Source of the DNA: Perkinsus chesapeaki ATCC PRA-425
Lineage: Eukaryota > Protista > Perkinsozoa
DNA: 57,859 nucleotides
Direction of reading: 5' to 3'
Assembly (NCBI GenBank): GCA_013115145.1
Contig: JAAPAO010000174.1
Location: forward strand, 1 to 57,859
Of this stretch, positions 1-57,859 are shown in pieces (the stretch's first letter is position 1; every line of letters begins with the position of its first letter). A program made the translations under genes and the position numbers. A model generated the notes under the pieces. That model made no database searches and was not told where the DNA came from. It saw only the letters and a list, made by a program, of their open reading frames with translations.

Positions 1-425
1 TCGTTCAGAGGACTGGGTAACCAGAGAATTGTTACATATAGGCAACCAGAAGAGTGGGAACGAGACGCATGAGCTCGGCAAAGCACTTGCTTGGCAAAAG
101 CGGGCCGAAGGCCCGCGTTTTTACTATAAAACAAGTCCCCTATGGGCTTGCACACGTTCGGACCGGAATGCGCACAGGTTGGGACCGGTGGGCTAGTTCG
201 AGGCAGATGAGACCAACGATTATAAGTATGTAAGTATTTCCGGATACTACATACATTACCCATTTACAAGGACGTTTTAACACATTAAAACGTTGGCTCG
301 CAGCTGTCACAATAATGTGGTGGTACAGTAGTAAGCTTAGTATCTGCGTAAAATAAGCCGGTTAGTTGAATGCCCCACTGGGTATTAACTGTACTCAACA
401 CTAGTGTGGTAAAAACTGGCCTAAA

Positions 426-3400
426 TTAGCGCCACATTTTAATCAAACCATCTCTACCAGCAGTAACAAGAACATCTGACTGCGAAGAGAATACGCACAT
501 ATCGAGTACAGCATCTCTGTGACCATCATTGACCCTCATTTCGCCGCCACCACCACCCTCATCACTTGCATGTTGCTCGGTCGACCGTGGAGGGCTGTTC
601 ATGACTTGAACCCCACCAAGCTGTATTGGAGGACTTGGTGGCTCACTCGAGAAGGGTATGGCATAACCCGCACCTTGAGGCTGCCAGTATCGTACTACTG
701 CATCGTTGCCTGTGGTTAGGAGAGTCCACGGCCCGCCGCGAGAGGCGGAGATCTCTAACATCGAGCGCACCGTTAAACTGTTCGGATCTGCTCCTTCCTT
801 GATTCGCTGCGTCAAGACGTCTGCGCCGACGACAAAGTTCTGACGAGGTTGGTGGGTCACTTCGGTGAGCACCGGCAAGCTGATAGGCTCCTGAGGCCGA
901 GTTGAGTGCAACAGCTTTGTCGGGCGTATGTCGCCATCAGCCGCATTCACGAAGTCATACAGTGCCACCATGCCGCGGGTGCCCTCGGCGATCCAGAAGG
1001 ACTTGTTGCCGTCCTGGAGGGAGTTGCACATCATAGTGACAGGGAGGATCCCTGCCCCTGCACCATCCTGGTGCAGCTTGTACGTCCGAGAATGATACGA
1101 CAGGTAGCGAACGTCGAAAAGGCGGACGAAACCCGAGCGTGTCCCCAGCACTGTTGTCCGACCATCGGAGGAGCAGAGAATGCTGGTGGGGACGCCTACA
1201 GGTCTCGCCGGATCTATCACACTGAAGACGCATCGACCTGCTCTGATGTCGAAAGCAAAGACGCTGCCGTGCTGATTGGCGGCAAGGACAATATTCTCAA
1301 CGTCGGTATCCAGGCTTTCTACGGCCGCTATGCCGCCGCTCTCTGTTAGCGAGGACGATACTGTTCGCGGACGTGGTACCCTCAGTGTTACTACGGGATC
1401 GTTACCTGAGCAAGAAAAACGTCAAAGCCATGTAACATGCTTATCATTGGTACCTAGAGAGTCCATCCTGTATACGTAAAGCGCAGGGGTGGCCCCTCCC
1501 ACAGCAACGGATTTACAGTTCCGTAGGGCCTTCATTGGGAAGTTATAATGGAAAAGGGAGGCCTTCTCCAACTCCTCATCTGGCAGACTCACCACCTTAC
1601 TGCTAGTCGGGGCAATGTCCTCCTCGAGGATGTGGCCCCGCCAGGCCCTCAGCTACAGAGGATGACTCACTATCCATCAAACACGCTCGGCTTACCTGAC
1701 CATTGCCCCCCATTGCAAATATGAGCCGACCATCATCACTGGCATCTACCGCGACAACCTAACAACAACAGCTCAGGGAAAAGTATCCAGGAAAGAACCC
1801 AACCGATTCTCTCCCCTCCAGTAGGGATGCCGGAAGCATTGTCTACCTTAGTAATGGGAAAGCCTTTACATTCACTATGCCGTTGGTCGAGGGCGTTGAC
1901 GTGAGACTTACTGGCGCGGTGTGCGCGGCTCCTCCCCTGGCGCTCATAGGGTGGTAGCTCGACCGCTGTTGCAGCTGGCTGTCTCCTCCTAAATCGTACT
2001 CGAAGTCATATATGGTACCAATCAAGAAGCCTCCAGGTCGCCAAGTTGACGGGGTGGCCAAAGAGTATCTACTAAGGGCAGGAGATGGATTACGATGGCT
2101 ACTGTCCCTTACCCAGACGAGTCATTAGATTCGGCATGTTCGGTTTCCCCAACTGGTGTGGAGGCAGATTGCAAAGACCCCACCGAGATAGACGAGCCAC
2201 TGCTGGTGCCTGGTCAATGGCTTTAACACACGACAGTCTAGTTCGCCTACTATTGCTGCGGTTACCGCCGCCAAGGCCCACCGATGAGGCCACGTTGTCC
2301 CCAGACGGGTGTGTCAATTCTGTCAGAGAGGGTGGATCGACTCCGGCACGGCAATGGAGGTGGAGTCTCTGAGTATACCATAACATTTTCATCACATGGT
2401 TACGTGGTTACCTGGGCCCGCACCCTCCTGTGGCCGTACATGCCGTAAGTGTCAGCGTCATTACCGAGTACCCCACGGATCTCGTTGACAATCTGAAGCT
2501 TACGCTTGCTCACATAAAGTGTCTCTTGCGAGCCATCTAAGCGGTTGAGAGTTCCCAGGGCTGGTCGAGGCGGCGGCAATAGGAGGTGCCGCGCCCGCCA
2601 GTCCTTTTGGAGCCGGTTCACGTCGCCCTCGAAGGCCAGAGGTGCATCTGCTTCGGCTATTAAGTAATAAGGATAGATGGCCTGCACATTTGGATTAGAT
2701 ATGGGCACCCTGATGATCTGGATAGGGCCAGAGGTGCTGACTGGTGCTGGCTCCCCAAAACCGCCGCCATGCCCTGCAGCTCCGGCACGGTAGAATTTCT
2801 TGGCGAGTTCAACTCTGGCGGCTTCGACCTCATTCCTAGCGCTGCCACCTTCAGCTTGATCGCCGAGGACAAGCTCGTATGGTACCGGGCATAGGCCTTC
2901 AAGATCTCCAAAACACCGCCAACCTTTGGGGAGGTAGGGGGCGTTCTTCAGGTCATTAAAGGACCGTCGGCGTAAGTAGATGTACCTATCGAGCGAAAGA
3001 GGCTGATTACAGCACGGCGCCAAGCCTACGGCGGCTTACTGGAGGGCATCTCCAATGTGCTCTCGAATAGTTCCACATAGGAGCTTCTTAGCGGCTGAGT
3101 GAATGTACGCATTGGGGTGGCAAAGGTACGGCACAGCAGACTCGGCGAATCTCATAACAGACTCTCGGTGTACTGAGTTTGGGCCTGCCAAGGAGGATGT
3201 GGTGCATCAAGCATGCCGCGTGTTACCGTCATCGACCGCTGGTCTCTTATAGTCCTCTAATAGGCTCGTAGCGCCATGCAATGCACTGAGGGTTAGCCTA
3301 TCATCACCGAGGTCCTTGGATAGTGTTTGAGTATAGTATCTAATGTAAGAAAGGAATAATGGAGAGCCTTCCATACAGCCAGCCAGCTGGTAGCGAAGGC

Positions 3401-6400
3401 TCGAGTCGGACATTAGCGAACGCCAGTCGGCCCCAGTCGGATACGTAGATGACAAAAACGATGCCACAAAACATCGACGGGCGTAAAGACTGTGGACCAC
3501 TAGCAGCGAGTTTGGTAACTAATAGTAATTGACAGGCGAAAACTTACGGTAGAAGTGCGACATCCGCGACGAAGGCACCGAGCACAGATGCGCATTCTGG
3601 CGCCAAGCGGCAGAACGCCACTCGAACTTGTGGGCTTGGGTCGTTGAGAAAGCACATGAGGTACGGGAAGGTTAGGCCTCTGTCAGGGGTGCTCCTCCCG
3701 GGGGCCTCTACACCTTGACCAGGGGTGGGGCTCTCCGAATCCGGGCTCCGGGCGGTCACCGGCGGAACAGTCAGGGATGTCACATTTGGCCCTGAGAGAG
3801 TGACTATTCTTCACCACACTCCACGGCGTGAGCGTTCCATTGCCTTGGGTCGAGCCGCCGCTGCCGGGCATAGACTCTGGTGTTTGGGAGCACGGTGGCA
3901 ATAACGACGCGAACTTGGGCAGCGCCTGACACTCGCTGATGATGCTGCTCACAGACGGCTAGTCCTTTACTTCTAGCACTGCGAGTTTCACCGCCTCAGC
4001 TGCCCTAGGGGGAAGCTGGGCGGGGTCCGGACTAAGGCCCCCGGCTGAGGTAGACGACACCACTCGACCTGAGCGATCGGAAGGTGTACATGCAGAGAAC
4101 CGAGGATGCCACCGCCCACCGCTTGGAGTCCTCGCTGAGAAGTTGGTGCCTGGAGGGGCTCTCTGGAATACTTGTTGCAGATAGGTGGCAACGAAGTTAC
4201 GCATAGCGGCCTTTATGGCAGGCAAACTGGTGGCCGAGTTGCCAGACTGAATACATCGCTCTTCACCGAGATAGTCGTTTCCAGCGTACCGGTGATGCCA
4301 TTTCGCCAATGGTAACGGAAAGTTGAGCAAGCCTCACAGCAGCATGGGCAGAGTAGGCCAGGAGGTTAGCGTCTGATCTAGTAGCAATAAGAGACAGCAG
4401 AACTGGCCAAAGGTAGTCGACGAAAAGGGTGTAAACAGCCCCTGAGAAAGCGGGATGATAATGAAGAAGGCAGATCATCTACCTGTATCAGCCACTCCTC
4501 CAAGCTGACCAGATGCATATAGGGATTCATCTGAGGCATCAGCAGTATAAGGGACACATTCCATGGCAGCCACCAGCGATCGGAGGGCCTGACAAAAATC
4601 ATCTACGGTAGAGGGTGCCACAGAAACCCCTGCCTGGGCTCGACACTCGGCTGTGGGCTCCGTGCTGAGTGCGGCGTGACAATGCGGAACTGCCAGCTCC
4701 AACAATGCATGGCGGCTGCAAAAGGGCGCTAATGTACCTCAAACGCGGGTGCTGTATAAGGACCAAAGGGTGGGAGAAGTAGCTCACCAAGCATCATAAG
4801 GGATACCTGTCGTGTCCTCGGATGGCTACCTGCATGCCCAGCCGACGTGATGATACCTGATAGCATTATCGAGGCAGCCAGAGGGGAAGTCAATTACTGA
4901 TGAGAATGGACAGAATATCTCGATCGCCACCGCTGCCATCGGAGCCCTCAACCTCTACTTCGGGGACAATGGGGTCTTTAGGGAAAAGGGTAAGCATTAA
5001 TTCTGACATATTGCCGGATAGATGCTCCTCCCAATCAGCCTCGACCTGGCATGATAATGACCCCGACGGTGGTATCCATCAGCTCACCTTTCCTCCCTGG
5101 CAATGGGCCTCCGCACTCCTCCTCCACAACGATAGCAGCATGCCGTAGAAAGCTTTACAGCAGGATGGTCGCAATGTGGGATGAGGGAACTTCTTGCCGT
5201 CATCCAGCCCTCCACAGGCTAGCGGATCGTAGTGAGCTGGAGGGGAGCAGCAGATGTACAGCCACCGAGGCTTGGCGAAGAGTCTTACGCGTTGCCGTCT
5301 GATCGCCGTTTACTGCCTCTGGACGCTGCACATACTCCTGTTGGTTCTGGAAGAAGCTCATCTGCTGCGTCTGTGAGCTCTCGTATACCTACACGGCTTT
5401 GATGAGGAGATATGACCAGGAGGGATGGGGGCTTACAGCACTGAGAGTATTGGTATCGATATCCGGGCAGCCATCAGACACTAGACTAGTCACTGCTGAC
5501 AGAATTTCCTTGTAACTCGGAGCAGTGACGGTAAGGTAGTGCATCCTACGGAGGCATTGCAGAAGTAGATCTCGAGGGACCTAGCAGCTAAGGGTTCAGG
5601 AAGGAGTTGATTGAGCTTTTTACTAGCATGAGAATGAGGTAGGGCAGGTTATGAGCGATAAGGTCTATTCGCATGTCGGCGGCCATGTAGATAGGATTCG
5701 ACTGCATAACCATATCTGATGGAATAGAAGTGTACGAAGCGTACGTGGTTAAACTAGATGTACTCAGAGTCAGCAGACCCTCTCCGAATGCAACAGGGAA
5801 GAGAGGCTCGTTACTGCCGTCTCCTTGGTCTGCACGGGAGAACGACATCGCCAATAGGGACGCCGGTAATGGCCGAGATGCTGGATCGAGTGATATCAAT
5901 GAGGTGATGAGCTTGCGGATACGCGGATTCTGTACGAGAACTGCGGAGAGGCCAGCTTGTGGGCTGCCTACATGAACATGTTGTGTCGCTTGAGCCACGT
6001 GCGACTCGGATTCCTTATCTGGCCTACCACCGCCACGAACCAGAGAGTGCCTGGGTACAGAAAAGGCAGGAATAGAACACCGCCAACAGGAGTCACTTTA
6101 CATTCGAAGAGCATCGGGGAGATCAAAGATAGTATGTGAATGATCTGCACTGAATATCTCGGCAGCGCAGCATCCGAGGCTGAAGGAGTCGTACCGCTGC
6201 TGAACTGGGGAAAATACCTGCGAGGTTAGGTATTCAGAGAAAATATGGCAAAGGGGACACGACCCTACCGGTCTGCCAGTTACGATCCCCAATCCACCAC
6301 TGCTGTCCGCATCGGAGCGGAACCTCTCGGGGGCGATATAACAGCGATTTCGGGAAAGATACTGAACACACATTGGGCATGGACGGGGAGCTACTAATAT

Positions 6401-7844
6401 TTCGGTACCCCTCTTTGAGACACCTCTCGATCAAGTCCAGGGAGATCTCCGCCTGGTGGAGCGATGCCAGTGGCAGTAGCAAAAAATAATGAAAACACTG
6501 CGCTGGCCTCCTCTCCTGCAGGCAGAGTATCCGGCTTCAACACGCCGAAGGAACCAAGGTCGCCAAGCATCACCTTAAAAATGAAGAGAGTCGTCCATGA
6601 AACATGGATAATGATGGTGGCGTACTTGTTCGCTGCCACCGACGACAAAGACATTCTCAGTTTTCAAGTCGCCATGAACTCTGCCAAGAGCATGTAGCTG
6701 AGCTAATGCACAGACCAACTGATACCTGACAGGGGAGAAGGTTATTGGACGTACACGATTCGCAAGGGTAGTGGCTATGACCGATGATGAAAACAGTGGC
6801 GTCACGAGATTCACAGGGGGACTAGCTCAAATGGTAGAGCGCTCGCTTAGCAAGCGAGAGGCACCGGGATCGATGCCCGGGTTCTCCATTTTTCCTCTCC
6901 AGAAGTCTCACGCATTCGAAGTCTCATCCAATGTAATGTAAGCATTCCGCAAACTGCTAGTATATTTCCAGCTCCCAGTTTGTCAGCCTTCTGCAGCTAA
7001 GTCCTGGCGATCAACTTACAAGATCCACAGTTTCAGCGTTTCTGTTAAAGTCGGTTGAGTGTACAGCCTATCAGTCAATGTCCGCTGCATGTACCTGTTC
7101 CAACACACATAGGCACTGACGCCTTTGACACTCTACTCGTTCTTACTGTCTAACCAATACAGCGCTAGCATCAGAGACTAAGACGTTCGAGTAGGGCAGC
7201 AAGTTCGGATACAGCACTGCTCGTGCCGCGTAATCATTCCGCAGATTAATCTAGGCAAGCATAATCACGCCAGGGACCGTCCGTCGAGCAACGAGCTCAC
7301 TAATGATATCCTTATCGGCTCTAGAAACTGCGTGGTGATAGACTCCCCTGCTCCATGAGGTCTCGGAGGCGTGGATGCGCGCCCACTCTAATGGAGAGCG
7401 TCGGGTCTCGCCTAGATGTAGGAGCGGAGCTTTTGTTCCCTACTACTTTCGCAAGATCCCCATCACTCCCAAACGCCCGCTTTAATCCGCCACTAGGTGG
7501 GCTGGCAGCACGACTGAGATCCTCAGTGGCCGGTGGCTGTTGCTGTTGCTGTACAAGTGCTGGTACAAACAGCTTTCCAACAAACTCTACCGCTGGTGTG
7601 ATGGGCGACCCGAAAAGGAATACCTATTCAGCGCCAGCTGTCACACAGCGAGGAACCGGACGGTGTGAGAAGGTTCGTATGGTGCCCTTAATACTACCTT
7701 GAATAGCTTATACGAGGCTATATGGCATTTCCTCTCCTGCGATATCTCCGGGTAATCATTGAGATAGGAATCGACCTGTGATAGCTTCACACTCGAAGCT
7801 GGTTCCACAACGTAGCCTGGATAGCTCGACTGCTGCAGGCCCAT
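426..7844 (-). CDS. VPS15: VPS15/PIK3R4 PI3K-III regulatory kinase-like subunit, multi-exon (kinase - HEAT - WD40)
   Basis: The start at 7844 gives MGLQQSS (MGxxxS myristoylation pattern). Spliced exons read SQVDSYLNDYPE..KLFKVV, PNLLPYSNV..AVLVRQYMQRTLTDRLY..KLWILYQLVCALAQLHALGRVHGDLKTENV, DLGSF..KP, CYIAPERF, HEAT-type FLNDPSPQVRVAF, WRPGGFLIG, and WD40 end HRDAVLDM..VTAGRDGLIKMWR. This matches the Vps15 domain order. Internal exon boundaries are only partly resolved. Confidence 0.9.
6816..6888 (+). tRNA. tRNA-Ala-AGC: tRNA-Ala (anticodon AGC), intronless
   Basis: Full cloverleaf: acceptor GGGGGAC/GTTCTCC with G3:U70 (Ala identity), D arm TAGCTCAAATGGTAGAGC, anticodon stem CTCGC/GCGAG with loop TTAGCAA, T arm CCGGG-ATCGATG-CCCGG, discriminator A. 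Confidence 0.97.
6889..6893 (+). terminator. Pol III terminator (T5) of tRNA-Ala
   Basis: TTTTT directly follows the discriminator base. Confidence 0.8.
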
Positions 7845-9808
7845 GGAGGAATGGGACACAAGTCACACTTGCCCCAGATACGCATTGTCGTCTCCAATCA
7901 TTACCATTAACACTTAACGAACACAACAGTGTTTGCTACAGACGCTTGAAAGTGCTCCTTAATTAACAGCTTGTCCTCCAATTATTATTCAACCATGGTC
8001 AGTGCCGTTTCAAGTTGGGATAAGAGCAGTTGTTGTCACATGGGCCATGACTAACTACCAGTTAGTATGTGGAATTACGATAACTCAATCGAATATATAG
8101 TGTCATACAAATATTCATACAGCGAACTTATACTACCCCCTCGCACTATATTAACACTGAAACCACATAAGTCGTGCGCTGCCTACGCCTACAAAATGCA
8201 AGGACTGTCCGAAATGTTGCAGAACCATCTCAAAATTCCCGCCAATCATCTCCCTGTATAATATGACAACTTGCGACATGACGTGCATGCATCACCACAC
8301 TAATAGATACCCCATCCAACATCGCATGCCGTTGACAATAACCGTTGGAGCGGAACACAGTGAACATCCGGGGGCGGTGAAGAATATGTCCCGCGAGTAT
8401 GTCATTGGTCCCACGATGGTAAGTTAGGAAAGAAGGCTCCACCTTCGCGATCGGTCCGAAACAGTCTGGCGAATGGCTCACTTCCCACCGCTGACAGTGA
8501 TGCGTATCGACGATATCGAGCCAACACTGGTCCCTCGTATATCTCACAGATCCGCTAGCCTTCCTGATCCCTTGGATTAAACCTCCCGTGACAGAACGGA
8601 TTTACCGTATATGTGGGATTTACCCTACAGCGTTGTTGTAGCGACGGCATAATACCAAAGTGCCCATGGCTCTTTGAAGCATCAACAACCTAGGTAACCC
8701 CCTCACCCCCCGCATAGACGATTTGTTGCGATGTCAGAGTAGCGTCGCCATAGGCCACATCCTGCATAAGCACGTAGATGATATAGACACTTCATTGTGC
8801 AGCATATACCGATACTAACTGTTCAAGACTATACAAGTTTAAGATTCCGATTACCACTATACTCGAGCTGCTACTACATATGACTAATACTGCCCTACTA
8901 GGGTGTTCCCCCTTCCCGACCCCGTAGGTATAGTACCTATCAGCCTCATCACACACAAAGCCCTCCACTGTTATAGCCTAAACAAGCCATCTTCGACCAA
9001 GTCAATGCCACAAACACGCCACCGTGGCCGCTTCAAAAGATACAATCAAATAACTCCAGTCAAAGGTTAGCTACGACAGCCTGCCATCAAAGGGAAAGTA
9101 TCGTGTCCTACCGAGTAGTGCTCTGGGCCAGAGCACTGGAGCCTCTGGCATATACACCTTATCCTACCGATCGATCCGTGACCAACACCAGAGGCCTTGC
9201 CAAGACCTCTAACCAAACCGTCAAGCCGGTAAACCAATACCGTCTTGGTTTACCTCAAGTACACCGTACACACTCTCACTATGTGTGGGTTAAGCCATGC
9301 CACCTGTGAAAGTTGCCCTTAGTTAATGTTCGCATTTCAGATCCCACCTAGCAGCAAGGCATTCAGACTTTACATTCGACCAAGCAATGCCCACTGTTTG
9401 GTGTCCATACAAACAGAGATCAAATAATAATTATATAAAGAATATTAATATACTATAAATATTTACTATCGCATTATAAAGGGACACATAACAACAACAT
9501 AAATAGATATACCTAGTCACGACCGAATGATGCATACCTACTACGCCCGAGGATACTCACTTAAATACATCTAGAGGGCGAACTCCACCACGATTACCAT
9601 GCGCTAAACGATTCCAGTCCTTGCGACCCGCAAGTGCTTCAGCAGGACCAGGCAGCCGGAGGAGGATTGCATTAAGGTCTCCACAGCCTCTAGAGATCTT
9701 TAGATTGCTTTGGCGAACGCCAAAGCGACAGCGCAGAATTGAAGACTGGGAATCCCGTCTCACTCGCACCACTTGAACGTCTCCCAAGGCAAAACCCGTC
9801 ATTATTAA

Positions 9809-11299
9809 ATGTCAACTGCAGTCTCTTCTCGACCCGGTGGCTTCTTCACCGTAAGTATCTGACTACTACCCGACCACATCCATATCGCCGTCAGGGATGC
9901 TTCACTGTCTGTAAGCCCTCCCGCAGCCGATACGAACCTGAATCTGATTCCGAGGAGAGTGACAATGATGATGAGCTCGACGAGTTACCGCCAGTAGGAC
10001 TTTAGATGTTGCCTTGACTATCTCGGTTTGTTGCTTAGGACTTCTTCCAGCAAGCCCCCAAAGGGCCTCGAATGTCCGTGTCAGCTGAGGCCTATGGTGT
10101 ATGGAATGTTAGGAAGGTCTTTGAGCCGCCAGTCCACCCTAAGACCGATGAACAGAAAAAACGAATTAAAGAAGTGGAACGGAGACGCTTGCGCGGATTT
10201 GCTGGATTGCTGAGCTACAGGTTCTTTCCAACTCCTTTATGTTCACCTCGCTGGATGGTAAAGATTTGGAGTCAGTTATCATGGCCGCCGAGGAGGTCCT
10301 AATCAACCTCATTTTGTATCTTCTAACTGCGCTCACTCTACTAGGTTGTTATTAATAAAGGCGATCGTATTATCAAGCAAGGTGACGACGGTAACCATTT
10401 GTATATAGTAGAGACCGGCTCGCTTGATTGCTACAAGAAATTCCCAGGTAGCCCAGTGTAGATCTGAAAGCCTTTGTCCACGGTCCCTCTCACAGATGGC
10501 GAGAAAAAGGTGAAGACGTGTGTGCCTGGCGACTGCTTTGGTGAACTATCCCTTCTATACAACACTCCCCGTGCAGCCAGCGTTGAAGCCAGCGAGCCCT
10601 GCACGCTATGGCGTCTAGATCGTGAGACCTTCAACCACATTGTTAAGGTAATTCCGGATCCCAAGCCAAGGCCGTTACCGGTTGACCTTAGGAGTCGGCT
10701 GCTCGGAAGCGCGATCGGTACGAAGCCTTCTTGCGCTCGGTGCCTGTCTTCAACCCTCTGGACGCATACGAGCTCTCACAGGTATGTTAGATGAGGCACA
10801 GGAACTAGAGAAACTAGAAAAAGGGATGGGCTATCAACTCAGGTCGCTGATGCATTGAAGACCGAGTCTTTTAAGAATGGTGACATTATTGTCCAACAGG
10901 TGAGTTACAAGTCGACTGCGAATCAACCTATAGAGTATCTTTAGGGTGACCCTGGAGACCAATTCTATCTCGTTGAAAGCGGTACATGTGAAGCCTTTAA
11001 GAATGGCAAAGAGAAGTCTGTCCGAGAGTAATGGAATATCGCTACTCAACTAACTCCTGAAGATGCAGCATTGTCCTTCAGTTATGCTATCGGTGATTAC
11101 TTCGGTGAGCTCGCCTTACTGCGTAACGCTCCCCGAGCAGCGACTATTAAAGCGACCAGCGATGCGACTTGTCTCGTTATCGAACGGAGAGCATTCAAAC
11201 GGTACGTGGTACGTTACCATTGGATTCCGTATCCATATTCCCAGATTGCTCGGGTCTCTTGAGGACCTCATGGCCCGCGAGTCTAAGCTATACAAGTGA
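9809..11299 (+). CDS. PKAR: cAMP-dependent protein kinase regulatory subunit, multi-exon
   Basis: Spliced protein [14 protein letters not shown]|[13 protein letters not shown]|[34 protein letters not shown]|VLSNSFMF... It has two cNMP phosphate-binding cassettes ([30 protein letters not shown]) and ends [22 protein letters not shown] introns restore the frame. Confidence 0.92.
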
Positions 11300-11395
11300 C
11301 CATTTCCCCAGTTGTGTTATTTACGGTGTCCCTCAATACTGACACTGTGTTTAGTTGACTATAAAGTGCATAACTCAACAGATCTCTAATCAAGC

Positions 11396-12970
11396 TCAAA
11401 GCCTCGAAGGAAACACGTCACCAGAGCTCCAGCATTCTCCACTTTCCCAGCCAGCTTGAAGGGTTACACGCTGGGGGTATCTATCGATCCACATCCAGCA
11501 TAGGAAGGCACCGTAAATTCCTGTGCCGTCGAAAGTCCAGAACTTGCAGCTTCCCGGAATCCCTGAGGAGAACCAGAATGTGCGATTGTCGAGCAAGAAC
11601 GATACCTGTAGAGTCCTCGTAGGTCGAGCAATGAGTTCGGCACTCCTCGGCAGTGTCATGGAAGGGCACCGTAATCACGGCATCGTCGTGTCCCCAACCT
11701 CGAGCGTTCACCCTTCTAGTAGCACAATCAGATCTTCCCCGATTCGCTATCGGAAGAACCATGGGAAACTGTCACCGATTACATCTGAGCAGAGATCGAC
11801 GGCGTTGTGGTACTCTGGAAGGCGCGAAGACATCTGTCCGACCGAAGACCATCAGATGCCGGCCATGGTGGCCGATTGGTCTGTAGTTGCCAGGGAGCTT
11901 GTACTGGTCATATCGGCATTGCAGAGCTTTCCATCTGCCTAAATCTTCATAGTGCAGCGACTCCGTATCTGAATGTCAGCCCAGGTTCCGGTAGGGTCGG
12001 AAGACTCTACTGAAGTTGTCCTCCAAGCTCTCCCCGGACCCAGCGCCGACGATTACTATCTTCGGACGTATCTGACGCATGCGGAGCGTCAATTGACTGT
12101 GATGTTATCCATCAGTCTTGCAGGTTGTGAGAATTCTCGAACAATAAGATGGTTGCGAGTCGCAACTGGGGACAGAAGTTGTCACAACCAGACCAGATAC
12201 TGTGCAGATCTAATGCTTTCATGAACCTTACTCCTCCGCCTGAAAATAGCTCCGTCAGGAGATCGCATCCAAACACGGCCAACGGATGCATTATCAAGAC
12301 ATCCGGGGACCGATGGACAATCTGCCTCCTCCAACCAGAGTCAAGATGTCGATAGAGCTGAAGCACTACCATGCTACTTCAGCACTTTGCAGGATTCTCA
12401 CGGTACTTGTCTCCTTGTAGGGAAGTCTTGCGTGGTTGATATTTTGGACCTTCGCTTTACTATATCGCCTCGTCGTCTATCCTCATCACGAAAAGTGTAC
12501 TCAAATGGGACAGCATCGGCTTTTAAACGATACTCATAATAGCCGTAGCCGAGCTCGTCTATGAGACATTGTGTAGGGTCATGTCGGAGGGTGTACCTGC
12601 CCTTTGGGGATATGCCCTGCTTACTGCAGGCGGTCTGAGCTACTGTAGCGATTCCTTGTGTTTCCCTCGAGGAGGGTCTTCGCAGCGAATTTCGTCGGCG
12701 CTGGGCCTGACGGTTATTAGCTTGTAACTCATCGGTGGCGCATTTGGCGTCGTCTCGATCCTGAAGTGCCCTTGAGCATTTTATTGCGGCGTTGTTTCCG
12801 CGTCTTACGTCTGGAGCAGGTCTATGATAGATGGTATATGACCACCCAGAGTGGAGGCTGGAATTATCGATGCTACGGGCCACAGGGTGAACCGCATTGA
12901 TTGACAATTCTGCAGCCGATAGACCTCCCGGTGTGCACTTGACTGAACAGCAAACACCCACAGCCATCAC
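11396..12970 (-). CDS. unresolved hypothetical coding region (190-aa ORF 12398-12970 plus possible downstream exons)
   Basis: One 190-aa ORF and several shorter minus-strand ORFs with splice-like ends. No family recognised and no consistent splice model built. Confidence 0.3.
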
Positions 12971-13026
12971 GAAACGGATTCATCAGCTGATGCCAGATAA
13001 TTTTACGAGAAGTATTATCATGCATA

Positions 13027-14508
13027 TCAAATCAAAACTTTATAGGCAATCTCCTCGGCATCTCCAAAGCTGCTGCCTCTCAGACCAAGCCAACTGCCGA
13101 GGATCTCTTCGATACGATCTCTAGCAGCAACCATATCCTCTGTGTCGTTGGCCGAGGGGGCTGCCATCTCTGAGTGATGAGCTCCACTAGGGATTGTCAA
13201 AGAGAGGATGCTGTCAGAAAGATTCCTGGTAACAGCTCCGGCGGTCCATCCGTCCATTCCGCCGTTCACAAAGAGCACGCGAGACGTAGTTTGGGCCAGC
13301 GAAGCCTCGTCGAAGCCCCACAGATCATTCAGGCGATGCTCACGTGAAGTATCTGAAAAGTTCCGGAATACCTCGTCACCGAAGGACTCTTTGCAATGAG
13401 CGTTGAGCCAGCCGTCGACCGCGAACTTCCGAGGCGGGAACATGTCAGAGGACGGGCCGTAGGTAGAGATGTGCTCGACAAGCTCAGTACAGGTCTGCCA
13501 ATCCCAAGACCGTCCAGCTTGCCCGACGCCGCAGCCAGTCCAATCGCCACACGAGGCCGAGTGGACGCCCTGCTTATTAGCGGACGGCAAATAACGAGTG
13601 ACGTCAAGGCAGTCGGGTCCCTTAGCAAGAGCTTTAAAAATTCCTGCGATGCCAGACTGTACCACAGTGTAACAGAGCTGGTACGTAGCTGAGGTGTTAG
13701 TCGGTGGATAGCTTGCCATATTAGCGCTAGAGAACATTATCCTCACCCATTGCACGAGTTCCTCGTAGAGGCCACTCTCCGGCCCCAAGGCCTCTGGATT
13801 GCATATCCTGAGCTCCTCGCGGGCTTGGTCAAACGTCATTCGCCCACCGTAGCGATGCTGGAAGTCCTCAAAGGCACGGCTTGTCTCCCGGGAGCAGCCC
13901 GGGAAAATCTTGTCAGCTGCATCGGTGATGATCTTATAGTAATGGCCGTCGAACTCGGCTTCCTGCGAATAGAAGCGTCCAGGGGAGCTCGACGCGTAGG
14001 CAGCATGGACAAGCTTAGGATACCTCAAACGGAAAGCCAGAGCCAGGAAGCCACTGTAGCTGCCACCGACCGCAACAACCCTGCATTGCTCAGCCCCTCG
14101 AACCTCCCTCAGAGCAGTCTGAAGCACCACGACGTGGTCCATTAGACTTTGCTCTATTGACAAGTACGGTAAGGACTCCTCGTACGGCGAAGGCACTGAG
14201 GTGCCATAGAAGCGATGCTCGCTCTCGATGACTATGCCGTTGTGTTTGGCCGACAGCCTTTGTGATACGAAGGGATAGATAATGCCTGTCTCAGGCAGAG
14301 GGCTCTCCCCTCCCATTATAAAGTACACAACACAGCCTGCCCCATGTGGGTCGTAGTGCTCCGTACTGAGCCAGTAGCGAGTAGGGAAAGTGCTCTGATT
14401 TGCCACTAGGGAGAAGTGATCGAGCGGCACGTCTATTGAGGACAGCTTCTGCTCCGAGGCTGCGGCCAGGGCCACACCAGCTGCCAATATGAGGAATGAA
14501 AAATGCAT
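13027..14508 (-). CDS. serine carboxypeptidase S28 family (prolylcarboxypeptidase-like), secreted, intronless, 493 aa
   Basis: Signal-like N-terminus MHFSFLILAAGVALAAA. S28 motifs LDHFS, EHRFYGTS, YLSIEQSLMD, nucleophile GGSYSG, WDWQTCTEL, catalytic Asp in NGGMDGW and His in GAHHSEM. Confidence 0.9.
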   Translation of the reverse strand: MHFSFLILAAGVALAAASEQKLSSIDVPLDHFSLVANQSTFPTRYWLSTEHYDPHGAGCVVYFIMGGESPLPETGIIYPFVSQRLSAKHNGIVIESEHRFYGTSVPSPYEESLPYLSIEQSLMDHVVVLQTALREVRGAEQCRVVAVGGSYSGFLALAFRLRYPKLVHAAYASSSPGRFYSQEAEFDGHYYKIITDAADKIFPGCSRETSRAFEDFQHRYGGRMTFDQAREELRICNPEALGPESGLYEELVQWVRIMFSSANMASYPPTNTSATYQLCYTVVQSGIAGIFKALAKGPDCLDVTRYLPSANKQGVHSASCGDWTGCGVGQAGRSWDWQTCTELVEHISTYGPSSDMFPPRKFAVDGWLNAHCKESFGDEVFRNFSDTSREHRLNDLWGFDEASLAQTTSRVLFVNGGMDGWTAGAVTRNLSDSILSLTIPSGAHHSEMAAPSANDTEDMVAARDRIEEILGSWLGLRGSSFGDAEEIAYKVLI

Positions 14509-14603
14509 TATGAGCAGAAAAACTGCTTCCCTCCGACGTTCAAAGCCCTGTGGCCACGCAACTCTTTCGAGCCAGTAACACCATCTGTTATAGCATGCCA
14601 ACA

Positions 14604-15550
14604 CTACCGCTCTCTCTCCCTTCCTCTGCTGCCTGGAGCCCCTCGTCCGCTTCCTAAAATATATATGGGAGACAACGCACACAAAGGAACTGGGCCCACA
14701 TATGCTGAGCGAGGGAGCAGCTGGTCCCGTCGCAGCAGGGCGATGCTCCGGAATTGCCTGGGAGCAGCTGGGGTGGTTGCTTCTGAGCTACCATCAATGG
14801 AGTCCTCTACAGCCTGAGTCAGGCATCCCAAACCCCATTACCTCTCCCGGCCGGCTCACCCGTAGACCCATAAGAGCCACCTGAGAAGCCTTATCGACCG
14901 TTGTTTGCTCCTCGGCCAGCAAACGCAGTAGACGCCGGTTCGACGACGCTCCACTTGAACTGGGAGGCCCTGACTGTCGAGAATTCACCGCAGATTCTGA
15001 GGAAGGTTGCTTGAATAACAAGCTCGGGTCGAAGTCCCTGCTGGTACCAAAGCGTCCAATCTAACACGGCCGAATCTCGGAAGTAAACCAGCCCAACTTT
15101 ATTACTTGCAACTTTTCAGCCAATGCAGGATCATTAAGCAAAGTGAGCGAACGATACTTGTCATCCAGATCTGAGATGCGGTCACTTCTCGCGGAGCTAG
15201 GCCCGCTTAGGGAATGATCAACAGCCTCCAAGGCCAGAGGAGCGAAGCAAACTGCTGACCTATGCGGAGGACCGATAAACGCTGATAGCAACCAGGAAGG
15301 AGGCATTACTCAATGGACTCCAACGGACTTAGGGACGCATCATTATTCTGAATCTCGCAAGGATGCGGGGAAGCGTACGGCACGCGAGCTGTACAAGAGA
15401 ACGTCAGCATTGATGAGGCGTACGATGATACTTGAGTAGTGCGTATGGTTCTCAGGGAGCTCCTTAGCTTCACCTATGCACACACAAGTCCCTCAGAGTC
15501 CGAGAAGCACCTTACTGGACGACCCTCGATTTACCATTTCATTCACCATT
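14604..15550 (-). CDS. hypothetical multi-exon gene
   Basis: A series of short minus-strand ORFs with plausible GT/AG ends (ISDLDDKYRSLTLLNDPALAEKLQ; RRLLRLLAEEQTTVDKASQ). No family recognised; boundaries approximate. Confidence 0.3.
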
Positions 15551-16797
15551 GCGGACGATACAGGCAAGCCGGGCAGAGGGGGAAAGCGAGGCGGGTGAAT
15601 CGAGCTGCACATCGAGTTCACGCAACGGTCAAGTAACCGTAAACCTACCTTCCTTCACTTCCAGAACGTTCCCACGGTTTTGATACAGGAATTGGCTCCC
15701 ACGATGGCTCAGCACTGTCCATGCTAGAGCGACATGTGATCACACATTCGTAGAAACTAAGAGATTAATACCCCGTCGAAGTCCCCTGAAATTTGACTTG
15801 TTCCTTCTAAATGGGACTCTGAAAGGCATCAATAACGTTCATAAATGACTAGTATAGAACGATTGGAATTGCTTTTTCTTCCTAGCACGATTCCCAATAA
15901 CAAAAAGTCTATCCTGAGATGGCTGATAGTGCTTGGTAGCTTCTGAAAATGGCTCCGACTTTTCCCAGATTTAGGTGGTTACGAGAAAAACGGTTCAAAG
16001 AAAGCATCACAGCAACCAGCAAGTTGCTGAGCAACTGCTGTGGGCATCTCGTTGTGGAGGAGGAACCGATATTCAACAGCGGACTTCCGGAACCAAGGCG
16101 ACCTCCAAAATATCTTGAGTGCTTTCTCCCTCTATATATTACGTGATGGGGTATTGCAACGTAAGTGAGCCGCTAGCAACGTAAAACTCTCAAGGAATCC
16201 GTCCTCCATCTCAACCGATATAAGGAAACTCCCGTTTATTTCCACTTACAGTAGTGGCAACGGAAAGGCTGTTCGGGGCACGGTTTCGCAGGGACATGCA
16301 TTATCGGGCCCCGACTGAAAACAGGTTGGACCACTTTGCGGATTGGTCCAAAAGTGGATTTCCTAGGAGAACGTAATTTTTGTAAGGCGCGTTTCGCTTG
16401 CGCCTCATTTTTTTAAGGCGCTCTTGCACAATCTAAGCACGTTCTAAGGAGAGTTCGTCTAAATCTAGGGTTGTTCCAAGGTGTCTGAAGTGTTACATTA
16501 CGTCATTTTCAAATCGTCATAATTAGGTTTGAACATTCTATGCAAACCAACTTCAACATGGTTGTCAAATACATTAAGCGAATTGACAACAAACACATTT
16601 TCTAAAAATGACAATTACTGTCCATAGTGTATCGTAATACGACGATTGAAAGCTTCTGACAGCATGTCGTTTTAATAAGCAAAGTTCGCATTCGACAGTT
16701 TGTCAAGGTTGTCGAAAACGGAACGTCCTATTCTGCCACAGATAGATAATGAGGAGGCACTTTGGCCTTTGTCTCTTGTTCTTGTTGTTATCTTCAG

Positions 16798-17667
16798 TTA
16801 TATTACTGACATAAGTGCCAGTGTATGCAATGCAGTATAGACATCCCTAACAATACCACCAATCCGGATGACATAACATTGATGCTCATCGGAGAAGGTA
16901 TCGATCTCCACTCTGTAGTTCTTTGATAACCAATCAAGTGTCGCAGGCGGTACTAGACTTTTGCACCCACAGACAATGTTACAGAAATGAGCATCGACCA
17001 AGGTATCCATATCGTCGGCTAAAGTTTGCACATTGGCATCATAAGCCAGACGAACGGTATCAGATATATGTGATCGATCAAATTGGATAGCAACGGCTAT
17101 TGCTGCACAAGCAATAGATAAGAGTATTTTGTCATTATTATAGTCCTCCAAAGATACTTCCATAATACTCTCATTTCCATGTTGTAATGTTGGTTCAGCT
17201 ACACGTAATGATGGATCAATATTACGAGCAGCAGCCAAGGCTTCAGGGCTGGCCAAGGATATATAAATAGAGTTAGAGGAATCATCCTCCAATATGAAGT
17301 TGGCCACAATTTTAGTGATGACCTTCTCCAAAGCCTCGAGAGTAGGTGCGGCTACAACTAGAACTCTTAAACATGAGTTAGCAAAGTAGCTACCATACGG
17401 AGATAGCTTGATGGCTGCTAAAGTCTCCTTCTCAAGATTTATGAGGGTTGAACCGCCATGCCCCATAATAACACCAGCTGTAGCTTCTGGAATAAGCATC
17501 TTAAACCAATACGGCCCAGCTCGAAATCTTTCGTCTCTAACCTTCGCGGCAAGCTTAGCCCTCGCCTTGCGTTTCCTCGTTGAGCGAGAAGGTACGCTTT
17601 TGATACCTTGCTGCCCAAGAATCACCAAATCCTGCATACCCACATCGATCAAAATGGAGCGGGCCAT
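16798..17667 (-). CDS. KH-domain RNA-binding protein, intronless
   Basis: FKMLIPEATAGVIMGHGGSTLINLEKETLAAIKLS..LRVLVV..EALEKVITKI is a type-I KH fold with a GxxG loop (GHGG). A basic patch RKRKARAK precedes it, and a degenerate KH-like segment lies at the C-terminus. Confidence 0.65.
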   Translation of the reverse strand: MARSILIDVGMQDLVILGQQGIKSVPSRSTRKRKARAKLAAKVRDERFRAGPYWFKMLIPEATAGVIMGHGGSTLINLEKETLAAIKLSPYGSYFANSCLRVLVVAAPTLEALEKVITKIVANFILEDDSSNSIYISLASPEALAAARNIDPSLRVAEPTLQHGNESIMEVSLEDYNNDKILLSIACAAIAVAIQFDRSHISDTVRLAYDANVQTLADDMDTLVDAHFCNIVCGCKSLVPPATLDWLSKNYRVEIDTFSDEHQCYVIRIGGIVRDVYTALHTLALMSVI

Positions 17668-17775
17668 TTGGGGATGGATGGCCGATGAGAGAGTGCATGC
17701 GTGCAGGTGACATGAGCGCATGCGTGCAGACGGCTACGTCACGGCCGGTGGAGAGTCTCCGAGACTGCCACTGTG

Positions 17776-18765
17776 TCAGTATCTTTGAAGAAACTGAAGA
17801 ACAGCAGAGTCAGCCTCTGAATTGTAAAACGAAGGCATCTCCTTAACCAATAGCAGTGTTCTCCGATGCGCCGCTTTCTTGTGCAATAATTGATTTCCTC
17901 ATTGGTTTTCCTGTAAAGATACCATAATGAGGTTACCGGTCCAGCCATCTAAACGACAGAACGGAAAACCTCTTGGGAAATGGCTCGATGACAGCAGCAG
18001 CGACACTTTCTACCGTCTGCTGCTAATGCTGCGCTGTATGATGTGCTTCCGCGATCAGCAGTGCTTATTGAACGCCCTCCCTGCCGATCCGCGATGGCCT
18101 AGAGTGCGAAACCGGAGGGTAGAATGCACCCCTCTCTGTCAAGGCACAACGTAAGTTCGGGTTAGCTAACCAAGTTAACGAACTACCAATTACGTTTCGT
18201 CAACAAAGATGAGATAGTGTTCGCGCTCTCGCTGTGAGTCGCCATGGTACGTCCAGTCTCCACTTTAATGTGGTCACGGGAAGGAGACTGCATCAGATAA
18301 TGAATCTTCCAGCTCACAGCCGAATGATTTACATTGTTCACTGGGTCTGTAAGTTGTGACCTTCATAACTAGTGTGTTAACCGTGATCCACTACGGTCGA
18401 GTAGTGTACAATGCTCACTTCTTCCTTTTCTTCTTCACCGAGAACCGCTTGGAAGTGGCCAAGTAAACCACAACTGTGTTGACGGGATGCTGAGATGACC
18501 TCAGCAACACCGACGGGTGCGTGCCTTGGCAAATGTTACCAAAGGCAAACTGCCGGATTGGAGCTCGCTCGTTCACGAGTTCGGGAATTCGAACCGAGCC
18601 ACTCGAAGGGTTTCTACAAGTTTGTCATCATCGATCGTTACATGGCAATACCGGCGTTATACGAATTATCTTTTCAATGTTCCGGTTGGTTTCGGTATCG
18701 CTAAGATACTTGGCAGCTATCAACTCAACTGACGTTTGGTCGGAAACGTCCACTATTGAACACAT
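17776..18765 (-). CDS. hypothetical multi-exon protein
   Basis: Phase-consistent GT-AG splicing gives ..IIRITP|KPFEWLGSN..VCLW|SSQHPVNTVVVYLATSKRFSVKKKRKN|YEGHNLQT..LLPVTTLKWRLD..AALAADD|GWTG|KPMRKSIIAQESG..E|ADSAVLQFLQRY*. Some middle exons are uncertain. No family recognised. Confidence 0.5.
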
Positions 18766-18772
18766 GAGATCA

Positions 18773-19102
18773 TCATCGAACTTGTCTCTGAAGGGTGAAG
18801 TGTTTAATCCTGAAACACGGAAAAATGTTTATTTCTTAGCCATAGCAACATCACAATGTACCAAGTTGGCAAACAATCCGAATTAAACGCCTGCTTGGTC
18901 TTTTCGCACTTGCTCTCGTCCTGAGGATCCCCGTGATTTGCCATCCCGTGGATAAGCTAGCTGTTTCCCTTACTTCGTTATTGTCAGTCAGACATTGGAA
19001 AAACTCATCGCGGGCCTTCCAGCACTTCTTCCTTTTTGCCACTCCCTTGACGGTTGCCTCAGGTGCCTCAGCAGCGCTGTCAGCCGCTGCTCGACTATCC
19101 AT
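18773..19102 (-). CDS. COA6: cytochrome c oxidase assembly factor 6 (COX6B/COA6 family), 3 exons, 74 aa
   Basis: Exons 19102-18974, 18920-18862 and 18809-18773 give ..KRKKCWKARDEFFQCLTDNNE|DESKCEKTKQAFNSDCLPTW|IKHFTLQRQVR*, with CX9C..CX10C and the CW-x-ARD-x-x-x-x-CL signature. Confidence 0.8.
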
Positions 19103-19199
19103 ACCAAGATTGAACAGCAACCTAGCCTCCAATGCAACTCAACAAAAGTTGGCCAAAAGCCAATTAACGAGATGCTACGTAGTTGTCGAATGCATTCGA

Positions 19200-20378
19200 T
19201 CAGAATTCCCTGTCTGTCAATACCAACGGGGCCACCAAAGTCCAGCCATACAACACCGTAACAGTAGCGGCCGCTGCCGGGCAGAACCACGGCGGCAGCA
19301 CTCCTGTTATAGCAGGCGCCAAATAGAGACCAATTAACGTGCCGCAAAGGTGGAGGACCATCAGAGACTTCGACGTTTCGTTATCAGTTGGTTCCTGCTG
19401 TCGACGGCTGCTCGACCCTTCAGACTGATTGCCGTTCGTCAAGGATTCGCTGAGACGTCTGGCATCCTGACCGGCCATCGAGGAGTCGCCCTTTGCCTTG
19501 GTCATGGCATATATGGTCGTGAAGGCGTAGAGTATCCAACCCACTGCACCTTGGAGCCCAGCGCCGGGAGCTGACAACCAGGCCGAATAGGAGAATATAA
19601 CAGAGGAGGGTAGGAGGGCACCGTGAGGGATGTATTCAGTAAGGGAGCCCGCCAGACAGGCCACCTGTACGACAAGAACCACAGCACACCAATGGGCACG
19701 GGAGATGCCTAAGAAGAAGTTATAGCAGCCAAGAGCTAGGAGCACCACGGCGGAGAAAACGATGGCTATGAACCAAGCCCGGCTGGTGGCTTCGCTGTTG
19801 CTGTAGTCCTCGGCGTTGGCGACCCATGCCTCGTTCCAGGAGTAGGCAAGATCAATGAGCATCACTTGCTGCATTAATACGTAGATGAAGGACAATGGTA
19901 CAAGGGTGACAAATAGGAAATGGAAGATGTCGTTGGGAGTGAAGCATAGCGCAAAAGCAACAACCGGTATCATCACGAACTTGAGAACAAAATACCGGTT
20001 GTTCGCCTTCCGGGCCAGGCCGTCCCCACAAGTGCAAAGCAGGAAGATTGCCAAGTGCATTAGGGCGTACGTGAATGTGATCCTCTGCACTAGGTTCGAA
20101 TAAAAACACTCCTCAACAAGTTGGTCATCTTCCTCCGAGGTGCACTTACCTATTCCTGGCAAGTAGCCAAACCACCACTGGAGGCTCTTGTTACCACCAA
20201 ATAGTGCCCCCATTGCCAATGAAAGAACAATCGTGTAAAGGTTAAGTATAAGGTAACCGATCCTCGAGGCATCCTGCCGTAGGGTGCCCAACCCCAAGGC
20301 CTTGGCACAGCATGTCCCCGTCAGTGAACCCAAACAGGACGTGAAGAAGGAACCGACCATCGAGAAGATAGCTCCCAT
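19200..20378 (-). CDS. SERINC: SERINC / TMS serine-incorporator family membrane protein, intronless
   Basis: MGAIFS..SCLGSLTGTCC N-terminus, SRIGYL, VQRITF, N..FVLKF, FIYVLMQQVMLIDLAYSWNEAW, GALLPSSVIFSYSAWL and LYGWTLVAPLVLTDREF* follow the SERINC pattern; about 10 hydrophobic segments. Confidence 0.87.
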   Translation of the reverse strand: MGAIFSMVGSFFTSCLGSLTGTCCAKALGLGTLRQDASRIGYLILNLYTIVLSLAMGALFGGNKSLQWWFGYLPGIGKCTSEEDDQLVEECFYSNLVQRITFTYALMHLAIFLLCTCGDGLARKANNRYFVLKFVMIPVVAFALCFTPNDIFHFLFVTLVPLSFIYVLMQQVMLIDLAYSWNEAWVANAEDYSNSEATSRAWFIAIVFSAVVLLALGCYNFFLGISRAHWCAVVLVVQVACLAGSLTEYIPHGALLPSSVIFSYSAWLSAPGAGLQGAVGWILYAFTTIYAMTKAKGDSSMAGQDARRLSESLTNGNQSEGSSSRRQQEPTDNETSKSLMVLHLCGTLIGLYLAPAITGVLPPWFCPAAAATVTVLYGWTLVAPLVLTDREF

Positions 20379-20618
20379 ATCCAATTGCCACAAGTGCTGT
20401 GAATACCCTTCATAACATCAACTAACTCAACACCACCCACGGCAGGCTGCCTACAAGGCTTACAGCTACGTTCCTACTTAACAGTAACAGGAGCAATTGT
20501 ACTGTCTGAGATGACGCTTAGATGGCGGCAGCTTGTCTTAGACGTTATAAACCTATTTTACATGTAATATGAGACAGAGTGGGCGGTCAGAGGGATATAA
20601 GACCGTGACGGCCAATTT

Positions 20619-21465
20619 TTAAGCAGAGCCGAAGTGGGCGTAAAAGTCCATGGCGATAACAGCGGCACTACAGACACCAGTGAGAGCCGTTGTTCTCATA
20701 GGATCGTTACCAAGCATACGATGGGCCTCGGGCGCTATGTCCACCACTACAGCGTACCCCATACATCCCGCAGCAGCCGCTAGGCCTGTAGCTACTAAAG
20801 TAGGGGAGACAGATAGGACACGTGTTGACAGCAAGAAGGCTGGCAGAGCCGACACGGGCTGGGGAAGGTTCGCTATGAAGGCGAATAGGGCACCTTCCAG
20901 AGGAGTCATTCCTTTGGCGACGAATGCCAAACAAAGTGCCGCGCCTTCGGGGATGTTGTGTAGAGCTATAGAGCTGAATACAAGCCCGCCAAGATGGGAC
21001 TTATCAGAGGCAGAAGAGAGCCCTAGACATAGTCCTTCTCCTAGGGAGTGCACCATCATCCCGAGTAGTACTACCGCGGCCCGACTAGCTCTGGCTCCCT
21101 TTAGCGTACCAAGCTGCTGCAAGGGATTGGCAGTGAAAAACTTATCCACAGCCAGCATGAGGCTGACACCGCAGCAGAGGCCGATGCCTATAGCGATGAG
21201 GCTGGTGGTTGTATGGAAGGCCTCACACATGAGGACGAAGCTGCAGCCGGACATCATTCCGGCGGCTATTGCCACACAGACCTGAAAGGATGAGTGCCTA
21301 ACAAAGCTTTCCCTTGTGTTGTACTACCCCAGACAACTTGTCGCTGAGAGCTCCTATAAGGCCAACGGAGCAGGAACCGATAAGAGTGGTACCGGCAGTG
21401 AGGAAGCAGTAGAGCAAGAAGTCAAAGGAGGAGAGGGGATGGTCTGTGCTTGGCGGAGAGATCAT
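20619..21465 (-). CDS. ZIP family metal transporter (GufA/ZupT-like), 2 exons
   Basis: Eight hydrophobic segments with TM4 HSLGEG and TM5 HNIPEG metal-site motifs. One intron joins DKLSG|VCVAIAAGMM. Confidence 0.87.
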
Positions 21466-22096
21466 TAGCAAAAAAAGTAAAATGGCTGTTGCAAGGGAGG
21501 AAATAGGAAACACTTCAATCCACGTAATGTATGTACGATCGGATCCAAGGAAGTGGGGTCGCTGTATGGGGCGAGCGCTGAATTCAAAGCAAATTCATCT
21601 ACTGCGCAAAAGGGAAAACGGTAAGAAGAGGCTAACCCGGGAATTGAACCAGAGGCTTCAGGCTGTTAGATGAGAGCTCTCCTTTTTGGACTAGTGAAAC
21701 CTGTTTTTAACGATCAAGTTGGAAAGCACTTAGCTGTGCATGTTGGTTCGAGGGTAGGTCGACTATGGTGTCAGATATGTTGAACAGGTTGCCAGGCGTT
21801 ATACTGTCTCCCAGCCACGGGGACGTACGATGCAATATCAAACCCAAGATGCACACCTTCTCTATCAACTACTTATATTGCCGAGTCTCTATTAGAGTTC
21901 GAGGAGAGCGTGGCTCACGCATCAACGGTGGGTTTGCCTCAGGGGCTGATATGTCTGCTATGTTTCTCGGGAGCTCGGTATAATGCGGAACCCATCATGG
22001 CCATGTGTGAACAGTTGTTGCGAATGATGTCTCGTCATACAGATTCTGTCTCGTTACTTTCCCGAGTCTTTGACTTAGAAGATCTCCGTTTTGTTA

Positions 22097-23348
22097 ATGG
22101 GTACTATTCTGTCCACAAGGAAAGCTACAGGGATTCTACGTATTGTCCTGCTGCTGCATTCTTCAGATGCTGACAAAAGCATCACTCTACCAGTGAAGAA
22201 TGGTTTTGTGACTATAGGGGTAAACGGACAGAAGATAAAGCTTAATGGTGACTCTGGGTCGTCAACTCTGCTTTTAAACGATGGCGGGTGGGTGAAAGAA
22301 ACATTCGGCGAGAAGGCATGCGATAATCCCCGAGCTGCATGCTACTTCCTCCCCCTGGTCACGATTATGCGGATGACTCTTCGGTCTTCCAGGATAGGTT
22401 CACCGATGGCGTTGTGGTGAAATATGTTATGCACACCGATTCATTCACTTTCGGGGGCACCGTACTTCCAAATATCAGTTTCGGGAGCATCATCTACTCT
22501 GAGAATGAACGGACTTCGAAGGCGAAGTTGTCTCCGGGTCTGTTTGGGGTAGCTCAACGCCGCAAAGACAACATGCCAGCAGGCTTGTTGAAATACCTGA
22601 AGGAGGCTGGAATCATCGATCAAGCAGCTGTCACCTTCCGCACTAACGACGATGGCCGGGATAGTGTTTGCCTCGGGGAGTGTGAGGAGCTCCGTGAAGG
22701 AACCGAGATACATTCTCCTTCTGCCATAAAAATAAACACAACAGGCCGGCTACGATGGCATCAATCGCCGGAATTGTGGATGAGGAGGGCAGAGTAGTCC
22801 TACAGCTTACAGATCGTTCTAAGTCATCTCGTCTGAATGCGGAGTATCTGACATACATTGATAGTGGTGCTAGGAGTATTCACATGCCAGGTGGGAGTAT
22901 GATCGCAGAGACGATGATAAACCTGGCCAAAAAAGCGATGGACGAGGCTGGCTTGGACACAAAGGCTGAACTTGCCACCCCTGCAAGTAATGGTCGGTGG
23001 TTGGTGGCAAAAAGTATGGTTGAATTCTTGCCGAGAAAAAAACTTGTTATGGGAGCCGGCCTGGACGTCCCGGTTTATATAGAGCCCGAACACTATGCTG
23101 TGTGTGGTGAGGACTCGAAGTGATGGATCCAATTGACGAACGAATCTCTGAATGACAACCGAGGTCTCCTCGGTATGCCGTTTTTCAGAGCTTATGACGT
23201 AGCTTTCAATTTCGACATAGCGAAAATCCGGATACGTCAAAAAGGAGAAGGGCATTATCGGTGTCTCCTCGACGGGTGTGATGAGACAGTGAGGTGTGGT
23301 CTGTTGTTGTTGTTACACCAGACTTCATGTTCTGAGTGCTGTTATTAG
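22097..23348 (+). pseudogene. pepsin-like (A1) aspartyl protease, disrupted
   Basis: Signal-like N-terminus, first DSG (KLNGDSGSS), second DSG (YIDSGARSI) and C-terminal GLLGMPFFRAYDVAFNF. Two apparent single-base frameshifts (about 22345 and about 22755) and an in-frame TGA at 23121-23123. Confidence 0.78.
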
Positions 23349-24338
23349 CAAAGCGCTCGAGGAGTGTAGTGTTCAGTAGGAGGGAGAATAACGCCAACCA
23401 TGGCAGACTTGGGTCACCATGTCATCCTCGGGAGGGGTTGAAGGCTAGAAGGATAACCTTGAAGTGTGGTCTGGGGTGTGCTCGACAGAGGATGGGAAAG
23501 ATAGTAAAGCGGGGAAGAGACAAGCGAGGATGCGAGCAACGAATTTCAAGGCGCCAACTGAGAGGAGGATCAAACTAAGGCATTTATCCCGTTCAACGGG
23601 ACCCGTTCAACATACGATGGCTTGGGTCCTTCTGGAATGGTTTGCATAACCGGTTCTTGAACAAGGCTTTCGGAAATCGTTTCCAAAATCTATTCTCAGC
23701 TTCAAGAAATAAGGGTCAAGTAGACTCACTATAGCAAATATTAGTTCATGAACCAAATATCTTGTCTCAGCTTTTCGGTCTCGTATTTCGTGGTTTTTGT
23801 TCAGTTTTTCCTCGCTGTGTGGACAATCTGTCTGTTATGTCGGTATAATATGAGTCTATCGCACGAACGTCCCGCAACATACTCCTAGCAGCTCGGAATA
23901 GCTGCTTTTGATTGTGCTGTGGATATAGGAACAGTGAAGGTGAGTCGATCTAGAGGTATCCTTGGCACATGCTCCCTATGCACAGTAGATAAACCTAAGC
24001 CGTCAGGGCCACGGGCCAAGCTGCATTTGTGCAGGGGGAAACTTATCGACATATTATTGGCAATCAAAACCTGTGGGAATCATTTTTCCTTGAAAGCACA
24101 TCTGAGCGATTCACTAAGATCCGACCAGATCCAGCATTAGAACGCATCCTATTTGAGCTTCCCTGATACACAAAGTATCCGATATTTCTGTTCTCACTAG
24201 AATCACTAGTTCCATTCTATTCCCGCAGCAAGAAAGTTTGTTCAGTATTGAAATATTAGGGGCATCATATCGTGTTGAAGCTGTTGCGTTGAAGTCACAT
24301 AATAATTTTGACAGATCTTTGAGCCATACCTAGACATA

Positions 24339-25969
24339 ATGGATTCACCAGTCAGTGCCGCTTCGACAAATCCTACCTCGCAGAAGCGTGCACGCACGGA
24401 GGGTTTGGGATACACCAGGCCCCTGTACAACTCGGAGGCACTCAAGCCTTACCTTGAGGTTATAGGGAAGTGCTGCTCTGATGAGATAGTTATGAAACCG
24501 GAAATCGCTTGCCTGGCGAGTGATGACGTTAGGAAGGCTTTTGATCATATAACAGGAGCTGCGGGCAGGCAGACCTGGTAGGCAAGAATATCTTTTATAG
24601 TGCGGAGATTTGGGCTTAGGCAGAACTACGGTAAGCTCACCGTGCACTTGCCACAGCTGGAATCGTTGGTGTCGATGATTATCAAACGCTTCCAGCCTGG
24701 GAAGGACACTCTCCTATTCGAGCTCGGTGCTGGCAAGGGCCTGCTGGGTCGGATAGTAGCTGAGATGACTGGTTGCAGGTAGATATGGAGGCATAGGTTC
24801 ATGTGCGGCAATCTGGAGGGTAGGCACTTGGCATTGGACTGTAGAGATATTACTAGTGGCTATGATGGCCAGGAGGAAGGAGATGAATGTAGTGATGGTT
24901 ATGGTGATGAAGATTGTGAGGCTAGTGGTGGGGCTAGGAAGACTATTAGGGTAGTAAGGGGAGAGGGAAGGGATAGACCGAAGTACCTAGGAAACCTCCG
25001 GCTATGTGAACTACCGCGCATTGATAACGGCACACACCAGCGCCCACATAGCACTGACAGGGCAGCAGCAGCATTCTCTACTTGAAATCTTCTTCTCGCA
25101 AGAGAGTAGCTTTTCAGGTTAGGGCTGACGTCACAGCTACTGACCTGCGCTCCGTATTGGAGGACCAATGCAGCAAGATGAAGGCGGATGGTATAGATAA
25201 GCCTAAGGTGGTTTGACTACCCTTACTGACCTCTCACTTTGGGCCTAGGTGCTGTTTATTGCCAAACATCTTTGTGGCAATGGCTCTGATGCTGCGGTGA
25301 AGAGCATAGCATCCCTGCTAGCCCCGACTGCAGGCGGCGGCCTTTGGACAGTTCGAGGGGCCGTTCTGGCACCTTGCTGTCATCCCCAGGCCAAACTAGA
25401 AGCCTTTGCTGGTACTACAGGGGTTAGGAGTAACGTCCGAGGGTCGCTGGTGTGGTAGGCTTGGAGGAGGACTTGGCAAAATTGGACGCTGATGAGGAGA
25501 GGTCCGGCAAGGAATGGCGGGCGCAGGTCTGGGAGATCCTCATGGAGCTACTGTAACGGCTTTGCTGTATATTGCGCGTGGAGGGCAATCACGCAGGTAT
25601 ATGTCGAAGCTTGGTGGAGCACTTCGACCATCGGACTGCAGCTCCTGGTCGGCTATGTCTTCGGCTTTCACCTTTTCGCAACTGCGTAGGTCGACTCTGA
25701 GCTGTGAAGTGCCAGGGGGCTTTCAGGTCGGCTCGGACGTAAGTGTCGCGTATTACTGGAGTCGATGCGGGCGCGTGAGTTGGTGTCTGAAGGCGCCACT
25801 GGAGAGGTTGAGCTTGTCCAGTTAAGAGCTGCTGCACTAGCAAGGAGTACTGATCGGTGTCGAGAGCAGGTACGCAAGCCAGAATGTTACTCCGGACAAC
25901 CTTGCTATTGTATACGACAGTAATGGGAAGTTTGACATGCAGTGGGACTCTGAGTTCCCTGGAGCTGTG
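24339..25969 (+). CDS. TRM13: tRNA:m4X methyltransferase TRM13 catalytic region, multi-exon
   Basis: HLPQLESLV..LFELGAGKGLLG (motif I), IAKHLCGNGSDAAV, AVLAPCCH, LGRKCRVLLESMRAREL and QYASQNVTPDNLAIV follow the TRM13 motif order. Confidence 0.8.
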
Positions 25970-28116
25970 GTGATTAGGGTACTAAAGCAGGGGCTGATGT
26001 GGAGGAGGAGGAGGGCATCGTAGGTGCTAATGGATCAGAGCAGCAAGAAGACAGTTACCTTACCGAAAAGGCTATCCGAGTACATATTGGGCATGAAGTC
26101 GCTGAGCTTGGAATGGCAGGGTGTTGTTAAGTAATTGGACCACAGGCTTACTGATCCACCTATCCCCTGTCCAGGTCGGCGTATCCTATTTGTATATCGG
26201 ACCTGGAGTGTGGTTCTTCGAGTGGATGCGTGCAGATGGAGTCGGCGGCATTGGTGATCATACATAGAAAGGAGGATGTGGTAGTATGGGTAGGGATAAG
26301 TACCACAAGAGGCCGGAATAGTGGGATGGTATGTGCTTGTGTGAATGGTAGACCCATTAGTCTTCATTTTCCATGTCACCACCATTGGGGAGGCATAGAC
26401 TTCGGGTGTAGTTACTGGTTGTATTAGAGGGCTTAAGGTCAAGTTCACGCTTAAGGAGCACACGGCAGCTCAGCTGTAGCATTGCCTGGAGGCATCATTG
26501 CCTTGTCGATTGTGTTGGGGACAAATCACTGTATACCACCTGCAGCCTAGCACAGAGCGCGTTGGGTGTTCCAAGCAGGGCCTCTTAACCTCTCAACTGT
26601 GGGCGATGCCCTGAGGCATGATTTCAGGCACCTTTGATGTCCTTGCTCATCCATGATCCACTAGTGAAGAGAGTGGTCTCTATGTTGTATCCGATTCACT
26701 ACCTAGGCAGGGACACAGTCGAGTCCACGCTGGCGCAGCTCGGGCCAGATGAGCTGCCGGTGCGGACCTGTGCTGCACCGCATGCCTTGGAGCTGAATAA
26801 GGACATCTGCAGTGGTGGGTCGGGGCAGGAGGAGGGAAGGGTAGTGGATCTAGTCTTGAATCTCAGATGAGAACTGCGGCCATGACGGTGTTGTCTGCAA
26901 CAGGCTCAGTCCTACGAAGTTCGTCAGCGTCTACTCCGGAGTTCAGTTCATCGATAAGGTGGACCCATGGCCAGTGGACACCGAGCCCACTTGCTGTAGG
27001 CGGAGGGGCAATGAGGTGTGTAGGATGTACTAGTGTAGGCACCTTCGGATGGTCGGTGGTCCCTCGGGCGGAGTGGGATCCGTCACTTCTTAGGAAGACA
27101 CAGACGCCCAAGTGAGCCGGAGGGAGTGACGCTATTTTCATACCATACTTTCCTTATCTTACCAAACAATTCGTTATGTGGCCCTGCTATTAGCAGGTAG
27201 TACTGTTGGAATATTGCAATCAGCAGTCAGCGAGGTTTGACCATTTATTTATCGATGCCGTTGTGCAAATCACCCGAGACGCCACTGTCGAGGTTTGGGC
27301 TGTAGAGCTTGACGCTGATTCTTTCTCGAGAAGGTACACCGCTCGCATGTACGAGCTTACAAGGAGGTTCGGTGTTCAAGTAGCAAGTGGGACACGGGTC
27401 CACATTATCTGTGACAAAAAGAAGGACAAGACAGATCTGGAGGAAGCCATCGTGGCTCTTGGCGGTAGGGAGGCTCAATAACACCTCACCACCCAGCAGG
27501 CTTCGATCAGGGTCGATGACTGATAGCCAAGAAGATGCCAACCTCCTCATGGTGGAGCTGCCAAGTCAGAGACATGATGCCATACTGAGACGTACAAGTG
27601 AAGCACTGAAGGTAGGGGACAGCACTCTGGGAAGCATGCGCATGTGGCCGTCTAAGTATGGTGACGAGGACTGGGAGAAAATCCAAACAGCTGCGTTTGC
27701 GAATTCATTGGCAAAAACTCCCCTTAATACTCTGGCCGATGCTCACAGCCCTGGCACGACTCTAGAGTCAGCAGTAGAGGAGGTTAGCTCTAGCATGGTG
27801 GTCAGATTAGGGGGTTTTACATCGCGAACTGCCTCCTTGGGCGCCGTAGATAGTGCGACTTCTGTAGGCTTGTGAAGATGGAACTGCAGTTGTGGCCCGA
27901 CTCAATGTCAACGGCATCCGGGGACGGACATTGAAGAAGCAAGATAAGGACCTTCGGAAATTAACAGTAAGTAGAGGATCACCAAGCGACCTCAGAAGAA
28001 TCTTAGCGTTTCAGGTAGCAGCAGTTCGTAACACATGTGTGGACATACGTATCAATCATTTGGTCACCGACAAGGAGCTAGAGCGTATGACCATCATGAC
28101 CTACTCAAGCATATAG
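25970..28116 (+). CDS. putative C-terminal extension of TRM13 (THUMP-like repeats), or adjacent hypothetical gene(s)
   Basis: The frame continues from the TRM13 end through phase-compatible introns: VVIR|VLMDQ..GVVK|SAYPIC.., LLIHDPLVKRVVSMLYPIH.., VRTCAAPHALE..RLSPTKFVSVYS..C|CTFGWSVVPRAEWDP, VHIICDKKKDKTDLEEAIVALGG, DANLLMVEL. Not every junction was resolved; an in-frame stop at 27115 is an alternative end. Confidence 0.4.
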
Positions 28117-28290
28117 TAGCGTTGGTTAGGTACACTATTGACAACAGTGAAGCATAAACCACAGCCATACTGACCGTGTCTTGGTTTCTAAACGTTATTC
28201 TGTTTCTTCCTTTATTCTCAGTGTTAAGTTGAAGTCTGGTAAGCATGAGTGGTATCTAGTTTGGTTTACTGTTTGTTATTATATATTATT

Positions 28291-31200
28291 ATGTGGGACT
28301 GGAAGAAGGTCACCAGCGCTTATAACAAAGTGGCCAACTCAGACTTTGTCAATCAGTCACTGCAGTCCCTGCAAGAGGCCAAGGCTAAGGTGAGCTCCCC
28401 AGTGGGCGAGTGACCTATTCTGTCCCTCAGGTGGACACAGCCTTCGAAGAGGCGATGAAGCAGCAGAACGCTGAGATACCGCACCCGTCGAGCTCGTCCT
28501 CGTCATCGGCAGCACCACGGCGGCAGGACGATCATGTTACGGTGCCGCCAGCGTTCGATTCGGACTTCCCCGTGTTTGGGCAAGCCCATTCGCCACCGCC
28601 ACATGCGAGGCCTCCACCGCCTCCTCCTCATAGAGGAGCTGCTCTTCCTGAAGTTGCTCAGGAACGTAAGGGACATGTCGCATTTCGGGAGAATATGGTT
28701 TGTTGTAGGGAAGCCGCCGCCCCCTGTGAAGAACGAGAACGCGACCAAGGGGCTCTTTGATGATGACGAGTTTGACGTCTTCATGCTGGGTGAAGGGGAT
28801 ACCAGTCAGTGGCGACCACCGCAGCATCAGCAGCAGTCTGGCGATCATAGCGATACCAGCCTGTCCGGTCCGCCGCTGCCGTCCTCGAGCTCCGGAGGAA
28901 GCAGCCGTCATGGAGGGCTTCCACCGGCAGCGACAGGGACTGAGGAGGTTGACTTGCTTGACAATGATCTCCTGTCGGGGGATGAGAACACTGCGTCTAA
29001 CGAGCTTCCAGCTCAGACTCCGCCAAGCACGGGAAATCACCCGCCACAGCTGCTGCCTGCAGTGGCTGGCCAGGAGCCGGCGATTGCTGGGGCATCAGAG
29101 CAGACTATAGTGCGAGAGTCTTCAGAGGAGAAGTTGTTTGCCTTACACACGGGAAGGGAGGAGGAGGAGGCTTCAGAAAGCCGGGGAGCTCGGCCTGTAT
29201 GCCTAGGCACCCGACCCCAGCCAGCCTCCTCAGCTCGATCCGGAACGGGGAGAGATGAGTCTGTTGGTGGATCTGTGCGGGGTGATGCGAGCATAGTTGA
29301 AAGAGCGGAGGAGCCGGTGGTGCTCCCGCCATCTGGAGCGCTCTTGGAGCTTCAGTCGACTGTTAGTCCCACTGATAGGCTGGTTTTGGACGAACGGAGC
29401 TCTATCGTTGATGAGCAGGCCTTCGATGATCATACATGGGGGGCCCAAGCGGATCAGCCTCGTGTGCCGGCGGAAACCGGAGATGCAAACACTGCGAACA
29501 GCGGTAATGGACACACTAGGATTGTCGAAGAGGCGGAGGCCACCAGTACTGGTGCAGAGGGCAGCCAGGGGTCAGAAGACGAGGAGCTCGCTGGGGTGCA
29601 TAGGAGAGATGGTGGAGCGTTGTCATCAGAGCAGAAGGATATAGATGCGATGGCTCCGCCGCAGCCGTCTCCAGAGATGCAAGCGTCATCGGGAGGGTGG
29701 AGCCTCTCGGAAGGACTGTCTGAGGTGGATAGGCTCAGTAGGGCATCCCGTGAGGGTGATGCCGAGTCTCACGAAGAGGGCACATCAAGTACTCAAATCG
29801 AGGCAGCGATGGTGCCACTGGTCGAGATGAGCACCGAAGAACCGGCCCTAGCTCATTTGGGAGCCGAGGAAGGCTACAGTGTTGAGGTAGCGACCAATGT
29901 TAAGGAATCTGCCACTGGCTCGGACCTAGATGAGGCTCTCTCGAAGGGGGACTCGAGGAGTAACCGAGCATCGCCGGCAGAGGCGGAAGAGAAAGGTCTG
30001 GCAACTTCCTTCTCCCATGAGACGACTTGGGCAGTGAGCACTTGCCCACAGGAGGAGGGGGACTTGGCTCGGGATGACCACACAGATGAACTTGCCGTTA
30101 TGAGAAGTGAGAGCATTGTTCGGTACGAGGAAGAGGTTTCGCCGGCCTATGGGGTTGCAGCGGGGCTACGGAGGTGCCTGGATGTTGTGGAGCAGCCTAT
30201 TGGAAGGATTGAGAAGGAAGACAGATCAAAGGACATGCTTACTCTTCCGAATATGAGTATCAAGGAGGAATCCGCGACTACAGGAGTGGTCCGAGCTACT
30301 GAGGAGAGCCCCGCTACAGAGGTCACCCCAGCTACTGAGGAGAGTATCGAGAAGAGGCCTGCTTCTGAGGAAATCACTGAGGAGAAGCCTGCTACTGAGG
30401 AGAGCCGCGCTACAGAAGAGAAGCTTGCTACTGAGGAGAGGCCAGACATTGAAGAGAGCCACGCTACAGAAGAGAAGCCTGCTACTGAGGAGAGACCTGC
30501 TACTGAGGAGAGGCCAGATATTGAAGAGAGCCACGCTACAGAAGAGAAGCCTGCTACTGAGGAGAGGCCAGATATTGAAGAGAAGCCTGCTACTGAGGAG
30601 AGGCCAGATATTGAAGAGAAGCCTGCTACAGGAGTGGCCCCAGGAGTCGCTGCCGACAATGCTACAGTCCAGGCCGAGGAAGTGTCGCGGCCTTTCGACG
30701 ATGATGATGATGATGATGATGATGAGGGTAACTTGGACGCCTCTACAGATAACGAGTCTGTTGTGAAAGAGACTTGGACAGACCTTCAGGGAGGCGCTAA
30801 TGCAGTGGTGCTCGAGGCCGCGGCTGGCATATCAGCGAACTATATAAGAGCCCGCCCTCCAAGCAAGAGTGATAATACCTTCCAAATAGAAAGCGAGGAA
30901 GAGGAGAAGGTCGACCACACTGAAGACGATACCGAGCAGGGCCAGCCAGAGCAGGTCGCGAGGGGCTCTGCCGAGGCAGGCGAATTGGCAATCACCCGGA
31001 CCGACACTGCTACCTCCCAAGACAATGTTAACATCACCGATAACACTGCGTCATCGACCAGCTCCACTGGCCAGGACGAGACAAGTCTAGGCAGCGATGG
31101 TCTTGGTACGGTTGCACGGGGCCTCATGAGCGTCGAGGATCTCATCGACACTGCGAGGGAGAGAGCGAGCTCGGCATTCAGTATTGGGAAGGCAGAAGGC

Positions 31201-33665
31201 GACTCTGAGGAGGAGGAGGGGAAAGCCCTTCAGGGAGACAGGATGCCAAAGGGCAACGACGGTGGGGAACCGAGGCATATAGTGCTCGGGGAGGAGGAGT
31301 GTCCAAGAGCAGAGGCGATTCATGAGGGCGATGAGCTGTCTAAGGGCAAACTTGAAGTGAACGACGAGCTGGAGACGATAGAGCCAGAGGAGGTTCAAGG
31401 TGACAGCAATCAAGCCGTAATAAGGACACTGCGAGGTGAGGTAGAGGACCTGAAGTCGAGGTTGCATAGCAGAGAGGAGCAGTTGGAGGCACACGCTAAG
31501 TACGGGTAACAGTGAACTGGCTGTCAAGTGATTGGTATTGTTTAGGACTATGCAAATGCTCCTCGATGAAGGCAACAAATCTGGGGTGAGCTCTTCGGCG
31601 ATGGTGTCATTAGCTGATGGGGCTCTTCAGGTGAATGAGGAAGTGCTGAGAGACCTAGAAAGTAAATACTGTGCTTCGACAGAGGAGCTCCGTAGGTCAG
31701 GTGACATAAAGTAAATGCACTCTGCTGTGTTAGATGAGGCTAAGGCAGTTGCCGCTACAAGAGAGAAGCAGATAACAAAGCTGCGGGAGGAGCTTGACAA
31801 GCAAAGCAAGGAGGCCGAGGATGCCAAGGAGGAGACGCAACGTAGGTTGGTGTTGAGGCAGTTAATCGACGATGGCAGGGCAGGTATCTTGGAGGAAGGC
31901 AAGAAGCTCGCTCAGAAGCTAAGCAACCTTGAGCAAAAGCACAAGTCGAGGCTGCAGCAGCTCGATACGGCAAAAAAGGAGAAGGAAAAGCTTCAAGCGC
32001 AGCTTGAGGAGGCGCAACAGAAGTAGCCTCGTCGTTCAGGGAGGTTCCCTACCGCTCTCTCAACAGGTCTAAAAATCTTGGTGATGCCTCGGCGGAATCA
32101 GCTGCGTTGAGGGAGCAAATGCAGAAGGACAGGCAGAAGATGAAAACACATCTTGCTGGAGTGGTGGCTGAGAGGACCAAAGCCGAGGTGAGCTCGACAG
32201 TTGCCACGACCTCCTCAATGGCTGTATAGGATGACTTGGTGAAGACGAAGGAAAAAGTGAATCAGTATGAGCGGGAAAAGGAAGAGTTACTGAGCAGCCA
32301 GAAAATGATGCAGGCAGAGCTGGACCGGGTCGGTTGACTTGGCATTCTGCCCTCTGAGAGCCTTATGTATTTTAGGTTAGTTCGGAGCTATCTTCCGCAC
32401 AAAATGAACTTATATCATCACAGCGGCAACATACCGAGCAAATAGATAAACTGCAGACGGAGTTAGAAGAGACTCAGCATGCCCTTGCCCAACGTGAGTA
32501 AGATCTAGGCGTGGAGAAAGAATCGGTATGGAACTTAGAGGAGTCAGCTGGAGGATCCTATCCATCGGTAGCAGCGGCGGAGCAACGAGCTGTCGATGCT
32601 GAAAGCAAGTGTGACTCCCTGCACATGGAACTCGCGAATGCTCGGAAGGAGGTGGGGCCCTCGACCCAGTTGCCCTTCTCAAACTTGCCCTCAGTTGGCC
32701 GAGGTCCGTGGGAAGCTTGAATCTTCGACGAGCAGCACTAAGCAGTTGAAGAAGGACATTTCGGCGCTCAATGCCCAGCTTGAAACCATGAGAGGGGACC
32801 AGGCTGCAAAGGCCACCAATGAGGCACATCTCTCTAGCGCCTTGGAAGAAGTAGGTTTGCATTTACCTGGGCAGCGTACGTACAGCTCATGCCTCCCGCA
32901 GGTGAGTCGGCTACAGGATCAGCTGCGACAGAAAGATTCGCGCATGTCGGAGGTTGTGGAAAAGCTCAAGTAAAGCACTAGAGGACTTGTGCCGGTTGAC
33001 GATGCCGGTCTTGTCTCACAGGAACTCCGACGCTGAAAAACGCGCAAACGCAGAGCAATTGCGGGCAATGCAGGTGCGTGCGGATGATCTGCAGCAACAA
33101 CTCGAGTCGGCTCAGAACGCTTTGAACGACGCGCAGTCCACTGGTAACGTCCATTTCGTAGCGACTTTGCCGATATTCCTTCTCTAGGTCGTCGAAATAG
33201 CGGCCAGGCTCTATTGGAGGCAAGTTCACCAGAACCCTCTTTCGCACGAGGCAAGGATCTCGTTATGAGCTGCTCGCAGATCGTCGGTCGATGTGTTTCA
33301 GGTGCAGCGTCATCCTCATCGGTTAGTCCTAGTGGAGAGTCTCAGCTAGAGAAACGGTGTAGAGAGGTAAGTGCCTTCTAATTTGTATTTGGACCCATTC
33401 TTGAACGGTAATGTCATCTTAATTGCTTAATAGGGACATTGTTATTATTATTTTTACGTATCCCACCGTCCAGTGGGCAAAGCTTCGACGAATAGTCTTC
33501 GGGTGCATACCGCACTCACACCTGTTTCTGATTCAGTTGGAGAGGAAGTTTGAGATCTCCCTCCAAGCCCTAGGTCAGCTGCAAGAGGAACTGGACCAGT
33601 CCAAGGACGTGGCCGCCATGTACAAGTCGATGTTGAAGAAGCAAGTGGAAGAAGAGACTTCCTAG
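28291..33665 (+). CDS. TMF1/Sgm1-like golgin: aromatic N-terminus, long acidic disordered region, coiled coil, TMF-type C-terminus
   Basis: Start MWDWKKVTSAYNKVANSDFVNQSLQSLQEAKAK|VDTAFEEAM. An exon of about 2.8 kb is acidic and low-complexity, followed by many short coiled-coil exons. The end LERKFEISLQALGQLQEELDQSKDVAAMYKSMLKKQV resembles the TMF C-terminal domain. Confidence 0.68.
30379..30630 (+). repeat. coding minisatellite, 14 x 18 bp (EEKPAT / EERPDI / EESHAT hexapeptides)
   Basis: 14 consecutive in-phase hexapeptides beginning with EE, read directly from the sequence. Confidence 0.95.
30697..30723 (+). repeat. GAC(GAT)8 microsatellite encoding poly-Asp (D9)
   Basis: Direct reading of the sequence. 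Confidence 0.95.
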
Positions 33666-33915
33666 AAACCATTGAGCAGCCGCAGCCATTTTATCAGTTC
33701 TATTCGTTTGCCACATTCCTGCATTATTAGTTGTCGTGTCTCGCGCTGTCCCATTCTGATTGGTGTTCATTTCAACACAACTATGGCGACCATTTTAACG
33801 GTGGTAAGATCTACAGCAGTGAACAATAACAGTAGGCTCTGAAGCAACCTAACACAGGCGTTCTTCCATGCCGCAAGTCTCCGTCCCGGGCCTTACTTTT
33901 CGCATAGTGTCTTCG

Positions 33916-36900
33916 TTAGTAAGTGATCTGTGATAGTTGGTCATACTCTTTCCGCCATATATTTGTCTGAAGATTCGATAACCTATAATCACTTTGGCCA
34001 TCATTGTCGACTCACTTGGCCTTCCCAGCAGCTCCCTTGTACATGTGGCACACTGTTTTCACGTAGTCGTCGTAAAACGTCCCTATGAGTGTGTCGATTC
34101 CGCTACGACTTTGAAAACGTTACCATGAGGAAGCCTCTCCGCTGCGAGGGCTTTCCTGCTCGTTGTCGAGTCCCGGACTCCAAGCCAGTCCTCGTGGCTC
34201 AATGTGCGGCTGCGTGCTGAGGATCTGGACGAGCGAGGCGTATAGTATCGGTCATGCTTCAGAAGACCGCAGTCGATCAACGGGAACCTAGTCGAACAAT
34301 CTTGAGCTGGCATTCGATCCCCCTCCCACTTGTAGGCATTTTCAATTGCCCTTCCGCCGTCCCCTAATGCGTGATACTTGTGGGGCCAGTAACCTCTGGA
34401 ACATGTCTGTCACAGAAGGCAGTTTGAAGAGTATCGAGGTTAAGTGGCATACCTCTCTCCAGAGCATATCCCGACGGACTGGTGTAGCAGTATCAGACGG
34501 CCAGAAGTTAGCTATGCCCACTCTGGCCATGACAGAACGAGATCAGACGATGACAAGCACAGCAGCACTGTGCAGCAAGGTACTTCTTATTTACAATACA
34601 ACACTAGCTACACTTAAAAGACATCTCATTATTATTAATAACACCTTGCAGCATGCTACACAGCAGCTCATCGATACGTCAACGAGCCGTGCCTGCCGAT
34701 GGGCTTGGGGACGGGGAACAGCCTCGGTGTGATCCCCAGCACCGCCCGCAGCGCGCCGAACTGCTGCCTTCTCACCGGGAACCACAACACGGGCCTCTGT
34801 CTCATAGGCAACAATCTCCTCGTAGGCGTAACCACAACTCCCTCGCTTCTTAAGATCCCCTCCCTCTTTTCGAGCTCCTCCTCCGTCAGCCATGATCGAG
34901 ATTTCGGTATAATCGGCTCTGTCCTAGTGCTGACACCCCAAGCATGCTTCGCCCACTCCACAAACACTTCACTGGGTAGCTCAATCAGAACGCCTTCTCG
35001 TGCGTTCGGGCTCGTGTACAGCTTAGCGAGGACGCGATTGTTCCTCTCTGGCTCCTCACCAACCTCCACGAGAGGCTCCTCGTCTAGCATCACCGGTATC
35101 TCCCGGGGCAGTTCATCCTCAACTAGGGACTTCATCAGATTCACTGGTATGATATCACTGCTATCCTCTTCACCATCGTTCACCGCACGCCACCTTATAT
35201 TCTGTCCCAGAGTGTCATACTTCAGCCAATCGCTGGTCCCGTGTGCCGAGCTCTGGCTCGAGACTGCCTCTCGCAAGGATAGGGATTCTATCAGATCACT
35301 GGCAGACTGCGCAAACCGATCACGGAACCCCTGATCTATAGTATGCCCCCCATAGTAGTGCCGTGGGCTGTTCCGGCTGCTGCTGCTGTGGTGGTTGTGG
35401 CTGACCTTTCTCCCTCTTCCCTTGTGAATTCCCAGTCCCCTTTTGGCCGCCGCTCGTGCAGCCACCGTTCCTCGAGGCCTTGCGCTCCGCCCTGCCCCAC
35501 TGACAACTATCGGAAGTGGCTCAGCACAATCAACGACGTCGTTAATAGCTCTTGTATCATCCACACAATCGAAGCTGTCCCCACTAGAGCAGCTGCTGCT
35601 GTCTGTCAGCCTGATGCGCTCCGCGGCATGGTGTCCCCAAATCTCCCTAATAACCGCGTCCGGCGCCGAGACCACCTCGAGACCCCACACCTCGGTATCA
35701 GCATTTCTATCCTCGCCTTCTAATGTGTCCCTATACGCAAGTTCCTGCTCTGGTGTCTGTGTCCCAGTATGACTGCACCCATACAGTCCGTTGGTATCAG
35801 TCGAGGCCCCAACCCCTACCATCACCGACCCACCACTGGCCATCTCTCGACAGCGAGGCGGCGGTGGCGTTTGCGTCACAGAGCATCGTGTGTCCCTAAT
35901 GGGTGGATCCACACCTTTGTTGGCTCGCACTACAGCTGGTGTCTGCGATGCCCCAGACCTCCTCACCTGCCTGTCCTCGTGCTGACACCCGGTATCCGCG
36001 AGTGTCGCTGGAGAACCACCGAGCTTCACCGTACGGTATTCAAGCACAGGGGTTTGTGTGCCGCTCTCCCGGCCCGCCATCAGCCCCCTAGTATCCGTTG
36101 CCCCGTGTTTCCTCGTTAAGCTCGAAGTATTGCAAGACGTGCTCCTGTACTGACTGGTAGGCGTCTGTGTCACCGCAGCGCTACACTCGATCCTGGTAGC
36201 CGCGTCAACGGCGGTGCTCCTATGTTTCGTGATGGGTGTTTGGGTCTCAGCGTTCCTTGAATGCTTCCCTTGGCCAGCAGCCTGACATCCCACACTGCTC
36301 GCTACCCTTGGTATATCCTCCCCGACTAGGCTCGACTTCCTGATGACCAGCCTAGTTCCGATGGCCACGGAATGTCCGCTGGGAACCACGCTTTCGTTTC
36401 CGACTCCCGAATCCTTCCTTGCGATGCCTCCAGTCTGACAGGACCCATCCACAGAGCTCACGGAAGATCGCCGCCTGTCGAGTTCAGCAACATCAGCACA
36501 CAGCCCGGAGCATCCACACATAGGGCACCCGCTGGTCTCCTCGAGAGACATGCCAAACATATCAGTTCCGGATCGCAGGACACCCTTAGGCCTCTCCGGT
36601 CCAGTAGGCTCGGCCTTCCTCTTCCCATCACCCACAGAATCGGTGCGTGGGCTCCAGCCGCGAGGAGTCGACCGCTCACACAAGGAGCGGTGGGTCCCTC
36701 CTCCCCTGGATGGCGACTCGGCCACTGTACTGGCTACGTGGCTGTCCTGGGGTCCAAAGTGGTCCGATGCCGGCCACCACTCGCTACAATCATCAACAGC
36801 TTTGTCGGTCTGCACCTGCTGGCAGTATGACCGAGACAAGTCTCTAGTGTGACCGGTTGGGATGGTTATAGATATTTTCCGTTTGCCCTTTCCTTCTAAG

Positions 36901-37496
36901 TGAGGTAAACATCTAGACGACGTCACATCAACGCCCGGGGACTTCCACGCAGCCACGAGGGTGTCACAGACGACAGCCTGGTTCCGGTATCTGGACAAGA
37001 GAGCATCATCCTGCAAGTGTCTGATGCCAGACTTAAGGTAGACTTACTCCTTTTGAAGTGCTAAAATGCTCAACAACATCTCGGTAGTCTCCGTGTCTCT
37101 CCCTTGATTCTGCCGTCGGAACTTTTCGATAGCTGCTTTCTGTTTGCGTTCAAGTTTGTCGATTCTTTTATACATCAAGGACCTCTCTCGAGATAGCAGG
37201 GCTATCGTTGCCGCATGGTGAGGTTCCAAGTCCACCACGGTAGGGCAGCTCATGTATTGGTAAACGCTTACGGAAGCTACAGTAGTCTGTAAGGAATGCG
37301 AGCCGTCAGTGGAGGGCGAAGTGCGCAATGATCCGGTCGTTCTCAACTCATTAGACTTGTCGTCGAAAAGAAAGACGGACATCTTGCGCACTTGAGATTC
37401 CTCAGTGCGCGTGCTGGTGCTGTGCGGCAAACACAACAATCCTTTGACTGTAGCTAGGGCGTCAGACTCTGTATACAGTGGGGCAAATACGCCCAT
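33916..37496 (-). CDS. large mostly disordered protein with N-terminal coiled coil and a TQT-motif array
   Basis: Exon 37496-37047 (ending ..LALQKE|) splices to the 782-aa ORF 34668-37016. 3' exons down to about 33916 are tentative. No family recognised. Confidence 0.55.
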
Positions 37497-37998
37497 GTAG
37501 TCCAGTTAATATCATCGATGCGGTATAGAGAGTTGCTAGCTTATAACGTTCTTAGTTGGAGAGTTTACTAGGGTAGATCGATAGCCGTTGGCGTGCGCGT
37601 TACCCTGAGTATGCGTGCCTCATCGTAATCTGCGCCGCCATGTCACATGACGTGGGAGGGCTAACTTTAGAAAACTTCGTATGATGGTGAATGTATGATG
37701 ATAATAGCCCAGGAAATAAATGATCTATAACGTGCGCTAGGGGCGAGTGTGTGCTAACTAGCGCGACGCTAGTACGGGGGCCTCGTGCTCGTGGCCACGT
37801 TATGGTCGACTATGTGGTGTGGAGCCCTTAATCCATCGTTATGTTAGCGGCTTTTGTTCATATAGGATTAAAAGGTGCGTAAATGGCCCCTTAAGGCGCA
37901 TAGTGGAGCTGCGCTCTGAAGTGACTGTGTTTCTGTCAGCGTTGTTTTTTCAATTTTCCCGTTGAGTCCTCTCCTCTTCTCATCCTCTTGTTATAACA

Positions 37999-39216
37999 AT
38001 GATATGCTGTGGGAAGACTACCCTCTATATTCTGGGGCTCCTGATCTTCGGGTCTCTCAATACTATGTGCACTAAGTTGCAGTTTGAGATGACTTCTGTT
38101 GGTATTAACGGAGATGTTAAGCACTTCATGAAGCCCTGGTTCGGAACATTGACCATGTTTATGGGTATGTGTATAGTCCTTTTCATCCACTTCATCGACG
38201 TGTTTATCGACCGTCAGAAGGCGAAGAGGCGTTATGGTGAAGGTTATCAAGCACTTTTGCAACAGAACAAGGCTGAGAGCAAGGAACCAGGCTTTTGGAA
38301 GGCTGGTGCTTTGATCTTGCTCCCTGCTTGTTTCGATCTGATTGCCACCACTATGTCTTTTGTGGGATTGTTATATAACTCTGCATCTGTGTGGCAGATG
38401 CTCAGAGGTTCTATGATCATCTTTTCCGCCATATTCTCTGTGTGCTTCCTTAAAAGGAAACTTTATGGCTACAATTGGTTTGGTGTCTTCATGTGTGTTG
38501 TTGCCATCTGTTTGGTGGGTGTCGCTAACATTATGTCCGGCTCCTCCGCTACGTCACATACTAGTACTGGTCTGATGGTATTCGGAATGGTTATGATCGT
38601 GGCTTCCCAAGTCATCCAATCTCTTCAGATTGTAACTGAAGAGAAGCTCTTGAAGGGCTACACCATCGCTCCTTTCCACATTGTTGGCATGGAAGGTGTT
38701 TGGGGAACTCTTATCCTTGTACTTCTTGTTTTCCCCTTGCTCTACGTGATCCCCGGTAAAGATGAAGGGTCAGTTGAAAATACTCTTGATACCATGGTTA
38801 TGATTGAGAATAACAAGAACCTTCAGATCATGATTGGTGTCTATATCGTTTCGGTTTTCACCTACAATATGGCCGGAATGTTGGTTACCTATGCTTTGTC
38901 CGCTGTTCATCGGACTATGTTGGAGGCCACCAGAACCGCTGTTATCTGGGTCTGTGATCTCGTTATCCAGTATTTCATTGCACCCGGATCCAACTTTGGT
39001 GAAGTGTGGACTGCTTGGTCATGGCTTCAGCTCTTTGGTTTCCTTCTTCTAGTATTGGGTCAGGCAATTTACTCTGACCTTGTCAAGGTTCCTGGCTTTT
39101 ACTATCCCCCCAAGCCTCAAGCTGTTCAGATGATGAAGTCACCTGCTAGCGTGAGGTGTAACGTCCCGGAGGTTGCCGAGGCTGTCCCCAATGCCGCCGG
39201 CGGCCAAAGTAGTTAA
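37999..39216 (+). CDS. SLC35F6: SLC35F6-like DMT-superfamily transporter, intronless, 405 aa
   Basis: FGSLNTMCTKLQ, HFMKPWFGTLTMFMGM, LPACFDLIAT, ASVWQMLRGSMIIFSAIFS, QIVTEEKLL, VGMEGVWG, SAVHRTMLEATRTAVIW and WSWLQLFGF match the SLC35F6 pattern; about 10 TM segments. Confidence 0.85.
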   Translation: MICCGKTTLYILGLLIFGSLNTMCTKLQFEMTSVGINGDVKHFMKPWFGTLTMFMGMCIVLFIHFIDVFIDRQKAKRRYGEGYQALLQQNKAESKEPGFWKAGALILLPACFDLIATTMSFVGLLYNSASVWQMLRGSMIIFSAIFSVCFLKRKLYGYNWFGVFMCVVAICLVGVANIMSGSSATSHTSTGLMVFGMVMIVASQVIQSLQIVTEEKLLKGYTIAPFHIVGMEGVWGTLILVLLVFPLLYVIPGKDEGSVENTLDTMVMIENNKNLQIMIGVYIVSVFTYNMAGMLVTYALSAVHRTMLEATRTAVIWVCDLVIQYFIAPGSNFGEVWTAWSWLQLFGFLLLVLGQAIYSDLVKVPGFYYPPKPQAVQMMKSPASVRCNVPEVAEAVPNAAGGQSS

Positions 39217-39658
39217 AGGAATGCTTGGTGCATCCCTGTTCCGCTGTTCTGTTATATAGGTAGCTACTGTCTTCTATACTTTACGTAATCTGTCGAATTC
39301 GGTTGAGAAGGTTGCGAACATATTCAAGTTCTTAACCTGGAATGTGCTCGTTTACTGTAGAAAGAAATTTATTGCTTATTACCACGAGATACAATTCTAT
39401 GATGAGAGATGTTAACTCAGATGAGAGAGACTGGGCCGCGCCTCTGTCTTAACTTGCTCGTTTTCCTAGCCTTTTCTCGAGCATTGAAGGTGTGCTCGAT
39501 TGAATTGGCTCACTCGGTCTAGGCCGCAAGTACTATATTCGGGAATGCCATCCTTGTTGCGTTCACAGTTATCGAATTCGTTCGAGATAAGATTCAGAGA
39601 ACTAATAACAAAACTCAGTGGTATGTGGTAAATCGTTTTTGTGGGACACTCGGTCGTC

Positions 39659-41370
39659 TCATGTGCCATTGGAGCTCGAGGTGATACTTCTCTCGAGTTG
39701 TGTCGCCCAGTTCCTCGCTGCGTACACTGCATCTTCGAGCTCGGTGATGCGTGCCTGACCCACCAGTGCGGAAGGTCTAATCACCCTCCTCTGGTATCTT
39801 ACACGAGCTTGCTCGAGCTCGTCGAGCACAACGCTCAACTCTATGCAGTCGCAAGAGTTGCACTGTAAACTGAGAATTAGAATTTGCTGTGATTTGTAGC
39901 AGCAACACTCAGTAGCATTACGCATATAACCGTTTGAGACAGTCTTTCTGTCTTTCGGCATTCACCAGTCGATCCCATAACTCTCGTCGACTATGAGCCG
40001 CCTGAGATATCATGACACTAGGGTGGTCCGCGTGATGCTCTATCGTACGTATTCACATGCTTCACAAAACTGTGAAGTTGGTAGTGACTTGCTTCGAATC
40101 ATGTATGCTGTTGAAAATCTACTACGGCATTCCATCTATCCATTCCTGAACCGCGCTCGTGAAAGTGCCTCCCGAACTTCGGTAACAAACACGAGTCGGA
40201 CTATCACAGAAACATGCCGTCCATCTCGGACGAAACCCAATGATCAACTGCTCGTCTGGCTCCCCCCTATACGTCGCCGCTTCCCTTCCTGACGGGCAGC
40301 CAAACGTGATGCCTTCTCTAGCCCTTGACATCGCTCGGAAACCTCTCGACGAATCATATGGAGGGTTACCTGAGACACTGTGTACCGTCAAGAGACTGAC
40401 TTAGCGGCCATATGCAAATCCGGCGGAGTCGCTGCGGACCTTGCTCTTGAGGTATTCGCTCAGTATCCCTGGCTGGAAGTGCGCCGTAATGTATCGCCTC
40501 CTCCACTTATACAAGAACTTCTCCCCTTGTCGTCTAATCCTCTTCGGTGCAAATGGAGGCAAACCGTCAGTCCAAGATCCGCCCTAGGGGAAGGCAACAA
40601 AGTGGCGAACAAGCCGGACGCCGAAACGCACCCTTCTAACGTGGAACTTTAGCTTTTGTGCTGCCAGATACGGCAGGGCGGCATCTCGCGCCTCCAATCG
40701 GAACTTGTCCAGGTTCTCCTTAAACTGCCCTGCACGATGGGTGTACTGCAACAGTGGAGCAACTTGACTGCAGTAGCCAACAGGAATGTTTCACCTCGGC
40801 ATGCCACTGCACAAAATGGTCATCCAATTCATCCCAGGAGATGCCATGGGATGACGACAACTTCCACAGGGCGTCCAACCTAGCTCTGAAAATAACAGCA
40901 TCCTCACTGACGATGGCGGCAACCAGCTCACCTGTTCCGCCCAATTTGTGTCTTTACCAGAGGAGACGTGGCACTCTTATCGGAAGCAGATCTCAACGCT
41001 GTGAAGGGCTCCTCTCGCGCCATCTCAAGGGATGGATTCGGCCACATAGGGTGGACGGGAGAAGGTGCTGCATCGCCCTTCCATGGTGACACCATCACCT
41101 CTCCGGTAGTAGGGGCCTCTTGAAGCCCCATACGCTCGAACCTGGAAGATTCGGTGCCCACTGGTGATGCTTCTGGGCCTACTCTAGATCGACCCACTCG
41201 TCTTGAGGCACCAACGGCTGCCGAAGCTTCCATAAAGGAACTTCATCGAAGTCGACTGGCCTTGGCGGCAGCGGAGCTGTTTGAGCTCTCACAGTAGCAA
41301 AACTCCGTGTTCCAAGATTCAAGTGGTGATGGCGGAGGAGCCCAGAGAGCGGGCGACTATGGACAAGCAT
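39659..41370 (-). CDS. hypothetical multi-exon protein with a mitochondrial-presequence-like N-terminus
   Basis: MLVHSRPLSGLLRHHHLNLGTRSFATVRA is Arg/Ser/Leu-rich and free of acidic residues. Later exons include LDALWKLSSSHGISWDELDDHFVQWHAE, YTHRAGQFKENLDKFRLE and WRRRYITAHFQPG. The 3' end is uncertain. Confidence 0.4.
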
Positions 41371-41578
41371 TGAAGTTGCAAAGAGCCTTGGCGAGGTAAA
41401 GTGCGGACACCGCGCGGAGAAATAGAGTGAATGACATGCTATAGCCCAACTCCGTGACAGGCTCAGTCGGAGGATCAATCCCCGGGTGAACGCGACACTG
41501 TGAGTGAAACTTAATTCTTTGAATATGTCTGAAAATGTGTATCAGATAAAGGCAAAACAGATGGAATGGACAATAGCG

Positions 41579-44500
41579 TCATTCGCTTTCATCGCTCCGG
41601 ATGGCGGTTCGAGGCCGACCGCTGATCTCACGGGGACCCCCTCCAGATTCGAGATCTCTAAATGCCATCAGATTCCGCAGCTCAGAAGAGCGCGTTGAAG
41701 TGCGGTTGTTCAGCGCCGAATGCGCATCCGACCGCTCCCGAGCAAACGGCCATCGACACCGCAGAACCTGAGCCATGAATCAGGACAGCTACGCAAGTAT
41801 CCCAGAAATACCTCCGCAAAATATGGCCTGTCAGCCTCCGAGCGCCGTAGGTCTAGCTCGCGTTGACACTCCTCGAGCTCCGTCTAAGCAACCAGATCAC
41901 TGCCATGGCAGGAGCGAGGGGAGCTTACTTCTAGACGGAGACGGCCACGCTCAGCCTCTCTCAGTTGAGACAGCAGCGCCTCGACAACATCGGACACTCT
42001 GTTGCTAACTTTCCTCCCTTCCTCGAATGACGGTAGGCTAGGATCAGGCAAGGCGGTATCTGATTGGCTTTGAGAGCATGGACTCAAAAAAAGGCTAAAA
42101 CCTGTTCTCTCGATTTCATCATTGATGTTGTACACCGGAGCACTGCTGGGACGGCTGCCACGATCGAAGGAGGACCGCCGCTTGGGAAGGAACTCTTCAT
42201 CCTCGGTGTACCTGAAGATGCCGCTTGATGAGACACATTACAGAGACCAGCGGCAAATACCAGGCCATCGCGGGGTCCGGACTACCGGGCACGGAGCTGT
42301 GAGCTGAAGATACGCCGCCAGCTGAACTGAGACTTTCGCTGAATGAGGCCTGATGGCAATTACCTATTGAAATTAGGAGCGGCAAACGCTACCTGTTGGG
42401 GTGGTGAAGTCGATATATGGCTGAGGCCTCTACTGCTCTCGATCGCCTTGCGAAGTACAGCCATGATCGCAGCGTAGCTTTGTTGTTGCTCATATAAGAC
42501 CGAGTCCAAGGATGACTTGCTTCTCGATATCTCCTCCATCGTGGCGTCCTTCGACCTTGTTGTTGCCGTTCTGAAAACGGGTAATTCTCCCGGAGAACTT
42601 CTCCGGTGATTTATTCGCCTGGGTTACCGCAGTTCGTCAAGCTCAGCCTCGGCATTCTGCAAACGCCGTCGAAGTGTGGCGAGCTCAGTCTCAGTGCTCT
42701 CGAGCTGTCTGTGCAACTGCGCCGTAGCTGACGCGCTCTGAGGATTGGCAGCTGTCATTCACTATTAGGCAGGTCGCCGCCGCCCAACTCACATCAGCCT
42801 TCAATGTCTGCTCAAGGTCAGCCATCTCACGGGCCTTTGATTCCTCCAAGTTGCCTCTCTCAGTCTCCATTGCAGAGCTCAGTTCCTCCACATGACGTCT
42901 AAACATAACTCTACCTCCGACCTAATACCGCGCCACATACGTCAAATCAGCCAGCTCGGAATCCTTGGCAGCAACCACGGCCTTCAGCTCCACCACAGCA
43001 GCAACTGATGCCGATGCTTCTCGGAGGACCTCATCAGATCCAGCGAGAGCCTGATCCCAACTTTTCTGTGGTTATAAGCAACCTTGTGGACCTTCTTTTT
43101 GCTCTCGAGTTCAGCGGCCTGCTCCGCCATTGCTTGACGGAGCCCCTCAGCCTCATCTGCGTACTTCTTGGAATCGGTCTCGGCCTTCTCGCGCGCAGAC
43201 TCAAGTTCCTGATGCCAATAACTTCGCAATTACCCTGCACGTTCAACGCACCCGTCTTTGAGATGCCAAACTCTCAAGCTGAGCCTCTAAATCCGATAGA
43301 CGCTGCACTAACTCTGACTTCTCGACCTCGGCGGCAGATAGCGCTGAACGTTTGGCTGTGAGCTCCTGAACACCAGCAGTCATCTAGACGCGCCCTAGCA
43401 TAGGGTATGATGCTACAGAAGCCTGGTATACAAGGCGATGCATTAAATCAGTCGAAGGTTATCGACCATCGAGTGACACCCACCTAGATCATTTCACTAT
43501 GCCATCGCTTGTAGGGAAGGTTACGAATGGCTCAATGGCGGCAAACCTACCTCCTCGTTATCAGACTGAATAGCCCTAGCCTTATCAAGTGCAGCTCGTG
43601 TCTGAAGGAGCTCCTTCTCCACTTTGAGCCCATGAGCCAACTGTGTTTTTAGGGTCTTCATCTCCTCTCTATGTCGCTGATTCTGATGAAATGAGAACCT
43701 TACTACTATAAGGTATTCATGTTGATCTCTAATAGTTGGAGGATGTATATTATATACGATATAGTGTCAGTTGCGAGCTTACCTCGGCATCAGCGTGTTG
43801 AAACTTCTCCTCCAAAGAAGTGACCTCCGCAGCTCTCTCTGACAACAATCTTTCAACTTCCTCGCAATGCTTCTCCTTAGCAGCTGTAATAGCCTCTTCC
43901 AGCTCAGTTTTGGCGCCGCTAAGCCCCGTAACTTGGGCCTGGGATTGTTCGAGTTCAACTCTGAAAAGCGACAGCATTACCAGAGGCGGCCGGGAGAAGA
44001 CAAGCCTACCTTGCACTCTGCAGTTCCTTTTCTTGCCGACTCACCTGCGACTTCAACTCGGTGATCTCATCGCTTGCACTGCCAACGGCTGCCTTGAGCT
44101 CTGCTACATCGGCCGCATCCTGAAAAGATATCCATTCACTGAAAACTAGTCTATAATGCTTACAGCCTCCAACTGGGATAGCCGAGAGCGAGCGTCATCC
44201 CGCTCCTCTTGAGCTCGCAGTAGATTGTGCTCCTCCTCATCCAGCTTGGATTGCAACTGCTGACGTGAGGCCTCACCCTCAGCAGCTTCCTGAATATAAA
44301 CGAACCGGATGGTTTTGTTGTATCACACATCGACTATCATTATTGATTCACCACACGCGCCATTTCACATACCGTATGTAAAATACCTCTTTTAGCCGTT
44401 GAACTTCAAGTGATGCCGCTTCCAGCGAGCTTTGGAGGTGTTGAACTTCAGATTCTAAGGCCACTATTCTAACGTGGTGTTCTTCGAGGGCATTTGCTGA

Positions 44501-47500
44501 TTGCCCAGCCTCCTGAAGTATATGATGAGTCATCACCGAACCAAACCCATTCGTGTGCCCATGTATAAATTGCATAAACACCTAGTTTTTCTATTAGCGA
44601 TTCAGGGACGCAAAGATTAGTCCTAACTTAGGACTCCTGAGTAGTCGCTCAGGGCGACAGGGCCACTGCAGTTAGGAATCAATGTACGATCATGAAGTGC
44701 ACCAGAACACAACAACAGATCTGATGGTGGAACACATTATAGCAGGTGATATTCCTATGTACTGCCGGTTCGGAGCGAGTATGCGCCTTCCTGGACTCGG
44801 CAAAAGTGCCCGTCCGCCACGAAAACGGCAACCGCACTGGTCATGTCGCGTGACCTCTCCACGGGTTGTAGCGGTGTATCATGCTAGCATGGATTGCGCC
44901 TAGTTATTGCTCTCCCACGGGCTCCTGTAGCTATGACGGTACTCATGTTGTAGCCTCAATTAGTTAGTTATTTTCTTGAGCCAAGATGGCTTACTTGTGT
45001 TGCGAGGCTCGTGGCGCGAGAAATATTGTAGCGCAGTGAAAATGCGTTAGGGCGCTACCGTAGCGTCGCTACGGAAACCGTAGCACAGAAAGTTCGAAAA
45101 GACTGGCCCCGACGAGCGGGCAACATGTGTCGTTATACGGCTCGTATAACGTGAAGCACTTATAATCTCAGATACAATATCTACTCAATGGGCAGTACAG
45201 CATTACTAATACTCATCTATCCGTACAGGATATAATACTAACATCCTGTGCGGCCCGCTGTACGGGCAGAAAGTCTGTGATTATCACAGACATGTCGCTG
45301 TGACATTGTCGCATGCTCCCTGATAGAGAGCCAGGCAAGAGCAGTGCACCGCCGACTATAAATGGACCCATGGATACGGACTTGAGGCTAGAACAAGAGG
45401 GGAGCCGGGTGTGACGATTCCGATGCGCCAAGTCGTACGAACTGCCTCTGCGTTAAGCAATCCTGACTGAGCATCCAGCAACGACGGAAGGTCAAGAGAA
45501 CAGTAAAGGCGAGCCGTATCAAAGTGAGCCAGCACGGTTCTTTGGAATCCCAGGCATTATGCCTGAGGCATACATGGGCCCTGTAACATGAACATTTAAT
45601 CGACAACGCCATGTAACATGGCCACAAAGGCCTCGGAGGGCAAAGGAAACCCTTAGATAGGACATTTACTCTGAGCAACACTAGTTCATCAATCAGCTGG
45701 ATCTACCTTATAATGATTTCGATACAAGTTGTATCATACAACACTATCAGTGATGACTGGAAGTCCCCGTGCACATGCTGCGTGATATTCTACCGTAAAG
45801 CACGTGCATTGATCATACCAGCGGAATCAAGCCCTTGCTCACCTCCTCTCTTTGTCGCAATGTAGTCGTCAGCTCATCAAGCTTTGAAGACAGAGAGTTA
45901 GCCTTGCCCTCCATGTCGGTAGTATTTTGCGCTTTGAGCTCCAATTCCCTCAGCTTCTCCTCATATTGAGTTACCTGTGCATGATGGTGAGCGACGAGAA
46001 GAAAGGGGACAGGGTCGTCCTCGAGAGTGGGAGTGCAGACCGACCTAGACCTGTGCTACTACCTCTTGAGTTCTCGTACGCGCCAGCTCATCATATGAAG
46101 CTTCCGTATTCTTCTGAGACTCTTCCGCTTCTCTCACCTTCGCGGCCTTCGCACGTAAGAAATAATCGTTCGACAGCAGAACCGTCAACTCACCAGTTCA
46201 TCTCTCTCTTTCCGGAGAGCTTCGACATCCACAGTCAATCGTTGCAACTCGTCGGCATCTCCCTTCGCACGATTAGATTCACTCCTGAACGAAGAGCCAC
46301 CTAGCACCTCGCATGTCAGCAGCTTGGACTCTCACTTTAAACGTTGGAGCTCTCCATCCCGTACAAGCAAGTCATTTTCAAGCTGCGAAGTGCGAGCCGT
46401 GCATTTCTCAATCTCCCCTTTCGATCTCTAAGATGAACTAACTGCCACGTCTTCGGCGATTAGAATGTGTCCGTCAGTGTGGGCCTACCTCCTCAACCTC
46501 CTCAAGAGCCTTCTTAAGCTTAGCAACTTCCGTACTGCCACTACCACCGTTAGAATCCGCTTTGGCTCTAAAGTCATCTAGCTCTGCTTTGAGAACTTCC
46601 AAAGCTTCCTCTTTATTTCTGACCTGGAGACGACTACCCTAGAAGCGTGATGGTAGCAGTCATCTCACAGTCGCCATAAGCTCATCGTTCCGGGCGTTGG
46701 CATGCGCTAACTCGTCTTTAACGATATCCACTGCAATCTCCTTCTCGGCCTCGGCATCCCGCAATCTTTGCTCAAGAAGAAAAACTTTCTCGCCGATCGG
46801 CGTGGAATCCTGTGGGAAACTGCGACCAGCTTACCAGTGTTGGAAACCTACTGGCGTGGCCGAAGGTACAGTGGACTTGTTGATCGACAATTCTGGCGAC
46901 GACGCTACCAGCACCGGCGCTACAATGCAGATAGTTTGCAATTGGATCACAGTAAACAACGCCGAAACCTCGACATTCCACCCCCTTTAATGGCTGCTTA
47001 CTCTCGAGGTCATTGGTACTCATACTTGTATTATACAAGTCCAACAAAGATTCGCTGTCTTGTACAGTTTCACCGGGGTCTGGAGGGGTTGCCGTAGTAG
47101 TGCCCTAAATACCAGTGGTATTATACGTGCACACTGGAGAGGGCAATTGACATCCCAACCCGACATCGAAGCGGTCTACCTGGCCGCTGCTAGGCTGGGT
47201 GGTGATGTCATTTTCGCCAATAAGATCTCCCATATCCAGGAGGTTAACACACTTGAATGTCCCCGTGCTCTGAAGGACGGTAAAGTCCGGCAACAAGTTG
47301 ATCCAACCTAAGTATATTGCCTACACTTTGTGGTCTCAGCGCCGGCTCGGATTGCTGTCGCGCTCTGAGAGCTTCTCCCGAGAAAAACTTGAAATCGTCC
47401 TCGTCCTCATCTTCATCATCCAAGTCGAATGTTTTGGCCGATTGAGAATGGCCTGAAATCCAACAGACATTCCGATTCATCGACTCTGGTGAATATTTTG

Positions 47501-48303
47501 CAAACTTATGGGACAGAAATTTCGCGCTACATTAAGCGGGACAAGAAGCATGCGGTTGAAACAATTCGATACCCTTCTATAACATCCACCGTTCCTATTA
47601 CCCATAACAGGTCTGCTTGTCGGTGACTCCGAAGGAACTGTACCCGAGAAGAACCTGCACGGACCATGGCTCACTGATAGCTCTTGGATCTAACCCCTCC
47701 AATATGCCCAGCACCTCTCAAGTAGCGTGAGTGAGATCCAAAATTGATTTCATGCCAACGTCTCAATTTCTACTGGCCTCCTCAAAGCAGGCCCCGCAGT
47801 CTCCTTGCCGAGCTGCCGATATGATGGAAACGCTCATTGGAACTGGTAGATATGAATACGGTCGGCAGTTCCGAATACTTTCATCACGAACATGAACCAT
47901 GGCCATATCGCATCTATTTCTCCGCGGCATTCCTGTAATCATTCTCACGTCGATGGCGCGATCGAATGTCTTGCTAAATCCGTATTACCAGTCGTCCTTT
48001 GGCTGCTGCGCTGCTTTCTTCTTTGCCAATAGAGCATTCTTCTTCTCCTCCTTCAGCTGCCGAGCAGACACTCCAAGTGGTGCAGCCTTTGGGACGGGTG
48101 ACGCCTTCTTTTGAAATTGCGCGAGAAGACCCTAAGACGTTTAAACATCACCCCTGGAGCGATCGAGAAGGATATGCGGGTAGCACATTGTCGATAACCC
48201 CCTCGTGCTGATTCCACAGTAAACCGCAATCTCGGCACTTTTCCTTTTTGAAAGGATTTGACACAAACTGTGTACAACCCTCCGGGTTAGGCTGGAGGTC
48301 CAT
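41579..48303 (-). CDS. long coiled-coil protein, many exons (may be two genes)
   Basis: More than 15 heptad-rich exons (e.g. EQRLRDAEAEKEIAVDIVKDELAHANARNDELMAT, VTQYEEKLRELELKAQ, EAGQSANALEEHHVRIVALESEVQHL, FRRHVEELSSAMETERGNLEE) joined by GT-AG introns. The 5' exons above about 47000 and the start are tentative. Confidence 0.6.
44513..45842 (-). other. unusually large (1330 nt) phase-0 intron, or inserted element, in the coiled-coil gene
   Basis: Donor ..RQREE|GTGAGC at 45842 and acceptor CTTCAG|EAGQ.. at 44513 are in compatible phase. I found no coiled-coil exon between them; neighbouring introns are mostly 40-110 nt. Confidence 0.6.
44975..44991 (-). other. spliced-leader relic AGCCATCTTGGCTCAAG
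   Basis: Exact match to the last 17 nt of the Perkinsus SL (ACCGTAGCCATCTTGGCTCAAG, recalled). It is followed by a 28-nt A-rich UTR-like stretch and ACAACATG, not by a GT donor. Confidence 0.85.
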
Positions 48304-48411
48304 ACCGATACAGACAGCTCACTCGATGGTCAGGCTGAGCCAGGAAAAGGCTGACAAGAACAGACTAAGATGACCTAATGAACCCCCACCCCCACGACAA
48401 TCTACTTTCAC

Positions 48412-49869
48412 TTATAACAACCCAACAACGTCTTCAGAATACGAATCAGAAAATTCAGCAAAAGCATCGAATGGTGAGCTACTTACGGACCCTCGCTGCC
48501 TACTAAGAGTAAACCTCTCTTCATAGTGTGGCCGAGCTCTTGTGAAAGATGCTACAGCCTGCATTAGGACAGGCACCACACAGTCACTCCACCTTTGCCG
48601 ATCGCTCTCGCTAAATTCCGACGCCCACAGTTGCGCAATGGATCCATATGGCATGTCCTCAAGCAGGCGACACAGAACGGAGAATGGAGCCCTGTCCCCG
48701 TGTAGCCCAATACTCTCTAGGATCTCCGACCGAGCCTTACTAGGCCGAGTGATATCCACAACCACAACCTGACAGCGATACAGCAGACAGTCTGCCCGAC
48801 CCCTAGCAACTGGTTTAACCAGCCATAATCGGCCAGGCTCTTCCATTGTATGTTTGACTGCCCAACTGAGAGCATCTGGCGGCTTCACTGAGGACAATAC
48901 CAAACACTTAAACTTGTCCTTCACCAGCCTGTAGATGTCTTCAACGTGCTGTGATGTCCAAATGTTAGGATCGGTCTTGTCTCGGATATAGACAAACGTT
49001 TCAAGCCCCTTCAATGCCCTCAGTAATGTCAGGCATGCATCTCGTCCAATACGGCCATGAAGCACCAGAGTAGTGAGCCGTGCCATAATAGGGAAGGTTG
49101 TGACCCGTATGTCGGGATCGCATCTCAAAGTAAATGACCGAAGTCGATATCGGTTTCTTTTCGCCAGTACACCTAGTGCCTTAAGGGTCGTGTCTGCATG
49201 AGATGACCGGAGCGAACGTTTGGGAGGTACGTGACTATGCTTAGGGCAACACACAAACTCGAGCCTGGTGAGGCCAGAGAAGATATAGGACACTTCAAGA
49301 GCAAGGTCCGCCGAGCCTGCCCGCCTAGGATTGAACTTCAAAGTGAGCTCCTCGATAAGTGTTAATCGCTTGAGCCCATCGATGAGTAGCTCGGCGTCCG
49401 AGGTTCGATCAACGTAGTAGTCCAAGTGGATTCTCAATCGACGAACGGTAGTTGGGTCCACGCGAAACAGAGCACTCTGGCTCCAATATGACAAACCGAC
49501 ATTAACGTTGGGAGTTTTGACTCTCCCATTGATAGTTAGCGCTCCGAAGAGATCTCTCGAGCAAAGTGCTATAGCAATAACGTCCTGTTGTGATAGGCAA
49601 TCGCTCACTCTGGTCAGAACACCTGCGGCTTGCAAGCTCATCGATGAAAATAAATCGATTAGATCGGCGAGCGCGAAATGAATGCGTTCGTGCGCAAGTT
49701 GTTTATCCTTTTTCTGTCGTCGTCGTCGCATTGAAGGCTGCCCTTCTATGGAGTCACCTCCAGAGCTGAACCTTATTATATTTGAATCGATCAGCTTGCC
49801 GCGGTCTGTACTAGAGGATGATGCCATCGACGACTTTATCCCTGAGCCCAATATCATGCTGGACGACAT
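48412..49869 (-). CDS. F-box-like / leucine-rich-repeat-like protein, intronless (start uncertain: 49869, 49731 or downstream)
   Basis: AAGVLTRVSDCLSQQDVIAIALCSRDLF resembles an F-box. LxxLxL-type segments follow (LKRLTLIEELTLKF, FSGLTRLEF, RLTTLVLHG, LKGLETFVY). Confidence 0.55.
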   Translation of the reverse strand: MSSSMILGSGIKSSMASSSSTDRGKLIDSNIIRFSSGGDSIEGQPSMRRRRQKKDKQLAHERIHFALADLIDLFSSMSLQAAGVLTRVSDCLSQQDVIAIALCSRDLFGALTINGRVKTPNVNVGLSYWSQSALFRVDPTTVRRLRIHLDYYVDRTSDAELLIDGLKRLTLIEELTLKFNPRRAGSADLALEVSYIFSGLTRLEFVCCPKHSHVPPKRSLRSSHADTTLKALGVLAKRNRYRLRSFTLRCDPDIRVTTFPIMARLTTLVLHGRIGRDACLTLLRALKGLETFVYIRDKTDPNIWTSQHVEDIYRLVKDKFKCLVLSSVKPPDALSWAVKHTMEEPGRLWLVKPVARGRADCLLYRCQVVVVDITRPSKARSEILESIGLHGDRAPFSVLCRLLEDMPYGSIAQLWASEFSESDRQRWSDCVVPVLMQAVASFTRARPHYEERFTLSRQRGSVSSSPFDAFAEFSDSYSEDVVGLL

Positions 49870-50443
49870 GGGGTCGTCGAACTACGTACAAGACGCATTT
49901 AGTTTTCGCGGAACAGCAGCAGCAGCAGACCCTCTCTTCGAGGCCTGGGACTGGACACCTTCAACTGTGTCTAGTTCTTCTTCCTCCTCACAACCTCTGC
50001 TAGATTTCTCGCCTGAGCCAAACTCAATGCCAACTCTACTGCTGAATGAACCGCAGGAGCTGTGCAGCTCCATAATAGATAATGGGACATTGTGGGAACC
50101 ATGCAAAGAAGTCAGTTCCTCACGAAGCCCTCAAAGATCTCGCAAAAGTCGGCATCGGGGTAATGTGCCCCAACTGGGCGAAGCTGGAAGGGCTCAGCTC
50201 AAGTCGGCGATTTCCGCGTCCATCCGAGGCAACACTCGCAGGAAAGCCATATGTCGTGAAATTGGTGTGCTAAAAAGCGCAACTATACGAGAACTTATCC
50301 AAATGGCAAACGCTATTGGATTGGGATATGTGGTCGATGAACTCGTTACAGATTTTGAGCGTTTGAAGGAGCAGAAGAGGATCCTCCGACCGTTAAAACA
50401 AGCTACTCGAAAGCGAGTTACCAAACGCAACCAAGATGTTTGA
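49748..50443 (+). CDS. hypothetical protein: acidic N-terminal region plus one copy of an unassigned 59-aa basic helical domain
   Basis: Intact intronless ORF (alternative ATG at 49682). The domain at 50171-50347 aligns without gaps to two domains in the next gene. Confidence 0.75.
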   Translation: MESPPELNLIIFESISLPRSVLEDDAIDDFIPEPNIMLDDMGSSNYVQDAFSFRGTAAAADPLFEAWDWTPSTVSSSSSSSQPLLDFSPEPNSMPTLLLNEPQELCSSIIDNGTLWEPCKEVSSSRSPQRSRKSRHRGNVPQLGEAGRAQLKSAISASIRGNTRRKAICREIGVLKSATIRELIQMANAIGLGYVVDELVTDFERLKEQKRILRPLKQATRKRVTKRNQDV

Positions 50444-50627
50444 CAATCTATCGTTTTGACTTTGAAGGACATGTGTTAACTTACCTCGCTGAAATCTTAC
50501 CATCATGATGTCCATCTTTACCATGCTAATTCATGTTTATCAGCTAATCATTTAATAAGACCTTGTGTTACTCCCGCCGGAATGTCTATATTCTACATTC
50601 AAGGCGATATAGTTATTATACGAGCAA

Positions 50628-51587
50628 ATGTCATCATCACCATCACATCCCAGCGTCAGTCATCACGGGACAAGTAAAACTGAAAGTTCGCCTAGAGCCG
50701 CTGCTGCTGGTGGTGGTGGCGCCACAAAACCCTCGAATGCAGTTATTGCTGCAGCTACGGAATTACTATCTTCATCATCAGCGTTCGATTCCGTTACCAC
50801 CTCGGGCGGTTCCGCAGCGATGAAGGGCCTCAATAGCTGGCCAGAGGCTATAGAGCCACCGATAGGGTACGAACATATATCATCATCCAAGGAAGATGAT
50901 GATAGAAGTGAAGCAGGGTCGAACAAGAGAAAAAAGATACGTCTTGGCAACGACGGGCGAGCTAAGCTCCGAAGAAAGATATCATCGATTATAAGAGAGT
51001 CTAGAGATGTGAGAAAAGCTCGACAGGAAGTTGGTTTAATCAGATCTGCTACAGTGGGACAATTGGTAGGCATGGCTGATAGGTTGGGACTGAGTGACTA
51101 TGTTGATGAAGTGATAGAAGAGCAAGAACAGTTTAGACTCAACAAACCTAAGGCCTCGAAGAGACCTAGATCGACTCCGCAATGGTATGACCATTCCACC
51201 GGTTCGATGTCGAGTAGCGGCTTCTCCACAAGTGTCGGTAGCTCTCTTAGCTCTGTGGGAGTGACAAGCAGCATTGGTTCAAGCACGACGGGGAGTGGCG
51301 CGGGGCATTTACCATCTACGCGTACTGGCCAACAGCTCCAGTTGGGCAACAAAGGCAGGAGCCTGTTGCGACAAAGGATATCGGCTCTCACACGAGGGAA
51401 TGCCGAGCTCAAGAAAGTGTGCCGCGAAATATCAGTGATCCGATCAGCAACGGTGCAGCAGTTGATAGCCATGGCAGATGCAGTTGGCTTGAATGATTAT
51501 GTAGATCTGTTAGCTGATGATTACAACACTAGTAAAAAAGCAGCGAACCGGAACAGCGTCGAACGGCAAGCAAGTGATGCCGCGTGA
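50628..51587 (+). CDS. hypothetical protein with two copies of the same 59-aa domain separated by a Ser-rich linker
   Basis: Intact 319-aa ORF with domains at 50940-51116 and 51339-51515. NLS-like KRKKIR and KASKRPR flank the first copy. Confidence 0.8.
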   Translation: MSSSPSHPSVSHHGTSKTESSPRAAAAGGGGATKPSNAVIAAATELLSSSSAFDSVTTSGGSAAMKGLNSWPEAIEPPIGYEHISSSKEDDDRSEAGSNKRKKIRLGNDGRAKLRRKISSIIRESRDVRKARQEVGLIRSATVGQLVGMADRLGLSDYVDEVIEEQEQFRLNKPKASKRPRSTPQWYDHSTGSMSSSGFSTSVGSSLSSVGVTSSIGSSTTGSGAGHLPSTRTGQQLQLGNKGRSLLRQRISALTRGNAELKKVCREISVIRSATVQQLIAMADAVGLNDYVDLLADDYNTSKKAANRNSVERQASDAA

Positions 51588-51748
51588 CTTGTAATTAAAT
51601 GGAGATGATCGTACATAAGATATGCTTCTTATAATCTGCTTGAGCAGCATGAAAGTTGTAAGGACGATGACCAAGTTGTGAGGCTCTACGTGTTGTGTTG
51701 CTAAATTTAATAGTTGTAAGCCGGATACTGTGAACCCGTGTTGAACAT

Positions 51749-51781
51749 TATTATCACCTATTAGTATAATAGGTGATAATA
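51749..51781. repeat. perfect 15-bp inverted repeat with a 3-nt loop
   Basis: TATTATCACCTATTA-GTA-TAATAGGTGATAATA, read directly. Confidence 0.95.
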
Positions 51782-51964
51782 TTCAATATCAGTATTGATA
51801 ATGTACCGTTGGATATATTCCTAACGACCCCCAACAATTCTATGTTACTTGCAGATTAGTACTTGTGTACTAGACCCTCCGGGGCTGGTAGTCATATCAA
51901 CGCAAGAACCTTTAGATTTAGACATATATTGCAACGTGACCTTAAAGTGGTGCTGTATAATACA

Positions 51965-51987
51965 AGTGGGACTCCCACTGTGGGAGT
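51965..51987. repeat. two overlapping odd-centred palindromes (three alternating arms)
   Basis: AGTGGGA-C-TCCCACT (51965-51979) and ACTCCCAC-T-GTGGGAGT (51971-51987). Confidence 0.9.
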
Positions 51988-53908
51988 AAAAATTGAACTA
52001 ACAATAATCATTCAATGATCATCACATCCACTTGTACATATGAGTATAAATAGATATAGTATATATGTATATGTATAAATAGATATAAATAACGCTAGTA
52101 TCTTAGCTAAGCTACGCTGACAAACTTCACACAATTGGAAGATACTAGATTAGAGTAATAAGTCAAACGCGCTTGCCACGCTTGCGGTGTATCATACACC
52201 GAGTATGTTATCGTTTAGGTTAGTAATGTTGTACAAAAAAAGGTTTACCAGATAAACTTAACCTGTACCATTGTATATTATTATACCAATTGTTCACTAT
52301 AACGTATCAGCTTGGATTTCCTAATGCACGTACGTTGCCAGCTTGTAAACGGCATTTCATTGCCAACACAAGATTTCCTTCCAAAAAATGTTTGAAATAT
52401 CAACAGCGTGACTCGGGAAGACAGTGTGGGCCTCTCATGGAGCCTATTTCATCGGTAACATGATGGTACGACATGACATCTGATACGGTATCAGTGACTT
52501 CTACATTAACTTCGACGAACAAGTGCACTTGTGCGAGGCCTTAGACGGGTTTAACGTATTTACCTTACATACGGAGCGGAGGATTCACTTGAGAGGATTC
52601 CCGTTAGCAGTGAGAGAGCCTATTTCTGCCCCGGAAAGAACCTTTACCCGATGCATCGTTGAAGCACATTTGTTATCTGTGCTAACACTTTGCATCATTT
52701 AAAATTGTGTAAAAAGCGCAATGGCGAAATGCCTTCCTGCAACAGAAAGAGAAACGTCGGAAAGAAATGTCCGTCGGCCGGAAAAACACGAGCAGTGAGC
52801 ATTCACCGCGGCCCTCCCTATAAAGCGTGATGGCGCTTCTTGGGATTTACCGGCTACATCTTTCTTCATTGAAAATTCTGCTTGGAATTCGGGACCTTTT
52901 AATAATGTTATTAGACGTTATACTGACATAAGTATACACGCAATGATAGAATAATGATGTCACCATGGAAAAATAGCCAAACAAGACATACCTAATTTCA
53001 TCAAACTCATGATTTTCGTAAGGGAGGTATGTACCTCAAGTTGGAAAAGTCGGATAATAATAACTCTTGTGGTAGTGTATAAGGTACCTATCCCTCAAAG
53101 CCTCATTAAGCCTTCTTCCATAGCATTTCAGCAATATATCAAGAACGCACAAGTTGCATCCTCACGTGGTAAGACTGGCTAGGTATGAGAAGACTAACAG
53201 TTAACCATCGTATATCTAGTGAATTTTGAAGGGCGCCCCGTCCGCTGCGACAGGTGGGATACCACCGTGGTCTACGGCCTGTAGACGATGAAGGCCATTA
53301 CAGATAACGCGCATTTCAGAGTCGCGGTAAGTTGGGAAGTTGCAAACCAAGTTCAAGGAAGTGTTTTCGGCCATCATTTTGGCTACAGGTATTTTTGGCT
53401 TAGGAATGCTGAGATAACGACATTACCGTAACGTGAGCCGCAAACTTCGCATGACGTGTTCAACATATTGTGTTGTCTACCGCGGAAATAGCCCAAAGAT
53501 AAGGCTTTCGATAACTCTGTCAATGAGATATGATTGAGAAAAGAAGTGGTCGCGATTCGCTATTGTCGATGTGACCCGTGAAGCTGGGGATTCATTCGTT
53601 GGGATTACAAAGTGTTACTAACAGGGCTCCCAACACACAAGCAACGCCATGGGCTCGACGGGACTCCCGTTGTATCACATCTCGAGCCCAGATGATCTCT
53701 TCCGTGATCGACTCGGATAATTGAATGCGGATCGGATAACTTAATGATTTTCCGGATATTTGATGCGCGCCCGTCGGATCTAGGAGTTGCGAGTCGGAAA
53801 CATGACCGGGAAATGCTGTAGTTCGGGGGTGCTTGCGCACAGGGTTTTTCATAAGCTTGTGACATTGTTTGGACTGTCTATTTGCTGTCACCGTGACACG
53901 AAAAAGCA

Positions 53909-54703
53909 ATGAACAACCACACCGTGATTCGCGGTTACAAGCTGACAGCGAGAATGTTTATATCGCTCATCTTTATCGCTGGTACTCACTATATTGCATT
54001 TGGGCAGAAGTCTACCCCTGAGGGATATTATACTGCTGATATTGGTGATCACAAAAACGAGTTACGTCTCGACAAAAACAACCTCCATATGCGACTACGA
54101 GCTCAGTACGTCGGACTAATGGCTTCCATGGTTTATACATATGATGAGGCGACGGGCTCAATCAACATTGATCTCGACTATCTCAAGACTTATGCAAGAG
54201 CGTTCCCCTACGTTGATTTTCGTTGGAGCTTGAGGTATAACAGCAGCATTAAGACGATCGATCTCATCGCACTGGATGGCGTCGACGACTACGTCTCTTT
54301 CAAGAACGTGGAGACTAGACGTTTAGGAAACCGTATCCCTGCGCCGAAGACTACACCACTACCGACCAACGCTGGACCTTGCCTTTTTGAAGGTTATGGA
54401 AGCCTTTGGTTGCAATGGAGCAGCTTTTATGGTTACTTGGAAAACTATTATGGTCTTGTCTTATCTTTTCATGGACTGAACTATATGTCGGAGCGGGTAA
54501 TCCCAGGCCCTGAGGATAAAGTGGATCCCTATATGGACATCACTCTAGCCTTACCTAGTCCTGCTGAATATCCATATGTTGGTTTCGGCTTTAAATGCCA
54601 ATACCACCCGAGTATCTCCGCACTCGTGTTCAGCGCATCGTGGACTGGTGACGCAGGATATCACCATGTGTTCCAAGGCAAACATTGCCCTCCGCCCCTG
54701 TAA
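53909..54703 (+). CDS. hypothetical, probably secreted, beta-rich protein; intronless
   Basis: 264-aa ORF. The hydrophobic MFISLIFIAGTHYIAFG segment is followed by PEGYY and an aromatic-rich body. No known family recognised. Confidence 0.5.
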   Translation: MNNHTVIRGYKLTARMFISLIFIAGTHYIAFGQKSTPEGYYTADIGDHKNELRLDKNNLHMRLRAQYVGLMASMVYTYDEATGSINIDLDYLKTYARAFPYVDFRWSLRYNSSIKTIDLIALDGVDDYVSFKNVETRRLGNRIPAPKTTPLPTNAGPCLFEGYGSLWLQWSSFYGYLENYYGLVLSFHGLNYMSERVIPGPEDKVDPYMDITLALPSPAEYPYVGFGFKCQYHPSISALVFSASWTGDAGYHHVFQGKHCPPPL

Positions 54704-54986
54704 TGGCTCCCTATCAGATGTATCTGAAATGTCTATTGTCCGCGTCGTATCTACACTGCCTAGACTAATCGAAGTTAGATACTGTACGCCATTCCCTCTA
54801 AGTTTTATTTCCCCGTAGACTCGTAATGTTAAGTAGGGTTTAGGAAGTGATATATCAGATATAATATGGTAAAGTGTTGTTGACGCCCCTCAATGAGGAG
54901 CTATAAGTATGGATGATCTTGCCGGGCTCTTCTTTATGTAGTCTCAGAAATGATCGCACTCGCACTCTATGTGCCTGCGTGTTGTC

Positions 54987-55040
54987 GGAGCGCACACGTG
55001 CTTTTGCTCACTTGGAGCGCACGCGTGCTTTTGCTCACTT
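54987..55040. repeat. 27-bp tandem duplication (2 copies, 1 mismatch)
   Basis: GGAGCGCACACGTGCTTTTGCTCACTT followed by GGAGCGCACGCGTGCTTTTGCTCACTT. Confidence 0.95.
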
Positions 55041-55566
55041 TGTTGTTCATCGTCATAAGCTGTAGCAAGGCCCCGGATAGCTAGTCGTGGCGGTGGTTGC
55101 TCTCTTACTATCTTATGGAAGTGATTGTGGTCCTATTAGTCGCTACCTAACAGGAACATAATTTTTACCGTAGATAGATTTTTTCCGTCTAAAGACGTAT
55201 TATGTCTCGTGGCTGCGCTCGCCGGAGACGCGTAGTGATCTACACAATCTAACGCAGATGGCTTCTAAGTTCTATCAATATGGAGATCCGTCCTGAGAGC
55301 CGGTTTCACTAGCCGTCCTAGCAATGACGCTCATACACTGTGTCGGGGTTCTCGTTGAACTGCTTGGTTTTCGAAATTACCGTCAATAGTTCATTCGTTA
55401 AATTGATACCGTCAGGTGTTTTTAACATAGTTGCTCCGAGCTATACAGTGAATCCGTTTTACTCTACAGTGTTGGTACACTCATTAATCTTCCAGATTAT
55501 TCCGATATATCCTTGTTGTGTTGCACGGTATGTATGAGGAAGGACAAATCAATATCGCGGTGAATC

Positions 55567-56714
55567 ATGCCGAGAACGCAGCGTTTCAAACGCCCATTTC
55601 TCGGGAAGACTTCACCGAATTCGTTCCTTTTTCCGGGGCGAAGAGCCCGAGAAATCGAACTCGGAATTCTTCAGTGGGATTTTCGATGCCATAAGTTACG
55701 TATATGCCTCGTGCTAAGACATACCTTCACCAGGCACTGCCTGACAGGCAGTCCGGTCCAGGCTATATTACTGGCTGGCGAAAATGACTGCGAGGACCTT
55801 GAGGACACTACCAAAGCAAGTGGAAGAGGAAATTGCCAGGGAAAAACATTCCCAGAATATTCTCTTGGATTACATAATTTTCCGCGTGTATTCGGTTACT
55901 CGGTGGATATTGAAATCGATACATCCAGGAGGAAGGTGCTCGAACTCATTACACGACCCACTTCTAATCACGAAGAGCTTCAAAGGTTCAGGCGAGTCTT
56001 TGTCAAAGACTCTTCGATTCGACTTGAGCCTAGACGAATAAAACACGCGCGAGATCCCCCCGCAATGAAGAGACTTTTTGAGACACTCAAAGCTCATCCG
56101 TGAATAGATGCAAGACTTCGTAATCATGATTCGTGATTACTATGAGAACAATGGTCTTGCTATAGATTCCGGGGAGTTTAGTTTCTTCATGAGAAAATTA
56201 ATAGGTGAGAACTTTGTCGGCCTTAACGATGCAGCTGCTGCTAGCCATGAGAGAAATAAATTAAGGGTGAGATTCAAAGCATTAGGCATAAGAGAATTAT
56301 TTCTAGTTTTTTAAATGGAATAAACTGGTGGAACGGTTATTCAAGTTTTTCTTAGGTCGAATGGAGGAGAGCTGCACCTTTGACGTTCTGATCATGGAGC
56401 TGGTGGAATGTATCGAAGACTATTTATGGGAAGGAGAGTCTGAAGATAAGGATGTCATATTAGCAGATGCCACTATGGCTGCAGAATGGGCCTTGGAAAC
56501 CCCCGTTATATATACTGATGCTAGTAGTCGATACTATGTCCCACCTTCACGTCAGTTCTTTGGCGATCTCCAAAGCTCCGAAGATATGCGATGGCTTGAC
56601 GATATTGCAGCATGTTATTTGTTGCACTATCTCAATATGCGGCATATTATATGCCCGCTAGGCCGTGGCGAGATTGGCATGAACTCCGTGAGATTATTGA
56701 GAATATATATATAA
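55567..56714 (+). pseudogene. fragmented hypothetical ORF (three consecutive segments in successive frames)
   Basis: ORFs 55567-56103, 56108-56314 and about 56310-56714 abut with +1 shifts and no usable introns. Removing one T from GTTTTTTAAA (56306-56315) joins ELFLVF to KWNKLVERLF. Confidence 0.45.
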
Positions 56715-57859
56715 TTGATACCGGTGAGGTAGAACAAGTGACAGAGACAAGAGTGAGTTGGTGTACTTGAAATAAGACCAAGGAGCATAAAAAACAGAAG
56801 CAAGAGGCTTGTGTACATTGTTTGGGAGTGCGACTTCTCGCCAGCGGTCACCTTGGTCGCTTCAACCTCGAGGAATTGATGCCTTTCGCCCCGAAAAGCC
56901 GCGGGGAGCCAGCGCAACCAGCGTGGGTGACTTTGATGAACTAACTGATATTAACCGATTCATTGGTAGGTACACCACGACAACGGCTTTGCAAAGATCG
57001 ATCCTACCACGAGAGAAGAAAGCAGGTTATCAGTTACGCATCCGATATGGCAAGGACAATTCCAAGGCTGCCACAGGATTCCAAGGTGCTCGATTGTACA
57101 AATGCTCAACGAGTATCTATGGGAGATCAAACTGCCCGAGGTGAGAAGAGGCGGAGGAGTAGAGCTCAAAGCGGCGCATGGCCTGCTGTAGGTACACGTA
57201 CATCGTCTTTTCAATTGCCTTCATTGAAGATAGTTGTGCTTCTTCGTCTAGCAACTCGGTCAAGAGACTCGAATATCCGACGAAGAATGCCGTCATCCCT
57301 CTCCTAGAGGGATACATTACCGATGATGAGAACGATGTGCAGAATTTCTCCGAGGATGAACGTACGAATTCAAGTCTCATAGACGGCACGGCATTTCCAG
57401 CCACTCCCCCGGTTATATCCACAAGAGATTTGCCTAAAATAATAAGAAATAGCCTGGACAGATATCCATGATAAGAAAAAGTTAAACGATAATTGCTCAA
57501 GGTCAAAAATCGGAAGGTGCATATGAACATTCCAACCTAATGACTACCGACCCTAATCTACAATGATATGATAGAATATTCTATGGCATAAGTTCAACGG
57601 CCTCCCCGTGTGGGACTCATATAGCCCATCGCTTCCCGTACTACTTACGATGCTGTTGTAGAATTCCTGCACTTTCCTTATCAACTTGGTCACTTTCCCA
57701 ATATACTCTGATAACTATACTACGTACTGTCCTACAGATCTCCGTTGAGGACACTAGTTGAGGGGTCACCAGCTCTGAGAAGACAAAGTATGCCGGGTGC
57801 GCACCGCACCCGAAAGACTAATGCCTGAGCACACAATCCCACCACAGCGCACAACGCTA

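What the first reader, a model, noticed from the sequence alone, without database searches (positions are those of the whole stretch)
49748..51587. Unassigned 59-aa domain in three gapless copies across two tandem genes: candidate lineage-specific DNA-binding family
Seen: QLGEAGRAQLKSAISASIRGNTRRKAICREIGVLKSATIRELIQMANAIGLGYVVDELV; RLGNDGRAKLRRKISSIIRESRDVRKARQEVGLIRSATVGQLVGMADRLGLSDYVDEVI; QLGNKGRSLLRQRISALTRGNAELKKVCREISVIRSATVQQLIAMADAVGLNDYVDLLA. Invariant pattern: LGxxGRxxL...IS...R...E.....SAT...L..MA...GL...VD. All else in the proteins is low-complexity: an acidic and aromatic N-terminus in gene 1 (activation-domain-like), Ser-rich linkers and basic NLS-like patches. The SAT..EL..MA..IGL half recalls helix-extension-helix (SAP/LEM/Rho-N) nucleic-acid binders. 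I recognise no Pfam family. Inference: a transcription-factor-like or chromatin-binding family in a lineage with few known TFs.
Basis: partly seen in the sequence, partly recalled or inferred. Interest (0 to 1): 0.75.

Follow-up and report, generated by a model that had tools for sequence, protein, structure and literature searches.

The report
Unnamed conserved four-helix domain, alveolate parasites
Two neighbouring genes of a Perkinsus shellfish parasite carry three copies of a small, positively charged four-helix protein domain that no database names, yet it is conserved from Perkinsus to Cryptosporidium and Babesia; the proteins are built like nuclear regulators, but DNA binding is unproven.

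Summary
Two tandem + strand genes (49748-50443 and 50628-51587) carry three gapless copies of a 59-aa domain, 39-53% identical. The domain is under strong purifying selection while the rest of each protein drifts.

It has no Pfam family, no sequence relative in the PDB and no clear fold neighbour. AlphaFold gives a confident four-helix domain (pLDDT 82, and 85-94 in a second model), and everything else in gene 1 is predicted disordered.

The domain is not confined to one lineage. A profile search finds 66 protein clusters. The named ones are Perkinsus marinus and P. olseni, Chromera, Vitrella, gregarines, Cryptosporidium, Babesia and Theileria. All are hypothetical proteins; some are labelled "AT hook" yet have no RGRP core.

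This genome holds at least 14 domain copies, and the window's genes belong to a Perkinsus-specific branch. P. olseni keeps the same tandem cluster, including an unannotated two-domain orthologue.

The family-wide features fit a nuclear regulator or chromatin factor: mean net charge of +4, an enriched NLS-like basic flank, and an acidic-aromatic disordered N-terminus with conserved short motifs. Nothing here shows DNA binding. The SAP, Rho_N, ACDC and AT-hook membership tests all fail or are inconclusive.

The parts
49748..50443 (+). Gene 1 coding sequence (231 aa; database model P0005). The ORF opens at 49682, but the conserved start is Met at 49748.
   Evidence: The N-terminus MESPPEL is shared by orthologues from P. 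olseni, P. marinus and another Perkinsus.
49748..50107 (+). Gene 1 acidic, aromatic, disordered N-terminal region (aa 1-120). Net charge -18, 17.5% D+E, 8.3% F/W/Y.
   Evidence: Composition. AlphaFold pLDDT is below 50 over most of residues 7-137.
49925..49966 (+). Conserved short linear motif in the disordered region (aa 60-73, ADPLFEAWDWTPST). Other conserved islands lie at aa 83-92 and 105-119.
   Evidence: 71% of columns are invariant across 5 orthologues, against 0-11% in the flanking stretches.
50171..50347 (+). Domain copy 1 (59-aa core). The predicted fold spans aa 141-218, about 50168-50401, and includes a long fourth helix. A basic tail follows.
   Evidence: AlphaFold gives pLDDT 85-94 and helices 145-159, 163-172, 180-190 and 193-218. 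Against orthologues pN is 0.11-0.12 while pS is saturated.
50444..50627 (.). 184-bp spacer between the two genes.
   Evidence: The same head-to-tail order with a short spacer is seen in P. olseni.
50628..51587 (+). Gene 2 coding sequence (319 aa; P0001), carrying two domain copies.
   Evidence: A two-domain orthologue sits at the syntenic place in P. olseni (L043:9810-10802).
50919..50939 (+). Basic NLS-like patch (NKRKKIR) directly upstream of domain copy 2.
   Evidence: Across the family such patches occur in 18 of 71 upstream 30-aa flanks, against 10 of 358 control windows.
50940..51116 (+). Domain copy 2 (first copy in gene 2).
   Evidence: The AlphaFold model built on it has pLDDT 82, pTM 0.66 and four helices. 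It is 68% identical to its P. olseni counterpart.
51117..51338 (+). Ser/Thr-rich linker between the two domains of gene 2 (36.5% S+T). It holds a second basic patch, KRPR.
   Evidence: It is poorly conserved against P. olseni.
51339..51515 (+). Domain copy 3 (second copy in gene 2).
   Evidence: It is 59% identical to its P. olseni counterpart but 49% to the other copy in the same protein, so the internal duplication predates the species split.

Best explanation
These are two members of an unnamed protein family of myzozoan alveolates.

Shown. Each protein is mostly intrinsically disordered and carries one or two copies of a compact, basic four-helix domain of about 60-75 aa. The signature is L-G-x-x-G-R-x-x-L-K-x-x-I-S ... 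I-G-K-h-K-x-A-S/T-h-x-Q-L-h-x-M-A-x-x-x-G-L. The domain is the selected part of the protein. The family is old, reaching from Perkinsus to piroplasms. It has expanded by tandem duplication in Perkinsus.

Inferred mechanism. The proteins act in the nucleus as regulatory or chromatin-associated factors. NLS-like basic clusters beside the domain import the protein. The basic domain presents conserved positive positions (R7, K11, R/K19, R/K25, K33, K/R35) and tethers the protein to a polyanionic target, most likely DNA or chromatin. The fast-evolving acidic-aromatic N-terminus, with its few frozen short motifs, recruits partner proteins. Gene 2, with two domains on a flexible Ser-rich linker, would bind two sites or bind bivalently.
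For: Real and constrained. The copies are found at E 1e-7 to 1e-13 in the genome. dN/dS is 0.026 between the P. olseni and P. marinus gene 1 domains. Between the window and those species pN is 0.11-0.25 with synonymous sites saturated. Within gene 1, 80% of columns are invariant in the domain against 0-20% in most of the remainder.

Fold. Two independent AlphaFold models give the same four helices at pLDDT 82 and 85-94, with the rest of gene 1 below 50.

Breadth. 66 clusters reach E<=1e-3. Named members come from Perkinsus, Chromera, Vitrella, Gregarina, Digyalum, Cryptosporidium, Babesia and Theileria. The domain is 80-98% identical among piroplasms.

Expansion and synteny. This genome has at least 14 domain copies, partly in tandem arrays. 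The gene cluster is conserved in P. olseni and P. marinus.

Nuclear or polyanion-binding reading. Mean domain net charge is +4.1 (range 0 to +8) over 61 unique domains, with six conserved basic positions against one conserved acidic position. NLS-like patches are enriched about 9-fold in the 30 aa upstream (18/71 against 10/358). Gene 1 is bipolar: -18 at the N-terminus, then +5, +4 and +7. There is no obvious signal peptide, transmembrane or enzymatic feature by eye, and no Pfam domain in 10 long members.

Weak leads only. Pfam Rho_N reaches E 0.023-0.034. XRE-type HTH regulators appear in both fold searches at Z 4.0-4.6. The Atlas structural neighbours are mostly HTH-type families at TM 0.41-0.56.
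Against: No member has any experimental localisation, binding or phenotype data that I could find. No fold match rises above the background expected for small helical bundles: the best Z values are 6.1 and 5.6, and Foldseek finds nothing at E<0.7. The top fold matches differ between the two models, so the HTH, SAP and ACDC resemblances are not reproducible evidence. The family is never fused to a known DNA-binding or chromatin domain. Basic patches could be part of another kind of binding surface and not an NLS. The enrichment statistic counts related sequences, so it is not a true probability. Plasmodium and Toxoplasma homologues were not identified, which is odd for a core nuclear factor, although the profile used was built from Perkinsus copies only.
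Confidence: 0.4

Rival explanations
1. The domain is a protein-protein docking module and not a nucleic-acid binder. It would be comparable to, or distantly related to, the ACDC four-helix domain of ApiAP2 factors, which binds the bromodomain protein BDP1. The family would then be adaptors or cofactors that join other regulators.
For: ACDC is a four-helix bundle restricted to the same broad lineage, has no other PDB neighbours, and is reported to bind BDP1 (abstract of 10.1101/2025.11.26.690747). Generic peptide-binding three-helix bundles (paramyxovirus P X-domain, MLLE) recur in both Foldseek lists. The disordered regions carry conserved short motifs typical of interaction hubs.
Against: The ACDC match does not recur with the second model. 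It covers only three helices and lies within the noise range. Pfam ACDC (PF14733) matches none of 38 members even at E<=10 and nothing of this family in the genome. The domain is 60-75 aa against 91 for ACDC. The models show no kinked third helix. No member carries an AP2 domain. The conserved surface is basic, which fits a polyanion better.
Confidence: 0.3
2. The family has a non-nuclear role. It could be a cytoplasmic RNA- or ribosome-associated factor, or a basic domain that binds acidic lipids or cytoskeletal polymers. The basic flanks would then be part of the binding surface and not an NLS.
For: There is no localisation data. The basic charge and basic flanks fit RNA or acidic membranes as well as DNA. 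A 60S pre-ribosome chain appears in both Foldseek lists. No chromatin domain is ever fused to the family.
Against: Those ribosomal matches have TM 0.12-0.22 and E>1. The bipolar layout of acidic IDR plus basic domain, and K-R-K-K / K-R-P-R type patches, are more typical of nuclear proteins.
Confidence: 0.2
3. The domain is a true but highly divergent member of the SAP/LEM/Rho_N helix-extension-helix class. It would bind DNA non-specifically, as SAP domains do.
For: The stretch h-x-Q-L-h-x-M-A-x-x-x-G-L has the same spacing as the first SAP/Rho_N helix and turn, as read against this genome's own SAP domains. Rho_N gives weak hits in 2 members. The PIAS1 SAP four-helix domain scores Z 4.3 over 57 of 65 residues.
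Against: The SAP model finds 7 true SAP domains in this genome but none of these copies. The second half of the motif (extended loop, G.K..L..RL) is missing, and the fourth helix starts 1-2 residues after G-L. The SAP match is rank 36 in one search and absent from the other.
Confidence: 0.1

Closest known systems
SAP / Rho_N helix-extension-helix DNA/RNA-binding motifs (Pfam PF02037, PF07498)
   Same: Small basic helical module. The third helix and the G-L turn share the spacing of hydrophobic residues (L, +3/+4, G at +8) with the first SAP/Rho_N helix. There are weak Rho_N hits at E 0.02-0.03.
   Different: No match reaches threshold. The extended loop and the conserved second helix are absent. 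The domain has two extra N-terminal helices and an invariant L-G-x-x-G-R cap that SAP lacks. It is not a leading fold neighbour.
ACDC domain of ApiAP2 transcription factors (Pfam PF14733; PDB 8rwu)
   Same: Four-helix domain confined to the same alveolate lineage and usually near a protein terminus, with no close solved relatives. One model matches at Z 5.3.
   Different: There is no sequence-profile match. The domain is shorter (60-75 aa against 91). No kinked third helix is predicted. It is never found with an AP2 domain. The match is not reproduced with the second model.
XRE / lambda-repressor-like helix-turn-helix domains
   Same: Compact 4-5 helix basic domain of similar size. Members appear in both fold searches: 2a6c, 2o38, 3eus and 3f51 at Z 4.0-4.6. 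Atlas neighbours lean towards HTH families.
   Different: The scores lie within background for helical bundles. No Pfam HTH family is hit. The helix before the G-L turn is about one turn longer than in a classical HTH.
AT-hook proteins (the database label on Babesia ovis/ovata/caballi and Cryptosporidium felis members)
   Same: The label implies DNA binding, and the proteins are basic near the domain.
   Different: None of the members so labelled contains an R-G-R-P or G-R-P core. The label probably reflects a weak hit to the G-R of the domain's N-terminal cap; that is my inference.

Membership tests
SAP (PF02037) | Match to the family profile at or above its curated threshold | tested here: not met
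   No SAP hit for any of 38 members at E<=10. A six-frame scan of the genome finds 7 SAP domains, none at the family's loci.
SAP (PF02037) | Two helices separated by an extended loop with a conserved G, and a second helix of the pattern G.K..L..RL | tested here: not met
   The first helix and G-L turn fit. The next helix starts 1-2 residues after G-L and carries W-D/E-x-A-x-x-L instead.
SAP (PF02037) | Fold similarity to a solved SAP domain | tested here: inconclusive
   PIAS1 1v66 scores Z 4.3, rmsd 2.7 over 57 residues at rank 36. It is absent from the second search.
Rho_N (PF07498) | Match to the family profile at threshold | tested here: not met
   Best E is 0.023-0.034, in 2 of 38 members only.
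ACDC (PF14733) | Match to the family profile | tested here: not met
   No hit in 38 members at E<=10. The genome scan gives one unrelated sub-threshold hit.
ACDC (PF14733) | Four-helix bundle with a kink in helix 3 (the signature stated in 10.1101/2024.02.09.579679) | tested here: inconclusive
   Both models show four unbroken helices. 8rwu_B scores Z 5.3 over three helices in one search only. I could not inspect the coordinates.
ACDC (PF14733) | Co-occurrence with AP2 DNA-binding domains | tested here: not met
   No Pfam domain at all in the window's proteins or in 9 of 10 long members; the tenth has only a sub-threshold bZIP_Maf hit.
AT-hook | R-G-R-P (G-R-P) core flanked by basic residues | tested here: not met
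   A regex scan of the fetched proteins P0001-P0094 finds G-R-P only in Vitrella (P0047, P0075) and B. bovis (P0078), in a non-basic context. None of the 'AT hook'-labelled proteins has it.
XRE-type HTH | Fold or profile match clearly above background | tested here: inconclusive
   Z is 4.0-4.6 in both searches, within the stated noise for helical bundles. No Pfam HTH family is hit.

The most novel reading that the evidence does not exclude
The domain is a previously unrecognised DNA-binding fold that defines a second transcription-factor family, beside ApiAP2, conserved across Myzozoa. It would have one highly conserved gene in Cryptosporidium and piroplasms and a tandemly expanded set in Perkinsus. 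Members might read some of the orphan conserved DNA words that other agents of this scan noted in Perkinsus introns and spacers.
Probability: 0.2. Interest if true: 0.8.

Novelty: new variant of a known kind. Interest (0 to 1): 0.5.

Why it matters
Apicomplexans and their relatives have very few recognised transcription-factor families beyond ApiAP2, and how they control genes is a long-standing gap. This work gives a precise domain definition with a signature, boundaries and a confident predicted fold. It links uncharacterised 'hypothetical' or mislabelled 'AT hook' proteins in the animal and human parasites Babesia, Theileria and Cryptosporidium to an expanded family in Perkinsus, which can be cultured. 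If the domain binds DNA or chromatin, it opens a new regulator class in these parasites. If it is a docking module, it marks a new set of adaptors. Both outcomes can be tested with a 60-75 aa recombinant domain and one tagged gene. As it stands it is a well-defined domain of unknown function. That is useful, but it is not yet a mechanism.

Tried and rejected
1. Word-index homologue search with gene 2 found only itself. The exhaustive profile search was needed to see the family.

2. Pfam was run on the window proteins, on the 7 and 38 domain sets and on 10 long members. Nothing reached threshold.

3. PDB sequence-profile searches gave only chance hits: Spt7 at E 0.6 and a designed PPR at E 2.5.

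4. Foldseek and VIA-align were run on two independent models. No match rose above background, and the leading hits (Nup170 C-terminal domain, death-fold domains, phage phi6 P8, ACDC) differ between the models.

5. ESM Atlas gave no usable feature hit, and the structural rows have TM of 0.56 or less.

6. I tested whether ARP1, a domain-less nuclear partner of AP2-P in Babesia gibsoni (PMC13720069), could be the piroplasm member. Its length (661 aa) and gene identifier differ from the B. gibsoni hit (537 aa, BgAZ_401400), and I have no sequence to compare, so I dropped it as unsupported.

7. I tried to name the organisms behind the large environmental subfamilies through a neighbouring ATP synthase beta gene. 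It is too conserved. The best named hit is Vitrella at 82%, which is not decisive. A short-alignment tree places one such group next to the apicomplexan Digyalum, but with low resolution.

8. One gene joined by an intron, instead of two genes, is rejected. The gene 1 C-terminal tail and stop are conserved in orthologues, and P. marinus has gene 1 without gene 2 next to it.

9. The bacterial promoter/terminator scan does not apply to a eukaryote and was ignored.

They were searched exon by exon, and for the spliced forms I relied on database models returned by the search (P0022, P0033, P0035).
Full report
**Observation**

The window holds two head-to-tail ORFs on the + strand, 49682-50443 (253 aa) and 50628-51587 (319 aa). 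They align without gaps at 39-53% identity with 19 invariant columns.

In a six-frame search of the whole 41.7-Mb assembly, the first gene 2 copy finds the second at E 5.7e-13 and the gene 1 copy at E 5.8e-7. It also finds four further copies on other contigs. The repeat is real.

Orthologues from other species start with the same conserved residues there, and the database model P0005 (231 aa) begins there.

**Organism**

- The genome is eukaryotic: 3,544 contigs, 41.7 Mb.
- At 44946-44991 I read the reverse complement of a spliced-leader-like word, AGCCATCTTGGCTCAAG. From my own knowledge this is the perkinsid/dinoflagellate type.
- The closest relatives of gene 1 are hypothetical proteins of Perkinsus marinus and P. 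olseni.
- Synonymous sites between the window and those two species are saturated (pS 0.8-0.9). It is therefore a Perkinsus lineage well separated from both.
- Other agents of this scan call the genome P. chesapeaki. I did not test the species name.

**The domain is the selected part**

- Between P. olseni and P. marinus the gene 1 domain has dN/dS 0.026. Between the window and those species pN is 0.11-0.25 while pS is saturated.
- Across five gene 1 orthologues, 80% of columns are invariant in residues 140-205. The figure is 0-20% in most of the remainder. The exceptions are short islands at aa 1-20, 60-73 (ADPLFEAWDWTPST, 71% invariant), 83-92 and 105-119.
- Gene 2 and its P. olseni orthologue are 40% identical overall, and nearly all of that identity is in the two domains.
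- Each gene 2 domain is closer to its P. olseni counterpart (68% and 59%) than to its neighbour in the same protein (49%). The internal duplication is therefore older than the species split.

**Structure**

AlphaFold2 on gene 2's first domain with 38 homologues gives a 76-residue model with pLDDT 82 and pTM 0.66. It has four helices at model positions 11-27, 31-42, 46-55 and 59-75.

An independent run on full-length gene 1 with only five orthologues gives the same four helices at pLDDT 85-94 (residues 145-159, 163-172, 180-190, 193-218). It predicts residues 1-140 as disordered.

The invariant L-G-x-x-G-R sits in an extended N-terminal cap that leads into helix 1. The A-S/T sits at the start of helix 3. 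The G-L forms the turn before helix 4.

**No known family**

- Pfam gives nothing at threshold for the proteins, the 7 or 38 domain sets, or 10 long homologues.
- The best weak signal is Rho_N at E 0.023-0.034 in two members.
- PDB sequence-profile searches give only chance hits.
- Foldseek against the PDB finds nothing better than E 0.7 for either model.
- VIA-align against 48,161 chains gives best Z 6.1 (Nup170 C-terminal domain) and 5.6 (phage phi6 nucleocapsid chain 5muu_D). The tool's own note puts the noise level for helical bundles higher than that.
- Three matches deserved a second look:
  - The ACDC domain of P. vivax AP2-I scored Z 5.3 with rmsd 2.4 over 55 residues in the first search. 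It was absent from the second.
  - The PIAS1 SAP domain scored Z 4.3 in the first search only.
  - XRE-type HTH regulators scored Z 4.0-4.6 in both searches.
- Atlas structural neighbours lean towards HTH-type families, but at TM 0.41-0.56.
- None of this establishes a fold assignment.

**Membership tests**

- SAP. The Pfam SAP model finds seven genuine SAP domains in this genome and none of the family's copies. Read against those domains, the family shares the spacing of the first SAP helix and the G-L turn. It lacks the extended loop and the G.K..L..RL second helix.
- ACDC. The ACDC model matches no member. The domain is shorter than ACDC. Its models show no kinked third helix, which is the published ACDC signature. 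No member carries an AP2 domain.
- AT hook. The 'AT hook motif-containing' label on several Babesia and Cryptosporidium members is not backed by any R-G-R-P core.

**Distribution**

A profile of the seven strongest copies, scored against 1.84 billion cluster representatives, finds 66 proteins at E<=1e-3. Thirty clusters were looked up, and those that carry an organism name are all myzozoan:

- Perkinsus marinus and P. olseni
- Chromera velia and Vitrella brassicaformis
- Gregarina spp. and Digyalum oweni
- Cryptosporidium felis and C. serpentis
- Babesia duncani and B. ovis

A follow-up search with the B. ovis domain adds B. bovis (BBOV_IV004870), B. bigemina, B. ovata, B. caballi, B. gibsoni and Theileria equi and T. 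orientalis. The domain is 80-98% identical among them and sits at the extreme C-terminus.

The remaining clusters come from metagenomes. Two sit on very gene-dense eukaryotic contigs, and I could not name those organisms.

I did not recognise Plasmodium, Toxoplasma, dinoflagellate or ciliate members. The profile was built from Perkinsus copies only, and 36 clusters were not looked up. Absence is therefore not shown.

**Family-wide features (61 unique domains)**

- G3, R7, A37 and L42 are invariant.
- L2, G6, L10, K/R11, S15, I/V31, K/R35, Q41, M45, A46 and G50 are nearly invariant.
- Mean net charge is +4.1 (range 0 to +8).
- Six positions are conserved as basic and one as acidic.
- In most members the domain lies within 40 residues of the C-terminus.
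- A strict NLS-like basic patch occurs in the 30 residues upstream of 18 of 71 domains, against 10 of 358 control windows further upstream. The sequences are related, so this is an enrichment and not a probability.

Gene 1 is bipolar. Residues 1-120 have net charge -18, with 17.5% D+E and 8.3% aromatic residues. A +5 patch, the +4 domain and a +7 tail follow.

**Expansion in Perkinsus**

A broader profile finds at least 14 domain copies in this genome:

- three in the window
- two in tandem on contig C331
- one each on C80, C81, C897 and C1175
- one on C3282, split by an intron
- four or five in a tandem array on C3148, which share an intron inside the domain

In P. olseni the syntenic locus carries a gene 1 orthologue, an unannotated two-domain gene 2 orthologue and a third gene of the C331 type, all head to tail. 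P. marinus has gene 1 followed directly by the C331-type gene, with no gene 2.

A short-alignment tree places the window's genes in a Perkinsus-only clade. Other Perkinsus paralogues, such as C3282 with P. marinus EER14136, group with the gregarine and environmental types. The tree has low resolution, and I read no support values.

**Interpretation**

Shown:
- This is a real, ancient, constrained four-helix domain.
- It is absent from Pfam and has no solved relative.
- It is carried by otherwise disordered proteins and has been tandemly expanded in Perkinsus.

Inferred, at about 0.4: these are nuclear regulatory or chromatin-associated proteins. The basic flanks act as import signals. The basic domain tethers the protein to DNA or chromatin. 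The acidic-aromatic disordered region, with its frozen short motifs, recruits partners. Gene 2 would bind bivalently.

Rivals:
- A protein-docking module, possibly ACDC-like (0.3).
- A non-nuclear polyanion binder (0.2).
- Within the main reading, literal membership of the SAP/Rho_N class (0.1).

I found no paper on any member.

**Limits**

- I could not run a second exhaustive iteration with a broad profile.
- I could not run HHsearch against Pfam or PDB70.
- I could not inspect model coordinates.
Intron-split paralogues were searched exon by exon, and the spliced forms quoted are database models.
- Nothing in the window looked human or viral.

**Verdict**

It is a well-defined new domain family of unknown function, of moderate interest now and high interest if DNA binding is demonstrated.

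Noticed in passing
L043:9810-10802 (+) = P. olseni GCA_013115125.1, JABANN010000007.1: An intact two-domain orthologue of the window's gene 2 lies between two annotated genes, but the list of called genes for this record does not include it. It looks like a missed gene in the P. olseni annotation.
   Followed up: partly
window 44946-44991: The reverse complement of a spliced-leader-like word (AGCCATCTTGGCTCAAG) sits in non-coding sequence.
   Followed up: partly
window 48412-49869 (-): A 485-aa ORF with no Pfam match runs divergently from gene 1. Its first codons overlap the open frame upstream of gene 1's conserved start. The two genes may share a very short or overlapping 5' region.
   Followed up: no
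G000:C3148:18191-23819 (-), loci L013, L015, L017, L032-L042: A tandem array of four or five more divergent copies of the same domain. Each is split by an intron at the same place inside the domain. The copy on C3282 has its intron about six codons earlier, and the window's copies have none.
   Followed up: partly
G000:C331:19685-24120, C80:9500-9676, C81:4725-4901 (L003-L006): The C331-type paralogues share a second conserved N-terminal block (…EGV.I……LP……GFLPLR.L…). It is also present in the P. marinus and P. olseni genes next to gene 1 and may be a second small module. C80 and C81 look like near-duplicates or haplotigs.
   Followed up: no
Database proteins P0056, P0081, P0083, P0058 (Babesia ovis, B. 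ovata, B. caballi, Cryptosporidium felis): These are labelled 'AT hook motif-containing' but have no R-G-R-P or G-R-P core. The label is probably an artefact of the domain's G-R cap.
   Followed up: partly
P0055, P0056, P0078-P0087 (piroplasm members): In Babesia and Theileria, about 25 residues upstream of the domain are also conserved (…IDF..MS...WQ.LR..G.F). The piroplasm version of the domain may therefore carry an extra N-terminal helix.
   Followed up: no
window 13027-14682 (-), 19200-20393 (-), 37999-39216 (+), 16798-17721 (-): Ordinary neighbours by Pfam: S28 serine carboxypeptidase, Serinc, a nucleotide-sugar-transporter-like protein and a KH-domain protein. The large ORFs at 28534-31509 and 34668-37016 have no Pfam match.
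   Followed up: no
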